The notes under the pieces: model-generated | Told to the model about the DNA's origin: nothing | The model's database searches: none | What the model saw: only the letters and a program-made list of their open reading frames with translations | Translations under genes and position numbers: made by a program | Assembly: GCA_000004695.1 (NCBI GenBank) | Contig: CM000155.2 | Location: 1,696,001-1,760,000 of the forward strand | Reading direction: 5' to 3' | DNA from: Dictyostelium discoideum | Lineage: Eukaryota | Length of the DNA stretch: 64,000 nucleotides | Shown here: positions 1-64,000 of the stretch, one piece after another | Layout: each line of letters starts with the position of its first letter | How positions within the stretch are numbered: the stretch's first letter is position 1

Positions 1-2
1 TA

Positions 3-255
3 TATCACGCCTCTTCACTTCCTTATGATTTTAACAACAATAATAATAACAATAATAGTAACAACTATAATAATAATACAAATGTACCAAATAGTTTACC
101 ATTTGCATACAATAACAATATTTATTCATCACCAACCGAGGCAATACCACAACCAACAACATTAAATAAATCTAAATCTCTTGAAAATACAGGTAATACA
201 ATTAGAGCACATCCATTTAAAGATGATAAAAAATCAACTACAATCCAACAACCGC

Positions 256-335
<80 letters not shown>

Positions 336-857
336 AATAGGCAACTATCGAATTTATCTACTGATTTTGAAAGGGATTTAGTAATTTTAGATGGTGAAGA
401 GTTAGAATCAATGGAAAGAGTATTTAATAGAGCAGTTGCAATTGCAGAATTGGGTGATCTCAGACAAAACGAACCATTGGAATGTGTACCATTGTATATT
501 CTCGCATTAAAATTAATGAAATCGAAAATACCAAATGATCCATCAAGTTCACCTGATAAATTTATAAATACCTTTACTGAATATAAAAGAAAGTTAGTTC
601 ATATATTTTCAACTTCAAATACCTCTGTAAAAAATCAAGACCACCACTCTTCATTCTCTCCAAATCGTTTTATCTATGAAAATGCTTTGGAGTTTGGAAA
701 AAAGGGAGCAGTCGAAGAATTGTATAATAATTACCCAACATCACTTCAGTTTTATACTGATGGTACTCTTTTGTTAGAATATCTTTCATCTATCGTAATT
801 GATTCTGATGACCAAGAGATCATTAAGAAATGTATGTATTTATTTAATTTAATTTAA
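3..857 (+). CDS. atg1: 3' part (partial; 5' end outside the window) of a Q/N-rich protein whose C-terminal domain resembles the Atg1/ULK kinase C-terminal (tMIT/EAT) domain
   Basis: Frame 3 is open from nt 3 to the TAA at 855-857 and runs through a (CAA)n polyQ tract (241-335). The C-terminal segment FNRAVAIAELGDL..ECVPLYILALKLMK aligns by eye with ULK1 FSHAVQMVQSAAL..GCVPRYHKALLLLE. The symbol assignment is tentative. Confidence 0.45.
241..335 (+). repeat. (CAA)n trinucleotide repeat encoding polyQ inside the coding frame
   Basis: About 32 perfect CAA units are read directly in the sequence. Confidence 0.95.
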
Positions 858-1850
858 TTTAATTTAATCATTTAATTAATTATTTGTTTATTTATTTAAT
901 TATTTATTTATTTAATTATTTATTTTTTTAATTATTTTTTTAATTTTTTTTTAATTATTTTTTTAATTATTTATTTAAAATTAAAATACTAATTTTTTTT
1001 TTTTTTATTATATTTTATTATATTTTAGATTTAAATGCATTTGAAGTGAGAACTCAAATTTGTAAAAAAAATTATGAAAATAGCAAAAATACAGTTTTGA
1101 ATACCAATAGTATTCAAAATAATACATAATCATAATAAAATAATTTAAAAACAACACAAATTATTATTATTATTATTATTTTTTTTTTTTTTATTATCTT
1201 TTAACACTTTTTTTTTTATTTTTGTTTTTTTAATAATATATCCCTTATTTAAATTCAATTTTAAAAATCATTGTAAATAAACAAACAAATTAATGTGTAA
1301 AAATAATTCTTCTTAAGTAAATATTTTAAAACCACCATCAAATTTAATTTTTTTTTTTTATAATTTTATATTCTAAAAATTATATTTTATATTTTTTCTA
1401 AATTAGTATAAAAATAATAAATAGCAGTAAATGAATTTCTACCATTCAATCATACACCAAATGGTTTTCTCCTATAATCGTAAACGTCAAATTATTTTGT
1501 ATGTAAGATTTGTTAATCCAATAATATTTTTCTATGCATATAAAATCATGAATATATGATAATAATAATTAAAAAAAAAAAAAAAAAAAAAATATCTTTG
1601 AAAAGTGTGGTTTAACTGTTTACTTTTATCAGTTTTTTTAACCTTTTTTTATTTTTATTTTAAAAAATTTATTAACAATATCTTCACAATCAAAGGATTG
1701 GGAAAAAGTATTAAATTCTCGATTTTTGGATATATAATTTAATTAAGATTTAATTTATTTAAAAAAAAAAATTAAAATTACATAAATAGAACCAAATTTT
1801 TTTTTTTTTCAATTAAAAAATAATAATAAAATTACTAAATATATATTATT

Positions 1851-1907
<57 letters not shown>

Positions 1908-1910
<3 letters not shown>

Positions 1911-3365
1911 TACTGTTTAAAAATTTATATATTATTTTATATTCTAATAATATCAATGGTATCAATATCACAATGTAATTCATTTTTAATAAAAAGTAAA
2001 CCAGATGTTATGATTGTTGATGAATCAATTCAAATCCATGAAATTGTTTATCAATTATTCGTCCAAAAAGTTGATCATTTTAATTTATTAGATGATAGAA
2101 CATTTTTTCAAAGATTTGTTGTAAATTCAAAATATTGGAATGGCACTGGTCCAGTTTTTTTCATTATTAGTGGGGAACAAAATATGGAGGCCAGTTCTGT
2201 AAATTCTTGTCAGTATACAATTTGGGCCAAACAATTAAATGCATTAATCGTGTCTTTAGAACATAGATATTATGGTGGTAGTTATGTAACTGAAGATTTA
2301 TCAACTGATAATCTAAAATATTTAACAACTCAACAAGCTTTGGCCGATTGTGTTGTATTTATCGATTGGTTTACCAAAGTATATTATCATGTACCATCAT
2401 CATCAAAAATCATTTCATTTGGAGGAAGTTATGCTGGTACTTTATCAGCTTATTTGGCAATGAAATATCCTTCAAAAATAAGTTTCTCTGTTGCTTCAAG
2501 TGCACCATTGAACCCAGTGGTTAATTTTTATCAATATATGGAAGTAATTCAAAAATCAATACTTTTATTAAATAATGGTGAAAAATGTTTAAATAATATT
2601 AAACTTGCAAATAATAAAATCATTGAAATGATTCATGACCCAATATTAACTTATAATATTACAAAATTATTTGGTCTTTGTTCAAATATTGATTTTGATA
2701 ATGATTTATCAACATTCATGTTTGAAATTGCAAATGTTTGGGGAACTGCTGCTCAATATGGTAATTTGGTACCTGGCTATATATCATTGGATTCATTATG
2801 TAATATTATGGTCGATGATTCAAAGGAACCATTGGATAACTATTTATACATTTGGTATGGTATGAAAAATTCTGATGAATGTAATGATGTTACCTATCAA
2901 ACAATGATTGCAAATTTTAAATATAGTCAAATCGACCATTTAAATACAAGAAATGAATTATTTAATATGACAAGACAATGGTTATTTCAATGTTGTACTG
3001 AATTTGGATTTTTCATTACAAGTGATTCATATGATCAACCTTTTACTAATTTCAATTTCAATTTTCAAAGACAAATTTGTATTGATGTATTTGGAAAAAA
3101 ACCTACACTTTCAACAAGTTGGACTTTGGTAGAGTATGGTGGTATTAGTCCAAACTATAACTCTGTTAGAAATGTTTTATTTGTTTCAAGTACTAATGAT
3201 CCTTGGTCATCTCTTTCAATTTCAAAATCAAATCAATATAAAATCGTTATAGTTGAAAATGGTACCCATTGTTCTGATATGATACCAATAAACGAAGTTT
3301 CTGTACCTGATGTTGCAAGGGCTCAAAATGAAATATTTAATTATATATTAGATGCTTTAAATTAA
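1908..3365 (+). CDS. Serine peptidase of family S28 (lysosomal Pro-X carboxypeptidase, PRCP/DPP7-like), secreted
   Basis: A single 485-aa ORF preceded by a roughly 50-nt poly(A) promoter tract. It has an N-terminal hydrophobic signal, the motif FFQRF..DHFN, and the catalytic-serine motif FGGSYAG typical of S28 (GGSYGG). The ORF is uninterrupted. Confidence 0.75.
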
Positions 3366-3549
3366 TTATAAAAAACAAATATTATTATTATATTTTATAT
3401 TTTTGTACAATAAATAATTTTAAAATAAATAAATAAAACAAAATTAAATAAATTAAATAAAAAAACAAATTATGAAATTGTAATTGATTAAATGGAAAAT
3501 GAAAGATATCCCATCATATTTGGAAAATAAAAACAATTATTAAAGTACA

Positions 3550-5995
3550 TTGAAATTATTTTTTTTTTTTTTTTGATATAAATAAACTATTGTAGTATAC
3601 AATTAGTATGTTATTTTTATTTATTTATTTTAGGTTTTTTAGTTTTTGTGAATTTAAAATGGTATGTTATTTTAGATTAGGTAATTAATAATTAATTGGT
3701 GGTGTAATTGTTGGAATTGGTTCATTTGTGTTTATGCTCCATTCTTTTTTAAATTTTTTGATGGTTTCGGACCATTGGGTTTCTTTTTGAGTTTTTGTGA
3801 GGTTGTTTTTAATTGAGTATTGGTTAAAGTTTGATAATGTTCTTGAATATTCCAATCTTATTAGCTTGTGCCATTTTGATTTTAATATATCATAATCTAG
3901 TGTTATGTTGTTTATTTGGTTGTTCCAATTGTCAATTGATTGAGTTATATTGATGTCAAATAATGATTTGCATAACCATATCCATATTTGGTGAATAACT
4001 AATGAGATTATGTTCCAATATGCATGTGTTCTGACTAGATCAAGATTTGTGTTTATATAATTCCAGTTGAACCTGTATTTTTTATATTGTGCGTTTTCTG
4101 CAAAATGAAAATTAATATTGATAGTTGGATCTGGTTTAAATGCTTTGTTGTTTGTTTGTGGTTTATCAATGAGTGTGTATAATTTTGTTGTTTGGTTTTT
4201 TGTTAGTGACCAGTTTTTGTTTCCATTGCAATTTTTATATATAAAATATTTTAATTTGTCGTGGTTTATGAAGTTGATTGTGTGCTGACAATTGAAAAAC
4301 AAATGACCATAGGGATCATTATTCATTTCATTGTTGCAAATGGGGCAAACTTTGTTGTGTAGATGATTAATCGGAAGACATCTAGCATGGAATCTTTGCT
4401 TGTATAACGGCCTTTTGGATCTTTTAATTTTTGAATTTTGACAAATAGTTGGTCGTATGTGTATTTCCATAATAGTTGTATTGATTGTTGGTGCGAAGTA
4501 AGAAGTAGATCTGAATATTTCTTGCCAACATAGTCTTTTGATTTGCATTGGTGATTGTTGAGTATTGTCGAGTAGATTTCTTTGAGTGTTGGTGGTAGTG
4601 AAATATTATTTGTGGTTAATGTTTGAGAGGTTTGGTTTTTTGTTAATATTGGTTGTAGGGTTTGAACTTTATCTTTTAGATGTCCAATTTGAGTTGCATA
4701 GTTTTCCCATTCTTTTTTGATTTTTATCAGGTATGGAGAAGAGATTGATTTGTTGATGATTTGATCCATCCAACTTATCATGTATATTGAGTTATTTGCA
4801 GATTTATGCATTTGTAAAAATCTGTTGTATATCCATATCTTTTGAGCAACTTGTCGTAATTGTATATTCCACATACCCCAACCACCTTCTTTTAATGGTT
4901 TTAATGATATATCATAACACATCAAAGGTATTTTTGCACGTGAATGGATGGTTGATGTGTTGTTTTCAATGGAATTGGTATTGAGAGTTGGTGATTCAGA
5001 ATTTGAGGGAGAATTCATAAACCATGAGATTAATTTATTAATTTGAATTTCTTCATCTTTTGTAAATTCTTCAAGGTATGATAAATATGTTATTGGTGAT
5101 AGTGAGTAGGTGTTTATTATGGTTGTTTTTGTTTTTAATGTTGTGCCACTAGTTTTCCATAGTACTAATGATTTGATCAGTGTTTTCATTGTTTCTGGTA
5201 ATTTCCTATGTAAACCATTATGATTAAAGAAATAGCCAAGAACTCTTTCTGATTGATCTTTTTTGGTTATTGGTATTCTTTTTGATTGTGGAATGTTGTT
5301 TATTATGTGTTTATCAGTGATTTTGTGGGGGTTGATTTCTATTATTGCACTTTTGTTAAAATTTAATGATGATGATGTTGAAGAGCAGAAATTATCGAAA
5401 TGTTTGATTGATTGTTGTTGTTGTTGTTCGTAGTTGATGTTGTATGTTGTAGAGTCGTCTGCAAATTGGGTAAATTTGATTTTAATTTGTGGATTGGGTG
5501 AAATTGGTAATCCAATTATTGTATTGTCTGCATATATTGTTCTAGCTAATATTTCAATTACAATTACAAATAAAGTGGCTGAGATTGGGTCACCTTGTTT
5601 TACACCTCTTTTAATATCGAATTTTCTGGTCGTTTTACCATTAATTGAAATTTTTGCTTGTGAGTCAGATAATAGCTTGTGGATTAAATTTATTAATTTT
5701 ATTGGTATACCAATATTAATTAATGTTCTTTTAATACTATCGTGAGAGATAGAATCAAATGCTTTAAAGAAGTCAAATAGTGTGATGATACCAGGGAGGT
5801 TTTTAGATTTGAGGTAATTGATTAATTCATTGATGTTGATGATGTTGTCTATGATGAATCTGTGGGGTACGAAACCAGTTTGGTTGTTGTTGATAATGAA
5901 AGGAAGTATTCTCAGAAGACGTGCATTGAATACTTTTGAGAGGATCTTGTAATCAGTGTTTAGAAGTGTAATGGGACGACGATTTGATAAATTAT
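3550..5995 (-). mobile_element. 5'-truncated tRNA-gene-targeted non-LTR retrotransposon (TRE3-like), carrying the ORF2 reverse-transcriptase domain, a C-terminal Cys/His region and a 3' UTR with oligo(A)
   Basis: Minus-strand translation of about 5990-5190 gives LINE reverse-transcriptase motifs (RRPITLLNTDYKIL, FDSISH, GVKQGDPISATLF, FADD). ORFs 4323..5189 and 3685..4548 continue ORF2 and end in a DPYGHLFFNC Cys/His motif, which is shared with the element at 63.3-64 kb. The 3' UTR and oligo(A) lie on + at 3556-3684. No endonuclease domain or ORF1 is present, so the 5' end is truncated. The element sits downstream of the minus-strand tRNA-Lys. Confidence 0.7.
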
Positions 5996-6356
5996 TTAAT
6001 TAAATTTTTTTTTTTATTTTTTATTTTTTATTTTTTTTTATTTTATTTTTTTATTTTAAAAAAAAACAAAAGATTCTTAATTTATTAAAATTAATCTTGA
6101 TTAGATTTTTTTTTTTTTTGGTTTTCGTTTTGGTTTACTGTGTGTTTGTTGAGGTTTTTGTATTAAAAGGTTGAGGTTTTTGTATTAAAAGGTTGAGGTG
6201 TATTTGTGTGTGTGTATGTGTGTTGATGTTTTGTTGACGTTTTTGCAGTTTTATGTAAAAATTTTACAATTGATTATTTCTTTTTATTGTTTTTTTATTT
6301 TTATTATTTATTATTTATTTATTATTTATTTTTATATAATTTGAAGTATATTATAT

Positions 6357-6674
6357 TTAATCCAACATTCCTTCTGGTAAAGCATCATCTGGATTATCGG
6401 TACCTTTTTCAGTTTCTTCTAAATCAGCTGATAAACATTTATAAGCTGGAGTAAGGAAAAGTGCTGCAAATGTAACTGTAACCCATGTCATATTTAAAAT
6501 TTTTCTAGTTGTGAAACAAACCAAATTTGCTGAACTAACAATAATATTTCCTAATGTTTTGTTGGTGCTTAATCTACTAAAAAATCCAACTGAAGGTTTT
6601 GGTGTTTCGTGAGATGTAGTTGCTGGTAATGATTTATTTTTTTTGGTTGGTTTCTTTGTTAATCCTTTTGCCAT
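6357..6674 (-). CDS. Hypothetical 105-aa small membrane protein with a basic N-terminus, one predicted transmembrane helix and an acidic C-terminal tail
   Basis: A clean ATG..TAA ORF with noticeably higher GC and codon bias than the flanking sequence. It lies between the two TRE3-like copies. No family was recognised. Confidence 0.4.
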   Translation of the reverse strand: MAKGLTKKPTKKNKSLPATTSHETPKPSVGFFSRLSTNKTLGNIIVSSANLVCFTTRKILNMTWVTVTFAALFLTPAYKCLSADLEETEKGTDNPDDALPEGMLD

Positions 6675-6764
6675 TTTTACTAATTATATATATATATATG
6701 TTGAGGTGATTTAAATATTATTTGTGTGTTTGTTCCTCCAAATTTTAAAATTTTTTTTTTTTTT

Positions 6765-6956
6765 TTTTTTTTGATATAAATAAACTATTGTAGTATACAA
6801 TTAGTATGTTATTTTTATTTATTTATTTTAGGTTTTTTAGTTTTTGTGAATTTAAAATAGTATGTTATTTTAGATTAGGTAATTAATAATTAATTGGTGG
6901 TGTAATTGTTGGAATTGGTTCATTAGTGTTTATGCTCCATTCTTTTTTAAATTTTT

Positions 6957-6997
<41 letters not shown>

Positions 6998-7118
6998 TGG
7001 ATTAACAAGATTGATATATCTACCTATTTTTGATTGTTTCGGACCATTGGGTTTCTTTTTGAGTTTTTGTGAGGTTGTTTTTAATTGAGTATTGGTTAAA
7101 GTTTGATAGTGTTCTTGA

Positions 7119-7126
<8 letters not shown>
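6765..7126 (-). mobile_element. Second, short 3' fragment of the same TRE3-like element, interrupted at 6961-7030 by a (T)32 tract plus the 3' terminus of a different TRE-like element
   Basis: 6769-6960 and 6993-7126 are near-identical to 3556-3850. The inserted stretch aatattggattaacaagattgatatat preceded by poly(T) is the same sequence found at 63248-63300, the 3' end of the element at the tRNA-Ser locus. Confidence 0.65.
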
Positions 7127-7154
<28 letters not shown>

Positions 7155-7203
7155 ATTATTTTTTTTTTTTACCTAAAAGCGGTGTAAAGAGTGGGGAGAT
7201 CCG

Positions 7204-7244
<41 letters not shown>

Positions 7245-7274
7245 ATTATAAACAAAAGATTTTAAAAAAAAATT

Positions 7275-7347
7275 CGCCCAAAGGGGGGCTCGAACCCCCG
7301 ACCACAAGGTTAAAAGCCTTGCGCTCTACCGACTGAGCTATCTGGGC
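7275..7347 (-). tRNA. tRNA-Lys (anticodon UUU)
   Basis: The reverse complement folds as a cloverleaf: acceptor stem GCCCAGA/TTTGGGC with discriminator G, D-arm GCTCAGTCGGTAGAGC, anticodon stem CAAGG/CCTTG with loop CTTTTAA, T-arm GGGGGTTCGAGCCCCC. Length is 73 nt with no encoded CCA. Confidence 0.9.
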
Positions 7348-8174
7348 ATTTTATTAGAATTATTTTCTTAATATAAGATTTTATAGAGTATATATATAAT
7401 ATAACTAGTATCTCAAAGCAATTAAAAATATCAAATTGTTGGTATTGAGTTATTAAAAAGAATCGTGTTATTTATTTCTTCGTTTTAATTTATCATTCTG
7501 TTATACAATAAGTTAATTTGTAAAGTAAATTTATTTAGGGTGTAATCAAATTTAAAAAATATAAAAAAATAAATGAAAAAAAAAAAAAAAAAAAGTGAAC
7601 TTTTGGGTAAAACGTACGTTAAACATTACAAGGGTTACAACAAAATGACCCTATATAGATTTTTATTTTTTTTTATTTTTTTTGAATTTTTTTTTAAATT
7701 TTTTTTTTGAATTTTTTTTTTTTAATTTTATTTTTAAATTAAATTTGATACCAAAGATAAACAAATGAGCTGTTTAAAAAAAAAAAATAAAAATAAAAAT
7801 AAAAAAAAAAATAAAAATAAAAAATAACTAATAAATTTCAAACAGAAATAATAACAATAATAATAATCTAGATTTATTATAAAAATTAAGAAATCCTATT
7901 AATAATAATAAATAAAATTTTTTTTTTATTTTTTTTTTTTTGTTTTGGTTGTCCCCCTTTTTAATTCATTGTTAATTTTTTATTTATTTATTTTCTATTT
8001 ATTTTTTATTTTTTTATTTTTTTTTTTTGTTCACTTAAATATATTTATATATATATAATAATTATTGAATAAATAAAAAAAAAAAGGCGGGTTGGGTGAA
8101 CAAAAAAAAAAAAAAAAAAATTATTTATTTAATTATTTATTTAATTTTAATTTAAAAAAAAAAAAAAAAAAAAA

Positions 8175-11100
8175 ATGAGACCATTACAACAATGGTCTTT
8201 GTATATAGTATCAATAATAATAATAGTAATTTTAAAAATTGGTAAGTATGAAAAAAAAAAAAAAAAAAAAAAAAAATCGAAAAATTAATTTTTTATTTTT
8301 TTTTTTTTTTAAATTTAGAAAATTGTTTAAGTTCAACCAATTTTATGCCAACATTGGCAGTTGAAAGAAGGTCAACATTATTTATAGGTAATTTAACAAT
8401 AGAATCATCAGAAAGGGATTTAACTATAGGGTTATTACCAGGTACAGGTAATAATTTTGAATGGTTAGTTTTTAAAGATGGATTTAGTTTAATGGAAGGA
8501 AGGAGAGTTCAATCAGATGAATCGAATGATGCATTAAAATTTCAATGTGTTACAAGCTATGATAGTGGAATTTATTATTTCAAACAAAACGACCCAACAA
8601 ACACAGGTTACAATATAGAAACGGAAAGATTCATATTAAATGTCATTGGTAATGATACGGAAACATTGGTAATGATTAGAGAACCATCATCAATAGTTAT
8701 GTCTGGTACATCATTTTCAGTACAACCAGTGATTGGATTTGGAAGAGCGAAATTACCAACATGGAAAGGTGAATCCCGAGGAAGAATTGAACCAGTGATA
8801 TTGGAAAGTCCATCCAACGGGAAGAACATGCATTTTCTACTACAATTTAGAGGTGTCGATATAGATTTGGAGAGAAAAGAGACGACATTCAATACGCTCT
8901 CTCTAATTGGTGAGCCTGGAGTATATAGAATTGGATTCATTGATACCGATACATGTGAAATGTATAAATCAACAATGGAAATCACAGTTATTGGTACATT
9001 GAATTCGCTTTACTTTGAATGGTCATTGTCAGCATTCATAGTGTTATTAATAATCATAGTATCATTGGTAATCAATTTCATAGCAAAACATAAGGTGAAA
9101 TCAAAAGGATTCCTATCATTGAAGATGGCATTCCTCACACCAATGGAAAGTATATACAAATTCAAAGGTGAATCGATTAGATTCTACTTTAAATCACAAA
9201 GATTATTAGTATTCCAATGTTTATTCTTTACTTTTATCAGTTTGGTATTGTTCATACCAGTCACAGTGAAAGGTGATAACAAATTCCGAGACATGATACT
9301 ATTGTCACAAGCCAATTGGAATGCAAATTCACCATTTCTATTCTTTTATCAAGTGCAAGTGTTTTTATTATTCTGTTCATTAATAATTTGTTATACAAGA
9401 TTCAATGATGAAAGAATATATCTTTCACATGATAGTAATCATTTGGTAACATCAAGAAGTGTATTATTGACAGGCTTACCAAGATCATTGACCAATGTTC
9501 AAATGTTGAAAGATTTCCTTCAAACTGGTTATTCAAATGGTGTTTATTCAGTCTCAATCATTCTTATTAAAATATTTTCACAATCAGATAAAGATAACGA
9601 TTTAAATGGTAGATTGGAACATATCTATGTCGATCCAAATACTGATATAAATCAATTACCATCAGAATTGAAAGTTGAATCAACTGGTAAAGCATTTATA
9701 ACATTTTCATGTGTATCGGATGCTCATTTATTTACAAATCAATTCTCATCATACAAATGGACAAAATCATTAATTAAACGTATCACTCAACCAGTTATAC
9801 CTCAAGAGTATCGTACTGAATTGGGTACTGATAATTGGAGGGCCCACCCTGCACCAAGAGTATCCGATATACTTTGGACAAAGTTACATGACCCTGCAAA
9901 TTTTAGAAATGTTGGTTGGACAATACTACAAATGATTGGTATAACATTCTTCTTTTTGGTGATTGTATTCTTTGCCATCATCTTTTACGAAACTCAATTC
10001 TCAATCATTGACACAATTTCACCCATAGATTATGGTACCAAACAAGCCATGCTCGTTAGTTTAACCTCTTATTTAGCCTATTACTTTTGTCCAAGCATTA
10101 TTCTAATGGGTTTAAATCATTCATTACCCGGTATTATTAGATTCATTCTAATGCGATCAAATAATTATGTTAGAAGCTTTTCAAAGAGTAAAGTCATGTT
10201 AATCACCTTTATAGCTCAATCATTAATCATCGTTATTTTCCCATCTGCTTATTTCTTAATCAATGTTAATCCAGATTCCGATCATGTTTCAAATCAAAAT
10301 CTATTCTTAGTACCAATTAAATTCTTACGTAGAGGTGGTTCATTCTATATTCATTTCATTACTATATTCGCTATGTTAACTCCATTCTTAGAATTATCAA
10401 ATCTTTCCGATATAGTTTATAAAATTTTATTTCATAGAAATTTAAAAACTGAAGAAATCTTTAGTTTTGAACCTTTAAATTTAAAAAAACAATATTTAAA
10501 TTCATTATTATTAGTAAGTTATTATTTTTTAAAAAAAATTTAAATTAAAAAAAAAAAAAAAAAACATATTAATTTTAATTTTAATTTTATTTAAATAATA
10601 ATATTAGGTAATGATGATTGGTTGTTATGGACCAATTTTTCCATTATTATGGGTATTTGTATTATCATATTTAATTGTTAAATTTTATTTAGTTAAATAT
10701 GTTTGTATTGCTTCAAAGGCACCAATACCACCAAGTGATAAGTATTTTGCAGTTTCATTTCAACAATGTATTTGGTTCATTTTAACAGTGATATCAACAT
10801 TTCATTTCTATTATGTAGTTTCATTTGGCCGTGTTGATTTAATGTGTGTCTATATATTCTTGGTTGTCGTTGCATTTGGTAAATATTTCCCATCTTGTTC
10901 AAAGAGTTTATGTTATAGTTTCTTTGATGGTGCAGTTTTACCATGTTTTTCAAAAGATAATGGTAAAAATAAAAAAAGTAATTCAATTGATCCAAATGAT
11001 TCAGATTATTATGATGATGAAAGAGATCAAGATTATTATCAAGATTCTGATGATTCAGATTATGATGATGATGATGATGATCAATATGAAGATAATCATA

Positions 11101-11494
11101 GAAATAATGATGGTTATTATCAATATGATGATGATGATGATGATGAAGAAGAAGATGATGATGATGAAGAAGAATATGAAGATGAAGATGAATACGAAGA
11201 TGATCAAGTAGAATTAAGAAGAAGAATGTATGGTAATAGATATAATGATAATGAATATACAGAACAAGATTCATCAGGCGAAGAATATGATGTAAATTCA
11301 CCACCAGAATATTATTATGATGAAGATCGTGGTGAATTTGTTCAACAATTCCCAAGTTCTATTCATCGTCGTAATAATAATAATATGAAAAAACAAAGAG
11401 CAAATTATAGTAATAATAATAACAATAGCAATAACAATAATAATCAAAAACAGCAACAACAGCAACAACAGCAACAACAGCAACAACAGCGACA

Positions 11495-11525
<31 letters not shown>

Positions 11526-11541
11526 AAAAAACAAAAACATC

Positions 11542-11611
<70 letters not shown>

Positions 11612-12149
11612 TTACAATGTTAATTTAACAGAATCATTTGGATCAAGGCCACCACAACCTATTTCTAATGGTGTTTCAAGTGCAGTTTCTCAGCCAGCAT
11701 TACCATTATCAGCAATTCACTCACCATTACCACCACCACCACAACCAGCAACAACAACTACTACAGATTCAAATACAGATTCTAACAGTGGATTACATGA
11801 TGATTTAATTAATGAATATCTTAAAGAACCAAATCAAGATGATGTTAAATTAAATATTCATCATAAATCGAAATTAAAACAAAAGATTTTAAAGATTAAA
11901 CAAAGTTATACTCAAGATCAAGGTTTTGGATTTATGTCTAGATTCTTTGGTCGTTATAAGTTACCAACTCCAGAGTCAATGACTGTTATAACTTATCTAT
12001 CTCCTTATTTTGGTTTGGATATTTCTCAGTGTGAAAATGTTAAAGATATAGAAGAAGAAGAAGATCAAGATATTAACGATGATGATTATGAATATGATGA
12101 TGAGGATAATTTAGGTGGAGGTGGTGATTATGAAGACTATTCTTCTTAA
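8175..12149 (+). CDS. OSCA/TMEM63/CSC1-family mechanosensitive, calcium-permeable cation channel homologue with signal peptide, N-terminal ectodomain, multi-TM core and a long acidic/polyQ C-terminal tail
   Basis: Three exons are proposed: 8175..8241 (MRPLQQWSLYIVSIIIIVILKIG, signal peptide; donor GTAAGT), 8319..10513 and 10608..12149; frames check across both introns. Family hallmarks: the cytosolic motif SRSVLLTGLPRS (compare TVLVTxIP) and the DUF221 start WRAHPAPRVSDILWTKL (compare APxPxDIiWxNL), followed by about 7 TM helices. The tail is rich in D/E/Y and has a (CAA)n polyQ run at 11452-11610. Confidence 0.7.
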
Positions 12150-12600
12150 AAATAATAATAATAATAATAATAAATAATAATAAATAATAATAAATAATAA
12201 ATAATAATAAATAATAATAAATAATAAATAATAAATAATAAATAATTATAGAATAATTTAGATCTAAAAAAAATGGTTCAAAGAATAAATTAAATCTTGT
12301 TTTTATTTTTTTTTTTATTTTTTTTAAAAACTCCACACAACTCAAAAAAAAAAAATGAGTTTCCCCACACAACTCTTTTTTTTTTTTTTTTTGTTGATAG
12401 TCTATTTTTTATTTTTTTTTAAACAGACTATTTTTTTTTTATTTTTTTTGTTAATAGTCTATTTTTTATTTTTTTATTTTTTAATTTTTATTTTTATTTT
12501 TTTTTTTTTTTTTAATCTTTTAGTCTATTTTTTTTTTTTATTTTTTTTTTTTAATCTTTTAGAACTTACACCACAACCAAACATTGTTGATTTTAAGAAA

Positions 12601-14848
<2,248 letters not shown>

Positions 14849-14860
14849 TATGTTGGGGGG

Positions 14861-14925
<65 letters not shown>

Positions 14926-15272
14926 AGTAATTAATAATTCAAATAGTTAAATAGTCATTAATTAAAATTTTGATAGTTTGACTATTTAATTTTATTATTT
15001 TTTTAAAAAATATATTTAAAAATTAAATAAAAATAAATCAAAAAAAAAAAAAAAAAAAAAAAAAACATAAAGTCAATTGATTTACCATAAAGTTCAAAAT
15101 TCCACAAAAACATATTTTTTCTTTGAATCATCAAAAAAAAAAAAATCTATTTTAATTTTTATTTTTTTTATTTTTTTATTTTTTTTTGGTCATCATAAAT
15201 CAGAAATTCTAATTTTAAAAAAAAAACAAAAATAGTTAAATAAATAAAAAAAAAAAAAAAAAAATTTAAAAA

Positions 15273-15824
15273 ATGACAACTAAATACATAGTTTTGGTTA
15301 GAGCACTTAGTACAAAGATTAAAATGAAAGATTTAAAAGATCAATTAGAAAAGATTAAAGGATTTAAAAATTTAAAAACATTTTTTACAACTGGAAATAT
15401 TATTGTGGATGTACAACAAACAATGACTAAAAAAGAAGTTTGTATGGAGATTTCAAATGTTCTATCAAATGAATACCAAATGGAGAAACCATTGATGGCA
15501 ATTTTCAATATTGAAGAATATAATGATATATTATCATCAAACCCATATGAAAAATCAAATGAAACTAAAACTGTGATTTTCTTTCCAATTAATGAATTTT
15601 TAAAACAATCTGATTGTGATAAAGATAAAGATTTCATGACAAAATCATCTCAATGGCAATTAGTAAATGGTGTCATTTGGTATTTAGGTCCAACAACTGG
15701 TACTGCTTCTGATGTTAAAATTTTTAAATTAATTGAAAAAAAGATAAAACCAGGTTCAAATCATGAATATACATTTCGTACTTTAAGATCAAGTCAAAAA
15801 ATATTAGATACTGCAAATAAATAA
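15273..15824 (+). CDS. DUF1697-family protein (bacterial-type), 183 aa, intronless
   Basis: The N-terminus KYIVLVRALSTKIKMKDLKDQLEKIKGFKNLKTFFTTGNIIVD matches the DUF1697 signature (yIaLLRGINVGGkn.vkMaeL...l...Gf..V.TyiqSGNvvf). Its length is typical for the family, about 180 aa. It is flanked by long poly(A) tracts like other Dictyostelium genes. Confidence 0.55.
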   Translation: MTTKYIVLVRALSTKIKMKDLKDQLEKIKGFKNLKTFFTTGNIIVDVQQTMTKKEVCMEISNVLSNEYQMEKPLMAIFNIEEYNDILSSNPYEKSNETKTVIFFPINEFLKQSDCDKDKDFMTKSSQWQLVNGVIWYLGPTTGTASDVKIFKLIEKKIKPGSNHEYTFRTLRSSQKILDTANK

Positions 15825-16189
15825 AATAAAGTAAAAATAAAATAAAGTAAAATAAAATAAAATTAAATAAAATAAAATAAAATAAAATAAATAAATTATT
15901 TATTTATTTTTTTTATTTTATTTTTTATTTTTACTTTATTATTATTATTTTTTCTATAACAAAATTAATTTTTTCAGTTTTTTAAAAAAAAAAAAAAAGA
16001 TTTGTTTTTTTTTTTTTCTCTTTTGGTAATTTAATTTTTTACTTTATTATTTTTTTTTTTTTTTTTTTAATTAATTATTTTGTTTTTCCTTTTCTCCAAA
16101 TATAAACTTTTTTATTTTTTTTGTTTTTTATAATTTTGTTTTACTTTTTCTATTATATATATTTTTTTTTTATTATCAAATATAACACA

Positions 16190-17578
16190 ATGGAAAATAA
16201 CTATTTTTGCACAATAAATGATTTATTATTAGATACATCACTGATTGTTGATGAATATTCATGTCCTCTTTGTAATCAAATATTATATAAAGCTGAAATT
16301 TATCAATGTAAAGAGGTATGAAGTTGAAATAGTAAAAAAAAAAAAAAAATTTAATTTCTAGATTTTAATGAAAGTAAAAAAAAAAAAAAAAAAACTAATT
16401 TTTCATTTTTTTTTTTTTTTTTCTGTTTCAACAAAAAAAAAAAAAAAAAAAAAAAAAATTATTGGGGATTTTGGAATTGTAAAGAATGTTGGTTAGATTT
16501 AATAACAGAAGGTGAGCAGCGTAAAGATTGTAAATGTATAATTCAATCAATTAATGATTTATCAAGATCAATATTCATTGAAAATAAATTTTCAAATCAA
16601 AAAATAAATTGTCCATTTTCATTTTCATATATAAAGAAAGATTATCAATATATTGGAGGTAGTGGTGATGATGATGATGATTATGATGATGAAAATGATT
16701 CAATACCATTAATTAAAGATAAAGAGAATGGATGTAAACAAATAATTACAGTGGAAGAATTAGATACACATTTAAAACAATGTCAATTTAAATTTGTTGA
16801 ATGTCCAAATAAAAAGAATGGTTGTGAAATTCAATTTAGATTTAACAAATTAGAGATTCTAAAAGATCATGAACAAATATGTGATTCAAGATTTGAAAAA
16901 TGTAAACATTGTTTAGAATTAATTGTATTTAAAAATTTAAATTCTCATCAAGATCAATGTATTAAAACATTAATTGAGTGTATTAGTTGTAAAAGTCACA
17001 TTGAAAGAGGAAAATTGAAAAAACATTTAAATCTAAATTGTCCAAATGAAATCGTTGATTGTGCATTCAAAGCCAATGGTTGTAATGATCAAATGAAAAG
17101 AGTCGATCTATCACAACATTTATTAATTTCAAAACATATGTTATTCATTTCAGAATCGATTGAAAAACAGCAAAATCAAATCCAACATACTAAAAGAAAA
17201 TATTTAAAATTAAAAAGAAAAATTCAAGAAATTAATGAAAATTCAATTAATAAAATTTATGAAAATGATTGGTTCATAAAGAATTTTACAAAATCAAAAA
17301 AAAAAGTTGGTTCTTTTTTTTTAGGTCCTGAATTTAAAATTGGTTCTTTTGAATTTGGTTTATCATTGTATCCAAATGGTAGAATTGATACATTTGAAAA
17401 TCATTTAGTAATTGCATTATTTGAAAAAAGTGGTCTTTATAAATCAGTAACTGTAGAATCTGATTTTACATTAATTAATAAAGAAGAATCTGATAATAAT
17501 AATAAAAACTATTTTTTTGAAAATTGTAAGTTAAAACTAAATTATTTTAATAAAAAATTCTATACAAATTCTAATTAA
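16190..17578 (+). CDS. TRAF-like protein: N-terminal RING-type zinc finger, zf-TRAF repeats and a C-terminal MATH domain
   Basis: Exon 1 is 16190..16315 (MENNYFCTINDLLLDTSLIVDEYSCPLCNQILYKAEIYQCKE, donor GTATGA). The coding frame resumes by about 16463 (WGFWNCKECWLDLITEGEQRKDCKC...) and is open to 17578. zf-TRAF motifs include CPNKKNGCEIQFRF..HEQIC. The MATH domain shows NDWFIKNFTK...FGLSLYPNG. The exon-2 acceptor is unclear because a 26-nt A run precedes it. Confidence 0.65.
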
Positions 17579-17801
17579 TTTATTTTTATTTAATAATAAC
17601 AACAACAATAACTTTAACAACAATAACTATAACAACAACAACAACAACAACAAATAGTAATTCAACCAAAAAAATGGTATTGTAATAGAATGATGAAATT
17701 TGAAAAGATCAACAAAAATGGGTTTTTAACTAATGATACACTACATATAAAGTTTAAAATTGAAGTTTTTAATTGGATTTTAACACCTTTTGAGACAGAT
17801 G

Positions 17802-17835
<34 letters not shown>

Positions 17836-18169
17836 TAAAAATAAAGGTAAAAAAAAAAAAAATAAAGAAAAAAATTTAAAAGTAAATAAAAAATAAAATA
17901 AAATTGCGGTATAGGCCAATCTTTGGAAATTAAAAAAAGTCAGAAATCTAGATTTTTTTTTTATGAATTATTTTAAAATGATTAATTTTTAAAAAAAAAG
18001 TTTTCCACATACACACGGTTGGAGCTTACAAAATTAGGTAAAGATATATCTAGAAAAAAAATAATAAAATAATAAAAAATAAAAAATACCAATAATATAA
18101 TTATTTTAATAATAATAAAAAAAAAAAAAAATAAAAAAAATAATAATAAAATAAAATTAATAACAAAGT

Positions 18170-20170
18170 ATTAAAAGTAAGAGATTTGGTTATTTAAAAT
18201 AATTACCAATATTGGAAAGCTATCATGTTTACGAATAATTTGACCATTATTATAGTATTGTGGCTCTCTATTTTGGTCTTTTATAGTATATATTTGATCA
18301 TGAACGGAACCTGGGAATCCCTCAGGATGTAGTAACAATAATCTGTATGATCTAGTGCATACCTCACAATGAAATTTGACCACATGACTTTGCTTTTACC
18401 AGAATAGTATTTTTTTTTTGGATTTGGTAATCAGTGGGAGTTTCAATAACAATAGAGGTAGATTCAGCAGCAATTGCACGATAAAGCACATTAGATATAG
18501 GATGTTTTAAAAAGCCAACTGATTCAACAAGTTTATCATATCTCTTTTCCATTTTTTCCTTGCATACAACTCAAAGTGAATGAATGGTTGACTATAGTGA
18601 TTTTGAAATGTTTTTGGACTAATACCAAAAGTAACACATATTTCATAAATTGGAAGATATTGTTTCCAATATAAGAGAGTCTAGCACAAAAAAAAATAAA
18701 AAATAAATAATGTTATTAATTAATTCATTTTATTTTTTACATTTTTTATTTTTTTTTTTTTTTGTTTATAATTTTTTTTTTTTTTTACATTTTGTTTAAT
18801 TTATGACTTGGTGTAATTTTACCAAATTATTTAATTTAATTAAATCTAATTTAATTTAATTTAATTTTTTTTTTTTTCATTTAATTTTAAAAAATGAGTA
18901 GTTTTTAATGGAACATATTATTGTCTAAAAATAGATATTTATTTTTAAAAATAATATTATTTTTTTTTTTCTATTCAAAATTAGAAATTTCCAGAAAATC
19001 TTAAAAAATACGTATTTCATTTTAAAAGTTAAGGTAATTTTGTTTTTTTATCTAAAAAAAAAAAACATATTATTGTAAAAAAGAATATGTATTTTTGGAA
19101 TAATAATATTATTTTAAAAATTTACACAAAAATCTTTTGTCTTTATGAACATTTTAAAATCAAAAATTAAATTAAATTAAATTAAATTAAATTAAATTAA
19201 ATTATATTAAATAGGTATAATTTTTTGACTTGTGGAAAAAAAAAATTATTATGTGAAGGGGTAAAAATTTTTACATAAAATTTAATTATGTTAATCGGGG
19301 TGTTAAATTTTTCTTTAAATTTTTTTTTTTAAGTTGTATTTTTTTGATTAAATAAATAAATTCATAATTATTTCCTTCTATTAATAAAAAAAAAAAAAAA
19401 AAAAAAATTCATAATTATCTCCTTCTATCAATAAAAAAAAAAAATAAATAAATTCATAATTATTTCCTTCTTTTAATAAAAAAAATGGTAAACTCTTGAC
19501 CAAGAAAAAAGCAAATGACTCAACCAAATTTAATGTTGTATTCTTTTGGATTAGAACCTGATATTATAGATAAATTATTAAATTTAATTAATGAAAATGA
19601 AGAACTTAAAGAAAAACGTATTAAAGATAAACATATAATTTGTGTGGGTGTTTAATATTAAAATAAAACTATAAAAAATAAATATAATAATAAAAATAAA
19701 AATAAAAATAAAAAATAAAAAATAAAAATAAATGTTGAAAATGAATAAATTAATAACATTATTTTTTTATTTTTTTTTTTGTGTTAGACTCTCTTGTGTT
19801 GGAAACAATATCTTCCAATTAATGAGATATGTGTTACTTTTGGTAATAGTCCGAAAACATTTCAAAATCACTATAGCCAAACCATTCATTCACTTTGAGT
19901 TGTATGCAAAGGAAATAATGGAAAAGAGATATGATAAACTTGTTGAATCAGTTGGCTTTTTAAAACATCCTATATCTAATGTGCTTTATCGTGCAATTGC
20001 TGCTGAATCTACCTCTATTGTTATTGAAACTCCCACTGATTACCAAATCCAAAAAAAATTACTATTCTGGTAAAAGCAAAAGTCATGTGGTTAAATTATT
20101 CGTAAACATGATAGCCTTCCAATCTTGAGTAATTATTTTAAATAACCAAATCACTTCCTCTTACCTTAAT
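18170..20170. repeat. Roughly 2-kb element-like structure with two long inverted repeats (about 18170-18680 and 19790-20170) around a central segment that carries its own internal direct repeats
   Basis: The reverse complement of 18380-18620 is nearly identical to 19790-20075; both encode MEKRYDKLVESVGFLKHPISNVLYRAIAAESTSIVIETPTDYQIQKK. The left arm holds an extra roughly 150 bp (encoding HCEVCTRSYRLLLLHPEGFPGSVHD...) bounded by a short ggt(c/t)aaat direct repeat and missing from the right arm. The central region has aatttaattt and aattaaatt arrays and a three-copy 45-bp tandem repeat at 19360-19480. The whole structure is flanked by the direct repeat (caa)n-atagtaattcaac at 17634-17668 and 20410-20440. 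Confidence 0.6.
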
Positions 20171-20699
20171 AATTTGTTATTAATTTTTATTTTATTATTA
20201 TTATTATTATTATTTTATTATTACAATAATTATATATTATTGGTATTTTTTATTTATAAAAATTAAAATCTGGGGCAATATAAAAAAAAAAAAAATAAAA
20301 AAAATAAAAAAAAAAAATGTGAAAATTAAAAAAATAAAAAAAAATAAAAATATTTACACCAACTTTTCATTTTTACATAAAATTTATAAAAAAAAAAAAC
20401 AAAAAAAAACAACAACAACAACAAATAGTAATTCAACAATATATTTTTTTTTATGTTTTTTTTTTTACATTTTCTTTTTGGCTTCACATTACTGTTTTTT
20501 TTTTTTTTTTTTAAAATTTTAATCAAACTATTTTTGTGCGATGTCAATTATTTCTAGATTTTTATCTCTTTTTTAGATTACTAAAACAAATATGATAAGA
20601 TTAAAATATTAAAAAAAAAAAATAAGGGGGAATTCAATATTAATTTATTTTTAAAAATGATTGTTTGTATATATACTATATTTTATTTTACTTAATTTT

Positions 20700-20835
20700 T
20701 TTTAAAATTTTTGGGGTTATAAATATATCTCTTATTAAAGATATTTTTAATAATTAAAAATCTCTTATTAAAGATATTTTTAATAATTAAAATTTTTGGG
20801 GTTATAAATATATCTCTTATTAAAGATATTTTTAA
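20700..20835. repeat. Minisatellite of about 55-bp units (ttttggggttataaatatatctcttattaaagatatttttaataattaaaa), two to three copies
   Basis: Read directly in the sequence. Confidence 0.8.
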
Positions 20836-21007
20836 TAACCAAACTCACAAAGATTAAAATTTACCAATCATTTTATAACCAAGACACTATCTTGATTTTT
20901 TTTTTTTTTTTATTTTTTTTTTTTTTTAAAAGTTGCTGTTTATCCATTTAATTTTTAATTATTTAATACTTTTTTTTTTTTTTTTTTTTCTTTATTCTTA
21001 CTAAATT

Positions 21008-21046
<39 letters not shown>

Positions 21047-21074
21047 TTATTTTTGTATAAAAAGTGAAATAAAA

Positions 21075-24000
21075 ATGATTGAAAGTCAAAGGGAATTTAA
21101 TTGTATTGGTGGTGATAATCAGAATGGTGTCGCAGTTATTGGTGTAGGTTTTAAAATCCCATTAGATCTAGAAAATTGTTTATCAAGTCCAAGTGAATTA
21201 TATTCAGCATTATTTAATGAATTTGATAGTGTAACAAAGAATACAAGTTCACGTTGGTCTGATAACTATTTTAAAAATGGTGATATTGTTAGTCTTAGTG
21301 CAGGTTTATTACCACTCAGAGAAATTAAATCATTTGATCCAACTTTTTTCGGTATTAATCCATCCGATGCAGATTTAATTGATCCTCAACAAAGATTATT
21401 ATTAAAATGTAACTTTTTTTTATTTTATTTTTATTTTTATTTTTTTATTATTAACAAATTTAATTAAATAAATATATTAGGTGTTTGGAATGCATTAGAA
21501 GATGGTGGTATTGACCCAATCAGTATTCGTTCATCAGATACTAGTGTCTACATTGGTTGTTCAACTATTGACTATTTTCTTTTAAATAGAAATCCTGTTG
21601 ATCCTCATAATCATGGTATTCAAACCGCAAGTTATTCAATTCCAAATAGAATATCATATTGCTTTGATTTTAGAGGTGAAAGTTTGTTTGTTGACACTGC
21701 ATGTTCATCATCACTAAATGCAGTTCATCTTGGTTACAATTCAATTATAAATTTAAAATCAAAATTATCAATTGTTGGTGGTTCCAATTTAATTTTAGGT
21801 ATGAATTATCTTTTTATTTATTTTTTTTTTTTTTTTTTTTTTGTACTATTATTAATATTATTATTAATATTATTATTATTATTTTTATTTTACTGACATA
21901 TATATATTTCCTAGATCCACAAAATAGTATTTTTTTTTCTAAACAACAGGTGAATGGTCCAAGTGGTAAATGTAATAGTTTTTCAGAAGAAGCAGATGGC
22001 TTTGTTCGTAGTGAGACAGTTGGTGTAGTAGTATTAAAGAATTTAAAAGATGCAATTAAAGATGGTGATAGAATTTATTGTGTAATTCAAGGTTCAAATT
22101 CAAATGTTGACGGAAATTATGAAAAATTAAATTATATTTCACCTTCAAAATTATCACAAGCTGAAAATATTACCAAAGCATTAAAATCAACAAATGGTGC
22201 GGTGAATGCATCTGATATTGATTATTTCGAATGTCACGGTACTGGTACACCAACTGGAGATCCAATCGAATTAGAAGGTATATCAATTGCATTAAATAGA
22301 ACTCAACAATCTACAACATTATCAAATCCACTTTTAATAGGTTCAATTAAATCAAATATTGGTCATGGTGAGGCAAGTAGTGGTATAGCCAGTTTAATTA
22401 AATGTTGTGTAATGTTTAAATATCGTCAATTTTTACCAAATATTAATTTCAAAACACCAAATCCATTAATCAAATTTAAAGAATGGAATTTAAAAGTTGT
22501 AACTGAACCAGTTCCATTCAATAATAATAAACAAACTATTATGGCAATTAATAATTTTGGTGTTTCTGGTAAGATTTTAATATAACAATAATAAGAGCAA
22601 AACAAGATAATCAAACTACTAATATTTACTATTTTTTATTTTTATTAAATAGGATCAAATTGTTGTATTATTTTATCAGAATATAAAAGTAATAACAACA
22701 ATAATAATGATTTTAAAGCAACAACACATTTAAAATCAAAGAAATTTATTATACCATTTTCATCAAATTCCTCAACATCATTAGACAATTATAAATCATT
22801 ACTTTCAAATGAAACAAATAATTTTCAAGATTTTGTTATTAAACAAATTAATAATAAATCAACATCATTAATTCAAAGATCAGTAATCATTGCAAGTAAT
22901 TGGAGTGAATTTAATGAGTCATCAAATGAAATTCAATCAAATATTAAAAAATCAATTATATCTAATATCACAATTAAAAAAAAGAATGCAGTTACAGTAT
23001 TTGTATTTTGTGGTCAAGGTTCGCAATATAATAAAATGGCATTATCATTATATGAAAATGAACACATTTTCAAATCAACAATGGATAAATTAGATAAAGA
23101 ACTATCCAAACACTATGGGTATTCAATTTTAGAAAAATTAAGATCAATTACAGATGAAGATTTAGTAACAATTCATCAACCAATTTTAGCAATTCCAGTT
23201 AATGTAATGGTTCAAGTATCTCTATATGAATTGTATAAACATTGGGGTATTAAATCAGATATTATGGTTGGTCATTCGTTTGGAGAAATCGCTTGCTCTT
23301 ATTGCTCTGGTATGGTTGATTTTAAAACATTATGTTATTTAACATACCACAGATCAGTAGCTCAGAATAAAACAATTGGATCAGGTAAAATGTTATCAAT
23401 TAATATTGGTGCTAAAGAATACTTGGATTCTTATTCAACTAAATATCCATCGGTAGAAATCGCATGTTATAATAGTGAAACATCAATCGTTATTGCAGGC
23501 AATGAAGAATTATTAAATGAAATTTCAAAAGATTTAAAATCAAAAGATATTTTTACAGCAATGTTACCATCATTATCAGCATTTCATACAACACACCAAT
23601 CAGTTATTAAAGATGATATTTGCTCATTGAATTTTAAATCGACATTATCAAAAATAACAGTATTTTCCACAGTCACATCTAATCAGTTTGGTATTAATAA
23701 TAATAATAATAATAATAATAATCAACTTAATTCAAATTACCTTTTTCAAAATGTTATTCAACCAGTTAAATTTAGTGAGACAATATCAAATATATATAAA
23801 TACATTGAATCAAATGATATGGGTAATGAAATAACATTTATTGAAATTGCACCACACCCAACATTACAATATTATTTAAATCAAATGAAGTCACAACAAT
23901 CAGAATACTTTAATAATGGTGAAAAGATTTCAATCTATTCAGCATGTAATAAAAAGAAGAATGATTATAATGAATTTTTAAAAACAATTTCAACATTGTT

Positions 24001-26504
24001 TGTAAATGGTTATAATAATATTAATTTTAAATCTCAAATTATTAATAATAATAATAATGATAATAATAATAATTTTAATTTACCATTATATCAATGGGAT
24101 GATAATGAATATTATAAAATTCATCCAACATGGAAAAAAGCAAATAAAAATGGACCATCAATTAATCATCTTGGAAATCTAAATGATTCTTCAATTAAAT
24201 CATTTAAAACCTATATTAATACAAGAAAACCACAATTCCAATGGTTAAAAGGTCATTCTTTAAAAGGAAAAGTTGTATTCCCTGGTATGGGTTATATTTC
24301 AAATTTACTCTCAGTTTATAATATGAACCAAGATATTACAATTAATGAAATTCAATTCAAAAGTGCATTTATTTTAGTCGATGGTGTTAATAACTGTTTA
24401 GAGACATCGATTGTACCATTAACAAAGAATGAATTCAATATTAAATTTCATTTTAAAGATTTAAAAACAAATAAATGGGTATTATGTGCAAATGCTAATT
24501 ATAGTTTATTTAAACATAATGATAATAATGATAAACTTGATATTGAAAAATTAAAATCTAATTGTAATTATACAATAATTTCAAAAGATGAATTATATAA
24601 TAATATTAGAGCTAAAAGTGGATTGATTTATAAAGGTTTATTTCAAGGTGTTAAAGAAGCTTTCATTGGTAATAGATGTTCGTTAACAGTTTTATCATTA
24701 AATGAAATTGAAAACCAACAAGAGTTTAAACATTTATTAGAGAATAGAAACTTCAATTCATTATTTAATACAGCAATTTTAGATTCATGTTTACATGGTT
24801 CACTTCACTCAAAAGAACAATCTCAAATTTATTTTGACAAATGTGAAGGTTTTAAATATTATTCAAACAATATTAATTTAGCAACTTCGAAAAGAAATGA
24901 GTACAAAGAGATTAATGTTTATATTGAAACGAATCCCGTGATCAATTCAACAGTTATTGTAAGTTTAAAAATTATGTTACCAGATGGAACATTATTAATT
25001 GAAATTCAAAAAGTAGTTTGTAAATCATCAATACCAATTATTGATAGTACCTCAGTTATTCAACCATCACCAAAAGATTTACACACACCATATTATCAAC
25101 CAAAAAACTCATTAATTAAACCACCACAATCATTTAAACATTTACATTGTATGAAAGAATTTGCAAGTATAGAATCTGATAATAGAGAAATGGTGTATAT
25201 GTCAATTTATCATTTAATTTTTAAAGCCATCAATGCTAGATCTCCAACAAAAATCAATTTAGAATCCCTTGAAAATTTAACATTAGATCAATTTAAAGAA
25301 TTAATAAAAGACAGTGCAGCAAATATTCAACGTTCCAATCAATTTATATATGAATGTTTAAAACTATACCATACAAATCATTCAAATTATAAAAAAAATC
25401 AAATTAAAGATTTTATTAAAGAATGTGAAGATTTTAATGGATATAATCAAATAATTTTTAAAACAATTAAAATCTATGCAAAATCATTATTCCCATTACC
25501 AGATGACGATCCATTTACAGATACAATTCAATCATTGTTTGAAGATGATCAATTAGAAAACGTTTACATCCATTTAAAACACCTTTATCCAGTAAACAAT
25601 TTATTAAGTGAAATCGTTTTTCAATCAATTAAACCAATAATAAATCAAACATCAACATTTAGAATTTTAGAAATAGGAGCAGGTTATGGTACAATCTCAC
25701 AATTAATATTTGACAAACTCGAACAACTATTAGCAGATAATTTCACATCATCAAGAATTGATATAGAATATACATTTACTGATATTTCAAATACTTTCTT
25801 ACCAAGAGCAAAAGAGAGATATTCAAAATATAAAAGATTCAACATAATTTACAAACTCTTAGATTTAGAACTTCCTTTAACAGAGGGAATTCAAGATTTT
25901 AGACCATTATATTATGATATAGTTGTTATGTCAAATGTTTTACATGTTGTAAAAGATATTAATTTCAGTACAAATGAAATCTATAAAGTTTTAAAACAAA
26001 ATGGTCAATTAATATTTGTAGAACCAACATATAAAAATTTATATCTTGATACTATATTTGGCATATTTCCACAAGTAAGTAGTTATTAATATTTATTATT
26101 ATCTATTTATTAATCTAATATATTTTTTTTTGTAAGTGGTGGTCATTTAATGATGATATTAGAACTGATAGATGTTGTCTTGAACCTTCAAAATGGTTTG
26201 AATTTTTAGAAACAATTAATTTTAAAGATACAATTATTTTGGGTCAAGATAACAAAGAAATCTTGAAAAATGTTGAAAATTCAATAATATTAGTACAAAC
26301 TAGAAAACCATCACAACTTGAATTATCGATAAATAATTCACCATCAACCAACCAATTCAAATCTTTTGAAAACATAATATTATATACTGATGATAACCAA
26401 CAACCAAATGATTGTAGTGAAATTATCGATTTATTAAAATCATTAGAACTACCAATTAAAATAATTAACAATATAGACCAATTTAATCAAATTATTAAAA
26501 CACA

Positions 26505-26571
<67 letters not shown>

Positions 26572-29454
26572 AATAACAATTTAATAATATTTTTAAAATC
26601 AGTTAATCAATTAAATACTAATAATTATAAAGATATTACATTTGAATATGTTCAAATCAATCAAATTTTAGTAAAATTAGAACTTGAAGAAAATTATAAA
26701 TTATTATTAATAACTAATAATTCTCAATCAAGTAATTATTTATCAAATTCATTAATTGGTACATCAAGATATTTATTTGCAGATATAGTATCATCAAAAT
26801 TAGATATTATTACAATTGATTTCGATACCGTTTCAATTAAGAACCATCAAAATGTTATATCAGTTATTAACCATTTATTAGATTCAAAAGATAATAGTGA
26901 AAGAGAATATTATATTATTAATAATGAAATTAATATTGAAAGATATAAAAATGAATCAAATATTAAACATCAATTAAAATCAAAAACCTTTCAAGAAAAT
27001 AAAGATGAATTAATGGTACAATTAGACTCAAATTTAGAATATAGATTAAAATCAAAATCAAAACAAGAATTAAAATCAACTCATGTTGAAATTCAAGTTA
27101 AAGCAATTGGAATTAATTATAAAGATTATGCAACTTACAGTGGTTTAATCGATTCAATCATAGAAATTGATAAAGATAAAGAAAAGGATGAAAATTATGA
27201 CCAAAATTATCCAAGTATTGGTAATGATTTTAGTGGTGTAATTACAAGAATTGGTAGTGATGTTAGAAAGTTTAAAGTTGGTGATGAAGTATGTGGTTTA
27301 GCACCTAAAACATCCGCTTCACATATTATCACTGAAGAAGGTTATCTTTGTAAGAAACCATCAAACATTAGTCACTCTGAAGCTGCATCATCAGTAACAG
27401 TTTACACAACATCATTTCAAAGTATTTATAGCATTGGTGATTTAAAGAAAAATGAAACCATATTAATTCATTCAGGTAGCGGTGGTATTGGTTTATCTGC
27501 ATTGGAAATATTAAAATGGAAAAATCATCAAGGTTACATATTTGCAACTGTAGGCTCTGAAGATAAAGTTAAATATTTAACAGATACCTATGGTTCATTC
27601 ATAACTGGTATATATTCATCCAGAGATAAGGACTATCAAGATCAAATTAAAGAGAAATTAAAATCATTAGGTTGCGATATCGATCATCAAGGAGTAGATC
27701 TAATATTGAATACACTATCAGTAGAGTACATGGATTCAAATTTTAAATGTTTAAATCAAAAAGGTAGATGTATTGATCTTTCAATCACTCATTTAACTCC
27801 ATTTGATTATATGGATTATAATAAATTCAAATTCAATGTTTCCTATGGTAATATTGAACTTGTTGTATTACCATCCAAAATTATTAAAGATCATTTAAAA
27901 AAGATGCTTAAAGCCTTTTCATTAGGTAGTTTAAGATTTATACCTATTGTTGAATTTTCAAATTTGAATATAAGAAATGCAGTCGAATACATTAATCAAC
28001 GTAAACATATTGGTAAAATTGTAGTAAAGAATGATGTTGATTTTATAAATAAATTATTTATTGAACAACAACAACAACAAAACTCTGTTGAAAATAATGA
28101 AATTTTAATGAAAGATAAATATGATATTTCAAATTTAGAACTTGGTAAAAATATATTATTAACTGGTCAAACAGGTATTATTTTAACTATATTAAAATGG
28201 TTATATAAACATTCAAATAATTCAATTGAAAATATTATTATAATTTCCAAATCAAAATTAAAATGGGAATTAGAATTATTTATAAATGAATCAACTAATA
28301 ATAGAATTAAAATTCATTATAAACAAGCTGACGTTGGTAATAATAATGAATTAAATCAGTGCTTTGAAGAATTAAGATTACGACATTCAATTGAAGATAT
28401 TAATTCAATTTTCCATTTTGCATTTATTAATGATATTGGTCAATTTGAAGATGTTAATATGAATCGTATGGATATCGCTCATCATGCTAAAGCAATTGGT
28501 TCACTTAATTTACATAACCAATCTATTGAACGTAAATGGAATATTAAACAATTTGTATTGGCATCTTCGGCGTTATCAGTATTTGGTGGAGACAACCAAT
28601 GTTGTTATATCAGTGCTTGTTCAGTTTTAGACTCCTTATCAAAGTATAGAAAATCAATTGGTCTTCCATCTTTATCAATTAACTTTGGTGGTGTAACATC
28701 AACTGGTTTCGTATCTCGTAGTGGTGCTGTCGAAGCTAACCTTGAAAGTTCTATTATCAATTTAATTACACCACAATCATTAATTTCTTCATTGGATTTA
28801 TTTATTCAAAACTCTCAAACCTTTTCAAACTATACTCATTTCAATTTCATATATGATAATATAGAATCATATTCACTCAACAGAATGTTATTTAAATTTG
28901 ACTATTTAATCAACCAACATTCCTCATTAGTTTCAAATAAAAGATTAGGTGGAATAAATGAAAATAATAATATTGGTGATTTATTAGTATCAAAAATTGG
29001 TGAACTTTTATCAATTGAGCCATCAAAATTGAATTTAGATTTTAGATTAGTTGGTAAGTTTTGTTTTTTTTTATTTATAATTTTTATTTTATTATTACTA
29101 ATCTTTTCTAAAAATTAATAAATAAAATTAGATTATGGTTTAGATTCATTGGTTATCGTTCAACTTAAAAATTTTATTGATAAACAATTCCAACCTCATT
29201 TAATTTCAATTTTACAATTACAAAATAATAAAATCTCAACAACAATAGAAATTATAATCAAAGGATATAATAATAATCAAAATAAAAAAATTAAAAATGA
29301 ACAATCAAATGACATTCCAAGTGTAGTTCAAAAAGAAACTATCAAAGATAACAATGAAAATAAAGACGATATAAAAATCGATATGGATGATAAAAAAGAA
29401 AATTTAAAAGGTAAAAAAGAGAATATTGATGACAAAAAAGAAAATAACAATTAG
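21075..29454 (+). CDS. Type I iterative, highly reducing polyketide synthase with domain order KS-AT-DH-CMeT-ER-KR-ACP (copy 1, apparently intact)
   Basis: Six exons are proposed: 21075..21408, 21481..21798, 21915..22568, 22652..26074, 26137..29053, 29132..29454. Domain motifs seen: KS ([10 protein letters not shown]|[25 protein letters not shown]|[30 protein letters not shown]); AT (GHSFGE); CMeT ([12 protein letters not shown]); ER ([13 protein letters not shown]); KR ([10 protein letters not shown]); ACP ([12 protein letters not shown]). Intron donors are GTAACT, GTATGA, GTAAGA and GTAAGT, all with AG acceptors. Confidence 0.85.
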
Positions 29455-30128
29455 CCATAATTTCAAAATCGTTAGTTTTATAAAGTTTTTGTATTCAAAA
29501 CAATAATTAAAAAATAAAGTGATAATAATTTTACAAAAAATATTGTTACAAAAAAACAAAGATTAACCAAAAAAATTGATTTAATTAAATGGTTTTATTA
29601 TTTATTTTTTTTTTTTTAAAATTTAATTAATTTATAAAATTATACTTCATTTTTTAAAAAGATAAATTAGTGGGGGGACAAATTAATGGTCATTTTCTTT
29701 TTTTAAAATTCCTTATTTTCTCTTATTATTACTATATAGAGTTTAAATATTTTTTTATTTTTTTTTTTTTTTTTTTTTATTAAACCAAAATAGGGGCAAA
29801 AAAAACAAAAATACAAAAAAATTATTATTTTTTTTTTTTTTTATTTGCCATTTTCACCACAAAATAACATTACTACATAAAAATAAATAAATAAATAATT
29901 TTTTTTTTTTTTTATTTCAAAAACCGTTCTTGTGTTAAATCGAAATGGGCTTGTAGAATTTAAAAATGATAGTAAGTTTATTACAATATTGGGTGTTTGA
30001 AATTTTTTTTTTTTTTTCTATTTATTTTATTTTTAATTTAATGTTTTAATACCTTTTTTTTTATTTTTTTTTTAATTAGTTTATTTATTTATTTATTATT
30101 TTAGTATATCATATTAAGTGGAATACAA

Positions 30129-33100
30129 ATGATTAAAAGTCAAAGAGAATTTAATTGCATTTGCGGTGATAATCAAAATGGTGTCGCAGTTATTGGTGTA
30201 GGTTTTAAAATACCATCAGATCAAGAGAATTGTTTATCAAGTCCAAGTGAATTATATTCCGCATTATTGAATGAATTTGATGGTGTAAAAAATGATACAA
30301 GTACGCGTTGGTCTGATAACTATTTTAAAAATGGTGATATTGTTAGTAATAGTGCAGGTTTATTACCACTCAAAGAAATTAAATCATTTGATCCAACTTT
30401 TTTCGGTATTAATCCATCAGATACTGATTTAATTGATCCTCAACAAAGATTATTATTAAAATGTAACTTTTTTTTATTTTATTTTTTATTTTTATTTTTT
30501 AATGTAAATTATTATTAACAATTTTAATTTATTTAAAAAATTATATATATATTATTATTATTAGGTGTTTGGAATGCATTAGAAGATGGTGGTATTGACC
30601 CAATCAGTATTCGTTCATCAGATACTAGTGTCTACATTGGTTGTTCGAATATCGATTATTATCTTTTAAATAGAAATCTTATTGATCCTCATAATCATGG
30701 TATTCAAACTGCAGGTTATTCAATTCCAAATAGAATATCATATTGCTTTGATTTTAGAGGTGAAAGTTTGTTTGTTGACACTGCATGTTCATCATCACTA
30801 AATGCAGTTCATCTTGGTTACAATTCAATTTTAAATTCAAAATCAAAATTATCAATTGTTGGTGGCTCAAATTTAATTTTAGGTATGAATTATCTTTTTA
30901 TTTTTATTCGGTTATTATAATTTATTATAATTTATATTATTATTATTATTATTATTTTATTTTATTTTTTATAAATACTAACATATATATAATTTCTAGA
31001 TTCACAAAATAGTATTTTTTTTTTCTAAACAACAGGTGAATGGTCCAAGTGGTAAATGTAATAGTTTTTCAGAAGAAGCAGATGGCTTTGTTCGTAGTGA
31101 AACAGTTGGTGCGATAGTATTAAAGAATTTAAAAGATGCAATTAAAGATGGCGATAGAATTTATTGTGTAATTCAAGGTTCAAATTCAAATGTTGACGGA
31201 AATTATGAAAAATTAAATTATATTTCACCTTCAAAATTATCACAAGCTGAAAATATTACCAAAGCATTAAAATCAACAAATGGTACAGTCAATGCATCTG
31301 ATATTGATTATTTCGAATGTCACGGTACTGGTACACCAATCGGAGATCCAATTGAATTAGAAGGTATATCAATTGCATTAAATAGAACTGAACAATCTAC
31401 AACATTATCAAATCCACTTTTAATAGGTTCAATTAAATCAAATATTGGTCATTGTGAAGCAAGTAGTGGTATGGCCAGTTTAATTAAATGTTGTGTAATG
31501 TTTAAATATCGTCAATTTTTACCAAATATTAATTTCAAAACACCAAATCCATTAATCAAATTTAAAGAATGGAATTTAAAAGTTGTAACTGAACCAGTTC
31601 CATTCAATAATAATAAACAAACTATTATGGCAATTAATAATTTTGGTGTTTCTGGTAAGATTTTATTATAAAAATAATAAGAACAAAAATAAATCATCTA
31701 ATATTTACTATTGTTTATTTTTATTAAATAGGATCAAATTGTTGAATTATTTTATCAGAATATAAAAATAATAATAATAATAATAATAACAATAACAATA
31801 ATGATTTTAAAGCAACAACAAATTTAAAATCAAAAAAATTTATTATACCATTTTCACCAAATTCATCAACATCATTAGACAATTATAAATCATTACTTTC
31901 AAATTTATCAAATGAAACAAATAATTTTCAAAATTTTGTTATTAAACAAATTAATAATAAATCAACATCATTAAATCAAAGATCAGTAATCATTGCAAGT
32001 AATTGGAGTGAATTTAATGAGTCATCAAATGAAATTCAATCAAATATTAAAAAATCAATTATATCTAATATCACAATTAAAAAAAAGAATGCAGTTACAG
32101 TATTTGTATTTTGTGGTCAAGGTTCACAATATAATAAAATGGTATTATCGTTATACGAAAATGAACAAGTTTTCAAATCAACAATGGATGAATTAGATAA
32201 AGAATTATCCAAACACTATGGGTATTCAATTTTAGAAAAATTAAGATCAATTACAGATAATGATTTAGTAACAATTCATCAACCAATTTTAGCAATTCCA
32301 GTTAATGTAATGGTTCAAGTATCTCTATATGAATTGTATAAACATTGGGGTATTAAATCAGATATTATGGTTGGTCATTCGTTTGGAGAAATCGCTTGCT
32401 CCTATTGCTCTGGTATGGTTGATTTTAAAACATTATGTTATTTAACATACCACAGATCAGTAGCTCAGAATAAAACAATTGGATCAGGTAAAATGTTATC
32501 AATTAATATTGGTGCTAAAGAATACTTGGATTCTGATTCAACTAAATATCCATCGGTAGAAATCGCATGTTATAATAGTGAAACATCAATCGTTATTGCA
32601 GGTAATGAAGAATTATTAAATGAAATTTCAAAAGATTTAAAATCAAAAGATATTTTTACATCAATGTTACCATCATTATCAGCATTTCATACAACACACC
32701 AATCAGTTATTAAAGATGATATTTGCTCATTGAATTTTAAATCAACATTATCAAAAATAGCAGTATTTTCCACAGTCACATCAAATCAGTTTGGTATTAA
32801 TAATAATAATAATAATCAATTTAATTCAAATTACCTTTTTCAAAATGTTATTCAACCAGTTAAATTTAGTGAAACAATATCAAATATATATAAATACATT
32901 GAATCAAACGATATGGGTAATGAAATTATATTTATTGAAATTGCACCACACCAAACTTTACAATATTATTTAAATCAAATGAAATCACAACAATCAGAAT
33001 ACTTTAATAATGGTGAAAAGATTTCAATCTATTCAGTATGTAATAAAAAGAAAAATGATTATAATGAATTTTTAAAAACAATTTCAACATTGTTTGTAAA

Positions 33101-33134
33101 TGGATATAATAATATTAATTTTAAATCTCAAATT

Positions 33135-33170
<36 letters not shown>

Positions 33171-36100
33171 TTTAATTTACCATTATATCAATGGGATGAT
33201 AATGAATATTATAAAATTCATCCAACATGGAAAAAAGCAAATAAAAATGGACCATCAATTAATCATCTTGGAAATCTAAATGATTCTTCAATTAAATCAT
33301 TTAAAACCTATATTAATACAAGAAAACCACAATTCCAATGGTTAAAAGGTCATTCTTTAAAAGGAAAAGTTGTATTCCCTGGTATGGGTTATATTTCAAA
33401 TTTACTCTCAGTTTATAATATGAACCAAGATATTACAATTAATGAAATTCAATTTAAAAGTGCATTTATTTTAGTCAATGGTGTCAATAACTGTTTAGAG
33501 ACATCAATTATACCATTAACAAAGAATGAATTCAATATTAAATTTCATTTCAAAGATTTAAAAACAAATAAATGGGTATTATGTGCAAATGCAAACTATA
33601 GTTTATTTAAACATAATCAAAATAATGATAATAAATTTGATATTGAAAAATTAAAATCTAATTGTAATTATACAATAATTTCAAAAGATGAATTATATAA
33701 TAATATTAGAGCGAAATGTAGATTAACCTTTAAAGGTTTATTTCAAGGTGTTAAAGAAGCTTTCATTGGTAATAGATGTTCATTAACAGTTTTATCATTA
33801 AATGAAATTGAAAACCAACAAGAGTTTAAACATTTATTAGAGAATAGAAACTTTAATTCATTATTCAATACAGCAATTTTAGATTCATGTTTACATGGTT
33901 CACTTCACTCAAATGAACAAGCTCAATTTTATTTTGACAAATGTGAAGGTTTTAAATATTATTCAAACAATATTAATTTAGCAACTTCAAAAATAGATGA
34001 ATATAAAGAGATTTATGTTTATAATGAAACGAATCCCGTGATCAATTCAACACTTTTTGCAAGTTTAAAAATTATGTTACCAGATGGAACATTATTAATT
34101 GAAATTCAAAAAGTAGTTTTCAAATCATCAATAACAATTATTGATAGTACCTCAGTTATTCAACCATCACCAAAAGATTTACACACACCATATTATCAAC
34201 CAAAAGATTCATTAATTAAACCACCACAATCATTTAAACATTTACATTGTATGAAAGAATTTACAAGTATGGAATCTGATAATATAGAAATGCTTAATAT
34301 GTCAATTTATCATTTAATGTTTAGAGTTATCAATGCTAGATCTCCAACAAAAATCAATTTAGAATCCCTTGAAAATTTAACATTAGATCAATTTAAAGAG
34401 TTATTAAAAGACTGTGCAGCAAATATTCAACGTTCCAATCAATTTATATATGAATGTTTAAAACTATACCATACAAATTATTCAAATTATAAAATAAATG
34501 AACTTGAAGATTTTATAAAACAAAGTGAAGATTTTAATGGATATAATCAAATAATTTTTAAAGCAATTAAAATCTATGCAAAATTATTCCCATTACCAGA
34601 TGACGATCCATTTACAGATACAATTCAATCATTGTTTAAAGATGATCAATTAGAAAGTGTATACTTCCATTCAAAACACCTTTATCCAGTAAACAATTTA
34701 TTAAGTGAAATCGTTTTTCAATCAATTAAACCAATAATAAATCAAACATCAACATTTAGAATTTTAGAAATAGGAGCAGGTTATGGTTCAATCTCACAAT
34801 TAATATTTGATAAACTCGAACAACTTTTAGCAGATAATTTCACATCATCAAGAATTGATATAGAATATACATTTACTGATATTTCAAATACTTTCTTATC
34901 AAAAGCAAAAGAGAGATATTCAAAATATAAAAGATTCAATATAATTTACAAATTATTAGATTTAGAACTTCCTTTAACAGAAGGTTTTCAAGATTTTAAA
35001 CCAAAATATTATGATATAGTTGTTATGTCAATGGTTTTACATGTTGTAAAAGATATTAATTTCAGTACAAATGAAATATATAAAGTTTTAAAACAAAATG
35101 GTCAATTAATATTTGTAGAACCAACATATAAAAATTTATATATTGATACTATATTGGGTATATTCCCTCAAGTAAGTAGTTTTTTTAATATTTATTATTA
35201 TCTTTTATTAAAATTATTTTTATTTTTATTTTTTAGTGGTGGTCATTTAATGATGATATTAGAACTGATAGATGTTGTCTTGAACCTTCAAAATGGTTTG
35301 AATTTTTAGAAACAATTAATTTTAAAGATACAATTATTTTAGGTCAAGATAATAAAGAAATCTTGAAAAATTTTGAAAATCCAATAATATTAGTACAAAC
35401 TAGAAAACCATCACAACTTGAATTATCGATAAATAATTCACCATCAATCAAGCAATTTAAATCTTTTGAAAACATAATATTATATACTGATGATAATCAA
35501 CAACGAAATGATTGTAGTGAAATTATCGATTTATTAAAATCATTTGAACTACCAATTAAAATAATTAACAAAATAAATCAATTTAAACAATTTATTAAAT
35601 CACAATCTAATAAAAATAATAATACTATTAATAACAACTTAATAATATTTTTGAAATCAGTTAATCAATTAAATATTAATAATTATGAAGATATTACATT
35701 CGAATATGTTCAAATCAATCAAATTTTAGTAAAATTAGAACTTGAAGAAAATTATAAATTAATATTATTAACTAATAATTCTCAATCAAGTAATTATTTA
35801 TCAATTCATTAATTGGTACATCAAGATATTTATTTGCAGATATAGTCTCATTGAAATTAGATATTATTTCAATTGATTTCGATACAGTTTCAATTAAGAA
35901 CCATCAAAATGTTATATCAGTTATTAACCATTTATTAGATTCAAAAGATAATAGTGAAAGAGAATATTATATTATTAATAATGAAATTAATATTGAAAGA
36001 TATAAAAATGAATCAAATATTAAACATCAATTAAAATCAAAAACCTTTCAAGAAAATAAAGATGAATTAATTGTACAATTAGACTCAAATTTAGAATATA

Positions 36101-38513
36101 GATTAAAATCAAAATCAAAACAAGAATTAAAATCAACTCATGTTGAAATACAAGTTAAAGCAATTGGAATTAATTATAAAGACTATGCAACTTACAGTGG
36201 TTTAATCGATTCAATCATAGAAATTGATAAAGATAAAGAAAAGGATGAAAATTATGACCCAAATTACCCAAGTATTGGTAATGATTTTAGTGGTATAATT
36301 ACAAGAATTGGTAATGATGTTAGAAAGTTTAAAGTTGGTGATGAAGTATGTGGCTTAGCACCTAAAACATCTGCCTCACATATTATCATTGAAGAATTTC
36401 ATCTTTGTAAGAAACCATCAAACATAAGTCATTCTGAAGCTGCATCATCAGTAACAGTTTACACAACATCATTTCAAAGTATTTATAGCATTGGTGATTT
36501 AAAGAAAAATGAAACCATATTAATTCATTCAGGTAGCGGTGGTATTGGTTTATCCGCATTGGAAATATTAAAATGGAAAAATCATCAAGGTTACATATTT
36601 GCGACTGTAGGCTCTGAAGAAAAAGTTAAATATTTAACAGATACCTATGGTTCATTCATAACTGGTATCTATTCATCCAGAGATAAGAACTATCAAGATC
36701 AAATAAAAGAGAAATTAAAATCATTAGGTTGCGATATCGATCATCAAGGAGTAGATCTAATATTGAATACATTATCAGTAGAATATATGGATTCAAATTT
36801 CAAATGTTAAAATCAAAAAGGTAGATGTATTGATCTTTCAATCACTCATTTAACTCCATTTGATTATATGGATTATAATAAATTCAAATTCAATGTTTCC
36901 TATGGTAATATTGAACTTGTTGTATTACCATCCAAAATTATTAAATATCATTTAAAAAAGATGCTCAAATCCTTTTCATCAGGTAGTTTAAGATTTATAC
37001 CAATTGTAGAATTTTCAAATTTGAATATAAGAAATGCAGTCGAATACATTAATCAACGTAAACATATTGGTAAAATTGTAGTAAAGAATGATGTTGATTT
37101 TATAAATAAATTATTTATTGAACAACAACAACAACAACAACAAAACTCTGTTGAAAATAATGAAATTTTAATGAAAGATAAATATGATATTTCAAATTTA
37201 GAACTTGGTAAAAATATATTATTAACTGGTCAAACAGGTATTATTTTAACTATATTAAAATGGTTATATAAACATTCAAATAATTCAATTGAAAATATTA
37301 TTATAATTTCTAAGTCAAAATTAAAATGGGAATTAGAATTATTTATAAATGAATCAACTAATAATAGAATCAAAATTCATTATAAACAAGCTGACGTTGG
37401 TAATAATAATGAATTAAATCAGTGCTTTGAAGAATTAAGATTACGACATTCAATTGAAGATATTAATTCAATTTTCCATTTTGCATTTATTAATGATATT
37501 AGTCAATTTGAAGATGTTAATATGAATCGTATGGATATCGCTCATCATGCTAAAGCAATTGGTTCACTTAATTTACATAACCAATCTATTGAACGTAAAT
37601 GGAATATTAAAAAATTTGTATTGGCATCTTCGGCAACATCAGTATTTGGTGAAGAAAACCAATGTTGTTATATCAGTGCTTGTTCAGTTTTAGACTCCTT
37701 ATCAAAGTATAGAAAATCAATTTGTCTTCCATCTTTATCAATTAACTTTGGTGGTGTAACATCAACTGGTTTCGTATCTCGTAGTGATGCTGTCGAAGCT
37801 AACCTTGAAAGTTCTATTATCAATTTAATTACACCACAATCATTAATTTCTTCATTGGATTTATTTATTCAAAATTCTCAAACCTTTTCAAACTATTGTC
37901 ATTTCAATTTCCTATATGAAAATATAGAATCATATTCACTCAACAGAATGTTATTTAAATTTGACTATTTAATCAACCAACATTCTTCATTAGTTTCAAA
38001 TAAAAGATTAGGTGGAATAAATGAAAATAATAATATTGGTGATTTATTAGTATCAAAAATTGGTGAACTTTTATCAATTGAACCATCAAAATTGAATTTA
38101 GATTAGTTGGTAAGTTCTGTATTTTTAATATATTTATTTATAATTTTTATTTTATTACTAATCTTTCTAAAAATTAATTAAAAATTAGATTATGGTTTAG
38201 ATTCATTGGTTATCGTTCAACTTAAAAATTTTATTGATAAACAATTCCAACCTCATTTAATTTCAATTTTACAATTACAAAATAATAAAATCTCAAAAAT
38301 AATTCAAATTATAATCAAAGGATATAATAATAATCAAATTAAAAAAATTTGAAATGAACAATCAAATGAAATACCAAGTGTAGTTCAAAACGAAAATGCA
38401 GAAAATAGATGATAACAAAGAAAACTAAAGAAGATAAAATGAAAAAAATGAAAATAAAAATGGGATAATAGACAAACAAAAAGAAAAATTATAAAGATAT
38501 AAAAAAAGAATAA
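30129..38513 (+). pseudogene. Tandem duplicate (copy 2) of the upstream PKS, with several frame-disrupting lesions; likely a pseudogene
   Basis: It is near-identical to copy 1 through KS-AT-DH-CMeT (30129..35309). Lesions: T10 instead of T9 in exon 3 (about 31006-31025), consistent with the ORF track restarting at 31036; a 1-nt deletion near 35800 that gives the stop ending ORF 35363..35812; a 1-nt deletion near 36805 (tgtttaaat becomes tgttaaaat, a stop); a 7-nt deletion near 38100; and a divergent last exon with stops (38186-38513). The ORF track shows the region split into 35363..35812, 35851..36810 and 36868..38106. Confidence 0.7.
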
Positions 38514-38753
38514 CTAGCCAGAATTTCAAAATTTTTAGTTTTACTATTTAAAAATTTCTTTATTTCACAAAAGACCACCACCAATAAAGTAGAAAAAAAT
38601 AATTTCTTCTTTATATAAATTTATTTTTTTTATTTTTTTTTATTTTTTTTATTTTTTTTTTTTTTATTAATACAAATAATACCAAATTATTATCATTGTA
38701 TAAAAAAAAAAAAAAATTAAAAAAAAAAATAATCTTAATTGTAAAAATGTGGG

Positions 38754-38784
<31 letters not shown>

Positions 38785-38903
38785 TTATTTAATTATCATT
38801 GTATTTCAAATTATTATCATTGTATTTCATACTAACTTTGTGTTTCATTTTTTCAAATTATAATTTTTTAAAAAATAAAATAATATTAATTAATTTAAAG
38901 AAA

Positions 38904-39312
38904 ATGAATACCCAAAGTAATAATATAAATAACTTTAAGAATGTTAAAACAATAGAATTACAAATCAACAAAGATAAATTTTCTCTTCAAAGCCCATGGG
39001 AAGGTGAGTATTATTTGAAAATATATTTTCAGGAAATTAATAATTAAACTAATCTAATTATAAAAAATAATAAAAAAACAGTTAGCGATTTAATATCAAA
39101 AGAAGATTATAGTGAATTCATAAATTCAATTAATCAAATTCTTAATAATTTTAGTTTCCTTTACACTTCTATTTTCACATTTACATTGAGTTTTATATTT
39201 TTTGCAATGTTTAAATCTTCAATCTTTTTAGCATGGCTTTTAGAAGTTAATTTTTTAATTATTAGTATTTTCTTTTTTTATAAATATCATAAGTATAATT
39301 CATATTCAAGAG

Positions 39313-39344
<32 letters not shown>

Positions 39345-39743
39345 GATTTACTTAGTAATTATTATTAATACTAATATTATTTTAAAAATAAATAGTATAC
39401 TTTAATTCAAGAAAAAATATTTCAATTTAATAAAACAAAAAGTATGTATGGTGTACCAATTCAATTTTGTTTATTATTAAGAAAAAAGGAAGAAATAAAT
39501 CATTTTTCTGGAGAACATGATGATATCAGTTTAATACTTTCATATGATAATGATAAAAATGATGAAATTTATTCAATTGAAAATAATATTCAAGTTAATA
39601 ATAACAATAATACTTTCATTGAAATAGATACGTGTAAAATCAACAATAACAATTGCGATATAAATGATAATAATATTATTAAAAATAATTCAATTACTAT
39701 TGATATATCAAATAATAATAAAATTGGAGAATCTAAAGCTTAA
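38904..39743 (+). CDS. Hypothetical small multi-exon gene (about 3 exons), predicted membrane protein
   Basis: ATG at 38904; exon 1 ends SPWEG|GTGAGT near 39005; exon 2 is about 39083-39310 with hydrophobic stretches; exon 3 follows acceptor aaatag near 39400 and runs to the stop at 39743. No family was recognised. The model is tentative. Confidence 0.3.
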
Positions 39744-39918
39744 TAGAAAAAATAAAATAAATTATCTTCCAAAAATAAGTTATATTTTTAATTTAGTTTA
39801 TTACAATTGTTTTTATTATTTTTTTTTATAAATATAGTTGATAGATAATTATGAACTTTTTCTTTTTTTTTTTTTTTTTTTTTTTTTCTGGTTCAAAAGA
39901 AAAAAAATCAAATACAAT

Positions 39919-41725
39919 TTAATTTTCGGTCGGTGGTCTTGGTCTTCTTGTTGGTGGTTTTCTCTTTGAAGCAATATGTGGTCTACTAGCAGTAACGTGA
40001 GTTAATTCAGCAGAATCACTTTCTGGTGCATCTGATAATGAACCTGGTACACTTGGACCAGATGGTTTTTTAACAGGTGTTTTAGTTGGGGTTGAAGTGG
40101 TTGGAGTTGATCTTGGAGCAACAACAGGTTTTGATTTAAGTGGTGTAACATCTTTAGTTGGAGTGACTGGTTCTGGTTCTGGTTCTGGTGCTACTGGTTT
40201 TCTGATTGGTGGCGCACCTCCACCCATATTTCTAGCGATAGCCTCGGCGACAGCAGAGTTTGCTGATAATTTAGCACCAAATTTAGAGACTGGTTGAGTT
40301 GGTTTTGGTGTAGTTGAAACTGGTGGTGTAGTTGTAGTTGAAACTGGTGGTGGATTTGCAGGTTTAAGAGGAGCAGCAGCACCAGTTCTTGGGGCAGTGA
40401 CAGGTGGAACATTGGTGGTTGGAGTTGGTTGTGGAGTGATCGGTGGTGAGGTTGGTTGTGGTGATCTTGTTGGTACAGGACTATCTGGAATTGGGGTGGC
40501 ACCACTAGCTTCATTTTGAGCTTGAGATTCTTCCAATATTAAATCCTTGAAAACACTATCCAAGCCAATGGTAATTTTCTCGTAGGTATAATCAGAGGCA
40601 ATATCCAAGGCACTAATGAAACACTCATGAGCACGAGAACTTAATTCAGCACCAGCACCTTTAACGAGGGTTGAATGAATTTGTTGTTCATCGACATCCT
40701 TTGAACCATATTGAATGGTTGTGGCCAGACGTTTAATGGTTGGACCATCCATAGATTGGAAAGTATTTTGCATACTCTCCAAGATTTGTTGAGTCATTTC
40801 ATTCTTTTTAGCATTAATTACATCGTTAACAACTTGAACGAAATCCTTTAACTTTTGATTGAGTTCCATTTCCAAAGAGGCATGAATTGATTCCTTAATG
40901 AGATGAATGCCACCAATCACTTTTTCAGTACTTTCAGCATCTTTAACTATGAGAATGTTGTTTGGATCTGTTACTTTTCTACCGATACTTTTGATTTTAT
41001 TTAAAAGTTTTTCAACTCCTTGTTGTTGGCCACTTGCCAAGAAGGAAAGATTAGTAGCACCAATACTATTACCACCATTACCTTCGAATGCACGAGTTGG
41101 TGATTGATTTCTATTGATACATGAATCGATTTCCTTCCAAATTTGTTGGAATTTTGGTTCACGATGACATTGAATAATATCATTCAAAGGTGTTGGCATA
41201 TTCTTGAGGGTTAAATTTCTCTCTAAACCCACTTGAAAACCAGCGAAACCAATGGCAGTTGTTAAATTATCATCCCAAATCAAAGTATGTAAAGTTTTAT
41301 TGGTTTGCAATGCTTTACCCAATCCAATGGCACCTTTTGGACCCATTTGGTGACCAGAAATATCCAATTCCAATAAACTTGAATTGGTTGCCAATGAATA
41401 AATCAATGAAAGAATATCGGCTTTCAAAGGTGATTTACTATTACCAACTGTCATATGAAGTGTTTCCAATGGACATTCAGACTCTAACAATGATATAACA
41501 CTTTCAATTGCTGATGGTCTAGATTTGGTTTTAGATTGTTTAAAATTACCATTCAAAATTAATTTCTTTATTGTACTATTACCAACAAATCCATCACAAA
41601 TTACTGATACACCTTCATCACCAAAATCATTTTCTGATACATCTAAATAAATAACATTTGATAATTTATCTGTTGCTAATGATGCTAACATTCTTGCACC
41701 TGCAATACCTAAATCATTATTCTTT

Positions 41726-41773
<48 letters not shown>

Positions 41774-43473
41774 AAAAATATAAAATTAATATTTTTAATA
41801 TTTTTTTAATTTTCTATTTTACTACTATTAAAATTAAAACTTACTTTAAGATCTAATACAACATCTTGTAAATAAATATTTGAAGTAATTGCAACAACTA
41901 ATTCCTTTAAATTTTCAACAGGTACTTTTGTACCAGATAAATTGAAATGTTTTAAAGTTGAAGAAGCACCAATGAATCTAACTAAATGTGGTACTTCTTT
42001 TTTGGTTAATTTATTATCAGAGATATCAATTGTTTTAAGTTCAGCACAACCAATTACCAATGCGCCTACAATTGTTTCCATTGATGGTGTTGTATTTGAA
42101 ATGTTTAAAGTTTTCAATGTATTTGGACTTGCTAAAAAACTTGATAAACCAGCACTACCATCTGCTTCCATCTTATTACCTGATAAATTTAAATAAGATA
42201 ATGTTGATGACATCTTTATATTCTTTTTCAATGCATTAGTTAATACTGAAATACCAGCTTTATTACAATTTGTATTTGAAACATCTAATGATGCAATACC
42301 TCTTAAACTTGACTAAAATAATAATAATAATTATAAATAATAATAATAAATATTAATATTAATATTTTTAATTAAAAAATAAAGTTTTTTTTTTTTTTTT
42401 TTTTCTCAAAAAAAAAATACATACAGCAACATAACTTGAAAAAGCTGTCATACCTTTATCTTCAATTTGATTATTTGAAATATCAATTGCAGTAAGTGCT
42501 AAATTTTTATTTGAAGACAAAGCTGTTGCAATAATTGGCATAGTATCATGTTTTAAACCAACATTATTTAAACTAAGATCTTCAACTGTTGAATTACATT
42601 TTAATACCTCTGCTAAATATCCAAATTGTTCTTTATTAAAAGTATAGCTTTTTTTTTTTTAACATATATTAATATTTTAAAAATAAAAATCATTTAAATA
42701 ATTTTTAAAATTACAAAAACTTACTTATTAAAATTAAAACTCTTAAAATAATTATTATATTTTAAAGCACCTAATAAACATCTAATAGTATCACCAGCAG
42801 AAGTTGGTAATTCAATTTCACCAATATTAAAAGATCTAATATTTTTAGAGGAGATAATATTTGTCATATCCCAACAGATATCATCACGTGGTGGAACACC
42901 AAGATGATCACAAATCGATTGATAAGTTTCAACGAAACCACCACATGGTAAATCCTTTTGTTCAATTTCCACCAATCTTGAATCTTTAATATCGGTACAT
43001 TTGAAAGTTGATTCCTCTGGACAACCAAAGAATTGATGATTAAAAGTAACACGAATTTGATTAATGATTTCATCGGTTTTATTTGTAATTAAACCATATG
43101 AGAATTGTTTATTATCAACTTTGGCAACGATGGTAAATTCATTTGAAGTTGATGATTTAATCTCTTGAATATCTAATAAATGTATATCTTTCTTTACTTT
43201 GTTTTGACTTGGTTTCAAAAAAAAAATACGATTTTTTGTAATTAAAATAATTCTTTTACTTGGTTTCTTATTTTTCTTTTTACTAATTTTATCTCCAATT
43301 GATAATAATAAACTTTCTTGATTCTTTTGTGTTAAAAGATTAGTAATAAATTCTAAAATTAAAAATAAAAAATTAGAATTTTAGTATTTTAATTATATAT
43401 ATAGATATAAAATTTAATATACAATTATTATGATTATCATACTTCTATCATTTGGTGATATTTCTTCTGACAT
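39919..43473 (-). CDS. carmil: CARMIL (capping protein, Arp2/3 and myosin-I linker) homologue: N-terminal PH-like domain, LRR domain, helical domain and a Pro-rich C-terminus with a capping-protein-interaction (CPI) motif
   Basis: Minus-strand exon 1 is 43473..43443 (MSEEISPNDR, donor GTATGA); exon 2 runs from about 43352 into ORF 42721..43218; several short LRR exons follow (ORF 41806..42231 and others; one intron is 41844..41722); the large last exon is 41721..39919. The LRR consensus repeats many times (LxxLxLSxNxIGDxG). The C-terminal tail is P/T/S-rich and contains LTHVTASRPHIASKRKPP, which matches the CPI consensus LxHxTxxRP(K)x6P. Confidence 0.7.
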
Positions 43474-43554
43474 TTTTTATTTTTTATTTTTTTTTATTTT
43501 TTTTTTTTGATGAATACTTGAAAAAAAAAATAAAAAAATGTGGTAAGTAATTAC

Positions 43555-43591
<37 letters not shown>

Positions 43592-43943
43592 TATACAAAT
43601 ACAAATACACAAACAAATTTAATTGAATAAATTGTTTTGTACTAATAAATAATTAAATAAATAATAAATGAAATTGGGTGAACAAAAATTTTTAAAAATT
43701 AAATAAAAAAAAAAAAAAAAGATTTTTTTTTTAAAAAAAAAAAATTAATAAAAAAAAAAATAAAAAAAAAAAAATTAAAAAAAATTGTTTATGAGAACGA
43801 GTGGGGCAATAAATATCACAGATCTGAAATTGATTGTTTTTTATTTTTTTTATTTTTTATTTTTTTTTTTTTTGTTTTTTTTTTTATTTTTTTTTTTTTA
43901 TTTTTCTTTCCAAACATAATTTGATTTTAAAATAAAATAATTT

Positions 43944-44803
43944 TTAAATAATTGTTACCCTTTCAATTAATTTTTTATTTTCCATAAATTCTTCTCTATT
44001 AATTTCTTGTATAATTGATGGTGATGGCAATGAAATATTTGAATTAAATTGTGGTGATAAATAATTATTAACATTATAATTAAAATTATTTGAAGGGAAA
44101 AGTTGTTGTTTTTTTTGACTACTATCATTATCATAATTATTATTATTATTATTACTATTACTATTATTATTTAATGGAAATACTTCTTCTTGATTTTTTA
44201 ATTGTTTTTCTTGATCAACACTAGTGTTATCGATTTCAGAATTTTCATAACGATCAACATCAACATCATCATCATCATAATTATCATTATGATCATCATC
44301 ACTATCATTAAAATCACCAACAAATAAATCATCATCTGATAGATTTCTTCCAGCACCATCATTTTCACAACTTGCACCACAATCACTAACATATGTAGCA
44401 TCAGCATTACCATAAGCTTCTCTTTTTAATTGATCTAAAGTTACTCTTAATCTAATTTTTAAAGGATCAGACCAATCATAATTTGAAATTTTATTACATT
44501 TTAATATGAATTCTATTGATTTCTCTTTGTCCCTCTTTTGATAATAAATTTCACTCATTTCATATAATGAATATGGTATATAAAACTTTTCAGTGATATA
44601 TTGTTGCATTTCTAAAACCTCTTCAAAACATTCCATCGATTGATCAATTAAATCAATACTTTTAAATATTGCACCTTTTAACATTAAATAAGATGCTCTA
44701 TCATTTATTAAATTCTCTTGATTTATAATATTTTCTCTTTTTTTAATTAAATTTGAAATTGTAGATTTAAAAAATGATGTTGTTGAATTATTATTATTAT
44801 TAA

Positions 44804-44887
<84 letters not shown>

Positions 44888-46262
44888 TAAGCTCATTATT
44901 ATTTATAATATTATTTAAATTAAATTGAAAAACATTTGATTTTTTAGCTAATAAATTTAAAAGATCAATAGTTTTTAAAGCTATAGACTTTTCCATTTTA
45001 GCCAAGTCTCTACGAATGTAAAGTATTTCAAATGCTGAGAAATTACCACCATTTAAAAGGTACCTTTGAGCTTGTCTTTGAATTACTGAATCAATTGAAT
45101 TTGATTTCTTACAAAAATGTTTAATTATAGTTTGTAACATTAATTTACCTTTATCAAATTGATCATTCATAATATAACAACTTGCTAATTGTAAAGCACA
45201 TAATGAACGAATTTGAAATTTATTCTCATCCTTAATTAACAATTCAAATATATCAATAGCTTTATTCCATTGCATTTTAATACAATAGCAACATGCTAAT
45301 TCATATTTAAAAATCAATGGTTGTTTATCTTGTGGAGTTTGCTGCTGCTGATGATTATTATTATCATCATTATCATTATAATTATTATTTGAATAATTGT
45401 AAAATGAAATTGCAAATTCTAAACAACGTATACCTAAATCAATTTTATTTTGTTTTCTATAACAATGTGAACCAAATACTTGAAATAGTGAACTGTTTGG
45501 ATACTTTTCTAAATTATTTTCAATTAATTGTTGAGCTTCATTCAATTGATGTACTGGATTATATAAACCTCTTGGTAGTATTAAATTATTAAATAAAATT
45601 AACATTGTTGCAAATTGTGATCTAATTCCACCACTATTTAAACAATCTCTTATATAAATTAATCCTTGTTCTCTATCACATTTAAATCCAACCAATTCAA
45701 TTAATTTTAAATATTTTGAAGGTATAATAGATGTTGCATAATAGAAAAAACCAACACCGAATCTTAAACACTCTAATAAATCTTTCGAATATTTAAATGA
45801 TGATGGTGATGGTGATGATGATGATTCTGATTGTTCTTCTTGTTTAATTTGTTTTAAAGTTTCTTCAAAAACTTTCCAACTTGATCTTAAATTTAGACAA
45901 CCTTTAAATTTTTGGTCGCTTGAAATTTGTAAAATTGCTAACATGTATAATGAATCACCTAATATGATTTTACAATCTAGTATATGATTTTTAAAATCAT
46001 TTTTTTGATTAACGATTTTAAATTGATAATTATAATTTTGTGGAATTTTGTTTTGTTCAAATTGTTTTATACACTTTTCTGATAATTCTTTAGTTTCTTT
46101 TAATTTTTTAATTGCCAATTCAGTTTCATTTTCATTTGCTGTTATAAATGATTTTAAAAATGATGTTTCTGCATTATGTAATGAATATCTAGGTGTGGTT
46201 TTTGAATGTTTTTCAAATATTTTTTCTGCTTCTTTAAAATTATTATTCCATAATAATTCCAA
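43944..46262 (-). CDS. TPR-repeat protein, possibly TTC39/Iml2 (DUF3808) family, with polyN insertions; N-terminal exon not located
   Basis: The 772-aa minus-strand ORF begins at a TTG, so its true start is probably in an upstream exon. The segment GDSLYMLAILQISSDQKFKGCLNLRSSWKVFEETLKQ resembles the TTC39/Iml2 block GLNIRSAWK.YEK. There are several TPR-like helices. A (AAT)n tract at about 44770-44890 encodes polyN. Confidence 0.4.
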
Positions 46263-46292
46263 TGCATTATTAATTTCATTTGGGAAAAATGA

Positions 46293-46323
<31 letters not shown>

Positions 46324-46932
46324 TTTATTTCCTTTTTAAAAAAAAATCTATTTTTAAAATAAAAAAAATAAGTTAAAAAATAAATAAAAATAAATAAATA
46401 AATAAATTAATTAATTAATTAATTAATTAATTAATAATTAAATAAATAAATAAATAAATAATAAATATAATTAAATAAAAATTTTTGGAAAAAAAAAAAA
46501 AAAAAAAAAAAAAATTTATGTGCAGCAATTTTTAAAATAAAATAATACTTTTTGTTTTTTATTTTGAAACAAAGAAAAATAAATGGTTTTTTTGATAATC
46601 TTTTCTAAAAATAGAAATTTTGTAATTTATTTTTTGTATAAGAACCGTAAAAAAAATAAAAAGTTAAAAATAAAAATAAAATTAAAAAAAGTAAAAAAAA
46701 AGATAAAAGTAAAAAAAAATAGGTTACAAATTATTGAAAAAAAAAAAAATTGGATGTGGTGTGGTTTAGTATTTAAAATTGTTTTTACATTTTTATTGGG
46801 GAGAGGAGGGGGTTACTTGTTTTTTCTAAACATTTTTATAATTAATTATTTAGAGTTATTTTTTAAAAAAAAACTATTCAAAGTAAACAATTAATTAAAT
46901 TAATTTTTTAAAAAACTCATTCCTCTTTATTT

Positions 46933-46971
<39 letters not shown>

Positions 46972-47085
46972 AAATCAATAAGATAATTTTATTTTATCCT
47001 TGAAGTAATAATAATAAAAACAAATGATTATTTTGCTCATTCCACTGATTAATTACCATTTAAATTAATTCTCTCAATAATTTTA

Positions 47086-47118
<33 letters not shown>

Positions 47119-47328
47119 TCCAATTTATTTTTAATTTATTATTCATTTACACATGCATTGTAAAATAAAATTAAAAACAAGCGATACATTTTAATAAAAA
47201 AATGAGATAAAGAATGTATAATATTTTTGAGATATTTTTAAATCCAATTAATTTCTTTTTATTGAATCATTTTTTTTCTTTTTTTTTTTTTTTTCATATC
47301 CAAATGAGCCAAACACCGCATGATTATA

Positions 47329-47362
<34 letters not shown>

Positions 47363-47791
47363 CGGTCAGACACGATTTATAAATAAAAGTGGTGTTTTGT
47401 CCATTAACCCATTTTTAAATTGTTTATTTCATTTTTATAATTATATTTTAAATAAGTTGAGAAAAGATTACAATTTTTTTTTTAATTGTTGAGATTTAAT
47501 TTACTAATGATTATTTAATTTTTTCAATAAACCAAAGATTTTTTTTTCTTTTTTTTCTTTTTTTTTCTTTTTTTTTTCTTTTTTACTTTGAAAAAAATAT
47601 TAACATCATTTTTATTATAAATAATGTTTTTTAAAAACTTTTAATTACATTTTTTATTAATTTATATAATATATATAAATTTTTGGGATAAAAAAAAAAA
47701 AAAAAAAAAATATTTAATTGAAAACATTTTAATTTTTTTAAAATTTACATTTAAATATATAAAATATATATAAATATATATAGATATAACA

Positions 47792-49652
47792 ATGGAAATT
47801 TTAACATTTATAATTTATTTAATTACATTTTTCATTCTTTTTGATTTCGTAAGTTGATTTTTTTTTAACATTTTCCACATTTTTTTTTTTTTTTTTCATA
47901 ATCTTTTTTTTTAATAATCTTTTTTTTTCAATATTTTTCTTTATCATTTTTTTTAAACCACTAATTTAATAATAATTGATAAACAATTGTTTATTATTAT
48001 TATAAAAAAAAAAAAGTATAAAAAAAATAAAAGATATAGTAAATCACCAAATAAAGAAGCAAATGGACCATGGTCACTTCCTATCATTGGTGGATTACAT
48101 TTAATTGGTGATAGACCAAATAGATCATTCTCTGAATTGTCAAAGATTTATGGTGGGATTTATAAGATTTGGTTAGCTGAAAGAATGTTAATGATTGTTA
48201 CAGACCCAGAGATAATTCAAGATATTTGGATTAAACAACACGATAAATTTGTAAATAGACCACACAATATTACAAGTCAAATATTTTCATTAAATCATAA
48301 ATCTTTAGTATTTGGTGATGTTGATGAATGGAATAAAGTTAGACCAAAGATGACATGTCATTTCACTAAAATTAAATTAAATTCAACAAAGCCAAAACAA
48401 ATTGTAAATGATCAATTAAAAAAAATGTTAAAAATAATGACAACACATTCATTAGATTCTAAACCAGTAAGTTTATTAAATTTTTTCCATAATATTATTA
48501 AAAAGTTTTATATGATTTATTATTTTTTTTTTTTTTTTTAATTTTTAGTTTAATCAATATGTTTATTTAAATACATATTCAATGAATATTATACTTGGGT
48601 TAATGTTATCAATTGAATTACCACATTCAAATAGTAATGATAAGGATGGACAATTTTCAAAGGTATTACATTCAATTGATGAAATATTTAAATCAATTGG
48701 AACAAATGGTCCAGAAGATATATTTCCAACATTATTACCATTTTTTAAGAATAGAATATCAACATTTACAAATCATTTAAATGTAATTAAAGATTTCATT
48801 AGATCAATTTATAAACAACAAATTAAAACATTTGATATTAATATTGAACCAAGAAATATTATGGATTGTTTAATTTCTGAATATTATGAAGATGATGACC
48901 AAGAGGATGAAGTTGCTAAACAAGAATTAATTATTCAATTATGTATTGATATGTTAGTTGCTGCAACTGATACATCTGCAAGTACATTGGAATGGTTTAT
49001 GTTATTTATGATCAACAATCCAAATTTACAAGAAGATCTTTATGAAGAAGTTGTAAATGTAGTTGGTAAAGATTGTCCATATGTTACATTTGATGATGTA
49101 CCAAAATTAGCTTTAATCAAAGCATGTTATTTTGAAATACTTAGAATTCGTCCAGTTACATCATTATCATTACCACGTGTTTCTATGGAAGATACAACCA
49201 CTTTAAATGATATTTTCATTCCAAAAGATACAATTATCATTCAAAATATTTTCGGTATGGGTAATTCTGAAAAATTCGTTTCAAATCCAACTGTTTTCAA
49301 TCCATCAAGATGGTTAGAATATAAAAAAATGAAAGATTTAAATCAGTTTGGTAATAGAGATGATAGTATTGATACTACCAATACTACTACTAATACCACT
49401 TTAAATGGTACCACTAGCAAATACTATAATGATTTGGAAAGAGTTTCAATCCCATTTGGTGTTGGTAAAAGAAGATGTATGGCACCGAGTATGGCTGATC
49501 ATAATGTTTTAATTGCAATGGCAAATATTGTTTTAAATTTCACAATGAAATCAAGTGATCCAAAACAAATGCCACTCTCTGAAGAAGAACAATATGCAAT
49601 CACTATTAAACCAAAATATCCATTCAAAGTATTATTTGAAAAAAGATCATAA
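47792..49652 (+). CDS. Cytochrome P450 monooxygenase
   Basis: Three exons: 47792..47848 (MEILTFIIYLITFFILFDF membrane anchor, donor GTAAGT), 48017..48466 (YKKNKRYSKSPNKEANGPWSLPIIGGLHL.., donor GTAAGT) and 48549..49652. Heme-binding loop PFGVGKRRCMAPSMA (FxxGxRxCxG); I-helix AATDTSASTLEW; K-helix EILRIRP. Frames were checked across both introns; the total is about 536 aa. Confidence 0.9.
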
Positions 49653-49774
49653 TCTATACTTAATAATAATAATTAAATTGTAACATACTATTTTCTTTTT
49701 TTTTTAAATAAAAATAAATAAAAATAAATAAAAAAAAAAAAAGATAAATGTATAGTTTTTTTTTATTTTTTTAT

Positions 49775-50759
<985 letters not shown>

Positions 50760-51363
50760 TTTGTTTAATATGATACAGAGATAATTTACATAGATATAAA
50801 TTATTTATTTTATAATTGGATATTTATTTATTTAAAATTTGTAATTAAAATTTAAAAGGAAAGTGTTAAAGGTTTAATTTTAAAAAAAAAAAAATAAAGA
50901 AAAATAAAATAAAATAAAATAAAGTAAAAAATAAAATAAAATTATAGTTTTGGGGTTTGGACAGTGTTTGGTGTGTGTTTGTTTTTTTGTTTTTAGATAT
51001 AAATAAATAACCCCATATTTTCAGTTTGAAGTCAATTTATAGTAATTGTAAAAACAATATTTTAACTTGGGGGTTAATTAATTATTTTTTTATTTTTTTT
51101 TATTTTTTAAAATGATAAATGGGGTTATTATTATTTGTAAAATGGTAATGATAAATCAAACATTATTTTACCACCATTTTAAAATTGGTAATATTCTCAC
51201 CCAAAAATGTGATATTTAGATAGAACAGTTGTGTTTTTTTAAAATAAAAAAATAAAAAAAAAAAAAAAATTGTTTTGGTTAGAAAAAAAAAAAAAAAACT
51301 TATTTTTTGATAGGATATTGTAAATTATTTGAAAAATAAGTTATAAAATATTAAATATTAAAA

Positions 51364-51453
51364 ATGGTTTTAATTTTACCAGCAAGAAGTATGAATTAGT
51401 TTAAACTTTTTTATTTTTTTTTTTTAATTTGAATTTGAATAATTAAAATTATA

Positions 51454-51500
<47 letters not shown>

Positions 51501-52056
51501 CAAAAAAAAAACACAAAATTTAGGAAAATTTTTATCAAGTTTAAAAGAAGATTGTAAAATAAATTCAATTAAATGTGAAGATGATTCTTTAGAACAAATT
51601 ACAGTTGATTTATTTAGTGGTAACCAAAAAAGTGAGGCAGTATTATATTTTGAATGGAATAATTTAGGATTAATGAATAGAATTAATGAACAATATCAAA
51701 CGGTTCATTCAATGAAATTAGCAATTGAAAATTTCTTTTTATCACATGGTGGTATTAGTAAAAATCATTCAAATAGTTCAATATTATTTTATAATTGGAA
51801 TCAGTTGGTTCATAGTTTAACATTATTCTATGAGAATAAAGAATTTAAATGGATTAAACGTCAAGATAGTATTAATGATATTGGTATTGGTTACATTTTC
51901 AGTAAAACAATTGATGATTCTGAACCATTAATAACAAGATTACCTTACCTTTTCAATTCTATGGTATTAGATTCAAAAGATACAAAACATTCTGAAAAAG
52001 AAAATATGGAAAATTTACAATCATCTGAATCTGATAGAATTAGAGCAAAACAATAA
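51364..52056 (+). CDS. Hypothetical protein of about 185 aa, two exons
   Basis: Exon 1 is 51364..51388 (MVLILPAR, donor GTATGA); a 135-nt intron contains a long poly(T); exon 2 is 51524..52056 (frame checked). No family was recognised. Confidence 0.5.
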
Positions 52057-52180
52057 AAATTTTAAAAAAAAAAGTAAATAATCATAAAAATATCTAAATT
52101 TAGAATTTATTTTTTTAAAAAAAAAAAATTAAAAAAAAAAATAATAAAAAATAACCAAATAAATTAGTTTTCTTAGAAAT

Positions 52181-52246
<66 letters not shown>

Positions 52247-52395
52247 CATTTTTAGATTTTTCAAATTTGTAAACAAATAACGCCTTCATTTTATTTTTAT
52301 CGATTTTTTGAAAACAATAATTAAATAATAAAAACAAAATAAAAATAAAATAAAAAAAAAACAACACACACTATTCATATAATAATTATGATATT

Positions 52396-56103
<3,708 letters not shown>

Positions 56104-56151
56104 GTAACATAAAATAAATAATATTTAAAGTTATCTTTTTATTTGTTTTTA

Positions 56152-56192
<41 letters not shown>

Positions 56193-56242
56193 CGGGTAGA
56201 TAATTTTATTACATTTGTGGACTTAAAAACTTAAACAATTAT

Positions 56243-57304
56243 TTATTCAATTGTTGGTTGATTCATTTCTGCTTTGTATAATAAAAAAGATTGATAACTT
56301 AAAAGTAGTTTTAAATTTTTATTATTCTCTTTATAATTGTCATGTGATATAATATTAAATATATCTTCATACACAGATCTTATTTGAATTTCTATTTTAA
56401 TTTCACCAAATTCAATATCAACATGATAAGCACGATATCCATATAAATCTGATTTTCTTTCTATTTCAATTCTAAAAAAAAAAAAAAAATATATATATAT
56501 ATTAATACTAACTATTATTATTATTATTATTATTTATTATTTCATAAATTATAAATTAATTAATTACATTTTAAAATAACCATTTAATTCCAATTCTTTT
56601 AATTTTTCAATAATAAAAGAAGTTTTATAATTTGGATTTATAATCATTGAAATACCACATTGATCAAAGATTTGAAACCAGTGCACTATTTTACCGGCAA
56701 TATATGATCTTTTAATTTCTTTTCTTTTCATACTTTCAATTGTTTTTACTCTAGAATAAATTGGTTTATATAAATATTGGTTTGGAATTGATTTTTCCCA
56801 ATAGATTAAAAATTTATTTAATTCAATTGGGAATTCTTTTCTTAATAATTCGGGATAATCAAAATAAAAAATTAAACCTTCAATATTTCCATTTTTTTCA
56901 ATAATATTTGAGTATATGGGGTTTGAATAATTTTTACTATAAATTATATGTTGTTGATGTTGAGGTTGTTGTTGTTGCTTATTAAATGCTTTTGCATTAC
57001 TAAAAATTTTATAATCCCCTTTATTGGTTAGAAAAAAAAAAAAAAAAAAAAAAACCAAGGTTTAATAATTTTTTAATATTTTTTTTAAATTATAAATATC
57101 TTCCAAAACATACCAATATATTAAAATGTAAAATAATATTCCTATTTTTAGAAAATAAAAAAATAAAATAATAAAGTAAATTATAATGAAAAAATAAAAA
57201 AAATTAAAAGTAAATAATAATTATATTAATATAGGATAATTTTTTTTTTTTTTTTTAAGAAAGTATGAAAATTCATTACCCGTAGAAAGTCTTGAAATAT
57301 TCAT
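56243..57304 (-). CDS. Small RelA/SpoT-homologue synthetase-domain protein (small alarmone synthetase-like, (p)ppGpp-synthetase fold), about 234 aa
   Basis: Three minus-strand exons: 57304..57280 (MNISRLST, donor GTAATG), 57018..56568 (acceptor after a CTAAC branch-like site and poly-T; ends ..ELNGYFK, donor GTAATT) and 56471..56243; frames checked, 705 nt in total. Synthetase motifs in order: YSRVKTIESMKRKEIKR (RxKxxxSxxxK), FDQCGISMII (D.xGxR(I/V)), DLYGYRAYHVDIEF (GY(R/Q)SxH) and EIKIEIQIRSVYEDIFNIISHDNYK (E(V/I)QIRT..mh.wAE.eH..YK). No HD hydrolase domain is present. Confidence 0.6.
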
Positions 57305-57373
57305 TTTAATTTAAAATAAAATAAAATAAAAAAATTTTGACAGGGTCATATATTAAACTAAATTTCAAACCCC

Positions 57374-57444
<71 letters not shown>

Positions 57445-58061
57445 TTTTAAAAATAAAAAAAAAAAAAAATATTAAACTAAATCTCAAACACAAAAAAAAA
57501 ATAATAAAAATAAAAAAAAAAATAAAAATAAAAAATAAAAATAATTAAAAAAAAAAAAATTAATAATAAAAAATAATTTATCGCTGTGTACAAATATTCA
57601 TTGAAGATTGTTTAATCATTTTTAATCATAAAAACAAAAAAAATAAATAAAATAAAAATATCTGGTTTCAAAATAAATAAAATAAAATACAATAAAAAAA
57701 AAGATTTTTTTTTAAAAAAATAAAACAAAACTTGATGAGTAAATTTTATATTATTAAAGAATTTTTATTTTTATTTTTATTTTTATTTTTATTTTTATTT
57801 TTATTTTTATTAATTATTTTTTTTTAGATAAGGTTATATTAGGAAAATTATTTTATTTGTTTTCGTGCAACCTACAAAGTTTCCACCACGACAATAAAAA
57901 ATAAAAAAAAATAAAAAATTTAATTTTAAAAATAAAAAAAAAATCAAATATTCACAAAATTCTGCGTCTTGTAATATTAAAAAAAAAAAAAAAAAAAAAA
58001 AATCAAGAAAAAAATTATTATTGTCAAGAATTTTTTTTTTTTCTTTCATTTATTTATAAAA

Positions 58062-59226
58062 ATGCAATCTAAACAATTTGATGAAGTAGTAGTAGAGGTA
58101 AAACATGTATCAAAACGTAAGGTTTTTTTTTTTAAAAAAAAATAAAATTTGTAGTATTTTTTATTTTTTATTTATTATTTTTTATTTTTTATTTATTTTT
58201 ACTTTTATAAAAGATTATAAGATTGCAGGTAGAGAAGATAGTGTTAAAGCATTGAATGATATACATTTAGCAGGTGATTCAGAGTTATTACCAATTAGAA
58301 GAGGAGAATTTGTAATGTTAAGAGGACCATCAGGTGGTGGTAAAACAAGTTTATTAAATTTATTAGGTACAATCGATAGAGCAACCGAAGGTGTTATAGA
58401 ATTATTTTCAAATCCAATCAATGTAGATTCAACTGATGAATATTTAGCTAAATTAAGATTAGAGAAAATTGGTTTCGTTTTTCAAACTTTTAATTTATTA
58501 GCAACAATGTCTGCTTTTGAAAATGTAGAATTACCAATGATTATATTAGGAAAATTAAATGAAAAAGAAAGAAAAAAGAGAGCAATTGAATTATTAACTT
58601 GTATGTGTATTTTAATTTTTTTTTTTTTTTTAATTAAAATTTGTATTTATTAATCTTTTTTTATTATTTTTTTTTATTATTTTTTTTTTTTAGTGGTTGG
58701 TTTGCAAGATAGATTAGATCATTTACCTTCAGAATTATCAGGTGGTGAACAACAAAGAGTGTATGTAAATAAATATAATAATAATAATAATAATAATTTT
58801 TTTTTTTTTATTTCCAAATTAATTTTAATAATCTTTATTTTTTTTTTTAGAACAATTGCAAGAGCTCTTTCAAATGCACCAGAAATTTTATTATTAGATG
58901 TATGTATTTTTTAAAATATGATATTTTTGGTGGTTCTTTAAATTTGAAGTACTAAAGTAAAAAAAAAAAATAAAAAATAATAGGAACCAACAGGTGATTT
59001 AGATACAAAGAATACAGTTGAAGTTATGGATTTATTATTAGATTTAAATTTAAAGTTAAAGACAACTTGTATTATGGTTACTCACAATCCCGATATTGAA
59101 TGTTATGCTGATAGAATTTTGTATATTGCAGATGGTGTTTTTGAAAAACAAGTATTTAATACTGAACAAACAAGATTAGATTATGATGAATATATCGCTT
59201 ATTTAAATTCTCAAGCTGGTCATTAA
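58062..59226 (+). CDS. ABC transporter ATP-binding protein of the bacterial LolD/MacB/FtsE type (Dictyostelium ABCH-like), with no fused transmembrane domain
   Basis: Five exons: 58062..58116, 58214..58600, 58694..58760, 58851..58899, 58984..59226; donors GTAAGG, GTATGT, GTATGT, GTATGT, with frames checked. The spliced protein is MQSKQFDEVVVEVKHVSKHYKIAGREDSVKALNDIHL..LRGPSGGGKTSLLNLLG (Walker A), a Q-loop FVFQ, signature LSGGEQQRVTIARAL, Walker B ILLLDEPTGDLD and H-loop IMVTHN. Confidence 0.85.
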
Positions 59227-59317
59227 TACAAATAATTATATAAAATAAATAAAAATAAAAATAAAAATAAAAATAAAATTTTAAAAAGAAAAGAAATAAA
59301 TTATAATTATAATTTAT

Positions 59318-61363
59318 TTATTCATTTTTAATATTAATTTGATTATCATTAAAGATATAATTTTGATCATTATTATTATTGTTATTTAATGGGTAAATAG
59401 GAGCGCTGGTTCCTTTTGGAACTGGACAAGCATATTTGGTAGCAATAAAAATTGTAAAATGACAATTCATTTCGTAGACTGCATAAACAACGAATTCATA
59501 TCCACTATCACAATTTAATAAATATTCTGATGTGATTGGGTAATTTTCTGCACAAATTTGAGAAGTGTTATAGTAAAGAGCAATACCTTGGTTTTGTTGA
59601 CCATTAATATTTGTATAGAATTCATAGGAACTTTCATTTTTATAGCCAATTGCTGCAGATCTCTCTCCATTAATATAATTGGTTATACATGATTGAGTTT
59701 CATTAGATTCATTAAGATTATCAATACAATAACTATTAGAAGAACATAAATTGAAATAATACTATTTAATTTTTATTATTATTATTATTATTATTGATAT
59801 TAGTGAGACATTAGTATACTATTACATAATTATTAATTATTAAATATTATTTTTAACTACTTACCATGGTTAATGTATTATTATCCCAGTATTCAAAATT
59901 TGAAGAATCAAGTTGAGAAAGATCTACTACTAAGTGAGGTGTGTAATCGAAAATACATGTATCCATTGGATTTGGTGATGGGTTTGGTGTTGGAGTTGGT
60001 GATGGAGTTGGTGAAGGAGTACGGGTTGGTGAAGGAGTACGGGTTGGTGTTGGAGTACGGGTTGGTGAAGGAGTTGGTGATGGAGTTGGTGATGGAGTTG
60101 GAGTATAACCAACACAAGCACTTACAGTTTCAATGGTAAAGTAATAGGTACAATTTGAGAGATAAAAACTTGAAACTTCAAAACTAGTATTATAACTACA
60201 AACCATATCAAATACAATAGAATTACCTAAACCAGTTTCACAATCACCATTTCCAGAGTTGTATAATAACTCTAAACCTTGTTCTGATACTTGATATTGA
60301 CCAGTGTTTGAATATGAGATTAAATATTCATATGGTGCAATCTTTTGACAAGCTTGAACATCACTATTAAATAAATTGGAACAATACTCATTTGGTGCAC
60401 AGAAATTGAAATAATATTCAACACTTGTTTCGTTATCATAATAAACATAACCTGAATAATCGGAACTAAATAAAATTACAATTGTTAAAATAAATATTAA
60501 AAAAAAGAGAAATTTAAAAATAAAAAATTCATACATACGCAATTAATGGTGATAAATCAATTTCTTGTGATCCAAATTTAATTTGACATGATGATGGGAT
60601 TGGGTTATTTGGTGTTGGAGAAGGGGTTGGGAAAGGAGTTGGAGTTGGTGATGGAGTTGGTGAAGGAGTTGGTGATGGAGTTGGTGAAGGAGTTGGTGAT
60701 GGAGTTGGTGATGGAGTTGGGGTTTGAGTTGGTGATGGAGTTGGGGTTTGAGTTGGTGATGGAGTTGGTGAAGGAGTTGGTGATGGAGTTGGCGATAGAG
60801 TTGGGGTTTGAGTTGGTGAAGGGGTTGGTGAAGGAGTTGGTGATGGAGTTGGTGATGGAGTTGGTGATGGTGTTGGGGTTTGAGTTGGTGAAGGGGTTGG
60901 TAAATATGGACATGCTAAAGAAGAGTGAATAAGAAAATTATAAGTGCATGATGGATTTTCACTTAAACTTGTAACTAAAAACTCTTGTGATGGATCACAA
61001 ACAAATAAAAAGGTATCACTACGATAAGAAGTACCTTCACAAACTAAGTTAGTGGTTGAGTTATAGTATAATAGAATTCCAGTACCATCATCACTTATTT
61101 TATAATTGCCATTTACAAAAGCACCTAATTCATAAGTGTATATTGATTTATGGTTTTCTTGATAAACCTGACAACTTTGAGGTCCAGAATAACCAATGAT
61201 TTTCTCACAAATTAAAGAAACATTACAAAATGAAAAGTAATACTTTTAAAATAAAAAAAAATAATAATCATTAATACATTTACAACTTTTTAAAATTATT
61301 TTTTTAAAATATTGGTATTTACTTGATTACCATTATTATCATTGTATTGATAATCATTTTCGC

Positions 61364-61400
<37 letters not shown>

Positions 61401-61612
61401 AATTTATTATTTATTTTATTATATTATTTTATTTTATTTTATTTTAATTTTAATTTTTATATTTACATCATTAAAGGTGAAAGATTTATTAAAGAACCGC
61501 TACCAGTTGGGAAAATGCATGTTGTTAATGGGTCATTTTCCTTTAAACAAAAAGCATATTGAATTACTGATAATAATATAAAAACTAAAAATGATATTTG
61601 TTTTATATTCAT
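59318..61612 (-). CDS. Secreted protein with three MRH (mannose-6-phosphate receptor homology) domains separated by Pro-Thr/Ser linkers
   Basis: Minus-strand exons: 61612..about 61467 (signal peptide [22 protein letters not shown], donor GTAAAT), a 40-nt micro-exon near 61340, 61203..60539, 60465..59865 (donor GTAAGT) and 59761..59318. Each domain follows the MRH pattern (C.....iDLSPL...Y.......YYFN.C.....C....aC.....Y..G..C..G......f.C........E..C.Y.F...T..AC), for example [18 protein letters not shown].., [33 protein letters not shown] and [32 protein letters not shown]. The linkers are (PTPS)n tracts at 59960-60110 and 60600-60900. No C-terminal TM segment was seen. Confidence 0.5.
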
Positions 61613-61952
61613 TTTATTTTTTTTTTATAACTTAAAAATAATTAAAGGTAAATGAGAATATTTTAAAATATAACATTTTTGTTTTTTTAGTTATTCATAA
61701 AAAAAAAAAAAAAAAAAAAATTTTGACCAAAAGATAACCTGAATTTTTATTTTTCCGGGCCAGTATTTTTTTTTTTATTAAAACTCGCAACAAACACAAA
61801 AAAAAATCGCTAAACTTTTTTTTCTCAGCTTATTTTGATATGAAATCTTTGCCACCTCAGAGTTTTTAAAGCAACGGCCACGATATTTTAATTTTTTATT
61901 TTGTTTTTTACAAAAATGCTTATTTATTTATATTTTTTTTAAATAATAGTGT

Positions 61953-62587
61953 TTAAAAATTTCTTCTCATTGTTACTTTTTCTTTTGGTTCAATAATATT
62001 GTTAGTTGATTCCACAAAAATATCTTTAATTTTGTTTTTCATAATATTGATGTTTGGTTGATTACTATAATTGTTGGTTGTTGGTGTTTGTTGTGTTGTT
62101 GTTGTGCATAATTTATAGTCAGAGCAAAGTGTTTGTGGATTTTCACCATTAGAAATAGCACCAGCAATAATTGGAGCTGCTAATATCATAAAGAATTTAC
62201 ACTTTTTTTTTTTTTTTTTTTTTTTAAAAAAATAAAACAACAAAAGTTAAAATAAATAATAATAAAAAAAAAAAAAAATAATAATAATAATTAATTAATT
62301 ATTATTATTTTTTTTTTTATCAATAATAAAATAAATAAAAATAAACATACCTCCATTGTAATATTTGATGGTACTAAAGTGCAAATATTTTTTAAATCTG
62401 TTTCTAATTGAGCTTTTGTTAAATTATCATTTTTTACAAGGAATTCGCCAAATGAAACAGCAAATTCACATAAATCACAGCCAACTTTTGGTGATGGAGC
62501 TGGTGAGTTAGTTGGAGTAGTGGTTTGTGCAAATGAAATTGAAATGCTACAAATAATTAAAATTAAAGCAATGATTAATTTATTCAT
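61953..62587 (-). CDS. Saposin-like (SapB-domain, amoebapore/Apl-type) secreted protein
   Basis: Exon 1 is 62587..62351 (signal peptide MNKLIIALILIICSISISFA, a PT-rich stretch, then GCDLCEFAVSFGEFLVKNDNLTKAQLETDLKNICTLVPSNITME, donor GTATGT); exon 2 is 62201..61953 (CKFFMILAAPIIAGAISNGENPQTLCSDYKLC..). Together these give the six-cysteine saposin B spacing C-x2-C...C...C...C-x5-C. Confidence 0.6.
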
Positions 62588-62890
62588 TTTTGAAAAACGG
62601 TAAATAAAAAATAAAAAAAATAAAACAAAAAAGAAAAAATAGAAGCCAAAAAAAAAAAAAAAAAAAAAATAAATCAAAAAAAAAAAAAAAAAAAAAATCT
62701 AAAAAAAATATCTTTTAATCAATCTATTTAGAAAAAATAGGTTGGTAAAAATAAATTGGTCTTTAACTGGCTTTTTATTTTAGATTCGGTTATGTTTTAG
62801 GATATATAAGGGGATTATAGAAGTATTGTATATCATTAAAACTTTTAATGTTTTTTTAATTTTCGCTATATTTCTTAAGAAAACATCAAA

Positions 62891-62972
62891 GACATCGTAG
62901 CGAAGTGGTCTAACGCGTTTGACTTGAAATCAAATCTCCTAGGAGGCGCAGGTTCGAACCCTGCCGATGTCG
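62891..62972 (+). tRNA. tRNA-Ser (anticodon UGA)
   Basis: Acceptor GACATCG/CGATGTC with discriminator G; anticodon stem TTTGA/TCAAA with loop CTTGAAA; long variable arm TCTCCTAGGAGGCG; T-arm GCAGGTTCGAACCCTGC. Length is 82 nt. Confidence 0.9.
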
Positions 62973-63002
62973 ATAATTTTCATGGAATTAAAATAAGTCA
63001 AG

Positions 63003-63013
63003 GGTTCGAATCT
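63003..63013 (+). promoter_or_regulatory. External B box (exB) of the tRNA-Ser gene
   Basis: GGTTCGAATCT matches the pol III B-box consensus GGTTCGAANCC. It lies about 31 bp downstream of the tRNA 3' end, as is typical for Dictyostelium tRNA genes. Confidence 0.6.
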
Positions 63014-63247
63014 TGTTAAATTTCTTAGTTATGCAAAAATAAATTAAATACATGTTAAGAAATAAAGAGATATTTTTAACAAATAAAGAATTAATTATTG
63101 TTATGAAAATTGTAAAAATTAAAACTGATTTTTCCAAAAAACGAAAAATTGTTTTTTATATTTTAATACAATAATACTATATTTTAAAATAACAACTTTA
63201 CATTTAAAAATTAATAAATTAACAATTGGTTATTTCCTTTATAAATT

Positions 63248-64000
63248 TTTTTTTTTTTTTTTTTTTTTTTAATATTGGATTAACAAGATTGATATATGTC
63301 CATCTGTGTTAATACGAGTTTTTATTTAATATTTATTTATAGGCTTATCATTTAAGCTGAAGGGTTATTTTAATCATATGAATTGATCAAAAGATATAAT
63401 ATTTGGGAGAGATGATTCTGGAATACAATAGTAATTAGCTGTTGTTTTTCTTAGCTTGATCGTTGAGGTGAGAAGGATCTTAGGATCTTTGAAATTATTA
63501 TGGTCTTTTGCTGATAAGTTTTTCAGATCTTTTGCTTTTTTGATGTATTCTAGAGTGGCCAATTTGTGCCATTTCTTTAGAAGGGAGCTGTATGATAGTG
63601 ATTCATTTGTTAAAGGATCTTCACTGTATATTTGATTGCAAATCCAAATCCAAATGTTGTGGAGGATAAGGGCCATTAGGTTTCTATATGCGAATGATCT
63701 GGTTAGATCATAGTCTATTGCTTTATAGTTCCATTCAAAGTATTCTTTATGGAATCTGTGATTGGCGTAATCTGCATTCACTTCTTGATCTTTTTTGGCT
63801 GTTGGTGATAATTTTGGAGTTATTCTATTAATGAAATTGTTATTTTGCCTAATTCTTGTATGGTGCCAGTTTTTACCTTTGCCTGTGGTAATAAAGATGA
63901 AATTTTTGAGTTTATTTATTTTTATGAATTGTTTTGTTTTCTTGCATGAGAAGAACAGGTGACCGTATGGGTCTTTGCTCATATCTTCTTTGCAGAGTGG
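63248..64000 (-). mobile_element. 3' end of a second tRNA-targeted non-LTR retroelement (TRE3-like, distinct subfamily), extending beyond the window
   Basis: The minus-strand ORF 63374..63982 encodes the ORF2 C-terminus with the same Cys/His tail as element A (DPYGHLFFSCKK; ..HNIWIWICNQ compare ..HQIWIWLCKS). The 3' UTR ends in an oligo(A) tail (+ strand T27 at 63248-63274), about 275 bp downstream of tRNA-Ser. Confidence 0.65.

Follow-up and report, generated by a model that had tools for sequence, protein, structure and literature searches.

The sequences described here compare most closely with the TRE3 retrotransposons (TRE3-A to TRE3-D), with which they share poly(A) tails, 5' truncation, an ORF2 carrying RT and a CCHC motif and, in full-length relatives, an AP-type endonuclease. 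[quoted passage not shown] Successive TRE insertion at one tRNA gene has already been published (note to Table S2, PMC5006619), and the full-length relative found here, at ~5.3 kb, can be set against consensus lengths of 5229 (TRE3-A) and 5279 bp (TRE3-B) (PMC5006619). The TRE5 elements (TRE5-A/B/C) belong to the same superfamily, have the same ORF2 domain order and likewise take their bearings from pol III genes, but they sit ~50 bp upstream of tRNA genes and in the opposite orientation. Human L1 resembles the elements at this locus in its target-primed reverse transcription, which yields poly(A)-tailed inserts of variable 5' truncation between target-site duplications, and the L1 literature knows very short inserts, as well as inserts of RNA other than that of the element, as outcomes of this process. 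However, L1 does not target pol III genes, whereas the insertions here are confined to a small interval behind a tRNA gene. Skipper-2 of D. discoideum and Ty3 of yeast likewise use tRNA genes as safe sites in compact genomes, and Skipper-2 inserts downstream of them (PMC5006619), but both are LTR/integrase elements, and LTR, integrase and RNase H are absent from the pieces described below.

The locus of interest lies within a 64,000-nucleotide stretch of Dictyostelium discoideum DNA, which was analysed at its full length and is referred to here as the window. We propose, with a probability of about 0.88, that in the region downstream of its tRNA-Lys(UUU) gene TRE3-family retrotransposons have inserted repeatedly by target-primed reverse transcription. 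It offers a compact example of tRNA-targeting retrotransposons piling up at one safe site in a gene-dense genome, and has little significance beyond annotation. Stacked TRE insertions at one tRNA gene are already known behaviour of the family, and because sequential targeting of a single tRNA gene has been published, the locus is an ordinary one, whose tandem and nested stacking does not differ in kind from that of other TRE3 elements. What does differ from described TRE3 insertions is that one copy lies 1.3 kb from the tRNA, past a host gene, and that another is inverted relative to a tRNA-Ser gene.

A truncated type-1 element and its relatives

The longest piece (copy 1 of type 1) has its body at 3575–5989 on the minus strand, as supported by RVT_1, by matches to RT proteins and by alignment to an intact copy at locus L001, and its poly(A) tail of 16 nt can be read from the sequence at 3559–3574 on the same strand. 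The element is truncated at its 5' end inside the RT domain, which is matched over 5313–5987 (Pfam RVT_1, E=1.4e-29), and a CX2CX10HX4C (CCHC) motif lies at 4288–4347. These features, together with a distance of 1286 bp from the 3' end of tRNA-Lys to the 5' end of copy 1 (~780 bp before later insertions), bear out the initial annotation of a 5'-truncated element with RT, a Cys/His tail and a 3' UTR some 1.3 kb from the tRNA. At this distance copy 1 falls far outside the published TRE3 ranges, and, since a conserved host gene separates it from the tRNA, it is not part of the landing-site stack. A B-box scan found no B box near it, and its flanks hold a candidate ATAATT duplication (5990–5995 and 3553–3558) that is too short and too AT-rich for significance. 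The RT of copy 1 is 86–97% identical to D. discoideum RT proteins, which together with RVT_1 points to both organism and family, and DNA alignment gave 2.1% mismatches to the intact L001 copy, a full-length element with Exo_endo_phos and RVT_1 to which copy 1 is 97.98% identical. A 1-nt deletion near 4400 produces a frameshift, and a 3-nt in-frame insertion is carried at 5426–5428. Copy 1 is accordingly dead, inactivated by the combination of truncation and frameshift.

The assignment of type 1 is supported by the positions of its relatives at tRNA genes and by RT identity. At L001, two tandem type-1 copies follow a tRNA-Lys gene at a distance of 48 bp on its downstream side, in the orientation of that gene, and the first of them has both endonuclease and RT; the ORF2 order endonuclease–RT–CCHC is present there, copy 1 having lost its endonuclease by truncation. 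At L008, a family member found with P0032 (98.5–99% identical to the L001 element) and bearing an (A)nTCTTTT duplication follows a tRNA-Gln gene with an external B box, 67 bp on the downstream side and again in the same orientation. The full-length type-1 relatives share the 3' UTR and poly(A) ending. The type-1 RT is 45–53% identical to other elements of its group, but only 35% identical to P0021, whose element (L004) stands where TRE5 elements canonically do, on the upstream side of a tRNA-Thr gene and in reverse orientation to it. One protein of the 90%-identity cluster bears the label 'similar to HC domain of Tdd-3 and DRE', which does not fix the subfamily letter. Copies 1 and 2 (the latter described below) show the architecture of non-LTR elements, with tails of A16 and A22, no terminal repeats and different truncation points, and all four poly(A) pieces lie with tRNA-Lys on the minus strand, the same relative orientation as at L001 and L008. 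The expected distance downstream of a tRNA is kept by copy 2 and by the relatives, copy 1 being the exception. Taken together, the tRNA positions and RT identities support a TRE3-type non-LTR retrotransposon as the main element, subfamily letter aside, in agreement with the TRE3-like identity first suggested for it. Assignment of type 1 to TRE5 is disfavoured by the low RT identity to the TRE5-positioned element, and assignment to an LTR family by the lack of the LTR, integrase and RNase H noted above.

A second TRE3-type element near tRNA-Ser

Protein and DNA matches identified another TRE3-type element (type 2) at 63246–64000 on the minus strand, where it runs off the window. Its poly(A) stretch of 25 nt (63246–63270) is followed by the 3' UTR and then by the C-terminal CCHC part of ORF2, a region 98.7% identical to P0012 (type 2); the RT of P0012 and the type-1 RT share 53% identity. 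Type 2 has the ORF2 with RT and Cys/His part and the poly(A) characteristic of TRE3, and no DNA similarity was found between the type-1 and type-2 3' UTRs. The window copy is 98.8% identical at the DNA level to positions 14058–14810 of L002, where type 2 is broken by an interruption and its 5' side lacks a tRNA. In the window, the 3' end of type 2 faces tRNA-Ser(UGA), which ARAGORN placed at 62891–62972 on the plus strand and which has an external B box at 63003–63013 (B-box scan), at a distance of 273 bp. A different element had been claimed downstream of tRNA-Ser at 63.25 kb; the element is indeed there, but inverted relative to the tRNA. Given this opposite orientation and a 5' end that lies beyond the window, its tie to tRNA-Ser is unproven.

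The landing site downstream of tRNA-Lys(UUU)

The pol III-transcribed landmark of the locus, tRNA-Lys(UUU), was found on the minus strand at 7274–7348 by ARAGORN and at 7275–7347 by Rfam (tRNA, 72.6 bits), the latter being the bounds used here. A B-box pattern scan located its internal B box, GGTTCGAGCCC, at 7286–7296 and found no external B box at the locus. The immediate 3' flank (7244–7274, minus strand; read from the sequence and from the B-box scan) runs, on the tRNA strand, from AATTTTTTTT, a pol III terminator T run, through AAAATCTTTTGTTT to ATAATC, the left copy of a duplication described below, in which it terminates. The TRE landing site lies 42 bp past the internal B box, a distance that the initial annotation had singled out for measurement.

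BLAST within the window aligned 6754–6960 to 3556–3762 (98.6% identity) and 7027–7123 to 3755–3851 (97.9% identity), revealing a second type-1 copy (copy 2) in two parts on the minus strand, a 3' part of 188 nt at 6773–6960, matching the 3' end of copy 1, and a 5' part of 97 nt at 7027–7123. Its poly(A) tail of 22 nt, placed at 6751–6772 from T-run coordinates, may in part be A-rich target. Copy 2 comprises the last 277 nt of the abundant type-1 element plus A22, and its span of 373 bp counts a nested insert. An earlier description of a copy of the last ~360 bp lying 150 bp from the tRNA was right about the copy and its distance: copy 2 at its 5' end stands 152 bp from the end of tRNA-Lys today (about 31–40 bp before the insertion of a 38-mer, see below). 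The description requires correction only in the length. Any duplication belonging to copy 2 itself could only be an A run. Copies 1 and 2 are 98% identical, have equal orientation and lie 3.2 kb apart, and it is conceivable that copy 2 is a DNA-level duplicate of the 3' end of copy 1, produced by segmental duplication or unequal recombination. We consider such an origin very improbable, since the homology begins exactly at the poly(A) and stops at the truncation point with no common flank, one tail has 16 nt and the other 22 nt, and the 5' end of copy 2 adjoins an A run, as insertion into an A-rich target predicts. Copy 1 is, moreover, equally 98% identical to copies at unrelated loci, so that the identity between copies 1 and 2 is no sign of local origin.

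Independent insertion of copy 2 was apparently followed by insertion of another element into it. On the plus strand, copy 2 is interrupted by T33 (6960–6992) and then by 34 nt (6993–7026); read on the minus strand, in the orientation of tRNA-Lys, this is a 34-nt 3'-terminal fragment with a poly(A) tail (6961–6992, from T-run coordinates), 157–248 bp from the end of tRNA-Lys. The 27 nt at 6993–7019 are identical to 63271–63297 in the type-2 element, and with the T run the match extends to 52/52 (E=2e-22, BLAST), while the 7 nt at the 5' end of the fragment (CTACCTA, 7020–7026) are unmatched to the 63.27-kb element. An 8-bp duplication of copy-2 sequence, TTTTTGAT, borders the insert at 6953–6960 and 7027–7034. 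Copy 2 had been described as split by (T)32 and a 37-bp terminus of the element at 63.25 kb; the split stands, with a run of T33 and an identity of only 27 nt. In the window and eight loci the 27-mer has only three occurrences, every one directly before a poly(A) run, and at L002 (14760–14786) it ends the long type-2 copy. These comparisons identify the nested fragment as the 3' terminus of another TRE3-type subfamily.

A 38-nt GC-rich fragment

Between copy 2 and the tRNA lies a 38-nt fragment, TTTCTCGGATCTCCCCACTCTTTACACCGCTTTTAGGT, of 47% G+C (7171–7208, minus strand), with an A12 tail at 7159–7170 (this and the following run from T-run coordinates, minus strand). On its left is an A35 run (7209–7243) that forms, with ATAATC, one copy of the duplicated target; the right copy (7122–7158, minus strand) consists of ATAATC (7154–7158 plus the adjoining A) followed by A32, and adjoins the truncated 5' end of copy 2. 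BLAST matched 7122–7159 to 7212–7249 at 38/38, and the plus-strand order is T32-GATTAT-T12-insert-T35-GATTAT. The initial annotation's view of a GC-rich retro-fragment between two (T)n-GATTAT flanks is upheld, its length being 38 nt instead of 40 bp. Target-site duplications, which it had proposed to look for, were found both here, as ATAATC(A)n, and around the nested insert (8 bp). Taken literally, the duplication around the 38-mer would be ATAATC plus 32–35 A, which is unusually long; its size is uncertain because A-run lengths vary between assemblies, the A35 run being 31 nt in a second assembly.

The 38-mer is unique in the window and has no Rfam match, but its last 16 nt, with A15, recur at L001 (9796–9826) behind another tRNA-Lys(UUU) gene, where they are bordered by a clean 12-bp target-site duplication, GTATTACCAAAA. 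The recurrence of a shorter copy with tail and duplication supports the conclusion that the 38-mer behaves as a tiny 3' retro-fragment. The tRNA-Lys region is full of homopolymer runs that yield many spurious matches, and one could ask if the resemblances of the short fragments arose by chance from the low complexity and AT-richness of the DNA. This explanation is effectively refuted by the placement of the 27-mer, an exact match of mixed sequence found only at element 3' termini before poly(A), and by the recurrence of the 16-mer, which has 7 G/C bases and, for 46 kb of DNA of the composition found here, an estimated chance expectation of ~1e-6, in addition to its tail and 12-bp duplication.

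As to its source, the 38-mer had no match in the TRE3-type, TRE5-type, LTR or DNA elements of the eight loci, and it is a third template type, outside the two element types named above. It is possible, although we lean against it, that the 38- and 16-nt pieces derive from no TRE subfamily and instead represent the 3' terminus of some other RNA that the TRE3 machinery copied in trans. Such an RNA could be a cellular transcript, an undescribed SINE-like non-autonomous element or an orphan 3' transduction that goes back to one read-through source element. Consistent with this, the G+C content of the 38-mer contrasts with the AT-richness of every TRE 3' end examined, both pieces lie behind tRNA-Lys(UUU) genes, and they share a 3' terminus and differ in their 5' truncation points, as expected of one defined RNA template. 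On the other hand, only two GC-rich poly(A) pieces are available, and the 38-mer may end a described family, the 3' ends of TRE5-A, TRE5-C and perhaps other TRE3 subfamilies lying outside the comparison. Mutagenesis of the TRE5-A C-module gives nucleotides at positions C38, A35, C26 and T15 from the 3' end (PMC3159450). At these four published positions, to which the indirect comparison is confined, the 38-mer reads T, C, C and A, a match at one of four, and no choice of offset or strand satisfies all four. More speculatively, and in our estimation improbably, the GC-rich micro-inserts could all stem from one defined non-TRE RNA, copied in trans by TRE3 and inserted downstream of tRNAs; an undescribed SINE-like element could have supplied it, or a single source element whose read-through gave an orphan 3' transduction. 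We know of no SINE described in D. discoideum. If the template of the 38-mer is indeed non-TRE, it would constitute evidence of trans-mobilisation by TRE3.

Repeated insertion at the tRNA gene, the reading we prefer, would have proceeded as follows; the literature on TRE and L1 supplies the mechanism of target-primed reverse transcription, the guidance by pol III factors (TFIIIC/B box) and the sequence of events. TRE3 elements, which are L1-like non-LTR retrotransposons with AP-type endonuclease, RT and CCHC, would be steered to the 3' side of the tRNA gene, where at least three independent, heavily 5'-truncated poly(A) copies, all in the orientation of the tRNA, would have inserted at a site ~31–160 bp from the tRNA end as it stood at each insertion. 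One would be copy 2, from the abundant subfamily; the 34-nt end of the second subfamily would have entered copy 2 and generated the 8-bp target-site duplication; and the 38-nt end of the third template would have landed between the tRNA and copy 2, duplicating ATAATC and an A run. A fourth insertion, the 2.4-kb copy 1 of the first subfamily, lies past the host gene and outside the usual landing interval. Reuse of one pol III-linked site by two element subfamilies, as originally put forward, is directly visible and is retained in a modified form that leaves copy 1 out of the site and adds the third template type.

Other assemblies and sister species

An independent D. discoideum assembly (L007, GCA_054883475.1) is identical over 3400–7400 apart from two T runs of different length, the A35 run mentioned above and the run at 6960–6992, which measures 33 nt here against 27 nt in the second assembly. 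The segment between copies 1 and 2 (6005–6753, minus strand) is host DNA rather than transposable element, as indicated by orthologues, and comprises a 105-aa ORF (6357–6674), its leader and a C/A-rich 3' flank. The 105-aa gene has orthologues at 75–80% identity in D. citrinum, D. firmibasis and D. dimigraforme, and D. citrinum DNA aligns to 6005–6677 at 80%. At the orthologous locus of D. cf. discoideum, only 404 bp separate the tRNA from a peptidase gene, and no TRE is present.

The same comparison bears on where the insertions took place. Homology to D. cf. discoideum halts exactly at the 3' end of the tRNA (window position 7269) and restarts at 3447, the 404-bp spacer being unrelated, which raises the possibility that the whole 3.8-kb block of micro-inserts, copy 2, 105-aa gene and copy 1 came from another locus, for example another tRNA-Lys(UUU) gene, and reached this one through gene conversion or ectopic recombination, the tRNA serving as a homology arm. 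Such a transfer is compatible with TRE3 targeting and alters only the location of the events. The position of the 105-aa gene in a different gene neighbourhood in D. citrinum, and its separation in D. firmibasis, where the peptidase gene is on another contig, would agree with it. We nevertheless consider it rather unlikely, as no donor locus was seen, AT-rich intergenic DNA diverges fast, and loss or replacement of the segment may have occurred in the sister species.

The locus also illustrates two difficulties of annotation. TRE-type insertions can be only 16–38 nt plus a tail, a size that repeat-masking would miss. Among the matches of our homology search there was no stand-alone D. discoideum protein for the 105-aa gene, and in the annotation of GCA_054883475.1 this host gene and the dead retrotransposon ORF are merged into one 824-aa model; because a host gene can be fused into a retrotransposon model in this way, such loci should be annotated with care.

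TRE3-type elements at the tRNA-Lys gene

The stacked TRE3-type pieces described at tRNA-Lys in the initial annotation are present, with lengths that we amend below. The locus is of a known kind and behaves as described for that kind, and the finding is correct but ordinary. ARAGORN found two tRNA genes in the window, tRNA-Lys(UUU) at 7274-7348 on the minus strand (7275-7347, minus, in Rfam) and tRNA-Ser(UGA) at 62891-62972 on the plus strand. A B-box scan located internal B boxes at 7286-7296 (minus) in tRNA-Lys and 62951-62961 (plus) in tRNA-Ser, as well as an external B box at 63003-63013 behind tRNA-Ser, and found no external B box after tRNA-Lys. Every poly(A) piece at the tRNA-Lys locus lies on the minus strand, which is also the strand of the tRNA. 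A repeat search of the whole window was dominated by low-complexity families, was of no use here, and was replaced by BLAST, run both with the low-complexity filter and without it.

The longer of the two TRE pieces, copy 1, has its body at 3575-5989 and an A16 tail at 3559-3574, both on the minus strand. In an alignment to an intact relative, homology begins at 5989, within the reverse transcriptase (RT) domain, and mismatches amount to 2.1%. Compared with this relative, copy 1 has gained 3 nt in frame at 5426-5428 and lost 1 nt near 4400; the loss explains why the RT and C-terminal parts are in different frames. The RT part matched Pfam RVT_1 (E=1.4e-29), and the C-terminal part carries a CX2CX10HX4C motif at 4288-4347 (minus). 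In a homology search, the best matches of the RT-bearing frame were Dictyostelium discoideum proteins (86–97% identity), and all of the matching proteins are named "hypothetical" in the databases.

Relatives of this element, which we call type 1, occur at other tRNA genes. On another D. discoideum contig (L001), a different tRNA-Lys(UUU) gene is followed 48 bp downstream by a full-length copy of about 5.3 kb in the same orientation, which shares 98% identity with copy 1 and has Exo_endo_phos and RVT_1 domains in its gene model; a second type-1 copy lies in tandem behind it. At L008, a tRNA-Gln gene has an external B box behind it and, 67 bp downstream, a type-1 element that is oriented like the tRNA and bracketed by an (A)nTCTTTT duplication. 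TRE3 as published has an APE-RT-zinc-finger ORF2 and an oligo(A) tail, with per-subfamily ranges of 14–305 bp and consensus lengths of 5229 bp for TRE3-A and 5279 bp for TRE3-B (PMC5006619, Table 1). In a comparison with this published description, the type-1 element agrees on every point. The element encoding P0021, in contrast, is about 5.9 kb long and has the arrangement of TRE5, unlike that of type 1, as it lies upstream of a tRNA-Thr gene and runs opposite to it; the RT of P0021 is only 35% identical to the type-1 RT.

The full-length type-1 copies diverge at their 5' ends upstream of AAAAAACCGAAAAAACAAAG (L001 4436-4480 and 9826-9860; L008 9838-9860), and one of them begins with GGTTCAAATCC, a B-box-like motif. 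Because of the way the duplications are nested, this motif was carried in by the element and is not native to the locus; it could represent an external B box acquired by 5' transduction.

The second piece, copy 2, comprises 277 nt from the 3' end of the element, rather than 360 bp or so, and a tail of 22 nt; its 5' end lies 152 bp from the 3' end of tRNA-Lys. It is split in two; in BLAST alignments, 6754-6960 matched 3556-3762 at 98.6% identity, and 7027-7123 matched 3755-3851 at 97.9%. Between the halves are T33 (6960-6992) and a 34-nt fragment (6993-7026), of which the first 27 nt are identical to the terminus of a second element at 63271-63297 and the other 7 nt are unmatched. The sharing of this terminus with the element near tRNA-Ser was thus seen correctly, and the 37 bp reported for it reduces to 27. 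The 8-bp copy-2 sequence TTTTTGAT flanks the nested insert on both sides (6953-6960 and 7027-7034) and is a target-site duplication.

The source of the nested fragment, type 2, has its poly(A) end at 63246-63270 (minus). Its C-terminal CCHC region is 98.7% identical to P0012, a protein whose RT is 53% identical to that of type 1, and a long copy at L002 ends in the identical 27 nt, indicating that type 2 is a distinct subfamily of the same group. The nested fragment in copy 2 is the extreme 3' end of this subfamily. A different element does lie downstream of tRNA-Ser, as initially annotated, but it is inverted relative to that gene, with its tail facing the tRNA at a distance of 273 bp, and its 5' end is beyond the window edge. 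"Downstream of tRNA-Ser" is therefore a statement of position only, and the long copy may belong to a tRNA gene further to the right.

TRE clusters at L002 (14815-15300 and 15545-15905) and L003 (12740-13500) contain other distinct poly(A) 3' ends, three or more in number, that are related to types 2 or 3, and the diversity of 3' ends in such clusters looks greater than four TRE3 subfamilies. At two loci among these clusters, a short inverted-repeat DNA element lies inside TRE copies.

An independent D. discoideum assembly (GCA_054883475.1) was collinear with the window at 99.9–100% identity. Over 3400-7400 the two are the same except for two T runs, at 6960-6992 and 7209-7243, for which the other assembly has 6 and 4 nt fewer, demonstrating that the tRNA-Lys structure is no assembly artefact. 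The difference reflects either homopolymer instability or sequencing error, making the lengths of tails and duplications here soft numbers. Comparison with this one assembly, essentially identical to the window, revealed no presence/absence polymorphism.

Micro-inserts and probable order of insertion

Read along the tRNA strand, the tRNA is followed by a 30-nt flank ending in ATAATC, then A35, a GC-rich 38-mer, A12, ATAATC, A32 and copy 2. The 38-mer (7171-7208, minus) is the insert that had been measured as 40 bp, and BLAST found no second copy of it in the window. At L001, between the two tandem type-1 copies, TACACCGCTTTTAGGT, which corresponds to the final 16 nt of the 38-mer, is followed by A15 and has GTATTACCAAAA on either side. 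Each micro-insert is situated behind a tRNA-Lys(UUU) gene, the flanks of the two sites being unrelated. The two share a 3' terminus, differ in 5' truncation point, and both carry poly(A) tails and target-site duplications. Together these features are the signature of target-primed reverse transcription from a defined RNA template, and the L001 counterpart bears out the earlier reading of the insert as a tiny 3' retro-fragment.

The 38-mer has a G+C content of 47%, whereas every TRE copy seen has an AT-rich 3' end. It was absent from the TRE3-type, TRE5-type, LTR and DNA elements across L001-L008, matched nothing in Rfam, lacked a stable fold (z = 0.54), and gave no match in exact scans of metagenome, genome and viral contigs of public collections; a full-text literature search with micro-insert oligomers returned irrelevant matches only. 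Of four nucleotide positions published for the TRE5-A C-module (PMC3159450), it fits one in an indirect comparison. The fragment may still derive from the end of an already described family. The template of the 38-nt and 16-nt inserts is the sole loose end of some interest at this locus.

At 31 bp from the tRNA end, the native flank past tRNA-Lys reads ATAATC and then a run of A residues. This run after ATAATC is the probable entry point of copy 2, whose own duplication would then comprise A residues at most. The type-2 fragment would next have entered copy 2, 97 nt in, and the 38-mer would have entered at ATAATC(A)n; the type-2 insertion point would have been 157 or 248 bp from the tRNA, the shorter distance applying if the 38-mer was not yet in place. 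At L001, a stretch of about 20 bp likewise contains three nested duplications (CTATATTTTTAG, GTATTACCAAAA, TTTTAGTATTACCAAAA). From the literature, we suggest that pol III transcription factors may guide insertion here, and that target-primed reverse transcription probably made these insertions.

A host gene between the copies and the history of the block

Between copy 1 and copy 2, at 6357-6674 (minus), lies a real gene, an ORF of 105 aa whose orthologues in D. citrinum, D. firmibasis and D. dimigraforme share 75–80% identity with it. For D. citrinum the similarity extends to the DNA, which aligns over 6005-6677 and takes in the C/A-rich 3' flank of the gene. Conservation of that flank in D. 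citrinum rules out the idea that the C/A-rich stretch at 6120-6250 is another transposable element fragment. The homology search returned no stand-alone D. discoideum protein for this ORF; in the annotation of GCA_054883475.1, it and the dead TRE3 ORF form a single gene model of 824 aa (L007 11730-14719). Because a real host gene intervenes, copy 1 stands outside any stack pushed outward from the tRNA, and the B-box scan found no B box near it. A retro-copied mRNA fused to TRE3 by template switching is unsupported, the junction being A-rich genomic sequence that is also found in D. citrinum, with no pure tail. The gene has no intron, and intron loss is therefore no usable test of retro-copying.

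In D. cf. discoideum, the orthologous locus consists of the peptidase gene, an unrelated 404-bp spacer (L006 11485-11889) containing the external-B-box-like GAGTTCGATTC, and the tRNA-Lys gene, with neither a TRE nor the 105-aa gene. The spacer occupies the place of a 3.8-kb block at 3447-7269 in the window, between the peptidase gene and tRNA-Lys. In D. citrinum the 105-aa gene has different neighbours, and a search there for an empty site of copy 1 gave a junction alignment no better than shuffles (70 of 300 reached its score). The absence of TRE and gene from D. cf. discoideum, together with the different neighbours in D. citrinum, indicates that the block is specific to the D. discoideum lineage. 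It could have grown in place or been brought in from another tRNA-Lys locus, possibly by ectopic recombination at tRNA or TRE sequences; homology to D. cf. discoideum stops at 3447 on one side and right at the 3' end of the tRNA on the other, and these precise breaks, like the differing gene neighbours in D. citrinum, would fit an origin elsewhere.

Other features of the window

Well away from the tRNA-Lys locus, a segment of about 8.4 kb is duplicated in tandem (20970-29338 and 30011-38395) at 94–96% identity. An inverted repeat at 18373-18803 and 19653-20097 has arms of about 430 bp with 91% identity, about 0.85 kb apart, and a 150-bp core (18412-18561 and 19909-20058) that is 99% complementary.

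Follow-up and report, generated by a model that had tools for sequence, protein, structure and literature searches.

The window analysed, a stretch of 64,000 nucleotides of Dictyostelium discoideum DNA, carries on its forward strand a gene of three exons which encodes a protein of 1267 aa, the spliced coding sequence of 3804 nt being in frame (Table 1). The intron positions proposed in the initial annotation proved exact, with GT..AG ends, low GC content and junctions which recur in orthologues. In fact, the junction peptides (..KTENCLSS.. and ..NSLLLVMMIGCYGP..) are the same in the models which NCBI gives for the D. cf. discoideum and D. citrinum orthologues. At the DNA level, D. citrinum keeps exon 1, albeit with a 6-bp indel that leaves the frame intact, as well as both splice sites of intron 1 (GTAAGT donor and acceptor), and the intron itself has diverged in both length and sequence. 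The junction of exons 2 and 3 falls inside a TM helix, where the alignment is gapless in 9/9 aligned sequences, and the peptide read across intron 2 (..NSLLL joined to VMMIGCYGPIFP..) is gapless against all orthologues.

Table 1. Features of the gene and of its product (positions within the window).
Feature	Position	Strand	Residues	Remarks
Exon 1	8175..8241	+	1-22 and codon 23 base 1	ATG at 8175
Signal-peptide-like segment	within exon 1	+		MRPLQQW, then hydrophobic SLYIVSIIIIVIL
Intron 1	8242..8318	+		77 nt, GTAAGT..AG, 7.8% GC
Exon 2	8319..10513	+		
D1, Ig-like	8342..8650	+	~31-133	IgSF/I-set-like; W71, C99, DSGIY (104-108), NTGYN (117-121)
D2, Ig-like	8651..8995	+	~134-248	bacterial-type Ig repeat; invariant C235
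TM0	8996..9094	+	249-281 (AF2 helix)	hydrophobic core 259-277; then K-rich cytosolic loop AKHKVKSK
TM1-TM2 hairpin	9170..9427	+	307-392	conserved extracellular loop GDN..SQ.NW
Cytosolic IL2-like domain	9428..9892	+	393-547	SVLLTGLP, GKAFITFSCVSDAHLF and APRVSDILWTKL motifs
TM3-TM6, putative pore-lining	9893..10396	+	548-715	
E714	10391-10393	+	714	TM6 acidic position
Intron 2	10514..10607	+		94 nt, GTAAGT..AG, 4.3% GC; interrupts TM7
Exon 3	10608..12149	+		stop 12147-12149
TM7 (continued)-TM10	10608..10883	+	755-846	
Cys-rich juxtamembrane segment	10890..10949	+	849-868	PSCSKSLCYSFFDGAVLPCF; conserved
C-terminal tail	10950..12146	+	869-1267	D/E/Y-rich, poly-N, polyQ; Q runs 13, 11, 23
Conserved C-terminal motif (46 aa)	11889..12026	+	1182-1227	inside tail

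An artefact of gene fusion or mis-annotation was considered and rejected, since the Ig-like domains D1 and D2 and TM0-TM6 share the reading frame of one ORF (8345-10543); moreover, the joining of Ig domains and channel core is independent of splicing, because exon 2 alone encodes the ectodomain and TM0-TM6. A pseudogene or decaying paralogue was likewise discarded on the basis of a dN/dS of 0.06 across exon 2 and of over 130 invariant columns.

A divergent TMEM63/OSCA core

The homology of the core of the protein (residues ~250-870) to TMEM63/OSCA is real, although its divergence is great. Searched with phmmer against the PDB, the single sequence matched TMEM63A with an E-value of 6e-11, the alignment running over two collinear stretches (TM1-TM2 and IL2-TM9), and the family profile reached TMEM63A at 4e-13 and TMEM63B at 2.5e-8, no solved plant OSCA being found in the PDB by this profile at E<=1. 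In addition, the profile search reached, at 4e-14, a canonical OSCA protein whose annotation comprises RSN1_TM, RSN1_7TM and PHM7_cyt (PF13967, PF02714 and PF14703), and hhalign against it gave a probability of 97.7% (E 1.9e-12) over 516 columns. The full-length AF2 model, built from nine sequences, has a mean pLDDT of 47.5 and was used just for secondary structure and for Foldseek ranking. Ranks 1-27 among the PDB entries were all TMEM63/OSCA (E 6e-9 to 5e-3), with TMEM16 next; as the model is of low confidence (TM-scores 0.35-0.50), this structural match rests on the specificity of the ranking and not on a good superposition.

The DUF221 seven-TM block named in the initial annotation stands as regards homology to OSCA/TMEM63, which phmmer, profile, hhalign and Foldseek all support; as a Pfam domain it does not, since RSN1_7TM was undetected in the D. 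discoideum protein even at E<=10. None of RSN1_TM (PF13967), PHM7_cyt (PF14703) and RSN1_7TM (PF02714) was found on the full protein at E<=1, and once the tail was removed PHM7_cyt attained 22.5 bits, below its cut-off of 27. Over nine family members at E<=10, PHM7_cyt appeared in seven and RSN1_7TM in two, and none of the family proteins recovered from the databases carries a precomputed OSCA-family Pfam domain. The absence of any OSCA/DUF221 domain hit, which had been named beforehand as the outcome that would speak against the assignment, is therefore nearly what a literal reading of the Pfam scan returns, its only yield being the sub-threshold PHM7_cyt. This reading is overturned by the more sensitive methods, and the failure of Pfam is a sensitivity limit of its models, not evidence against homology. 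Core homology and Ig fusion are both established; with every Pfam gathering threshold failed and an identity to characterised members of only ~15-21%, it is possible that the channel function has been lost or changed.

The best sequence and structure matches are the animal TMEM63A/B/C proteins (CSC1-like; PDB 8ehw, 8grs, 8wua, 8ehx), to which the amoeba protein is alike in the collinear order of TM0-TM10, in the cytosolic IL2 between TM2 and TM3 and in the predicted N-out topology. Common motifs are PV..(S/K)GD after TM1, TGLPR, AF(V/I)TF and D(I)(C/L)W before TM3, and the TM6 glutamate is conserved too. Its identity to TMEM63 is, however, only about 15-20%. Unlike TMEM63, the amoeba protein adds a putative signal peptide and a tandem-Ig ectodomain ahead of TM0, as well as a Cys-rich segment after TM10 and a 400-aa tail with a conserved motif of its own. 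The plant and fungal OSCA/CSC1/ERD4 proteins (DUF221) have the same fold, with Foldseek values of 4e-7 to 1e-4 against OSCA3.1, OSCA1.1 and OSCA1.2 for the low-confidence model, and a canonical member in which all three Pfam domains are present is matched by the profile. TMEM63 proteins are reported to be monomers, and OSCAs dimerise via their cytosolic domain.

Prediction of TM topology from hydropathy and AF2, which the initial annotation had proposed as a check, gave about 11 TM helices. The long helices of the low-confidence AF2 model lie at residues 249-280, 307-338, 361-392, 548-588, 597-635, 643-672, 684-715, 744-764, 766-789, 798-826 and 830-844, and four beta-strands fall within residues 399-534 of the IL2-like domain, which also has helices in the model, so that an 11-TM architecture with a four-stranded IL2 between TM2 and TM3 is predicted from secondary structure and hydropathy. 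The TM1-TM2 hairpin aligns to residues 126-241 of TMEM63A, and the IL2-like domain aligns to the same protein with both phmmer and the family profile. The cytosolic motif of TVLVxxIP type that had been recognised beforehand is indeed present as SVLLTGLP (403-410), accompanied by GKAFITF (479-485) and APRVSDILW (534-542). With respect to the putative pore, E714 aligns by phmmer with the E of 'MELLRL' in TMEM63A, and E or D occupies this position in 9/9 aligned sequences. E531 of OSCA1.2 has been characterised as the sole conserved acidic residue facing the pore, and as a determinant of conductance (PMC6235563), and E714 may be its counterpart, by way of the TMEM63A alignment and not of a direct one. 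At the same column, the canonical OSCA-family protein P0155 has Q (hhalign).

The Ig-like ectodomain and its targeting

The ~220 aa which precede TM0 are predicted to form two tandem beta-sandwiches matching tandem Ig domains. D1 shows the beta-sandwich of an Ig fold in the predicted structure, and in the AF2 model the last strand of D2 runs straight into the TM0 helix with no linker. The Ig-like character proposed in the initial annotation is thereby upheld at the level of the modelled fold; the Cys..DSGxYxC pattern quoted in its support was inexact, the real sequence being C99-VTSY-DSGIYYF. In fact, D1 is without the canonical B-F disulfide, with I58 at the B-strand position and F110 at the F-strand position according to hhalign. 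The C-strand Trp, W71, is present and invariant, and C99, on the E strand, is the sole conserved Cys of D1, so that each Ig-like domain has one invariant Cys (C99 and C235).

None of the Pfam Ig families ig, I-set, Ig_3 and V-set matched the ectodomain at E<=10. For D1, Ig-repeat proteins were reached by the family profile only, with a whole-protein E of ~5e-10, and single-domain hhalign gave an E of 6e-5 with a probability of 65%. Compared with IgSF domains of I-set/C2 type (contactin, titin, CEACAM), D1 is alike in the C-strand W, the L.I-type E strand, DSGxY and the G-strand pattern, whereas the canonical B-F Cys pair is replaced, and what carries the Ig pair is a polytopic, channel-like protein instead of a single-pass anchor. 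D2 has the motifs PS..SG.SF..QP.I and F..L.IIGEPG.Y.IGF.D.DTC, sharing PS..SG..F..QP and F.GL.I.G..G.Y.L.F with bacterial repeats of the Big_1/invasin type. Profile positions ~113-204, which correspond to D2, matched 8-17 tandem repeats per protein with E-values down to 3e-39. The large proteins with these D2-like repeats carry Big_1, Invasin_D3 and CarboxypepD_reg, which are domains of the whole proteins and not necessarily of the matched units, and the Pfam models Big_1 and Invasin_D3 applied directly to D2 gave no match at E<=10.

The ectodomain is present in all recovered orthologues, from six dictyostelid genera, with 29 invariant columns which include C99 and C235. It is conserved under purifying selection, as is the core, dN/dS against D. 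citrinum being 0.11 for the ectodomain and 0.015-0.06 for the core. The exact sequence of the 1267-aa product has no match in the protein collection, the closest entries being those of D. cf. discoideum (96% identical) and D. citrinum (93%), and in the databases searched the family proteins go by no other name than 'hypothetical', 'uncharacterized' or 'transmembrane' protein. With the core profile, a word-index search returned the dictyostelid family and one canonical OSCA, nothing else; with an ectodomain profile including Mantamonas, a deep-branching flagellate, it returned the Mantamonas cluster only, and a metagenome scan gave only the contig already encoding the protein P0003. In Mantamonas, the Ig ectodomain occurs in transcripts without the channel core, and these look truncated or intron-retaining exactly where TM0 would be expected.

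As regards targeting, the hydrophobic, signal-peptide-like N-terminus that had been noticed at first reading is present, with its hydropathy peak at residues 8-26, and is followed by the predicted folded ectodomain. Equivalent hydrophobic segments ending in a small residue are found in the orthologues and in the Mantamonas ectodomain relative (..SKSNG, ..HVEG, ..VHG, ..SVHA), and the segment would probably be cleaved as a signal peptide. R2 precedes the first hydrophobic segment and ten K/R lie in the loop 278-318 after TM0, so that the Ig domains are predicted to face the outside or the lumen; the charge of this loop accords with the positive-inside rule and with an N-out topology of the OSCA type. 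Furthermore, the sequon N47-x-T is kept in 5/7 of the sequences covering the position. It is highly improbable that the N-terminus acts instead as an uncleaved signal anchor, which would give 12 TM helices, or that exon 1 is not used and translation starts at M32 in exon 2 with no targeting signal. An in-frame ATG at 8345 and a c-region (KIENC-LSS) with no textbook cleavage site would accord with such readings. Nevertheless, D. citrinum retains exon 1 along with its donor and the acceptor, and every full-length orthologue, like the Mantamonas relative of the ectodomain, opens in the manner of a signal peptide, with a short n-region and a hydrophobic core leading to a small residue. Moreover, disuse of exon 1 would leave the Ig domains in the cytosol, in conflict with the N-out topology of the family, while an uncleaved anchor would still place them outside, and the main conclusion would be unchanged.

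Architecture and possible function

At present, the gating of OSCA/TMEM63 channels is attributed to the lipid bilayer alone, and they are described without any structured extracellular part. The view of the initial annotation that an ectodomain is unusual for the family agrees with the structure of OSCA1.2, whose N-terminus is extracellular and which has no structured extracellular domains (PMC6235563), and with a 2026 review of the family, whose text is without the terms 'N-terminal', 'signal peptide' and 'extracellular domain' (PMC13494684). In the literature on Dictyostelium TMEM63/OSCA/DUF221 and on TMEM63 extracellular N-terminal or Ig-like domains, no paper on the Ig-ectodomain architecture was found.

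We consider it reasonably probable that the protein combines a divergent TMEM63/OSCA-type core, conducting cations under tension or osmotic stress, with an extracellular or luminal Ig pair which modulates it. The core would have 11 TM helices (TM0-TM10) in an N-out/C-in arrangement, with the cytosolic IL2 between TM2 and TM3, and the extracellular N-terminus of the family would be extended by a cleavable signal peptide and two tandem Ig-like domains, the second joined to TM0 without a linker. Cations, and possibly also lipids through scrambling, would pass along a TM3-TM7 pathway which, like that of TMEM63/OSCA, responds to membrane tension or osmotic stress by opening. From the extracellular (or luminal) face, the Ig pair could modulate the protein by binding a matrix, cell-surface or particle ligand, by self-association or through trafficking, or could act as a tether passing external force to the peripheral TM0 helix. 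Ig domains are often mere spacers or modules for folding and trafficking. What is said here of ion conduction, of mechanosensitivity and of a role for the ectodomain is proposed from sequence and homology.

Alternatively, a core keeping the TMEM63/OSCA fold might be mainly a lipid scramblase or membrane-repair factor, with the Ig domains serving luminal or extracellular quality control or targeting, endolysosomes or the contractile vacuole being possible destinations. According to recent papers, OSCA/TMEM63 proteins have scramblase potential or activity (PMC11534332, PMC13013810), and lysosomes are given as a site of TMEM63 in the 2026 review (PMC13494684). In addition, the divergence of the core is great, and TMEM16 scramblases are the next-best structural matches of the low-confidence model in Foldseek. 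However, the pore-facing acidic residue is conserved, and sequence does not separate scrambling from conduction, both of which can coexist in the superfamily; this alternative is regarded as unlikely.

A bolder version of the cation-channel proposal would be a receptor-channel in which the Ig ectodomain, mounted rigidly on TM0, binds an external partner (matrix, substratum, neighbouring cell or prey) and gates the TMEM63-like pore, or sets its threshold, by tether force or ligand and not by tension alone; the module would then be ancient and shared with Mantamonas, no dictyostelid invention. As a whole, this version is quite unlikely. A functional analogy is offered by the mechanotransduction complex of TMC1/2, which belong to the same TMEM16/OSCA/TMC superfamily, have the same transmembrane fold and work with extracellular cadherin-repeat tethers, which shows that an external filament is able to drive a channel with this fold. 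The TMC tether, protocadherin-15, is a separate polypeptide, whereas in the amoeba protein the beta-sandwich domains are predicted within the same chain as the channel, and no homology of the ectodomains is claimed.

The family may count among its members a channel whose external sensor or tether is built in, and a haploid, genetically tractable amoeba provides a direct way to ask whether the channel fold can be coupled to ligands or tethers outside the cell, as happens in the TMC relatives through separate proteins. Until its function is demonstrated, the practical benefit stays modest. In addition, since the Ig-TMEM63 family escapes Pfam-based annotation, censuses of mechanosensitive channels in Amoebozoa may miss it.

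Juxtamembrane segment and C-terminal tail

Directly after TM10, invariant columns are found at Y847, P849, S850, S852, S854, C856, Y857, D861, G862, A863 and P866, and it is only a guess that the Cys-rich segment here is a site of palmitoylation or docking. The acidic/polyQ tail noted in the initial annotation exists, with a length of 399 aa rather than the ~450 estimated, and is composed of Q (17%), D (15%), N (9%), E (8%) and Y (7%). Apart from the 46-aa motif it is unconserved beyond the closest species, the alignment with the others consisting mostly of gaps; it is ordinary, species-specific Dictyostelium low complexity and not notable in itself. The motif, with the pattern L.IKQ.Y....F.F...RYKLP.P.S.T...Y.SP.Y....S, has no Pfam match, and L1182, Q1186, Y1188, L1206, Y1217, S1219, P1220 and S1227 are invariant across nine sequences.

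These cytosolic elements bear on a further explanation, namely a receptor for adhesion or recognition which has lost its transport activity, whose Ig pair is the functional part and whose TMEM63-like body serves as an anchor or signalling scaffold with the C-terminal motif. The motif and the Cys-rich segment do resemble interaction sites, the divergence from characterised channels is extreme and below Pfam cut-offs, and the ectodomain is found apart from the core in Mantamonas. Nevertheless, the apparent truncation or intron retention of those transcripts weakens the last point, and dN/dS shows the strongest constraint in the TM core, not in the ectodomain. The TM helices of the core, moreover, hold many invariant polar and Pro/Gly residues, together with the E/D at 714, which would be unexpected for a mere anchor, and a receptor of this sort is decidedly improbable. 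A modulated cation channel is still the reading preferred here.

Within the locus, the ORFs of the minus strand (e.g. 10777-11355) were also considered as candidate genes and rejected, being H/L/I-rich mirror images of the D/E/Y/Q repeats.

Gene structure and identity of the core

Splicing of the three exons yields an in-frame coding sequence of 3804 nt (1267 residues), and the exon and intron coordinates proposed in the initial annotation proved exact. Both introns start with GTAAGT, end in AG and contain only 7.8% and 4.3% G+C, versus 29-31% in exons 2 and 3, in a window of 22.7% G+C overall, with poly-A/T between genes and polyQ/polyN repeats in coding sequence, as is typical of Dictyostelium. 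When the splice junctions were judged by comparison with orthologues, the same junction peptides appeared in two NCBI protein models, one from D. cf. discoideum (at 96% identity) and one from D. citrinum (at 93%). In the genomic DNA of D. citrinum, exon 1 is kept (with an in-frame 6-bp indel), as are the donor (GTAAGT) and the sequence around the acceptor, while intron 1 has diverged in both length and sequence. The exon 2/3 junction falls within a TM helix (..NSLLL/VMMIGCYGPIFP..) and is ungapped in all nine aligned sequences. Moreover, the unusual architecture is independent of splicing, since a single ORF (8345-10543, 732 aa) spans the entire ectodomain, helices TM0-TM6 and the cytosolic domain.

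In a Pfam search of the full protein (E<=1), RSN1_TM, PHM7_cyt and RSN1_7TM were all absent. Without the low-complexity tail, PHM7_cyt scored 22.5 bits (cut-off 27), and among nine family members at E<=10 PHM7_cyt was found in seven and RSN1_7TM in two. The family proteins recovered from databases carried no precomputed OSCA-family Pfam domains, and the names of the orthologues do not go beyond "hypothetical", "uncharacterized" or "transmembrane" protein. Read literally, these Pfam results came close to the lack of any OSCA/DUF221 hit that the initial annotation had named as refuting its proposal; more sensitive comparisons overturned this result. Human TMEM63A was matched at 6e-11 (phmmer against PDB sequences) over two collinear stretches, TM1-TM2 and from IL2, the cytosolic domain between TM2 and TM3, to TM9. 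The family profile reached TMEM63A at 4e-13 and TMEM63B at 2.5e-8, and a profile search of a large protein collection retrieved a single protein in which the three OSCA Pfam domains are all annotated (4e-14), to which hhalign aligned 516 columns with 97.7% probability.

The full-length AlphaFold2 model, built from nine sequences only, was poor (pLDDT 47.5). Its secondary structure comprises eleven long helices, the third and fourth of which flank a four-stranded cytosolic domain, the same layout as the published plan of OSCA1.2 (PMC6235563). When this model was submitted to Foldseek, ranks 1-27 were occupied solely by TMEM63/OSCA, with TMEM16 next; since the TM-scores were low (0.35-0.5), the three-dimensional match is supportive, not decisive. 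In addition, E714 (FLELSNL) aligns with the glutamate of TMEM63A TM6 (MELLRL), in a column occupied by E or D in 9/9 sequences, and its OSCA1.2 equivalent, E531, is described as the sole conserved pore-facing acidic residue and was shown to set conductance (PMC6235563). We conclude that the core is, as had been annotated, a genuine TMEM63/OSCA homologue, very divergent and with animal TMEM63, rather than plant OSCA, as its nearer relative.

The Ig-like ectodomain and its distribution

Residues 1-22, encoded by exon 1, contain one Arg followed by a 13-residue hydrophobic core; full-length orthologues begin alike, with the hydrophobic segment ending in a small residue. The hydrophobic core of TM0 covers residues 259-277 and the loop after it has ten Lys/Arg. 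Less probably, this signal-peptide-like first segment is an uncleaved anchor, or an alternative start is used. Since the topology of the OSCA/TMEM63 family is N-out (PMC6235563), the stretch of 220 residues that separates this segment from TM0 must be extracellular or luminal whether the first segment is cleaved or not.

The AlphaFold2 model of residues 24-287 was usable (pLDDT 76.7, pTM 0.67) and shows two beta-sandwiches, D1 (residues ~31-133) and D2 (~134-248), the final strand of D2 continuing into the TM0 helix without a linker. Against Pfam, the ectodomain gave zero family matches even at E<=10. An ectodomain-only profile, searched against 1.84 billion representative proteins, separated D1 from D2: D1 (profile positions ~23-133) matched animal Ig-repeat proteins (Ig_3, I-set), and D2 (~113-204) matched large proteins, annotated Big_1, Invasin_D3 and CarboxypepD_reg, in which a bacterial-type Ig repeat recurs 8-17 times. 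Together with the two sandwiches, these matches bear out the earlier proposal that the N-terminal domain of ~220 residues is Ig-like. In the hhalign comparison of D1 with a CEACAM-like domain, LTC lies opposite LTI and DTGSYEC opposite DSGIYYF. Of the Cys..DSGxYxC pattern originally described, the DSGxY part thus holds, but I58 and F110 stand in place of the two canonical Ig cysteines. Each domain instead has one invariant Cys: in D1 it is C99, on the E strand, and in D2 it is C235, close to the domain's end.

All the homologues found are dictyostelid (Dictyostelium, Polysphondylium, Tieghemostelium, Cavenderia, Acytostelium, the last with two paralogues, plus one JGI contig and two EukProt models), and every one keeps the ectodomain. 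In P0006 and P0010, dictyostelid-like EukProt orthologue models, unrelated N-terminal domains (GST; TPR + ~600 aa) precede the Ig domains; such architectures are most likely not real, gene prediction having joined upstream neighbours to the models. Outside Dictyostelia, the searches run found relatives of the complete ectodomain only in two transcripts of Mantamonas plastica, a deep-branching flagellate, and further profile and metagenome searches added nothing beyond Mantamonas. These transcripts, P0047 and P0156 (EukProt TRINITY_DN1007_c0_g1_i4 and _i3), encode a signal peptide, D1 and D2, retain the two invariant cysteines along with the YIDTDTC motif, and stop where TM0 should start, an apparent TM0 beginning being followed by unspliced sequence.

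No structured extracellular domain is reported in the OSCA1.2 structure paper (PMC6235563), in contrast to the two Ig-like domains of the present protein. The terms "N-terminal", "signal peptide", "extracellular domain" and "amoeb" are all absent from the text of a 2026 family review (PMC13494684), and the literature yielded nothing relevant on Dictyostelium with TMEM63, OSCA or DUF221, nor on TMEM63 with Ig-like domains. The architecture is therefore unusual for the family, as first suggested and, judged from sequence, it is a new one, solid and testable in a tractable organism.

Proposed function

Relative to D. citrinum, dN/dS was 0.015-0.06 in the core and 0.11 in the ectodomain (D1 0.14, D2 0.09); purifying selection acts on the whole protein, the ectodomain evolving faster than the core. 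A tension- or osmo-gated cation pathway of TMEM63/OSCA type is the best-supported reading, and we consider it rather probable. The core would conduct cations under tension or osmotic gating and, in view of recent OSCA/TMEM63 reports, possibly also scramble lipids; scrambling may even be the primary function. Less probably, the protein is a receptor no longer active in transport; the TM core is under very strong constraint, which speaks against its being a mere anchor. In the gated cation pathway, the peripheral TM0 helix would be rigidly capped on its outer face by the two Ig-like domains, which might serve in ligand or matrix binding, as a built-in tether, in self-association or in trafficking.

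Tail and genomic surroundings

The tail (residues 869-1267) is D/E/Y-rich, with polyN and polyQ (Q runs of 13, 11 and 23). The acidic/polyQ tail annotated initially is thus present, although it measures 399 aa and not 450. Most of it is missing or unalignable in other genera, and by itself it is the usual, unremarkable simple-sequence expansion of D. discoideum. In the juxtamembrane segment C856 is invariant, and palmitoylation or metal binding would be no more than a guess. The motif near the C-terminus (L.IKQ.Y..F.F..RYKLP.P.S.T..Y.SP.Y), around which the rest of the tail is unconserved, may serve in docking or regulation on the cytosolic side. Neither segment had a Pfam match.

Features of the TMEM63-like gene and its surroundings
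Feature	Position	Strand	Remarks
Serine carboxypeptidase S28 gene	1908-3365	+	Pfam E 2e-94; upstream of TMEM63-like gene
tRNA-Lys(UUU)	7274-7348	-	Predicted by ARAGORN; ~830 bp upstream of TMEM63-like gene
G+C-rich island GGCGGGTTGGGTG	8086-8098	+	Sole such island in A/T-only leader
Exons of TMEM63-like gene	8175-8241, 8319-10513, 10608-12149	+	Spliced CDS in frame
Cys-rich juxtamembrane segment PSCSKSLCYSFFDGAVLPCF	10890-10949	+	Residues 849-868; conserved, directly after TM10
46-residue motif near C-terminus	11889-12026	+	Residues 1182-1227; conserved in 9/9 aligned sequences
PolyQ ORF	12770-14848	+	Downstream of TMEM63-like gene; more than half polyQ; repeated (S/L)LPQMYEQQQ unit
Two tandem polyketide-synthase-like genes	23036-29118, 32139-~38106	+	ORFs with acyltransferase and methyltransferase domains
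tRNA-Ser(UGA)	62891-62972	+	Predicted by ARAGORN; near far end of window

Lying 77-89 bp before the ATG, the G+C-rich island occurs only once in the window, where 0.03 matches would be expected by chance, and its sequence (…ggcgggttgggtg…) also occurs upstream of the ATG in the D. citrinum orthologue; it is a candidate promoter element. Local synteny is conserved, since the upstream neighbour in D. citrinum is likewise a Peptidase_S28 gene (DNA locus L001, 1-536). Downstream, the non-repetitive C-terminal 315 aa of the polyQ ORF had no match in Pfam. The tandem polyketide-synthase-like genes are probably a recent duplication, and an ORF encoding enoyl-reductase-like and ketoreductase domains comes after the first of them.

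Follow-up and report, generated by a model that had tools for sequence, protein, structure and literature searches.

A DUF1697 gene of Dictyostelium discoideum with a shortened beta1-alpha1 loop: a probable ancient acquisition from bacteria

Results

An intact DUF1697 gene in typical Dictyostelium DNA

We analyzed a 64-kb stretch of D. discoideum DNA (contig CM000155.2, pos. 1,696,001–1,760,000; hereafter the window), for which the original prediction, made from the sequence alone, had proposed an intronless gene of the bacterial DUF1697 family (Table 1). The ORF listing of the window revealed 183 codons, from ATG to TAA, at exactly 15273–15824 (+). The product is identical to DDB_G0292482 of D. 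discoideum AX4 (XP_629647.1; UniProt Q54D49), and the exact sequence sits in AX4 chromosome-scale contigs. A search against Pfam PF08002 (DUF1697) bore out the family assignment with 74.6 bits (E = 1.3e-20), three times the gathering cut-off of 24.4 bits; other dictyostelid homologues scored 49.8–96.4 bits and one bacterial member 132 bits. Residues 3–136 aligned to positions 2–137 of the 137-position profile in a single unbroken stretch, and therefore no intron is needed in DDB_G0292482, as had been predicted. The DUF1697 annotation itself is already public, under the UniRef name "DUF1697 domain-containing protein".

The protein has the stand-alone two-domain fold of about 170–185 aa known from SP0830. 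Profile search matched it to the SP0830 structure (PDB 2HIY) with E = 3e-23, whereas a PDB search with the protein as a single sequence returned no match. The AlphaFold model (pLDDT 83.8, pTM 0.83) likewise consists of two domains. In the alignment its N-terminus coincides with that of the bacterial relatives, and the protein therefore carries no targeting presequence; it is presumably cytosolic.

Table 1 Features of the DUF1697 locus and other features of the window
Feature	Position	Strand	Description and basis
tRNA-Lys(UUU)	7274..7348	-	
692-codon ORF	12770..14848	+	Directly upstream of the DUF1697 gene
Upstream intergenic region	14849..15272	+	Presumed promoter and 5'UTR; 10.4% GC, poly(A) runs
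CDS of DDB_G0292482	15273..15824	+	Complete single-exon CDS of a DUF1697 protein, 183 aa plus TAA; ORF listing, Pfam PF08002, exact protein match
N-terminal domain	15273..15542	+	Ferredoxin-like beta-alpha-beta-beta-alpha-beta, about residues 1–90; AlphaFold model
beta1-alpha1 loop	15300..15323	+	R10-A-L-S-T-K-I-K replaces R-G-I-N-V-G-G, 4 residues shorter; alignments
beta2-turn-beta3 motif	15378..15398	+	T-F-F-T-T-G-N here, T-Y-I-Q-S-G-N in bacteria; alignments
C-terminal domain	15552..15821	+	alpha+beta, about residues 94–183; contains a low-confidence loop, residues 143–146
C-terminal motif	15768..15791	+	Y-T167-F-R169-T-L-R-S here, T-x-R-N-x-x-T in bacteria; alignment
Downstream intergenic region	15825..16189	+	Presumed 3'UTR and terminator; about 7.7% GC, AAATAA-type repeats
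TRAF zinc-finger/MATH gene	16190..17578	+	Two exons
Polyketide synthase gene, copy 1	20970..29338		Tandem duplicate of about 8.4 kb
Polyketide synthase gene, copy 2	30011..38395		Tandem duplicate of about 8.4 kb
tRNA-Ser(UGA)	62891..62972	+	

Both flanks of the gene are extreme-AT DNA typical of Dictyostelium intergenic regions, and 5' of the ATG the sequence includes poly(A) tracts of 63, 26 and 19 nt. The coding sequence exhibited 24.6% GC and a GC3 of 13.6%, compared with a mean GC3 of 13.7% for 11 neighboring ORFs, and its relative synonymous codon usage (RSCU) correlated with theirs at r = 0.95. Both the intergenic setting and the native AT-rich codon usage had been described correctly in the original prediction.

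The ORF directly upstream contains extremely long polyglutamine/Q-rich repeat tracts followed by a C-terminal half without repeats. No second DUF1697 copy was found within the 64-kb window. The tandem polyketide synthase copies are 94–96% identical and encode KS, AT, DH, methyltransferase, ER and KR domains. Between the DUF1697 gene and the LRR gene of D. firmibasis, this block appears to be missing. The tRNA-Lys region is 97% identical to that of D. firmibasis, far more than the DNA around it.

Dictyostelid orthologues are maintained by purifying selection

Orthologues of DDB_G0292482 were found in other dictyostelids, namely D. cf. discoideum (99% identity), D. citrinum (89%), D. firmibasis (84%), D. 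purpureum (52%) and D. dimigraforme, with more distant homologues in Polysphondylium violaceum and Tieghemostelium lacteum (group 3). At least six dictyostelid species carry the gene in chromosome-scale assemblies, with the reading frame undisrupted over its full length, and it consists of one exon at each of the five loci retrieved (D. firmibasis, D. citrinum, D. purpureum, P. violaceum and T. lacteum). The loci lie on large eukaryotic contigs among p450, glycosyltransferase, TRAF/MATH, Arf, AP5B1, Kelch and actin genes; the D. purpureum orthologue P0004 (DICPUDRAFT_86453), for example, sits between p450 and glycosyltransferase genes on the 131.9-kb scaffold GL870972. The upstream gene order is common to the window, D. 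citrinum and D. firmibasis, and the downstream TRAF gene also matches in D. citrinum; no gene order was shared between the window and D. purpureum within 10 kb on either side. Group-4 species carry two or three DUF1697 paralogues each, the second gene of D. purpureum being DICPUDRAFT_26132.

Nei-Gojobori analysis gave dN/dS values of 0.19 for D. discoideum/D. citrinum, 0.23 for D. discoideum/D. firmibasis and 0.19 for D. citrinum/D. firmibasis, from 28–37 synonymous and 27–38 non-synonymous differences over 105 and 444 sites, respectively. These values indicate purifying selection on DDB_G0292482, and 93 residues are invariant in a five-sequence alignment that includes D. purpureum. Judged from these comparisons, DDB_G0292482 is a real, selectively maintained nuclear gene of social amoebae.

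Relatives outside Dictyostelia are mostly bacterial

An exhaustive HMMER search with a profile of the group-4 orthologues against 1.84 billion cluster representatives returned 242 matches at E ≤ 1e-3. The top matches were all dictyostelid and included DICPUDRAFT_26132, further D. cf. discoideum genes, T. lacteum and P. violaceum, as well as the EukProt protein P0019, which looks dictyostelid. The first matches after these belonged to Bacteroidota, namely a metagenome-assembled genome and Aureivirga. Two word-indexed profile searches gave 4181 and 1339 matches, and among the best 120 of each all named non-dictyostelids were bacterial, overwhelmingly Flavobacteriaceae and other Bacteroidota, plus Paenibacillus. 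The search with 4181 matches did not list four dictyostelid proteins of its own query alignment (P0009, P0010, P0011 and P0013); absences from this word-indexed tool therefore carry little weight, and we relied on the exhaustive search. Among the named best 120–150 matches of the three large searches there was no animal, plant, fungal or other amoebozoan protein, most metagenome matches carrying no name.

A scan of GTDB with one genome per species located DUF1697 in Bacteroidota, Bacillota, Gammaproteobacteria, Actinomycetota, Chloroflexota and Acidobacteriota, as well as in Spirochaetota, Balneolaceae, Ignavibacteriales and Hydrogenedentota. The family also occurs on archaeal (Haladaptatus) plasmids. 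Plasmid records with DUF1697 numbered only 30 of 72,556, mostly megaplasmids or chromids, which speaks against a plasmid vector. A viral vector was likewise rejected: a scan of IMG/VR revealed no relative, a fold search of BFVD gave no match at E ≤ 0.001, and in a phage collection only four short unannotated "Listeria phage" fragments matched. With no viral copies and very few plasmid copies, no vector is therefore indicated.

The original prediction held the family to be almost exclusively bacterial. This is true of the named close relatives outside Dictyostelia among the best 120 of each list, but a few copies occur in other eukaryotes. PPERSA_00010290 of the ciliate Pseudocohnilembus persalinus was reported as a "PF08002 family protein" transferred from Bacteroidetes (PMC4614350). 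The metagenome protein P0108, which has a lysine-rich N-terminal extension, is encoded at 5001–5636 of a 9.2-kb contig with 26.6% GC (L085) that looks eukaryotic, with MIF4G and F-box-like genes adjoining and poly(A)/poly(T) intergenic tracts; from its sequence, P0108 may be an independent bacterial transfer. Further eukaryote-like metagenome matches were P0019, P0021, P0067, P0096, P0100 and P0130. Mentions of "PF08002" in Plasmodium papers were rejected as records of DUF1697, since these strings are most probably gene identifiers written as PF08_00xx.

Phylogeny and duplication of dictyostelid DUF1697

Neighbor-joining (NJ) trees were built from Kimura distances over 176 columns with 200 bootstraps. 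The dictyostelid sequences formed one clade in the trees of 90 taxa (bootstrap 87.5%) and 127 taxa (63.5%), but not in that of 105 taxa (46%), where two long branches intruded. The window gene and its orthologues formed clade A (72–93%), whereas P0288, P0289 and P0294 formed clade B (87.5%). P. violaceum and T. lacteum fell outside this group-4 duplication, and the internal order approximated the species tree. The pair of P. violaceum and P0019 sometimes split from the other dictyostelids. Clades A and B were closest to each other, with 40% identity, compared with 22–25% to bacteria.

A TRAF/MATH gene lies not only next to the window gene but also near the clade-B paralogue P0288 in D. cf. discoideum (locus L086, 1–773). 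We rejected a segmental duplication that included this neighbor, since the two TRAF proteins are only 29% identical; their proximity to both paralogues looks like a coincidence within a large gene family.

The dictyostelid cluster attached within bacterial diversity, at a point that varied with sampling and lay beside long-branch taxa; the long branches of Marinilactibacillus, P0018 and P0023 attached beside or inside the cluster. None of the three trees gave a consistently supported bacterial sister group. The phylogeny suggested along with the original prediction thus recovered a dictyostelid cluster (46–87.5%), but NJ did not settle the donor or the nesting within a bacterial clade. Dictyostelid–bacterium identity was 22–30%, lower than the 35% between bacterial phyla, and therefore allows great age or vertical descent. 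The affinity to Flavobacteriaceae and other Bacteroidota may be an effect of AT composition, because the Flavobacteriaceae DUF1697 genes themselves have 26–30% GC and the P. violaceum copy, the least AT-biased of the dictyostelids (38.5% GC), was closest to a Colwellia sequence. P0108 and its relative P0290 grouped with dictyostelids in only 0.5% of bootstraps and were up to 44% identical to Bacteroidota, a pattern that favors separate acquisitions over a common eukaryotic ancestor.

Clade A has lost the canonical loop

The most conserved parts of bacterial DUF1697 are L-R-G-I-N-V-G-G in the beta1-alpha1 loop, M18, L21, T-Y-I-Q-S-G-N, P91 and T-x-R-N-x-x-T near the C-terminus. In the loop, conservation in the bacterial set reached 91% at G11, 98% at N13, 95% at V14 and 98% at the loop Gly. 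The original prediction had credited the protein with the length and the N-terminal signature of the family; the length stood, but the signature did not. In its place is V-R-A-L-S-T, in which R10 is kept, G11, I12, N13 and V14 are replaced by A, L, S and T, respectively, and a four-residue deletion removes, among others, the 98%-conserved Gly. In the clade-A orthologues, G11, N13, V14 and the loop Gly correspond to A, S/P, T/P and a gap, again with R10 kept, and the deletion is common to D. citrinum, D. firmibasis and D. purpureum. The clade-B paralogues, T. lacteum and P. violaceum still carry the canonical loop. The protein thus lacks a hallmark of the family, one that lies outside its formal definition; its homology to DUF1697 holds, but its functional equivalence is in doubt.

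Other motifs were altered in part. T36, G41 and N42 are invariant across the family, whereas Y37, I38, Q39 and S40 are replaced by F, F, T and T in the window clade. At the C-terminus, T167 and R169 (94% and 98% in bacteria) are kept, and N170 and T173 are replaced by T and S in the same clade. The protein and clade A also keep M18, L21 and P91. The 100% conservation of TYIQSGN in the labelled bacterial set arises partly by construction, the peptide being the pattern of the GTDB scan; in the independently gathered alignment A3 the motif was still at least 90% conserved. QTGN, as opposed to the bacterial-majority QSGN, was present in all eukaryotic copies examined except P0019, which has QSGN.

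Functional clues from bacterial relatives

The neighborhoods of bacterial DUF1697 genes revealed no conserved operon, as 150 flanking genes from 80 bacterial loci matched 150 different Pfam families. The recurrent neighbors were TspO (11), FGGY (9), RidA (8) and FAD_binding_3 (8); their recurrence seems to stem from gene orders specific to a few related bacterial lineages rather than from an operon. GNAT genes made up 5 of the 150 neighbors, and in P. violaceum (locus L004) the DUF1697 gene, at 5807–6361 (-), stands head-to-head with a GNAT acetyltransferase gene at 6681–7202 (+); this adjacency in amoeba and bacteria is probably due to chance. Among bacterial members, P0135 (378 aa) bears about 200 additional N-terminal residues that form an extra domain, and the proteins of the Saprospiraceae/Roseivirga cluster to which P0109 (275 aa) belongs are extended at the N-terminus by about 95 residues, which include a hydrophobic segment; such fusions could serve as functional clues for the family.

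NCBIfam contained no model for the window protein or its relatives. A link to defense systems was rejected, since PADLOC gave only a chance-level Cas6 match for the window protein (15.9 bits, E = 0.002) and nothing for three of its relatives. In S. pneumoniae, SP_0830 has a Tn-seq profile like that of its purine-metabolism neighbor (bioRxiv 10.1101/2022.01.26.477867), which we take as a weak functional hint for DUF1697 and the only one in the literature searched. Our literature search found neither biochemical work on DUF1697 nor any mention of the identifier DDB_G0292482.

Discussion

We consider it probable that DDB_G0292482 goes back to one ancient bacterial capture followed by domestication and a group-4 duplication, the window gene being the divergent clade-A duplicate that lacks the Gly-rich loop. 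A single bacterial gene would have entered an ancestor common to at least the group-3, group-4 and violaceum-complex dictyostelids, and would then have been fully adapted to the amoeba genome, acquiring AT-rich codons and a setting of eukaryotic intergenic DNA. The presence of DUF1697 in T. lacteum and P. violaceum, outside group 4, implies that the acquisition predates the group-4 ancestor. Duplication at the base of group 4 would have produced clades A and B; the window gene, in clade A, would have retained the fold, R10, T36, G41, N42, T167 and R169 but lost the RGINVGG loop, which its sister paralogues in clade B (e.g., P0288) retain, as do bacteria. Native codons, conserved gene order, single exons and a dN/dS near 0.2 all argue for an old acquisition that has been domesticated rather than for contamination, and on this point the original prediction was upheld. 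Neither of the outcomes named beforehand as refuting it, a missing DUF1697 match or closest homologues spread widely among eukaryotes, was observed.

Ancient vertical inheritance is the alternative to which the sequence divergence lends itself. A DUF1697 gene of an early eukaryote or of the mitochondrial ancestor would have been lost nearly everywhere and have survived in dictyostelids and a few protists, in line with the ciliate gene (PMC4614350) and with P0108 on its AT-rich contig, with the QTGN motif common to all eukaryotic copies examined except P0019, and with the large distance from bacteria without a supported bacterial sister. However, QTGN is present in Bacteroidota too, P0108 and P0290 are much nearer to Bacteroidota than to dictyostelids, no animal, plant, fungal or other amoebozoan protein stood among the named top matches of the three large searches, the window protein has no mitochondrial presequence, and very many independent losses would be required; we therefore regard vertical descent as quite unlikely. 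Several separate transfers from bacteria, giving rise to clade A, clade B and the violaceum/lacteum types, seem quite improbable to us. Dictyostelid monophyly was supported by only 46–64% of bootstraps once taxa were added, and P. violaceum and P0019 at times stood apart from the rest, as such transfers would predict; yet two of the three point trees are monophyletic, with support of up to 87.5%, and in the third two long-branch taxa intrude. Moreover, violaceum and lacteum branch outside group 4, in approximate agreement with the species tree, and clades A and B are far closer to each other than to bacteria.

The loss of family-invariant residues (N13, the Gly loop, Q39 and N170) in a gene that was unmentioned in the literature searched might be read as the mark of a chance ORF or a decaying pseudogene without function. 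An ORF kept at full length in at least six species, with dN/dS of 0.19–0.23, a confident fold prediction and 93 invariant residues, makes this very improbable. Bacterial contamination or mis-assembly, which might come to mind for a bacterial family in an organism grown on bacteria, is excluded for a gene with 13.6% GC3 whose flanks of 8–10% GC carry Dictyostelium poly(A)/poly(T) tracts, and whose locus recurs with conserved neighbors in independent chromosome-scale assemblies of several species. Beyond the capture by dictyostelids, AT-rich bacterivorous protists (dictyostelids, the scuticociliate and the eukaryote of contig L085) might each have taken up DUF1697 independently from Bacteroidota-like prey, after which the window duplicate would have lost the ligand loop and gained a eukaryote-specific role. 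We find this extension conceivable but not likely; if true, the function would be recurrently useful to phagotrophs, for example in handling a bacterial metabolite or nucleotide.

As for a mechanism within the preferred reading of a single capture, the ligand site of ACT and HMA ferredoxin-like domains is the beta1-alpha1 loop. By analogy, the DUF1697 loop and the conserved Arg, Asn, Thr and Lys could jointly form an anion-binding pocket for phosphate or a nucleotide, and canonical DUF1697 proteins would be small-molecule binders or enzymes. The window paralogue, still under purifying selection, would then have been repurposed and might no longer recognize the ligand. We offer this mechanistic part, the loop as an anion-ligand site and the repurposing of the window paralogue alike, as a tentative suggestion that may well prove wrong.

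If the inference of a single capture is true, DDB_G0292482 would add one more domesticated bacterial gene to a short published Dictyostelium list, with an acquisition older than the group-3/group-4 split and subsequent duplication and divergence. It leaves the current understanding of gene transfer into amoebae unchanged; the mildly unexpected points are limited to the deletion of the loop in one paralogue and to the patchy distribution of the family among other bacterivorous protists. Under the same condition, Dictyostelium would offer a genetically tractable eukaryote in which to seek a phenotype for a large bacterial family, of which more than 4000 clusters at 90% identity were found.

Comparison with known systems

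The only solved structure of DUF1697 (PF08002), SP0830 of Streptococcus pneumoniae (PDB 2HIY), is 17% identical to the window protein in structural alignment. SP0830 has an intact RGINVGGKNK loop and a YINSGN motif, in contrast to the four-residue deletion and the substitutions in the window protein. The likeness to ACT and HMA domains is at the level of the fold only, without sequence homology or an MxCxxC metal motif, and the match to Pfam HMA_2 remained below threshold (14.8 vs 30 bits). PPERSA_00010290 of P. persalinus resembles the window gene, to judge from its published description only, in that it is a DUF1697 gene, belongs to a bacterivorous protist of AT-rich composition and finds its best bacterial match in Bacteroidetes (PMC4614350); its host belongs to a different eukaryotic supergroup from Dictyostelia.

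A close precedent is the set of 16 candidate bacterial-to-Dictyostelium genes in Table 2 of Sucgang et al. 2011, derived from 18 first proposed with the D. discoideum genome and including DUF885, DUF1121, DUF1289, DUF1294, ThyX, OsmC and BioY (PMC3188802). Neither DUF1697 nor DDB_G0292482 appears in that table (PMC3188802) or in a 2026 list for D. giganteum. As with those candidates, an otherwise bacterial Pfam family is represented by a native-looking D. discoideum gene with a D. purpureum orthologue, the last being a criterion of that study (here P0004, 52% identical). Unlike them, DUF1697 has been duplicated to two or three paralogues per group-4 species and is present outside group 4. The domain annotation is already public; the reading of DUF1697 as a probable bacterial transfer extends the known pattern by one gene.

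Follow-up and report, generated by a model that had tools for sequence, protein, structure and literature searches.

A probable immobile remnant of a two-gene PIF/Harbinger transposon on chromosome 6 of Dictyostelium discoideum

Layout and boundaries of the block

The block lies on chromosome 6 of Dictyostelium discoideum, between the TRAF-like gene DDB_G0292484 and a polyketide synthase (PKS) gene, within a 64-kb stretch of DNA that was analysed as a whole (the window). A first-pass annotation had recorded a composite element of about 2.8 kb with near-perfect inverted arms, a repeat-rich centre and a bracketing direct repeat. Alignment of the window to itself recovered both the arms and the direct repeat, and the coordinates given at first differ from those measured here by between a few bases and a few tens. 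The arms proved longer than described: 18373–18797 pairs in inverted orientation with 20097–19661 (90.7% over 439 bp), and a second inverted match of ~170 bp pairs 18077–18246 with 20255–20088 (82.7%). Their 150-nt core (18412–18561 and 19909–20058) is 99% complementary. The left arm keeps a segment, first put at ~150 bp and measured here as 136 bp, that is absent from the right arm; the deletion edges are TGGTCAAATT and TGGTTAAATT, and 10-bp direct repeats bound the deletion. The central arrays and three-copy tandem repeat were likewise found, as an ATTTA array (x11.8, 18829–18887), an AAATT array (x9.8, 19164–19212) and a tandem repeat at 19350–19485 (period 45, 2.9 copies, 85% matches). The direct repeat pairs 17631–17666 with 20402–20437 (34 of 36 bases match), and its 13-mer ATAGTAATTCAAC occurs at only these two places in the 64-kb window.

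Read against relatives at other loci (L001 and L005, complete copies; P0008, a transposase), the arms, which had been noted to share one ORF fragment, are two frameshifted partial copies, head-to-head, of a single DDE_Tnp_4 (PIF/Harbinger) transposase gene. The centre corresponds in these alignments to the inter-gene region of the element plus exon 1 of the right copy. The features are as follows.

17631–17666, + strand: left copy of the 36-nt direct repeat, host sequence outside the transposon (D. citrinum comparison)
17966–18730, − strand: left partial copy, inverted (blastn to L001/L005, tblastn with P0008, alignment)
18731–19484, + strand: start of the right copy, internal region between the divergent genes (blastn to L001)
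19485–19643, + strand: exon 1 of the right transposase pseudogene, MVNS*PRKKQMTQPN... (tblastn with P0008; AX4 match)
19644–19787, + strand: intron 1 of the right copy (P0001 gene model in L001; sequence reading)
19788–20128, + strand: exon 2 remnant of the right copy (alignment; tblastn)
20129–20254, + strand: intron 2 remnant of the right copy (blastn to L001)
20256–20385, + strand: right subterminal region and right terminal inverted repeat (TIR) (blastn-short; aligned termini)
20386–20491, no strand: filler found only in the window, lying between the end of the transposon and DNA that the empty site also has (alignment with the L008 empty site)

The left copy runs from the end of intron 1 through exon 2 and intron 2 into the first part of exon 3 (element coordinates about 2585–3446 of 3805); both of its ends are cut off, and it lacks a TIR. 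Frameshifts, a TGG-to-TGA change and two in-frame stops disrupt it, its first catalytic D is replaced by E, and the GDRAY motif, with the second D, is deleted. A tblastn search of the window with P0008 gave matches in two frames, interrupted by stops.

The right copy begins at element coordinate about 1568, and coordinates 1–1567 (1.57 kb, comprising the second gene and the left TIR) are gone; no ORF of the partner gene was found in the window. Window positions 18721–20097 match L001 9220–10598 at 84.6% over 1440 bp (blastn). The arrays lie in this internal region, as does the 45-bp repeat, which sits just 5′ of the transposase start codon. Codon 5 of exon 1 is an in-frame stop, and the exon ends with W53C. 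The small central ORF reported at first does exist (19515–19655, 46 aa) and is identical to the AX4 gene model DDB_G0292486, but it is an exon 1 remnant of the right transposase copy, the part left beyond the codon-5 stop. The exon 2 remnant shows a TGG-to-TGA nonsense change, two frameshifts, a catalytic D-to-E change and the 136-bp deletion at about 20097. Beyond intron 2, a deletion of ~398 bp has taken exon 3 (element coordinates 3255–3652), after which 20256–20386 matches L001 element coordinates 3653–3797. The right terminus (...CATAAAATTT) ends at 20385. It was matched by blastn-short over 20339–20387 and agrees with the L005 TIR at 92% over 48–49 nt; a 29-mer of the TIR matches 20357–20385 with 2 mismatches, as against no match in 100 shuffles. 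This is the sole surviving end, and the left terminus has been lost. The suspicion that the structure derives from a transposon was well founded. Catalytic residues are lost, and stops and frameshifts are present, in both copies, so nothing in the block can transpose or supply transposase.

A block of ~2.5 kb is absent at the corresponding site in D. citrinum and in D. discoideum strain ACTFIW; strain ACTFIT carries it at 99.75% identity to the window, and it is present in AX4-like strains. The block is accordingly a polymorphic insertion. The 160 bp from the TRAF stop codon to the left arm are common to the window and the empty site, so the block starts at ~17966 and not at 17630. In the alignment with the empty site, its edges are blurred by T-runs.

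The bracketing direct repeat is genuine, but it is not a target-site duplication. Its left copy spans the final intron–exon boundary of DDB_G0292484, with the intron's 3′ end ((CAA)n...ATAG) followed by 9 nt from the start of the last exon, and in the D. citrinum orthologue of this TRAF/MATH gene the intron ends ...AAATAG, followed by AAATTCAACC. Its right copy (20402–20437) sits within the filler, outside the transposon end. A reading of (CAA)n-ATAGTAATTCAAC as polyQ of the TRAF gene was rejected because D. citrinum shows an intron and a splice acceptor there.

Complete relatives in other Dictyostelium genomes

Full-length relatives of 3.8–4.1 kb are found in other Dictyostelium assemblies; the unit spans 3692–7827 in L005 and 7653–11457 in L001. 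Their TIRs are 50–100 bp long and start AAATTTTATGAAAAAAT(A/G)AAAAGTTGGTG. In L005 the TIRs at 3689–3787 and 7732–7830 (99 nt) show 94% complementarity, and L001 has TIRs at both ends that match at about 91%. The insertions are flanked by 3-bp target duplications, ATT on both sides of L005 and AAT on both sides of L001, and these two complete copies are the basis for calling the duplications; the right flank of L002 is also ATT. A TWA (TAA/TTA) target was considered and rejected: in six aligned termini, shifting the boundary by one base gave no matching TAA/TTA.

The transposase of the relatives is an intact three-exon gene encoding 326–327 aa with an HTH and a DDE_Tnp_4 domain. DDE_Tnp_4 (PF13359) was detected in P0008 and P0007 with E = 2.9e-22 and 3.2e-19, above the curated cut-off, and both proteins span profile positions 2–157 of 158. 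D126, GD(R/K)xY and RVxVE align with distant eukaryotic homologues, and the D-D-E triad is conserved. A profile check of the arm ORF against transposase families gave the same domain more weakly: the protein stitched from the window arms scored 21.9 bits, short of the 24.8 bits set as cut-off. Its identity is 83% to P0001 and 69% to P0002, and both of these proteins pass the Pfam threshold. A sequence search of solved structures with P0008 returned no match, and the transposase search found only 30 proteins at E < 1e-3 among 1.8 billion representatives.

In the complete relatives L001 and L005 the arm sequence is present once, as internal exons. The inter-gene region of L001 has the same arrays as the block and the same repeat unit, the latter with period 32 and 2.2 copies, so arrays and tandem repeat belong to the normal make-up of that region. 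A divergently oriented second gene, whose product in L005 has 358 aa, lies within the unit in L005 and L001, and the last exon of this partner gene is present in L004; a Pfam search of two partner-gene exons gave no match and no detectable Myb/SANT domain. The P0007 and P0008 copies look intact by sequence. By analogy with other Harbinger elements, family members presumably move by cut-and-paste.

A single-copy local inversion-duplication had been named at first as an outcome that would speak against a composite element; it does not apply, since copies or fragments were found at other loci, including a chromosome-3 fragment in AX4, DDB_G0282735. Family loci are non-syntenic among genomes and many copies are decayed. 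The surroundings of L001 contain hAT-like, reverse-transcriptase and other DDE_Tnp_4 genes, and L005 adjoins a DDE_1 gene. The D. firmibasis copies P0002 and P0007 have ordinary genes as neighbours, contain introns and are annotated as genes; a TIR lies 3′ of P0002, and P0007 has TIR-like ends on both sides. We saw no full-length or TIR-bounded copy in the AX4-like genome, and a search for AX4 copies with the neighbouring DUF1697 gene as query retrieved strain ACTFIT alone. Synteny of L004, a PKS-adjacent copy in D. firmibasis, with the window was rejected because blastn did not align its PKS part to any of the window.

Origin of the inverted pair and a candidate hairpin RNA

Palindromic duplication of a gene was among the options first proposed, and the arms do have that form, being inverted partial copies of one gene placed head-to-head. 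We slightly favour a single complex repair or inverted-duplication event at an inserted element, with gene conversion later acting between the arms. What stands between the TRAF-like gene and the PKS gene is a right copy that has lost its left 1.57 kb, 136 bp from exon 2 and a further ~400 bp that took in exon 3, with an inverted fragment running from exon 2 to mid exon 3 joined to it head-to-head.

Nearly as likely is that two sibling elements inserted independently, the second entering the first or the DNA next to it in opposite orientation, with deletions later trimming both and no local inverted duplication. The D. discoideum copies (left and right copies of the window, and L001) form a star, with 8, 9 and 9 unique derived changes and 3, 2 and 2 shared ones, and the divergence between the arms is about equal to that of either arm from L001, a pattern that suits separate insertions. 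Insertion of siblings would also fit the transposon-rich DNA around L001 and L005, and the junction left by the 136-bp deletion in the right copy (VMWLNY) apparently recurs in DDB_G0282735 on chromosome 3, while the left copy is undeleted. This deletion lies between 10-bp direct repeats, however, and could recur independently. Two insertions would further need at least three deletions removing three of the four TIRs, and the arms have a nonsense mutation and the catalytic D-to-E change in common, although gene conversion could explain both.

We also considered whether the locus is a source of hairpin RNA, with read-through from the TRAF gene across both arms yielding dsRNA and RNAi silencing of the family. 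The host gene is on the + strand and ends 160 bp upstream of the left arm. For a 2.45-kb + strand RNA, 519 arm–arm pairs are predicted, including a perfect 142-bp helix, and the predicted arm–arm cofolding energy is −627 kcal/mol as against −190 kcal/mol with a shuffled right arm. Any inverted repeat folds in this way, however; an A-rich stretch right after the TRAF stop codon may be a poly(A) or termination signal, and no intact family member to silence is known in this strain. Such a role is unlikely.

Mu killer of maize is an inverted duplication of a partial MuDR transposase gene. The chromosome-6 pair resembles it in having a partial transposase gene in inverted duplicate beside a host gene that could drive read-through, and in its predicted hairpin; it belongs to Harbinger and not to Mutator, and the likeness, drawn here from sequence and predicted fold, is structural only. 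We think it improbable that two things hold jointly: that a Harbinger-type family with an AAT/ATT target, a non-Myb partner and possibly active copies in D. cf. discoideum and D. firmibasis is absent from the classical Dictyostelium repeat catalogue, and that the chromosome-6 pair is a Mu killer-like small-RNA hairpin locus.

Relation to known transposons

Taken as a whole, the region is very probably an immobile, decayed remnant of a two-gene PIF/Harbinger transposon of D. discoideum and its close relatives. Intact members of the family resemble PIF/Harbinger elements in their DDE_Tnp_4 domain with D-D-E and an upstream HTH, in their TIRs and 3-bp A/T-only duplications, and in having two genes. 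They differ in using AAT/ATT where TAA/TTA is usual (a TWA target is a common but not universal trait of the superfamily), in a second gene whose two exons searched against Pfam gave no detectable Myb/SANT-like domain, and in a short and very divergent transposase with a dictyostelid-specific insert between GxxHD and GDxxY. The copy in the window differs additionally in being dead and rearranged.

That the arms instead derive from the duplication and later pseudogenisation of a domesticated host nuclease gene akin to HARBI1 is very unlikely. Vertebrate HARBI1 has a similar size and a DDE_Tnp_4 domain, some Dictyostelium copies (P0002 and P0007) are annotated as ordinary intron-bearing genes among ordinary neighbours, and the family's copies are few and its taxonomic range is narrow. 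Unlike HARBI1, however, the Dictyostelium genes lie in units flanked by TIRs and 3-bp duplications, TIRs or TIR-like ends accompany P0002 and P0007 themselves, and the loci are non-syntenic, differ in presence from strain to strain and decay freely; we found no sign of domestication of the family genes. A foldback or new composite element, with the inverted arms as its ends and (CAA)n-ATAGTAATTCAAC as its target duplication, would account for the long arms, the loop between them and the flanking 36-nt repeat, but we consider it refuted, because FB-type inverted repeats are ends common to all copies whereas these arms are internal transposase exons, single in complete relatives and inverted at this locus only, with the genuine family TIR (20339–20385) beyond the right arm, a host intron/exon junction as the left repeat copy, and a block that starts at ~17966 after a spacer common to the empty site.

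Among the DNA elements of the same host, Tdd-4/5, DDT-A/B/S and thug-S/T are likewise low in copy number, TIR-bounded and provided with intron-bearing genes. Tdd-4/5 (Ginger2) have Gypsy-like integrases and 5-bp target duplications (PMC2836005). The present family, with a DDE_Tnp_4 transposase and 3-bp duplications, is therefore not Tdd, and the initial exclusion of Tdd is upheld on transposase type and duplication length. A hairpin in the thug-S intron gives rise to miRNA_can_D3, AUUAAUUUCGGCAGCCAUAUU/UAUGGCUGCUGAAAUUAAUGUGG (PMC4894637); with up to 4 substitutions allowed, neither sequence matched either strand of the window or of L001–L005, which include the complete elements. A 2017 review states that no catalogued Dictyostelium transposase resembles known transposases (PMC5633606), whereas the transposase of this family clearly matches DDE_Tnp_4.

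Our literature searches on Harbinger or PIF-Harbinger in Dictyostelium, and on thug-T, found nothing relevant. In AX4, DDB_G0292486 and DDB_G0282735 are labelled as plain hypothetical proteins without the _TE tag that the thugS and Tdd-4 genes carry, and P0002 and P0007 are listed as genes in a D. firmibasis annotation that had been screened against the Repbase D. discoideum elements. Judged against Tdd-4/5 and thug-S, the family extends the known set of Dictyostelium transposons modestly, being an ordinary type of cut-and-paste DNA transposon. Eukaryotic genomes commonly contain Harbinger elements and dead, rearranged copies of them, and the finding is unsurprising in kind.

For annotation, DDB_G0292486, DDB_G0282735 and the strain models P0003 and P0005 should be corrected to transposon pseudogene fragments. 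At least one Dictyostelium DNA transposon family falls in a well-known superfamily, and to that superfamily it adds a divergent lineage whose target triplet is unusual and whose partner protein is as yet uncharacterised. The block itself is a dated presence/absence polymorphism between D. discoideum lineages, and the apparently intact P0007 and P0008 copies are open to activity testing. More distant homologues of the family occur in D. purpureum and Polysphondylium.

Transposase ancestry of the inverted arms

Every feature listed in the first-pass annotation (inverted repeat, deletion, arrays, tandem repeat, small ORF and direct repeat) was found in the window. The inverted arms are longer than it had stated, aligning at 90.7% over 439 bp (18373–18797 vs 20097–19661), with a second segment at 82.7% (18077–18246 vs 20255–20088) and a 150-nt core that is 99% complementary. 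The segment kept by the left arm and lost from the right is 136 bp, between TGGTCAAATT and TGGTTAAATT. ATTTA and AAATT arrays, a 45-bp tandem repeat (2.9 copies) and the small ORF were likewise recovered.

When its minus-strand frames were stitched together, the left arm gave a weak match to the transposase domain DDE_Tnp_4 (E = 1.5e-4, under the Pfam threshold). A database search with the arm protein returned clear relatives in Dictyostelium only, including P0001 from D. discoideum strain ACTFIW (83% identity) and P0002 from D. firmibasis (69% identity), both of which pass the DDE_Tnp_4 threshold. A second search yielded proteins that appear intact, namely P0007 (326 aa, D. firmibasis) and P0008 (327 aa, D. 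cf. discoideum), which match DDE_Tnp_4 end to end (E = 3e-19 and 3e-22, respectively). Their motifs AADST, GDRAY and RVYVENFF line up with the D, D and E in distantly related Harbinger-like proteins of eukaryotes. An exhaustive profile-free search of 1.8 billion representatives found just 30 with E < 1e-3; they belong to dictyostelids (D. purpureum, Polysphondylium violaceum, D. dimigraforme) and, beyond these, to a few divergent eukaryotes.

The complete element and its remnants in the window

In D. cf. discoideum (L005), the transposase gene and an adjoining, divergent second gene form a unit of about 4.1 kb bounded by inverted repeats, and the ACTFIW contig carrying P0001 (L001) holds a similar copy.

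Features of the element in related sequences
L005, 6001–7289: transposase gene, three exons
L005, 4422–5686: second gene, three exons, 358 aa
L005, 3689–3787 vs 7732–7830: inverted repeats bounding the gene pair, 99 nt, 94%
L001, 7653–11457: 3.8-kb copy, both ends present, second gene as in L005

The D. firmibasis locus of P0007 retains the second gene's last exon and related ends, and another family copy (L002) the right end alone. All six aligned termini start AAATTTTATG. Duplications of 3 bp flank the element (ATT/ATT in L005, AAT/AAT in L001), and the right flank of L002 is ATT. The family combines a DDE_Tnp_4 transposase, terminal inverted repeats (TIRs), a second gene and a 3-bp A/T duplication, the set of features by which PIF/Harbinger elements are defined. 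It differs from those elements in that its target triplet is not TAA/TTA and its second protein gave no Pfam match over two exons.

Window copies and flanking genes, mapped onto the L001 element (coordinates 1–3805)
17806: stop of TRAF/MATH gene DDB_G0292484, left neighbour
18793/18730 down to 17966 (−): left copy, inverted, about 2524/2585–3446
18721–20097 (+): right copy, 1568–2946, then a 136-bp deletion
20093–20254 (+): right copy, 3093–3254, then a ~398-bp deletion removing exon 3
20256–20386 (+): right copy, 3653–3797, right subterminal region and TIR
21075: start of polyketide synthase (PKS) gene

The family's terminal 29-mer lies at 20357–20385 with 2 mismatches (matches in 0 of 100 shuffles), and element coordinates 1–1567, comprising the left TIR and second gene, were not found anywhere in the window. 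The left copy is cut short on either side and lacks a TIR. In both copies the first catalytic D is changed to E, and the reading frame is broken by frameshifts and in-frame stops, TGG-to-TGA among them; the left copy has lost 12–13 nt encoding GDRA, and the second D and the E are entirely gone from the right. Both copies are dead, and nothing at the locus can transpose.

The centre of the structure belongs to the right copy. Positions 19485–19643 encode the N-terminus of P0001, P0002 and P0008 (M..RPTKKQKTQPNL.LYSLG.EPDIIDKLLYLI...KDKHIIW), and in the window exon 1 runs MVNS*PRKKQMTQPNLMLYSFG..., its fifth codon being a stop, so the small ORF is the remainder of that exon. At 46 aa (19515–19655), this ORF has exactly the sequence of AX4 gene model DDB_G0292486 (3.6-Mb chromosome 6). 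Since 18721–20097 matches L001 9220–10598 (84.6% over 1440 bp), the loop consists of sequence native to the element, from upstream of its transposase gene. L001 likewise contains the ATTTA and AAATT arrays and, directly before the start codon, the AAATTCATAATTA.TTCCTTCTATTAAT repeat (period 32, 2.2 copies). The earlier description as DNA-transposon-like is borne out by the DDE_Tnp_4 gene copies and one TIR; the small ORF and arrays do not form a central module of their own.

Insertion site and origin of the inverted pair

The orthologous TRAF and PKS genes are 658 bp apart in D. citrinum, with no transposase homology in the interval, and 600 bp apart in strain ACTFIW. The 160 bp past the TRAF stop codon and sequence from ~20492 on are common to the empty site, delimiting a window-specific block of ~2.5 kb (~17966 to 20443–20491). 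The block is present in strain ACTFIT (GCA_054883475.1; 99.75% identity to the window over 20.4 kb) and is a polymorphic insertion. The empty-site ACTFIW sequence, labelled D. discoideum, mostly shows 84–93% identity to window 12000–26444 (98% in the TRAF gene); ACTFIW is far more divergent than ACTFIT (99.75%), and more than one lineage may be filed under this label.

The flanking direct repeat is real (36 nt, 17631–17666 and 20402–20437, 34/36), and its 13-mer core occurs at only two sites within the 64-kb window, one per repeat copy. Set against D. citrinum, the left copy spans a TRAF splice junction, where the last intron finishes with (CAA)n...ATAG and the opening nine bases of the last exon follow; the right copy lies 17 bp beyond the transposon terminus, inside 58–106 bp of window-specific filler. 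The repeat is therefore not a target-site duplication. The right copy looks like a short stretch templated from sequence close by and left beside the transposon end, as error-prone break repair might do. At 17598–17653 the same TRAF intron holds (AAC/CAA)n in D. discoideum, the D. citrinum counterpart being a long T-run. The block's two edges (17950–17965 and 20444–20513) carry similar T-run motifs (TTTTTTTTTTATG at the left, TTTTTTTTTATG then ACTGTTTTTTTT at the right), and the empty site has a single ACTG-T12-CA-T14 stretch; the similarity could be a short duplication made in the rearrangement or a low-complexity coincidence.

In an alignment of six copies (441 shared columns), identity is 94.6% between the arms and 93.4–93.7% between the arms and L001. 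Outgroup-polarised changes number 8–9 private to each of these three copies and just 2–3 shared by pairs, a star pattern. Changes common to both arms, among them the TGA nonsense codon and the catalytic D-to-E substitution, sit in or near a ~150–200-bp run of 98–100% identity that looks like gene conversion. We give a single complex repair or duplication event slightly better than an even chance. Two nested insertions, for which we put the chance a little under even, would accommodate the VMWLNY sequence at the right copy's deletion junction, which recurs in AX4 chromosome-3 fragment DDB_G0282735; as the left copy is undeleted, this argues against a simple local duplication.

A putative + strand read-through transcript from the TRAF gene is predicted to form 519 arm-arm base pairs, including a perfect 142-bp helix, with arm-arm cofolding at −627 kcal/mol vs −190 kcal/mol for a shuffled arm. 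The predicted hairpin resembles maize Mu killer; a comparable role for this locus would be improbable.

Catalogue status and neighbouring sequence

According to a 2017 review, the DNA transposons of D. discoideum comprise only Tdd, DDT and thug, and none of the catalogued transposases resembles known ones (PMC5633606). Tdd was ruled out by its integrase and its 5-bp duplication (PMC2836005), and the miRNA hairpin of the thug-S intron (PMC4894637) was not found in the window or in the related sequences L001–L005. We regard the family as either new or uncharacterised within a known superfamily, set apart from Tdd and thug-S; it may well be in the catalogue already under a name that says little, DDT and thug-T being candidates. 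AX4 labels two family fragments plain hypothetical proteins, not _TE genes. DDB_G0292486 (46 aa), DDB_G0282735 (61 aa) and strain models P0003 and P0005 are transposase pseudogene fragments, and P0006 is a 3′ family fragment fused to a MyTH4-domain gene; all five models look like annotation artefacts.

The ACTFIW contig bearing P0001 is a transposon graveyard (L001:4185–7169, 11842–12235), with a hAT-type gene pair (Dimer_Tnp_hAT, ZBED1 RNase-like), a reverse-transcriptase fragment and a second DDE_Tnp_4 gene (284 aa, motifs GDSAY and RRVYVEQFFGRL). The product of the latter shares just 31% identity with P0008 over 93 aa, suggesting that D. discoideum has another Harbinger-like family, separate from this one.

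Elsewhere in the window, an ~85-bp repeat upstream of the PKS gene (20702–20843; 57-nt core, copies 96% alike) contains a 33-bp perfect tandem at 20727–20792, and its unit is apparently single copy in ACTFIW. The ORF at 12770–14848 has a long internal degenerate-repeat array (12937–13862; many overlapping self-matches, 78–87%), to which a repeat at 11421–11618 is related. Genes for tRNA-Lys(UUU) and tRNA-Ser(UGA) lie at 7274–7348 and 62891–62972.

Follow-up and report, generated by a model that had tools for sequence, protein, structure and literature searches.

A tandem pair of highly reducing polyketide synthase genes in Dictyostelium discoideum with a downstream copy that appears to be a recently disabled pseudogene

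The type I iterative polyketide synthase (PKS) family of D. discoideum is put at about 40-45 pks genes, five catalogued pseudogenes among them, by Zucko et al. 2007 as cited in PMC3188802 and PMC9618038; lineage-specific PKS expansions (PMC3188802) and the five D. discoideum PKS pseudogenes (PMC9618038) are thus already on record. Published paralogue pairs include pks5/pks7, with 88% nucleotide identity, and Pks16/Pks17, with 96%. Judged by sequence, the solved structure closest to the gene described here is D. discoideum Pks16 (PDB 9nju; E=9e-156 over the AT-DH region), which has the same dimeric mammalian-FAS-type domain order but is a separate paralogue that has been linked to fatty acid synthesis, whereas our gene has a C-methyltransferase domain whose SAM motif is intact. 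The fungal highly reducing PKS (HR-PKS) LovB (PDB 7cpx) presents the same KS-AT-DH-CMeT-ER-KR-ACP iterative architecture; however, its sequence similarity is distant only (E=6.7e-36), and LovB, whose own ER is inactive, carries a condensation domain at its C-terminus and depends on the trans-ER LovC, in contrast to the intact ER NADPH motif found here.

Architecture of the tandem pair

Within the window, a 64,000-nt stretch of D. discoideum DNA, blastn self-comparison and MAFFT global alignment revealed two PKS copies that lie head-to-tail and are colinear (Table 1), with start codons 9054 nt apart and ~105 nt of 5' flank included in the duplicated segment, in agreement with the layout and period given in a preliminary description of this DNA. 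The copies are ~96% identical at aligned bases, and the aligned units contain 8111 matching and 492 mismatched positions along with 30 indel events, with roughly 320 differences between the copies in exons; for the first 5 kb, for which more than 95% identity had been claimed, the value is 95.6% at aligned bases and 92.5% if gap columns are counted. The proposed six-exon model of copy 1 with ~7.97 kb of coding sequence likewise stands, being open throughout with zero internal stops and with conserved motifs at each exon join, and an independent annotation of a near-identical AX2-like assembly also calls a 2655-aa gene at this position. As had been claimed, the exon-intron structure is the same in the two copies, with five common introns and all ten GT/AG splice sites kept in copy 2. 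One candidate revision of the model, in which the T run of the KS exon would be intronic through an alternative acceptor (AACAACAG/G), was rejected, and the run was taken as exonic because it encodes a conserved KS stretch and the Pfam KS match continues through it.

Pfam domain calls returned the order KS-AT-DH-CMeT-ER-KR-ACP in both copies, as described before, with a single module only in the copy 1 model, the arrangement of a FAS-like type I iterative HR-PKS; on these domain calls, the gene is a predicted iterative highly reducing type I PKS. The KS Cys-His-His residues (DTACSSS, HGTGT, NIGH) are present in copy 1, in copy 2 and in copy 2 of a syntenic locus compared below (L001), while the AT GHSxG serine, the DH HxxxGxxxxP motif, the ER and KR NADPH motifs and the ACP GLDSL serine occur in both window copies. 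All catalytic motifs of copy 2 are identical or conservative with respect to those of copy 1.

Protein homology searches did not find a near-identical named reference protein, the matches being to fragments in other strains and to paralogues less closely related, and a literature search for a Dictyostelium paper on pks40-43 found none. Among the D. discoideum PKS genes, pks42 is listed with a product of 2655 aa and no protein entry exists for pks43, so that the pair may correspond to pks42 and pks43, the latter as a pseudogene.

With respect to its neighbours, the locus had been described as part of a Dictyostelium PKS cluster, a view we reject, as Pfam annotation of all large ORFs in the window recovers these two PKS copies only. 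A cytochrome P450 gene, considered as a possible tailoring gene of a biosynthetic gene cluster, lies ~10 kb downstream, separated from the pair by three unrelated genes, and its synteny is conserved in two other loci (L001 and L002). The window also harbors a DUF1697 ORF, whose exact-sequence match leads to a third locus (L003).

Table 1. Coordinates in the window of the tandem PKS pair, of the lesions in copy 2 and of neighbouring features
Feature	Position	Strand	Remarks
Duplication unit 1, strongly alignable part	20970..29338	+	Begins ~105 nt 5' of the ATG, ends with the ACP core
Duplication unit 2, colinear with unit 1	30011..38395	+	blastn, MAFFT
Alignable blocks, unit 1 vs unit 2	20970-26545 vs 30011-35647; 26550-29338 vs 35608-38395	
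Start codons	21075 (copy 1); 30129 (copy 2)	+	
Copy 1, predicted intact HR-PKS gene	21075..29454	+	Six exons, stop included, 7968 nt, 2655 aa
Copy 1 exons	21075-21408, 21481-21798, 21915-22568, 22653-26074, 26137-29053, 29132-29454	+	Frame-preserving GT..AG junctions
Copy 2, putative unprocessed pseudogene	30129..38517	+	Projection via alignment; Pfam domains as in copy 1
Copy 2 projected exons	30129-30462, 30565-30882, 31000-31654, 31732-35171, 35237-38109, 38189-38517	+	Alignment
Lesion 1, T10 vs T9	31015..31024	+	Exon 3 frameshift within KS, TAA directly after; T9 in copy 1 and L001 copy 2
Lesion 2, nonsense TGT>TGA, codon 440	31743..31745	+	KS C-terminal GSNCCIIL motif; TGT in L001 copy 2
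Lesion 3, 1-nt deletion AAA>AA	35802..35804	+	Exon 5 frameshift; AAA in the other four sequences
Lesion 4, nonsense TTA>TAA, codon 2115	36808..36810	+	ER region; TTA in the other four sequences
Lesion 5, loss of 7 nt	38096..38103	+	One TTTAGAT unit of a tandem pair; both units in the other four sequences
Premature TGA, codon 2603 of 2655	38350..38352	+	AAA in all others; directly after the ACP core
Contiguous ORFs within copy 2	36868-38106; 32139-35309	+	
Largest gene-conversion tract	27433..28524 (copy 1); about 36490-37587 (copy 2)	+	16 consecutive within-genome sites
Unconverted orthology tract, example	26059..26253	+	12 consecutive sites: copy 1 with L001 copy 1, copy 2 with L001 copy 2
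Cytochrome P450 gene	47987-49652		~10 kb downstream of the pair
Neighbouring ORFs	39919-41691 (-), 43944-45944 (-), 1908-3365		

Lesions in copy 2 and the timing of inactivation

Copy 2 was reported to carry at least five independent disabling lesions, and we did find at least five, namely three frameshifts and two internal nonsense codons, with the first stop of the raw spliced translation at residue 226. Their nature and distribution differ in part from what had been described: 1) the T10-versus-T9 change in the KS exon is real but lies at the position given in Table 1; 2) of two reported 1-nt deletions, that in exon 5 was recovered, but the change near 36805 is a T>A substitution that creates a stop; 3) the 7-nt deletion is the loss of a repeat unit 14 nt upstream of the donor site of exon 5, with a frameshift that leaves the ACP exon out of frame; 4) the ACP exon is not scrambled, as the ACP core is intact (Pfam E=3.5e-20 in copy 2 vs. 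1.2e-20 in copy 1, with an identical GLDSL serine motif) and only the K/N/D-rich C-terminal tail diverges, after about 38395; and 5) a concentration in the 3' half does not strictly hold, as two of the lesions fall in the first 1.6 kb. The TGT>TGA change at codon 440 is a second nonsense codon that had been overlooked. The premature TGA near the 3' end would cut off the low-complexity C-terminal tail, and no ATG ORF exists between lesions 3 and 4. We infer from these sequence changes that the function of copy 2 would be abolished. The central reading of the preliminary description, a tandem duplicate of a type I HR-PKS gene with a downstream copy in decay, is supported.

The selection analysis points to a late onset of this decay. 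On the terminal branches, dN/dS was in the range 0.25-0.30 for each of the two copies, with no difference between them (Fisher p=0.67), and neutrality on the copy 2 branch was rejected (p=1.7e-10); the relaxed constraint (dN/dS approaching 1) that we sought by dN/dS on this branch was not detected. In addition, internal nonsense codons in copy 2 numbered 2, as opposed to the 13-16 expected if the whole branch had been neutral. We read the equality of dN/dS between the copies as a sign that inactivation was probably very recent, and not as a sign of function. The description of copy 2 as caught mid-decay therefore holds insofar as the copy appears to be decaying, but the low dN/dS, the few nonsense codons and the intact motifs would place it at the very start of that process.

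History of the pair and alternative readings

We compared the window with three syntenic loci: L001, with two copies, L002, and the AX2-like and near-identical L003. The L001 locus, with flanks ~94% identical to those of the window, represents the one outgroup lineage carrying both copies, and its copy 1 covers the 3' 5.2 kb alone. Every lesion of copy 2 in the window is private with respect to L001 copy 1, L001 copy 2 and L002, and L001 copy 2 carries lesions of its own that differ from these. Of the quartet-informative sites, 54 supported orthology, 52 grouped copies within a genome and 5 supported the other topology, and the sites were clustered along the alignment (24 runs vs. 53.9 expected; runs test, P<5e-5). 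The paralogues differed by 10.2% where tracts showed orthology and by 2.4% where they showed conversion, a contrast exaggerated because the tracts were defined by the same site patterns, while divergence between lineages was ~5%. On these site patterns, the copies are a mosaic in which some tracts are orthologous and others gene-converted, conversion having clearly occurred after the lineage split, and the high overall identity of the pair is due in part to this conversion.

The history that we favor, with a probability of roughly 85%, is an old tandem duplication followed by gene conversion and a very recent loss of copy 2, copy 1 remaining intact. More specifically, a ~9.05-kb segment with one six-exon HR-PKS gene would have been duplicated in tandem in an ancestor common to the D. 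discoideum clade, at a time when the NC4/AX lineage and that of a tropical isolate had yet to separate; repeated conversion since then would have produced a mosaic of ~10%- and ~2.4%-diverged tracts with a mean identity of ~96%; both copies would have been under purifying selection for nearly all that time; and copy 2 in the window lineage, presumably the NC4-derived lab lineage, would have taken its two nonsense mutations, three frameshifts and premature tail stop very recently. The presumed outcome is an unprocessed pseudogene with splice sites and motifs intact beside an intact 2655-aa gene. We infer this order of events from the comparison of the loci.

More speculative are the ideas that copy 2, as an adjacent partner free to mutate and still subject to conversion, acts as a reservoir of variation for copy 1, akin to the donor-reservoir model put forward for tgrB/C in these genomes (PMC12745789), or that there is recurrent selection for losing the polyketide, which the separate losses of function in the AX lineage, in the tropical isolate and in a cryptic sister species could reflect; we consider both doubtful. 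It is also unlikely that copy 2, broken as a synthase, is kept for a residual role, whether by donating sequence in conversion or by giving rise to a truncated product from an open 1187-codon AT-DH-MT stretch that persists at 31746-35306. Conversion after the lineage split, whichever way it ran, private substitutions in copy 2 devoid of signs of relaxed constraint, the length of this open stretch and the precedent of the tgr loci would be in keeping with such a role, but the low dN/dS of copy 2 is fully explained by recent inactivation. Moreover, other lineages show either heavier damage to the second copy or just a remnant of the locus, which speaks against any conserved need for copy 2.

As for the age of the duplication, the ~96% identity of the copies might be taken to mean that they arose recently and independently in each lineage, and both the 52 sites that group copies within each genome and the near equality of overall paralogue (4.3%) and orthologue (4.5%) divergence are compatible with this. 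However, the 54 orthology sites, as compared to 5 for the third topology, cluster where the paralogues differ by ~10%, and in both the window and L001 the copies lie head-to-tail at one syntenic position and are separated by a similar spacer, so that a recent origin seems decidedly improbable. Because the pair is common to a lineage diverged by ~5-6% and its unconverted tracts are ~10% diverged between copies, the duplication is best read as old, predating the split from the tropical D. discoideum isolate.

The lesions of copy 2 are read from one assembly, because the independent same-strain locus (L003) ends within copy 1. Over the 20.6 kb that the window shares with that essentially same-strain assembly, homopolymers agree at 52 of 52 sites of 8-11 nt and 26 of 26 sites of 12-15 nt, and only three base differences were found, all in microsatellite or A-rich low-complexity tracts. 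That copy 2 is instead a second functional PKS with lesions due to sequencing or assembly errors, the alternative entertained in the preliminary description for homopolymers, would accord with the T9/T10 difference, with intact catalytic motifs and splice sites and with a dN/dS indistinguishable from that of intact copy 1, as unrelaxed values are also expected of a functional copy whose lesions are artefacts or strain-private polymorphisms; but it is very unlikely indeed, since it requires five independent errors in 8.4 kb, the two stop-creating substitutions (31745 and 36809) and the 7-nt loss are not of homopolymer type, copy 1 has zero lesions at the same composition, and the two assemblies show zero discordance at 78 homopolymers (8-15 nt).

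Place of the pair in the PKS family

When tandem duplicates evolve in concert through gene conversion and one of them is later lost, the course is known as birth-and-death evolution. The pair matches it without a difference in kind, showing a mosaic of converted and unconverted tracts, the later disabling of one copy and an independent disabling in a sister lineage. Similarly, we see no categorical difference from the other D. discoideum PKS genes, which are likewise AT-rich, encode a FAS-like single module, contain a small number of short introns and include neighbouring paralogues that are nearly identical as well as stop-interrupted pseudogenes. The pair therefore fits the known turnover of this family, and the kind of finding is not new; expansions and pseudogenes being already recorded (PMC3188802, PMC9618038), knowledge of the family is unchanged by it.

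There are practical consequences, in that PKS inventories should count copy 2 as a pseudogene, guide RNAs and read mapping directed at copy 1 must reckon with a 96%-identical neighbour, and automated annotations of wild isolates, which split or patch decaying copies, give rise to spurious "proteins". For the biology of the family, the locus offers a clear example of PKS repertoire turnover, in which a duplicate appears to have been kept, patchily homogenised and then lost independently in different lineages.

The tandem PKS pair and its gene models

Comparison of the window with itself revealed that the two highly reducing type I polyketide synthase (PKS) genes, copy 1 upstream and copy 2 downstream, are colinear and head-to-tail over two blocks of 93.8% (gaps included) and 96.2% identity. 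A global MAFFT alignment of the copies (8111 matches, 492 mismatches, 30 indel events) bore out the same colinearity, as had been claimed in the preliminary description, with ATGs at 21075 and 30129 and a spacing of 9054 nt. The KS-AT-DH-CMeT-ER-KR-ACP assignment agreed with Pfam calls on each copy, which returned an identical series comprising ketoacyl-synt N and C, KAsynt_C_assoc, Acyl_transf_1, PKS_DH_N, Methyltransf_12, ADH_N/ADH_zinc_N_2 (ER), KR and ACP_SdgA_C. Beyond these two copies, no other PKS was found within the window. The sequence has a G+C content of 20-25%, which is typical of Dictyostelium.

To model copy 1, we enumerated frame-preserving GT..AG introns between stop-free segments; at all five junctions, one solution restored a conserved motif (RLLLKC/VWNAL, SNLIL/[10 protein letters not shown], NFGVS/GSNCCIIL, GIFPQ/WWSFN and DFRLV/DYGLDSL). 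The resulting CDS of 7968 nt (2655 aa), in six exons and devoid of internal stops, matches the six-exon gene of about 7.97 kb described previously, and a 2655-aa gene with the same start has been called independently in the annotation of a near-identical assembly (L003). Projection of this model through the alignment showed that copy 2 has kept every donor and acceptor, in keeping with the proposal of a common exon-intron structure.

Coordinates of features in the window
Feature	Position	Strand	Description
Copy 1 exons	21075-21408, 21481-21798, 21915-22568, 22653-26074, 26137-29053, 29132-29454		six exons
Self-comparison, first block	20970-26545 vs 30011-35647		93.8% identity
Self-comparison, second block	26550-29338 vs 35608-38395		96.2% identity
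Lesion i, copy 2	31015-31024		T10 vs T9; frameshift in the KS region encoding [12 protein letters not shown], with TAA immediately after
Lesion ii, copy 2	31743-45		TGT>TGA; nonsense in KS GSNCCIIL motif
Lesion iii, copy 2	35802		one A lost (AAA>AA); exon 5 frameshift
Lesion iv, copy 2	36808-10		TTA>TAA; nonsense, by substitution
Lesion v, copy 2	38096		one of two tandem TTTAGAT units lost; frameshift shortly before exon 5 donor
Lesion vi, copy 2	38350-52		premature TGA directly past ACP core
Direct repeats	3556-3762, 6754-6960		207 nt, 98.6% identical
tRNA-Lys(UUU) gene	7274-7348	-	about 300 nt from repeat-bracketed element
Inverted repeat	18077-18803 / 19653-20255		431/445 nt (90.8%) plus 170-nt extension (83.6%)
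TPR39/Iml2-like gene	43944-46262	-	single exon in L001 and L002
Cytochrome P450	47987-49652	+	two ORF pieces, about 10 kb downstream of PKS pair
AAC/CAA-type arrays	11400-11611, 12937-13865, 50423-50640, 53703-54030, 60635-60901		long trinucleotide arrays in large ORFs

Disabling lesions in copy 2

The raw spliced product of copy 2 stops at residue 226. That disabling lesions are present was correctly recognized, but the catalogue had to be amended: lesion ii had been overlooked, the supposed 1-nt deletion near 36805 is in fact lesion iv, and the ACP exon, which had been described as scrambled, retains a core of ~95% identity (Pfam E=3.5e-20) with GLDSL kept, its divergence being confined to a low-complexity tail. 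There are strong, if indirect, grounds to regard the lesions, read in one assembly, as genuine, since three of five are not of the homopolymer type, copy 1 has none, and homopolymers in the 20.6-kb overlap of the window with L003 agree in 52 of 52 runs of 8-11 nt and 26 of 26 runs of 12-15 nt. The L003 locus (GCA_054883475.1), reached via the DUF1697 neighbour, is 99.7% identical to 5227-25837 of the window; it spans 4.8 kb of copy 1, where the two sequences are identical. Differences are restricted to long homopolymers and microsatellites, with all homopolymer discordances at runs of ≥16 nt or in an adjacent A-rich tract.

Age of the duplication and timing of inactivation

Proteins P0001 and P0002 from homology search led to two further syntenic loci. 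L001 (GCA_054859385.1, a 'D. discoideum' isolate; flanks ~94% identical) carries both copies, while L002 (GCA_054859205.1, 'D. cf. discoideum'; flanks ~92.5% identical) holds only a 3' remnant (MT-ER-KR-ACP) and lacks ~9.4 kb of window sequence upstream of it (about 15973-25400). The source assemblies, built from Nanopore plus Illumina reads, include AX2, tropical D. discoideum isolates and possible cryptic sister species (Holland et al. 2025; PMC12745789), from which we infer that the window is of the NC4-derived lab lineage (AX4 or AX2), L003 is AX2 and L001 a tropical isolate, probably CR116C. Homology searches yielded no protein above 95% identity to either copy, yet L003 and L001 do carry called full-length copy 1 orthologues (2655 and 2635 aa); the search seems not to expose the nearest relatives of this locus, so that the lack of named matches is uninformative on annotation status.

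In quartet site counts over the 5.2 kb with all four copies (two window, two L001), 54 informative sites grouped the copies by position (orthology), 52 grouped them within each genome and 5 supported the third topology, with the first two classes strongly clustered (24 runs vs. 53.9 expected, P<5e-5). Paralogue divergence in the orthology tracts was 10.2% for the window pair and 11.4% for the L001 pair vs. about 5% between lineages; the duplication is therefore clearly older than the lineage split. In the conversion tracts, the corresponding values were 2.4% and 3.2%, with about 4.7% between lineages; gene conversion has homogenized patches in both lineages after the split. L002 falls outside the four copies as an outgroup (7.5-8% divergence).

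In a five-way alignment, every copy 2 lesion was private, with both L001 copies and L002 in the intact state. Based on private single-nucleotide codon changes per terminal branch against Nei-Gojobori site counts, dN/dS was 0.25-0.30 on the branches of both copy 1 and copy 2, 0.22 for L001 copy 1 and 0.23-0.27 for L001 copy 2; neutrality of copy 2 was rejected (p=1.7e-10), and selection did not differ between copies 1 and 2 (Fisher p=0.67). Because 6.5% of possible single-base changes in the PKS CDS create stops, 13-16 nonsense codons would be expected on a fully neutral copy 2 branch vs. the two internal ones observed, and all catalytic motifs of copy 2 are intact. As judged by these three features, copy 2 was a constrained, presumably functional gene through most of its past, disabled only recently; 'early decay' fits it better than the 'mid-decay' proposed initially.

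Both related loci are damaged as well. L001 copy 2, annotated as three fragments (1197, 1118 and 134 aa), is interrupted by nonsense codons at 297 and 1271; it has also lost 85 nt, which shifts the frame, and a further single nucleotide, and an in-frame deletion of 159 nt takes out the DH active-site motif. In L001 copy 1, codon 1239 is an in-frame TAA (L001 867-869) that lies within a cluster of substitutions (VIQPSP>VN*PLS), despite the annotation of this copy as a 2635-aa gene, which may have been spliced around the stop; the L001 lineage may lack any intact PKS copy at this locus. The L002 remnant, with two nonsense codons, a 69-nt insertion and no fewer than five 1-nt deletions, is annotated as a 1288-aa protein (L002 10001-14526) despite this damage.

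Genomic neighbourhood and the PKS family

Upstream of the PKS pair lie an S28 peptidase, a retroelement beside tRNA-Lys, DUF1697 and a TRAF/MATH gene, and after it a small membrane-protein gene, a CARMIL-like LRR gene, a TPR39-like gene, cytochrome P450, a RAD24-like gene and an ABC-transporter fragment. The P450, whose synteny is kept in L001 and L002, is a possible tailoring enzyme for the PKS product, but three unrelated genes separate it from the pair. The direct repeats flank ~3.2 kb of relatively G+C-rich sequence, in which the AX2-like annotation calls a minus-strand reverse-transcriptase (RVT_1) gene; this element (3556-6960) resembles the TRE retrotransposons of Dictyostelium, which target tRNA genes. 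Each arm of the inverted repeat directly upstream of copy 1 contains a small 107-aa gene in that annotation (L003 12889-13270, minus; 14233-14791, plus); the ORF run against Pfam had no match. The TPR39/Iml2-like gene starts MSIIPNEINNA in L001 and L002; in the window, a poly-A/Lys run precedes the equivalent RSFFPNEINNA and 106 codons pass without an in-frame ATG, possibly because the start codon was lost, an exon further upstream went unrecognized or the neighbouring homopolymer differs in length. The trinucleotide arrays, typical Dictyostelium poly-Asn/Gln coding repeats, cross-match one another on both strands, and two are of unequal length in the window and L003.

Among solved structures, D. 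discoideum Pks16 (9nju, E=9e-156) comes closest, with fungal LovB next. The pair may be pks42 and pks43 (pseudogene). The 40-45 PKS genes described for D. discoideum include five pseudogenes broken by stop codons (PMC9618038); the literature also describes the very similar paralogue pairs pks5/pks7 (88%) and Pks16/17 (96%), and lineage-specific expansion of the family is already on record (PMC3188802). The tandem pair fits this picture and is already known in kind. The initial finding is real and its interpretation, aside from the lesion catalogue, essentially right; our analysis adds that the duplication is old, that gene conversion has made the copies a mosaic, that inactivation is very recent and that sister lineages show decay of their own, arisen independently.

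Follow-up and report, generated by a model that had tools for sequence, protein, structure and literature searches.

A divergent synthetase-only RelA/SpoT homologue with a signal-like N-terminus beside an unrelated ABC ATPase gene in Dictyostelium discoideum

The stretch of DNA analysed here (the window, 64,000 nucleotides) belongs to chromosome 6 of Dictyostelium discoideum AX4 and holds a locus with two catalogued divergent genes, DDB_G0292546 on the minus strand and abcH.1 on the plus strand. With moderate confidence, we read DDB_G0292546 as encoding a divergent synthetase-only RelA/SpoT homologue (RSH) of the 'divRel[S]' kind that is predicted to be active and to bear a signal segment, and AbcH.1 as an unrelated neighbour, probably placed there by a recent chance change of gene order. 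The two genes are real but were previously catalogued. The existence of the synthetase-like gene was thus already known; what the present analysis adds is the N-terminus of signal type, a donor site that has changed throughout the family, selection on the catalytic core and the lack of a real link to AbcH.1. These points shift which experiment makes sense. Whether Dictyostelium makes ppGpp-type nucleotides is an old question.

Atkinson, Tenson and Hauryliuk described in 2011 two divergent synthetase-only small alarmone synthetases (SAS), termed 'divRel[S]', in D. discoideum and two in D. purpureum (PMC3153485). Their classification left such divergent sequences unplaced as 'divRel' (PMC3153485), and the supplement lists a Mesh1-type hydrolase for D. 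discoideum as well (PMC3153485 supplement). The same authors noted that reported findings of ppGpp in Dictyostelium could not be reproduced (PMC3153485). We infer that DDB_G0292546 is one of the two D. discoideum 'divRel[S]' sequences, the supplement giving no accessions that could be matched. The gene was flagged as an unusual find in an earlier note on this DNA, and this novelty does not stand, as two divergent SAS genes from D. discoideum had been published in 2011 (PMC3153485) and the UniProt entry Q54D33 is already labelled "RelA/SpoT domain-containing protein". No functional study of DDB_G0292546, abcH.1 or a Dictyostelium ppGpp enzyme was found in the literature searched.

Gene models at the locus

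Both genes lie where the earlier note had placed them, and the interval between their start codons, given there as about 760 bp, measures 757 bp (Table 1). The minus-strand gene corresponds to Q54D33 and XP_629663.1 (237 aa), and the five-exon translation on the plus strand is identical to AbcH.1 (EAL61171.1, Q8T665, DDB_G0292384). Contamination can be ruled out because both genes contain introns and lie on megabase-scale contigs in eight Dictyostelium genomes, which bears out the description of the two as true spliced eukaryotic genes. The spacer also holds a long poly(A) run at about 57376-57441 that is polymorphic in length.

Table 1. Features of the DDB_G0292546/abcH.1 locus (positions in the window)
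Feature	Positions	Strand	Remarks
DDB_G0292546 start codon	57304-57302	-	ATG
DDB_G0292546 exon 1	57280..57304	-	ATG, 25 nt, MNISRLST-G
DDB_G0292546 mini-exon (exon 2)	57114..57141	-	28 nt in AX4 annotation
DDB_G0292546 exon 3	56568..56999	-	low-complexity and N-terminal helix region, first half of RelA_SpoT
Intron within RelA_SpoT domain	56472-56567	-	96 nt
DDB_G0292546 exon 4	56243..56471	-	second half of RelA_SpoT and stop codon
DDB_G0292546 stop codon	56243-56245	-	
Pfam PF04607 RelA_SpoT match	56321..56755	-	residues 100-212, split by the 56472-56567 intron
RVKTIESMKRK	56752-56720	-	synthetase motif, exon 3
DQCGIS	56665-56648	-	synthetase motif, exon 3
GYRAYH	56440-56423	-	synthetase motif, exon 4
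EIQIRS	56392-56375	-	synthetase motif, exon 4
SHDNYK	56347-56330	-	synthetase motif, exon 4
Anomalous AX4 patch	56799..57113	.	315 bp, 22 clustered substitutions versus an otherwise near-identical strain
Inter-ATG spacer, divergent starts	57305..58061	.	757 bp, A/T-rich
abcH.1 exon 1	58062..58116	+	ATG at 58062; translation identical to Q8T665
abcH.1 exon 2	58214..58600	+	Walker A GPSGGGKT, Q-loop
abcH.1 exon 3	58694..58760	+	ABC signature LSGGEQQR
abcH.1 exon 4	58851..58899	+	Walker B ILLLD
abcH.1 exon 5	58984..59226	+	EPTG, H-loop VTHN, C-terminus; stop ending 59226

The synthetase-like gene had been modelled as three exons, a mini-exon having been missed; four are present according to both the annotation and the comparison across species. 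The three-exon coding sequence (234 aa) had no exact match among 15 billion database proteins and was rejected in favour of four exons, with the mini-exon spanning 28 nt (57141-57114) and exon 3 following an acceptor at 56999. This is the sole model that reproduces XP_629663.1/Q54D33 exactly. The sequence of exon 1 and its GTAAT donor are conserved in seven other Dictyostelium loci. The mini-exon is likewise conserved across species in length, phase, AG...GTAAGA borders and hydrophobic coding, as judged by alignment, and measures 37 nt in seven other Dictyostelium genomes (equivalent to 57141-57105).

A reference error probably underlies the 315-bp patch of AX4, in which case the true protein would be a 246-aa form. 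At 17 of the 22 sites, none of the other genomes among the eight shares the AX4 base, and every derived base copies an adjacent base. The patch probably distorts the 5' exon structure of DDB_G0292546, and because of it the annotated N-terminal 85 residues and 5' exons may be wrong.

A hydrophobic N-terminus

The mini-exon encodes the hydrophobic core GILFYILIYC(YVL), and hydrophobic coding at this position holds in the loci of D. discoideum, D. citrinum and D. dimigraforme. The N-terminus of DDB_G0292546 consists of a charged n-region followed by a hydrophobic core of 10-13 residues, and its reading as a putative signal is based on hydrophobicity and conservation. The homologue in Tieghemostelium lacteum (KYQ90397.1) likewise begins with a hydrophobic stretch. 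The conserved mini-exon would supply an N-terminal signal peptide or signal anchor, so that DDB_G0292546 probably carries a secretion signal and is not cytosolic, and its catalytic domain would then probably be lumenal or extracellular. The enzyme had been called cytosolic, which is now doubtful because the missed mini-exon codes for this conserved signal-peptide-like segment.

A diverged RelA/SpoT synthetase domain

The sole Pfam domain in DDB_G0292546 is RelA_SpoT (PF04607), with no HD hydrolase, TGS or ACT domain in the 237-aa protein. The match covers 112 of 113 profile positions at 30.2-30.3 bits (E 6e-7), against a gathering cut-off of 27 bits; the score of this orthologue group is thus barely over the threshold, and the paralogues score 29.6-52 bits. 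The Pfam check suggested in the earlier note therefore returned the expected family (30.2 vs 27 bits, E 6e-7), and all the synthetase motifs quoted there can be read in the translation. A profile search of the PDB matched RelP (6fgk, E 1e-6), the Bacillus subtilis enzyme (PMC5794853), and NCBIfam SAS models gave no match at E<=1. An initial AF2 model built on an 8-sequence alignment (pLDDT 55, weak fold matches) was dropped, and the model used was built on a 34-sequence alignment (pLDDT 86, pTM 0.81). With this model, the best 27 Foldseek matches were all RelP/RelQ (E 4e-9 to 6e-7, TM 0.52-0.67), the best of which (E 4e-9, TM 0.60-0.67) cover residues 56-237 at an identity of 18-24% in the structural matches. 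Domain content, the PDB profile match to RelP and the nucleotidyltransferase-type alpha/beta fold of RelP/RelQ together uphold the assignment as a synthetase-only RelA/SpoT homologue without an HD domain.

The protein is like RelP/RelQ of Firmicutes (6ewz, 6fgj, 6fgk, 5ded, 5dec) in being a synthetase with a single domain and about 200 residues, in its fold, which extends to the helices at both termini (TM 0.60-0.67), and in the motifs RxKxxxSxxxK, D..G, GY..H, EIQIR(T/S) and H...YK. It differs from them in having Ser at the position of the adenine-stacking Arg, in its low identity (18-24%) and in matching no NCBIfam SAS model; it also adds the signal-like N-terminal segment and a Q/N-rich linker, and is encoded by a spliced eukaryotic gene.

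Catalytic roles were assigned to residues after PMC5794853. In alignments with dictyostelid and bacterial SAS, R101, K103, S107, K111, D130, G133, Y174 and H178 are invariant, and E189, Q191 and H205 are nearly so. DDB_G0292546 thereby keeps the putative ATP-phosphate binders (R101, K103, S107, K111) and the predicted Mg2+ ligands (D130, E189), together with Tyr174, presumed to stack on the acceptor, and two conserved histidines, His178 and His205. In SaRelP, the ATP adenine is sandwiched by Arg78 and Arg112, and Mg2+ is held by Asp107 and Glu174 (PMC5794853). The Arg of DxxGxR, equivalent to Arg112 of SaRelP, is Ser135 in all orthologues of DDB_G0292546 and Q, A, D or S in the dictyostelid paralogues, and it is kept in every bacterial relative examined. 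The Arg-to-Ser replacement pointed out in the earlier note is therefore genuine, and loss of this Arg is common to the whole dictyostelid family. Because one of the two adenine-sandwiching Arg residues is replaced family-wide, donor binding is probably altered, which could mean loss of activity or use of another substrate.

The catalytic part of DDB_G0292546 has a dN/dS of 0.10-0.29 and evolves under purifying selection. Given the RelP/RelQ fold, the retained catalytic residues and this selection, pyrophosphate transfer is the most likely chemistry: a nucleoside triphosphate would donate its beta,gamma-pyrophosphate, with the 3'-OH of a purine nucleotide as acceptor, yielding a product of the (p)ppGpp or (p)ppApp type.

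Distribution and origin of the family

An exhaustive profile search of 1.84 billion representatives yielded only 30 matches at E<=1e-3. Seven of these reached E<=1e-10, and all five with a named source came from dictyostelids. A single-sequence phmmer search recovered five clusters only, all from Dictyostelium. The nearest named bacterial match was a (p)ppGpp synthetase of Emticicia aquatilis (E 2.9e-7), and neither the exhaustive nor the word-indexed profile search turned up a convincing non-dictyostelid orthologue or an identifiable bacterial donor. By these searches, the family is small and confined to dictyostelids, and its nearest relatives outside them are bacterial SAS, for which reason a bacterial origin is presumed. 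Overall identity within the family is only 28-40%, and two paralogue types can be told apart: a short one that bears a signal segment, and one of about 300 aa with a C-terminal 'DWEF' extension. The 'divRel[S]' class was defined for exactly such eukaryotic and archaeal synthetase-only sequences; the paper describing it (PMC3153485) is without gene structure, localisation signal, active-site analysis or the split into paralogue types.

AbcH.1 and the head-to-head arrangement

AbcH.1 is a soluble protein of 266 aa without a membrane domain (PF00005 ABC_tran, 99.6 bits), and its translation shows GPSGGGKT, LSGGEQQR, ILLLDEPT and VTHN. Its best NCBIfam matches are of the MacB/LolD/YbbA/FtsE type (183-190 bits) and its best PDB match is MJ0796 (E 3e-55). 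Together with the exact match to Q8T665, these results agree with the earlier description of a five-exon stand-alone ATPase of the MacB/LolD/FtsE type. The protein shares with MacB, LolD, YbbA, FtsE and MJ0796 a nucleotide-binding domain with Walker A, signature, Walker B and H-loop. However, it falls under every NCBIfam LolD/MacB/YbbA/FtsE equivalog cut-off (183-190 vs 265-966 bits) and, unlike the bacterial equivalogs, belongs to a pan-eukaryotic orthologue group at about 70% identity. Its closest relatives are eukaryotic orthologues, with 94% identity in Polysphondylium violaceum and about 70% in Naegleria, chytrids and Arcella. These orthologues mark AbcH.1 as an ancient gene, pan-eukaryotic and strongly conserved, rather than one imported from bacteria in a single lineage. 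Its presence across eukaryotes and its much stronger conservation set its evolutionary history apart from that of the synthetase. A joint transfer of both genes from a bacterial operon was considered and rejected, since orthologues of AbcH.1 with about 70% identity span eukaryotic supergroups.

The synthetase gene adjoins abcH.1 at 7/7 group-4 loci, and eight genomes from the D. discoideum complex keep the divergent arrangement. The other neighbour of DDB_G0292546 is a Rad17/Rad24-like gene. Neither AbcH.1 nor a Rad17-like gene lies near the T. lacteum homologue, and abcH.1 of Heterostelium album and P. violaceum is without a RelA_SpoT neighbour; the adjacency is thus missing in Tieghemostelium, Heterostelium and P. 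violaceum. The head-to-head arrangement looks recent and confined to the D. discoideum species complex. A gene-dense genome would be the simplest explanation of the pairing, rather than a functional module, and nothing supports a functional link between DDB_G0292546 and AbcH.1.

Alternative readings and possible function

The earlier note saw in the locus a bacterial-type pair whose shared promoter suggests co-regulation. Extended into a functional reading, DDB_G0292546 would be a cytosolic (p)ppGpp synthetase producing a stringent-response-like signal, co-regulated with AbcH.1 through a bidirectional promoter. The intact synthetase motifs and fold, the 757-bp divergent arrangement kept in eight D. 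discoideum-complex genomes, and the Mesh1-type hydrolase listed for D. discoideum (PMC3153485 supplement) speak for it. However, a cytosolic enzyme sits poorly with the conserved hydrophobic N-terminal mini-exon, and a co-regulated pair is at odds with the missing adjacency in three other dictyostelid genera and with a pan-eukaryotic AbcH.1 far more conserved than the synthetase. The irreproducible ppGpp reports (PMC3153485) also count against it. The pairing claim is not supported, and we consider this reading improbable. It is likewise unlikely, if not quite to that degree, that the protein is an inactive RSH-fold pseudoenzyme with a nucleotide-binding or structural role, in which the family-wide loss of Arg abolished ATP binding. 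Ser135 in place of the adenine-stacking Arg of RelP/RelQ, the weak Pfam score and the lack of an NCBIfam SAS match would fit such a protein, but the Mg2+ ligands, phosphate binders, Tyr and His are invariant despite a family identity of 28-40%, dN/dS is 0.1-0.3, and retention of the full catalytic set is unexpected in a pseudoenzyme.

A toxSAS-like enzyme (FaRel2, CapRel), which would pyrophosphorylate the 3' CCA of tRNA in ingested bacteria and make no nucleotide alarmone, is an explanation that we regard as very unlikely and as the least credible of the alternatives. The host amoeba is bacterivorous, the N-terminus is of a secretory type, and FaRel2 and CapRel structures are among the fold matches. 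RelP/RelQ are nevertheless clearly better matches (E 4e-9, TM 0.6-0.67) than FaRel2 (E 3e-5, TM ~0.4) or CapRel (E 7e-5), and no mechanism is known by which the enzyme would enter the bacterial cytoplasm. Further, no cognate antitoxin gene adjoins DDB_G0292546 in an operon; the gene is monocistronic and spliced.

Starting from the favoured reading of an active, signal-bearing 'divRel[S]' enzyme, a bolder proposal can be made, which we put forward tentatively and hold to be rather doubtful: the family may comprise active pyrophosphokinases that are secreted or delivered to the phagosome or another lumen, whose donor site the loss of Arg has remodelled, and that make (p)ppGpp- or (p)ppApp-like products outside the cytosol. 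If true, eukaryotes would have a counterpart to the recently described exported alarmone synthetases of bacteria, and the products could either signal outside the cell or act as effectors, antibacterial or prey-manipulating. As in the exported alarmone synthetases (SaEAS and others, PMC12691689; 8vx3), the RSH synthetase domain of DDB_G0292546 follows a putative export signal. It differs from them in sharing only 13% identity in the structural alignment and in that its signal would be of the eukaryotic ER type. The exported alarmone synthetase structure 8vx3 is itself among the fold matches of the DDB_G0292546 model (E 2.8e-5, TM 0.54).

Gene models and family assignment

The minus-strand RelA/SpoT-type gene DDB_G0292546 and the divergent plus-strand ABC ATPase gene AbcH.1 (DDB_G0292384) lie in a region with the features usual for Dictyostelium: high A/T content, poly-Asn tracts and short introns of the GT...AG type. 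The five exons proposed for the ABC ATPase gene in an earlier note, made from the sequence alone, join to a product identical at every residue to D. discoideum AbcH.1 (EAL61171.1, Q8T665), and the start codons, placed about 760 bp apart, are separated by 757 bp from ATG to ATG. The three-exon model proposed for the synthetase has to be replaced: its product has no identical entry in the protein collection searched, whereas a four-exon model reproduces without any difference the protein annotated in AX4 (XP_629663.1, UniProt Q54D33; 3.60-Mb contig), whose database name is "RelA/SpoT domain-containing protein". As both products are identical to database proteins, the window is chromosomal sequence of AX4, and both genes were already annotated.

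Features of the DDB_G0292546/AbcH.1 region, in window coordinates
Feature	Position	Strand	Description
AbcH.1 gene	58062-58116, 58214-58600, 58694-58760, 58851-58899, 58984-59226	+	spliced translation, 266 aa
DDB_G0292546, three-exon model	57304-57280, 57018-56568, 56471-56243	-	234 aa
DDB_G0292546, four-exon model	57304-57280, 57141-57114, 56999-56568, 56471-56243	-	237 aa
Substitution patch	56799-57113		315 bp
Poly(A) run	about 57376-57441		~65 nt, between the two start codons
Large ORF	54343-56103	+	RAD24/Rad17-like helical-bundle domain, 41.7 bits
(AAT)n poly-Asn tract	about 55975-56037		in the RAD24/Rad17-like ORF
Cys-rich protein gene	59853-60542	-	(PTPS)n Ser/Thr/Pro repeats; downstream of abcH.1
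Gene for small, secreted-looking protein	61953-62677	-	downstream of abcH.1
tRNA-Ser(UGA) gene	62891-62972		
202-aa ORF	63374-63982	-	~400 bp beyond the tRNA gene

The Pfam RelA_SpoT profile matches the DDB_G0292546 protein with 30.2 bits (E 6e-7; cut-off 27 bits) over 112 of its 113 positions. It is the sole domain found by Pfam, so the protein is without HD hydrolase, TGS or ACT domains, in agreement with the earlier description of a synthetase lacking HD. A profile of the orthologues searched against the PDB gave 6fgk as the top match (E 1e-6), titled "GTP pyrophosphokinase YwaC" by its depositor and corresponding to B. subtilis RelP (PMC5794853), followed by other RelP/RelQ-type small alarmone synthetases (SAS) and RelSeq. 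AlphaFold gave a poor model when supplied with eight sequences (pLDDT 55), but a confident one of residues 56-237 from a 34-sequence alignment (pLDDT 86, pTM 0.81). The best 27 PDB fold matches of the latter are all RelP/RelQ SAS (E 4e-9 to 6e-7, TM 0.52-0.67, alignments spanning about 175-185 columns), with long Rel/RelA, exported SAS, FaRel2 and CapRel ranking lower. DDB_G0292546 is a RelA/SpoT homologue; the earlier observation is real, and its family assignment is correct.

Active site and likely activity

In alignments with bacterial SAS, R101, K103, S107, K111, D130, G133, Y174 and H178 are invariant, and E189, Q191 and H205 almost so. The structure of SaRelP with AMPCPP showed what the counterparts of these residues do, with ATP phosphates bound by Lys80, Ser84 and Lys88, Mg2+ bound by Asp107 and Glu174, the ribose contacted by His190 and the adenine sandwiched by Arg78 and Arg112 (PMC5794853). 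Arg78 is retained as R101, whereas Arg112, the Arg of DxxGxR, is Ser135. This replacement, already pointed out in the earlier note, is found in all eight orthologues (DQCGIS). In more distant dictyostelid relatives DYCG is followed by x-Q, x-D, x-S or x-A, while every bacterial relative inspected keeps G-x-R; the loss of the Arg is a trait of the whole dictyostelid synthetase family. Another feature of the family is a Trp (W125), invariant and five residues upstream of the Asp (D130). In one orthologue (L002, 4258-5332), a 266-aa prediction without a recorded Pfam match, the GY motif has Arg instead of Gly (KYRYRAYH) and the N-terminal region contains a long poly-Gln expansion.

Pairwise dN/dS values of 0.10-0.29 for the catalytic part, from six genomes, show purifying selection, which argues that the protein works. 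That no metal or phosphate ligand is missing speaks for a working enzyme whose donor-base pocket would be remodelled. No functional study of DDB_G0292546 was found in the literature searched. The remaining interest lies in the biochemistry of this eukaryotic RelA/SpoT homologue, which is conserved and probably secretory and has an altered donor site.

The N-terminus and an anomalous patch in the reference

In seven of seven related genomes (L001-L007, retrieved by way of AbcH.1), exon 1 is followed, ahead of the large exon, by a 37-nt segment bordered by AG and GTAAGA. This mini-exon has the same length, phase and splice sites across species while the surrounding intron sequence is unalignable, and its product is hydrophobic in every case: GILFYILIYCYVL in the D. 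discoideum complex, ELLLHLIICFFIL in the species of L001 and L005 (the latter D. citrinum) and ELFFYFLIYCFIL in D. dimigraforme. Together with the exon 1 peptide, MNISRLST, which holds one Arg, it is laid out like a signal peptide or N-in signal anchor. The Tieghemostelium lacteum homologue also starts with MNSFITIILIHIFVLHFVSIFG; the longer paralogues (~300-324 aa; P0014, P0017 and P0018) have no N-terminal hydrophobic segment. Because of this signal-like N-terminus, the cytosolic location suggested earlier appears the less likely option, and the protein comes conceptually nearer to the exported alarmone synthetases that were reported from bacteria in 2025 (PMC12691689).

In AX4 the gene model is affected by an unusual patch of substitutions. 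Compared with a second D. discoideum assembly (L006, GCA_054883475.1), the window has 27 mismatches over 11,984 shared bp, 22 of them within the patch, three in a homopolymer region and two elsewhere; the roughly 11.7 kb outside the patch hold 2-5 substitutions. At 17 of the 22 patch sites the AX4 base is unlike that of all seven other genomes, other species included, and at the other five it is common to some of them. All 22 derived bases duplicate a directly neighbouring base, a number attained in none of 5000 simulations of random substitution (6.4 +/- 2.1 expected). Fifteen of the substitutions fall in annotated coding sequence, and their ratio (12 non-synonymous, 3 synonymous) is as expected without selection. 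They abolish the conserved GTAAGA donor and generate both the GTATGT donor used by the AX4 annotation and the AG (57019) taken as acceptor in the three-exon model. The simplest explanation is probably that these are miscalled bases in the AX4 reference; otherwise, the patch would be a real cluster of mutations of the slippage or dislocation type. If the bases are miscalled, AX4 in truth encodes the same 246-aa protein as L006 (P0012), and the three-exon and database models are both wrong over the first ~85 residues. The catalytic domain, identical in the window and L006, is unaffected. The apparent error patch, which alters splice sites, is a practical side finding. The poly(A) run in the spacer also differs in length from that of L006 and is the source of most non-substitution differences between the two.

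Distribution of the family

Atkinson, Tenson and Hauryliuk recorded two unplaced synthetase-only "divRel[S]" proteins and a Mesh1 hydrolase in both D. discoideum and D. purpureum in 2011, proposed horizontal transfer with a donor that could not be resolved, and raised extracellular ppGpp as a speculation (PMC3153485). The divergent SAS genes of D. discoideum have therefore been in the literature since then, and the core of the finding is not new. In agreement with that record, the family is small and restricted to dictyostelids. When 1.84 billion cluster representatives were searched exhaustively with an HMM, only 30 matched at E<=1e-3, seven of them at E<=1e-10. The strong matches with a named source are from dictyostelids: group-4 orthologues of DDB_G0292546, a 217-aa T. 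lacteum protein and a second paralogue type from D. dimigraforme and D. purpureum, presumably the second divRel[S], with a conserved C-terminal extension of ~130 aa carrying a D-W/F-E-F motif. Another, P0015, was predicted in a eukaryote proteome set ('gene2007-2470_t') and has 729 aa, with the RelA_SpoT domain joined to an ADGF/CECR1-like adenosine deaminase (Pfam A_deaminase 88 bits, A_deaminase_N 24 bits). Two genes may have been merged in this prediction, or else it is a genuine fusion pointing to adenosine-nucleotide chemistry. Two more strong or moderate matches come from metagenome contigs. Further down are bacterial SAS-like proteins (E 1e-12 to 1e-4), among which no donor is clearly closest.

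Gene neighbourhood and AbcH.1

The head-to-head order of AbcH.1 and the synthetase gene is found in all seven related genomes, which belong to the D. discoideum complex. In Heterostelium album abcH.1 is instead paired divergently with a polyketide synthase gene, and in Polysphondylium violaceum with a pyridoxal-dependent decarboxylase gene, with no RelA_SpoT homologue within 6 kb in either, and neither AbcH.1 nor the Rad17-like gene was found near the T. lacteum homologue. As the pairing is missing there, the adjacency is recent, and the two genes differ in age, rate and distribution. The two may share a promoter, as may other divergent neighbours in this compact genome, but the co-regulation once proposed is unsupported, and nothing supports a functional module.

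The ABC ATPase domain of AbcH.1 itself is of the standard kind (PF00005, 99.6 bits). Its best family models are LolD, MacB, YbbA, FtsE and DevA (182-190 bits, all far under equivalog cut-offs) and its best structure matches MJ0796, MacB, YbbA, LolD and BceA, so that the label of a MacB/LolD/FtsE-like stand-alone NBD is fair. The gene is not confined to this amoeba: orthologues occur across eukaryotes, with identities of 94% in P. violaceum, 89% in H. album and ~70% in Naegleria, Arcella and the zoosporic fungi Catenaria and Paraphysoderma. AbcH.1 is an ancient eukaryotic gene under strong constraint. Such conservation (orthologues P0044-P0162) is unusual for a protein without an assigned role; this MacB-type NBD has no known membrane partner. 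The ABCH group is classed as lacking membrane domains in the Dictyostelium ABC literature (PMC3743828).

Other features of the window

The RAD24/Rad17-like ORF converges with the synthetase gene (stop to stop about 140 bp). Its exact translation has no entry in the protein collection; the annotated gene therefore has more upstream exons. The L006 stretch corresponding to the tRNA-Ser(UGA) gene and 202-aa ORF holds a reverse-transcriptase (RVT_1) gene, which suggests a tRNA-targeted retroelement. Downstream of abcH.1, counterparts of the small, apparently secreted protein in related genomes have a weak saposin-B (SapB_1) match.

Follow-up and report, generated by a model that had tools for sequence, protein, structure and literature searches.

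Three CI-MPR-type MRH domains strung on Pro/Thr/Ser linkers in a predicted soluble protein of Dictyostelium discoideum

Introduction

The CI-MPR packs 15 repeats together and carries a transmembrane segment and a cytosolic sorting tail. Repeats of this type have eight cysteines each (PMC8717582), and in the CI-MPR itself carbohydrate recognition is confined to repeats 3, 5, 9 and 15 (PMC7481795). MRH lectins hold a terminal mannose by the conserved side chains of a Gln, an Arg, a Glu and a Tyr (PMC9388126), the tetrad written QREY below. Drosophila LERP and the TvMPRs of Trichomonas vaginalis (five MRH domains) have fewer repeats of the CI-MPR type; the cysteines of these repeats are conserved, whereas the Man-6-P-binding residues are missing from most of them (PMC8717582). 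Both span the membrane as type I proteins, and their cytosolic tails carry sorting motifs. XTP3-B/Erlectin and OS-9, which contain one or two MRH domains, are soluble proteins of the ER lumen and use QREY to read mannose-trimmed N-glycans.

Lysosomal sorting in dictyostelids seemingly proceeds independently of the methylphosphate and sulfate marks on their glycans, and we know of no endogenous reader of these mannose marks that has been characterized in the group. The marks themselves are placed on terminal mannose of dictyostelid N-glycans (PMC11795075).

Here we describe a gene in a 64,000-nt stretch of the Dictyostelium discoideum genome (the window) that had been predicted, from the DNA alone, to encode a secreted protein with three MRH domains, perhaps a miniature mannose-6-phosphate-receptor-like lectin. 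In place of 15 packed repeats, its product has three domains (D1–D3) with Pro/Thr/Ser linkers of 44–97 aa between them, and it has neither the transmembrane segment nor the cytosolic sorting tail of the CI-MPR. Like LERP and the TvMPRs, it has fewer CI-MPR-type repeats with conserved cysteines, but unlike these membrane proteins it is predicted to be soluble and its linkers are long. Its nearest relatives are in its own dictyostelid family, and its architecture is related to those of LERP and TvMPR.

Results

A single five-exon gene

Spliced translation of positions 59318–61612 gives one in-frame coding sequence of 1935 nt on the minus strand, which encodes 644 aa without an internal stop. The features of the locus are as follows.

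59318..61612, minus strand: whole coding region from ATG to TAA, five exons and four introns, 644-aa product
61467..61612, minus strand: exon 1, signal-like peptide (aa 1–22, 61547–61612) and first D1 strands, donor AT/GTAAAT
61323..61362, minus strand: exon 2, a 40-nt mini-exon that sits between TTTAATAG and GTAAATAC
60539..61242, minus strand: exon 3, rest of D1, whole of linker 1 and start of D2, in continuous frame
59865..60465, minus strand: exon 4, rest of D2, whole of linker 2 and start of D3, in continuous frame
59318..59761, minus strand: exon 5, rest of D3, 32-aa Asn-rich tail and stop codon
60588..60932, plus strand: spurious ORF of 114 aa, antisense reading of linker 1
59873..60139, plus strand: spurious ORF, antisense reading of linker 2

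The four introns (104, 80, 73 and 103 nt) are canonical, beginning with GTAAAT, GTAAAT, GTATGT and GTAAGT and all ending in AG, and within this very A+T-rich region their A+T content of 88–97% compares with 62–78% in the exons. One minus-strand gene with four introns is what the original prediction had called for, and its junctions at 60539/60465 and 59865/59761 and its donor at 61467 proved exact. Two positions had to be moved: the acceptor of intron 1 lies at 61362 rather than 61340, and exon 3 starts at 61242 rather than 61203, with the mini-exon (61362–61323) added in between. This mini-exon is backed by the D. purpureum ortholog, in which the spacing from the L.xL motif to YFFSFC is exactly as long.

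Exons 3 and 4 each span the end of one domain, a linker and the start of the next, so the three domains are physically joined. In exon 3, the C-terminal two-thirds of D1 precedes linker 1 and the first strands of D2, and a six-frame hmmsearch detects MRH halves at both ends of this exon. Further exons have no room downstream, since a convergent ABC-ATPase gene ends only ~90 bp past the stop codon, and the same six-frame search finds MRH segments only at 59321–61624 on the minus strand, with no second MRH gene in the 64-kb window. Independent annotations of three relatives likewise show one minus-strand gene at the syntenic position, right after the 266-aa ABC gene (627 aa in D. cf. discoideum, 612 aa in D. 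firmibasis and 637 aa in D. citrinum), and a split of the locus into two genes finds no footing in either the exons or these syntenic loci. The two plus-strand ORFs lie over the tandem-array DNA of the linkers and are therefore antisense readings of the repeats, as had been supposed.

Three MRH domains of the CI-MPR-repeat type

The domains lie on the minus strand as follows.

60901..61546, minus strand: D1 (aa 23–176), CIMR-type MRH domain with complete tetrad, introns 1 and 2 inside
60102..60609, minus strand: D2 (aa 274–418), MRH domain with degenerate site (Q, N, L, Y), intron 3 inside
59417..59969, minus strand: D3 (aa 463–612), the MRH domain that diverges most, with I, I, E, F in place of the sugar site, intron 4 inside
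61168-70, 61021-23, 60958-60 and 60940-42, minus strand: D1 tetrad codons for Gln87, Arg136, Glu157 and Tyr163

Each domain is ~145–155 aa long and has exactly eight cysteines; all eight columns are invariant among D1–D3 and, compared as cysteine positions, they reproduce the eight-Cys framework of the CI-MPR type in every domain. The three are paralogs of one another (blastp E values of 6e-11 for D1–D2, 4e-12 for D1–D3 and 5e-10 for D2–D3), which bears out the description of three cysteine-patterned domains. The landmarks by which they had been recognized also recur in all three, as NLSPL, DLSPL and DLSQL, as YYFSFC, YYFNFC and YYFNLC, and as C.[YF]x8AC in D1, D2 and D3, although the last of these had been written as C.Y.F..T..AC, a literal pattern that fits only approximately.

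Profile searches connect these domains to the CI-MPR. Searching 1.84 billion representatives exhaustively with a three-domain profile returned 195 proteins at E<=1e-3, 70 of them at <=1e-10, with CI-MPRs reaching E 7e-46; the list was headed by proteins of 2300–2600 aa with 12–17 matched stretches and the source name CI-MPR. The exhaustive search was needed, as a word-indexed search with the three-domain alignment gave no matches, and a search with the full-length protein was uninformative, its PT linkers drawing ~1,700 low-complexity bacterial matches. When a profile built from 18 dictyostelid domains was run against the PDB, it matched all 15 repeats of bovine CI-MPR (6um1; E 2.2e-111), scoring highest on repeats 3, 5 and 9, with CD-MPR (1.6e-5) and glucosidase II beta (5.7e-5) as further matches. 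Single domains reach the CI-MPR as well, D1 at 2.2e-6 and D2 at 1.5e-6 (phmmer against the PDB, best on domain 3); D3 alone gave no CI-MPR match in the single-domain search and is tied in through D1 (4e-12) and D2 (5e-10).

Curated models see little of this. The Pfam comparison suggested with the original prediction gave only sub-threshold hints, PRKCSH_1 on D1 (14.6 bits, cut-off 23) and CIMR on D2 (18.4 bits, E 0.0025, cut-off 22.5), with nothing on D3 or on the full-length protein, and no domain reached the gathering cut-off of PF00878 (CIMR), PF13015 (PRKCSH_1), PF02157 or PF09451. A gathering score is an operational criterion and not a defining feature of the MRH superfamily, and the syntenic genes of the three relatives likewise have no Pfam match on record.

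Structure prediction points the same way. The AlphaFold model of D3 (pLDDT 93.9, pTM 0.88) was built on a 61-sequence alignment made up of MRH homologs, as AF2 alignments here were, so that the models and the homology claim are not wholly independent; the best 50 Foldseek matches of this model are MPR/MRH structures only, the closest being IGF2R domains 11–14. A high-confidence model of the D1 core (from aa 51) also matches MRH-fold structures only, XTP3-B and OS-9 are among the structural matches, and both models are predicted to form the flattened beta-barrel of the MPR type. Because the best 50 matches of the D3 model are all MPR/MRH structures, and because the profiles lead to CI-MPR repeats, we find no sign of a different cysteine-rich fold, which would have spoken against the original prediction. 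By sequence, fold and cysteine framework, D1–D3 belong to the MRH/P-type lectin superfamily and are of the CI-MPR-repeat type.

One complete sugar-site tetrad

Among the three domains, only D1 has the complete tetrad, as Q87, R136, E157 and Y163, and in alignments these four fall on the tetrad positions of CI-MPR domains 5 and 9. D2 has QNLY instead, its Asn aligned with Arg391 of CI-MPR domain 3, and D3 has IIEF, with identical residues in D. cf. discoideum and D. citrinum. Accepted MRH domains, most CI-MPR repeats included, often have no tetrad, so the tetrad marks lectin activity rather than membership. QREY is necessary but not sufficient for sugar binding, which would be expected in a single domain, D1, at most. 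The orthologous D1 of D. purpureum is QREY too, at only 37% overall identity.

Directly following the loop-C cysteine, D1 has Glu131, and its D. purpureum counterpart has Ser. We take this position to be that of Ser386 and His1329, phosphate contacts in CI-MPR domains 3 and 9, and Glu131 would lend phosphomonoester binding no support, although this is a weak indication. The label of mannose-6-phosphate-receptor-like lectin thus stands for the CI-MPR type of the domains, but the word lectin fits one domain at most, because only D1 keeps the tetrad, and nothing points to a preference for phosphomannose.

Signal peptide, linkers and tail

Outside the domains, the protein consists of an N-terminal signal-like peptide and three further parts.

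60610..60900, minus strand: linker 1 (aa 177–273, 97 aa), (PTPS/PTQT)n
59970..60101, minus strand: linker 2 (aa 419–462, 44 aa), (PTPS/PTRT)n
59321..59416, minus strand: C-terminal tail (aa 613–644, 32 aa), polar and Asn-rich

Aa 1–22 contain the only hydrophobic stretch of the protein, whose sole hydrophobic 19-mer is aa 5–23 (Kyte-Doolittle 2.1), in agreement with the signal peptide originally proposed. We hold, with the same moderate confidence as for the overall reading given below, that the product enters the secretory pathway through this N-terminal signal peptide, which would presumably be cleaved.

Runs of almost pure P/T/S of 97 and 44 aa separate the domains, as predicted, and derive from arrays of a 12-nt tandem unit at 60640–60901 (21.8 copies) and 59967–60101 (11.8 copies). 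In the 104 aa from 177 to 280, which include linker 1, there are 46 P, 29 T and 20 S. From this composition, linker 1 is probably O-glycosylated, and both linkers would be expected to be extended and O-glycosylated; the protein also has 11 N-glycosylation sequons.

A hydrophobicity scan and inspection of the C-terminus revealed no membrane span, GPI-like segment or HDEL in the 644-aa protein. The C-terminus is polar, and its motif NI[FL]xND[NL]QI[NY]I recurs in relatives. We looked for the type I membrane topology with cytosolic sorting tail of the known receptors and did not find it, and for this reason the product does not qualify as a true mannose-6-phosphate receptor.

Orthologs and the dictyostelid family

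Within the syntenic loci, exon 5 is 83% identical in D. cf. discoideum, 79% in D. citrinum and 52% in D. firmibasis, and the position of intron 4 (…NNTLTM/GT) is kept in D. citrinum. The neighboring P450 exon is 92% identical in D. cf. discoideum, 81% in D. citrinum and D. dimigraforme, and 76% in D. firmibasis. Across three relatives, dN is 0.074, 0.099 and 0.332 in the D3 part, as against 0.032, 0.063 and 0.114 in the P450, so that at the protein level the MRH gene evolves two to three times faster. The dN/dS of the D3 part, 0.21–0.74 against 0.23–0.25 for the P450, comes from only ~110–130 codons, and its high values are noisy. Judged by these rates, the gene is under constraint yet fast-evolving.

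Relatives automatically named 'MRH domain-containing protein' in UniProt occur in Dictyostelium, Polysphondylium, Heterostelium, Acytostelium and Tieghemostelium and thus in all major dictyostelid groups. The ortholog of D1 and D2 in D. purpureum, F1A239 (DICPUDRAFT_84266; 37% and 40% identity), has a signal peptide, a short TP linker and QREY in D1 only; the D. discoideum protein differs in its additional third domain and in linkers that are far longer. CYY_005925 and CYY_007853 of P. violaceum are soluble four-MRH chains of the same domain family. One protein of this name, DDB_G0283243, has been reported with the change Asp413Tyr (PMC12954983); residue 413 is Ala in our model, and the strand shows no obvious fit either, although the two could still be the same gene.

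Family members come as soluble chains of two and four MRH domains (P0127, P0143, P0145), as single domains and as a MACPF–MRH fusion (P0224). Three others (P0188, P0208, P0235) combine MRH, an S/T/P linker and a Cys-rich stalk with a C-terminal hydrophobic end that has no cytosolic tail and apparently resembles a GPI-anchor signal. None of the dictyostelid relatives examined has a CI-MPR-like tail. A soluble multi-MRH protein, of interest in an organism said to lack classical MPRs, is what the sequence predicts, but with other MRH proteins in dictyostelids, some of them apparently membrane- or GPI-attached, the gene is one member of a family and not a lone MPR substitute.

Discussion

We favor, with moderate confidence, a secreted and soluble beads-on-a-string glycoprotein in which D1 serves as a mannose-type glycan-binding module. 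With no anchor and no ER-retrieval signal, the product would be soluble and would probably be located outside the cell or in the endocytic lumen. D1 is a probable glycan-binding module because the four mannose-holding residues are kept, and its likely ligands would be mannose-terminated N-glycans; D2 and D3 are most likely non-lectin binding or spacer modules, as most CI-MPR repeats are, and the PT linkers would serve as extended tethers carrying O-glycans. Such a protein would act as a glycan-binding adaptor rather than as a membrane sorting receptor. Four features agree with this reading: the protein has no anchor and no retrieval signal, its linkers are mucin-like, its relatives are built as surface or secreted proteins, and its gene evolves fast.

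A smaller but real chance goes to a matrix, adhesion or signaling glycoprotein without lectin activity, in which the MRH barrels are protein-binding or structural modules, much as IGF2R domain 11 binds IGF2. Two of the three domains have no sugar-binding residues, D3 is structurally closest to IGF2R domains 11–14, fast evolution is typical of extracellular interaction proteins and the PT linkers are like those of extracellular Dictyostelium glycoproteins; the QREY of D1, however, is intact both here and in D. purpureum, and its retention at 37% identity argues for selection on the sugar site. If that site is used, we still consider it rather improbable that the protein is a soluble analog of the MPRs, whose D1 would bind Man-6-P-OCH3 or sulfomannose glycans of Dictyostelium lysosomal enzymes and which would escort or capture these enzymes, either in the Golgi and endosomes through a membrane partner or after their secretion. 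The CI-MPR type of the domains, the full tetrad in D1 and the family profile's highest scores, on the sugar-binding repeats 3, 5 and 9, speak for this idea; the missing transmembrane segment and cytosolic sorting tail speak against it, as does Glu131 at the point where CI-MPR domains 3 and 9 presumably contact phosphate. Long mucin-like linkers and GPI-like relatives suggest a surface or extracellular setting instead, and at least a dozen other dictyostelid MRH proteins are equally good candidates. From the literature, methylphosphate is found on terminal mannose of N-glycans in all dictyostelids examined (PMC11795075), and the CI-MPR has been reported, by the title of ref. 46 in PMC7481795, to recognize Dictyostelium lysosomal enzymes, but the titles of refs 25 and 31 in PMC11795075 indicate that altered or sulfated N-glycans are not essential for lysosomal sorting in Dictyostelium.

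Two further readings carry far less weight. One is a quality-control lectin in the ER lumen, comparable to OS-9 and XTP3-B, that is soluble and has several MRH domains of which one is inactive. It would parallel XTP3-B in its combination of active and inactive domains, and the structural matches include both XTP3-B and OS-9; we regard it as very improbable, and the lack of a retrieval signal fits secretion. An artefact, be it a pseudogene, two genes or chance ORFs in repeat DNA, is essentially excluded. The gene model was built from sequence alone, the exact protein is not on record in the protein collection and the repeats do generate many spurious ORFs, but the spliced frame is intact, the introns are canonical, the exons bridge the linkers and the structure models are of high confidence; moreover, the position of intron 4 is kept in D. 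citrinum, and single genes of similar size are annotated in three relatives. Exact look-ups of three neighboring ORFs of the window gave nothing on record either, even though orthologs at 76–92% identity are present, and the gap would therefore seem to lie with the database rather than with the gene.

Returning to the secreted glycan-binding adaptor, one long shot is that D1 could be an endogenous reader of the anionic N-glycan marks of dictyostelids (methylphosphomannose and/or sulfomannose), capturing or cross-linking the organism's own secreted lysosomal-type glycoproteins. If true, it would be the first cognate receptor for Man-6-P-OCH3, a modification that has gone without an assigned function since the 1980s. 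The MRH label is already present as an automatic name on the orthologs, at least a dozen paralogs are equally plausible readers, and function is not derivable from sequence alone in a family none of whose dictyostelid members has been functionally studied. Within it, the gene described here is a clean candidate reader, since it is predicted to be soluble and to carry only one active site, that of D1. More broadly, the locus indicates that CI-MPR-type repeats, overlooked by the curated models of Pfam, are used outside membrane sorting receptors and on mucin-like linkers, and a secreted or surface family of this type would be an obvious place to look for readers of anionic glycans.

Local context of the MRH gene

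The tail that follows the third MRH domain (D3) of the 644-aa protein carries a short conserved motif, which reads QNYILNDNQIYIN in D. cf. discoideum (L001, about 21577-21640) and ENILQNDLQINI in D. firmibasis (L002, about 21428-21470). This motif may serve as a sorting or interaction peptide. In D. firmibasis, it is retained despite just 52% identity in D3 itself. The tail and the neighbouring genes lie as follows:

Window 59321-59416, minus strand: tail C-terminal to D3 (aa 613-644), with the short conserved motif
Window 61953-62243, minus strand: final exon of the MRH gene's direct upstream neighbour, with a weak saposin-B-type match
Window 58105-59226, plus strand: small soluble ABC-type ATPase gene, convergent with the MRH gene
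Window roughly 56.3-57.6 kb, minus strand: equivalent of the RelA_SpoT-match gene
L002 18339-19360 (D. firmibasis): RelA_SpoT-match gene
L003 18097-19390 (D. citrinum): RelA_SpoT-match gene

The upstream neighbour may encode a further protein of the secretory or lysosomal kind; its final exon gives a SapB_2 match that falls under the Pfam cut-off (E 0.009). On the other side, the stop codon of the ABC-type ATPase gene lies about 90 bp from that of the MRH gene; the ATPase carries a Walker A motif and an LSGGEQQRV signature (ABC_tran, E 7e-11), and its length in relatives is 266 aa. Between the RAD24-like and ABC ATPase genes, a further gene is recorded with a RelA_SpoT match (PF04607) in D. 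firmibasis and D. citrinum, and Pfam returned no match for the window ORF at 56564-57058 taken alone. Going by that domain match, this social amoeba gene would encode a small protein resembling alarmone synthetases.

Those of the window's own proteins that were looked up in protein collections are all absent there, and orthologues from sibling species are present at 76-92% identity. D. discoideum AX4 is represented solely by a paralogue, at 44%, of the P450 that a gene neighbouring the MRH gene encodes. The records of the source genome therefore seem to be missing from these collections.

MRH architectures across dictyostelids

Among the dictyostelid MRH-family proteins, P0224 (Heterostelium album PPL_07800, 644 aa), which UniProt names 'MACPF domain-containing protein', contains one CIMR-type MRH domain (aa 314-463); this putative pore-forming protein therefore also has a module of the lectin fold. 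Several others (P0188, P0208 and P0235, from P. violaceum, D. dimigraforme and D. firmibasis) share an architecture of MRH domain, S/T/P linker, Cys-rich stalk and terminal hydrophobic stretch, the last of which looks like a GPI signal and is followed by no cytosolic tail. Gene numbering (RB653_007862/007866, ACTA71_004011/004016 and CYY_001760/001769) suggests tandem clusters.
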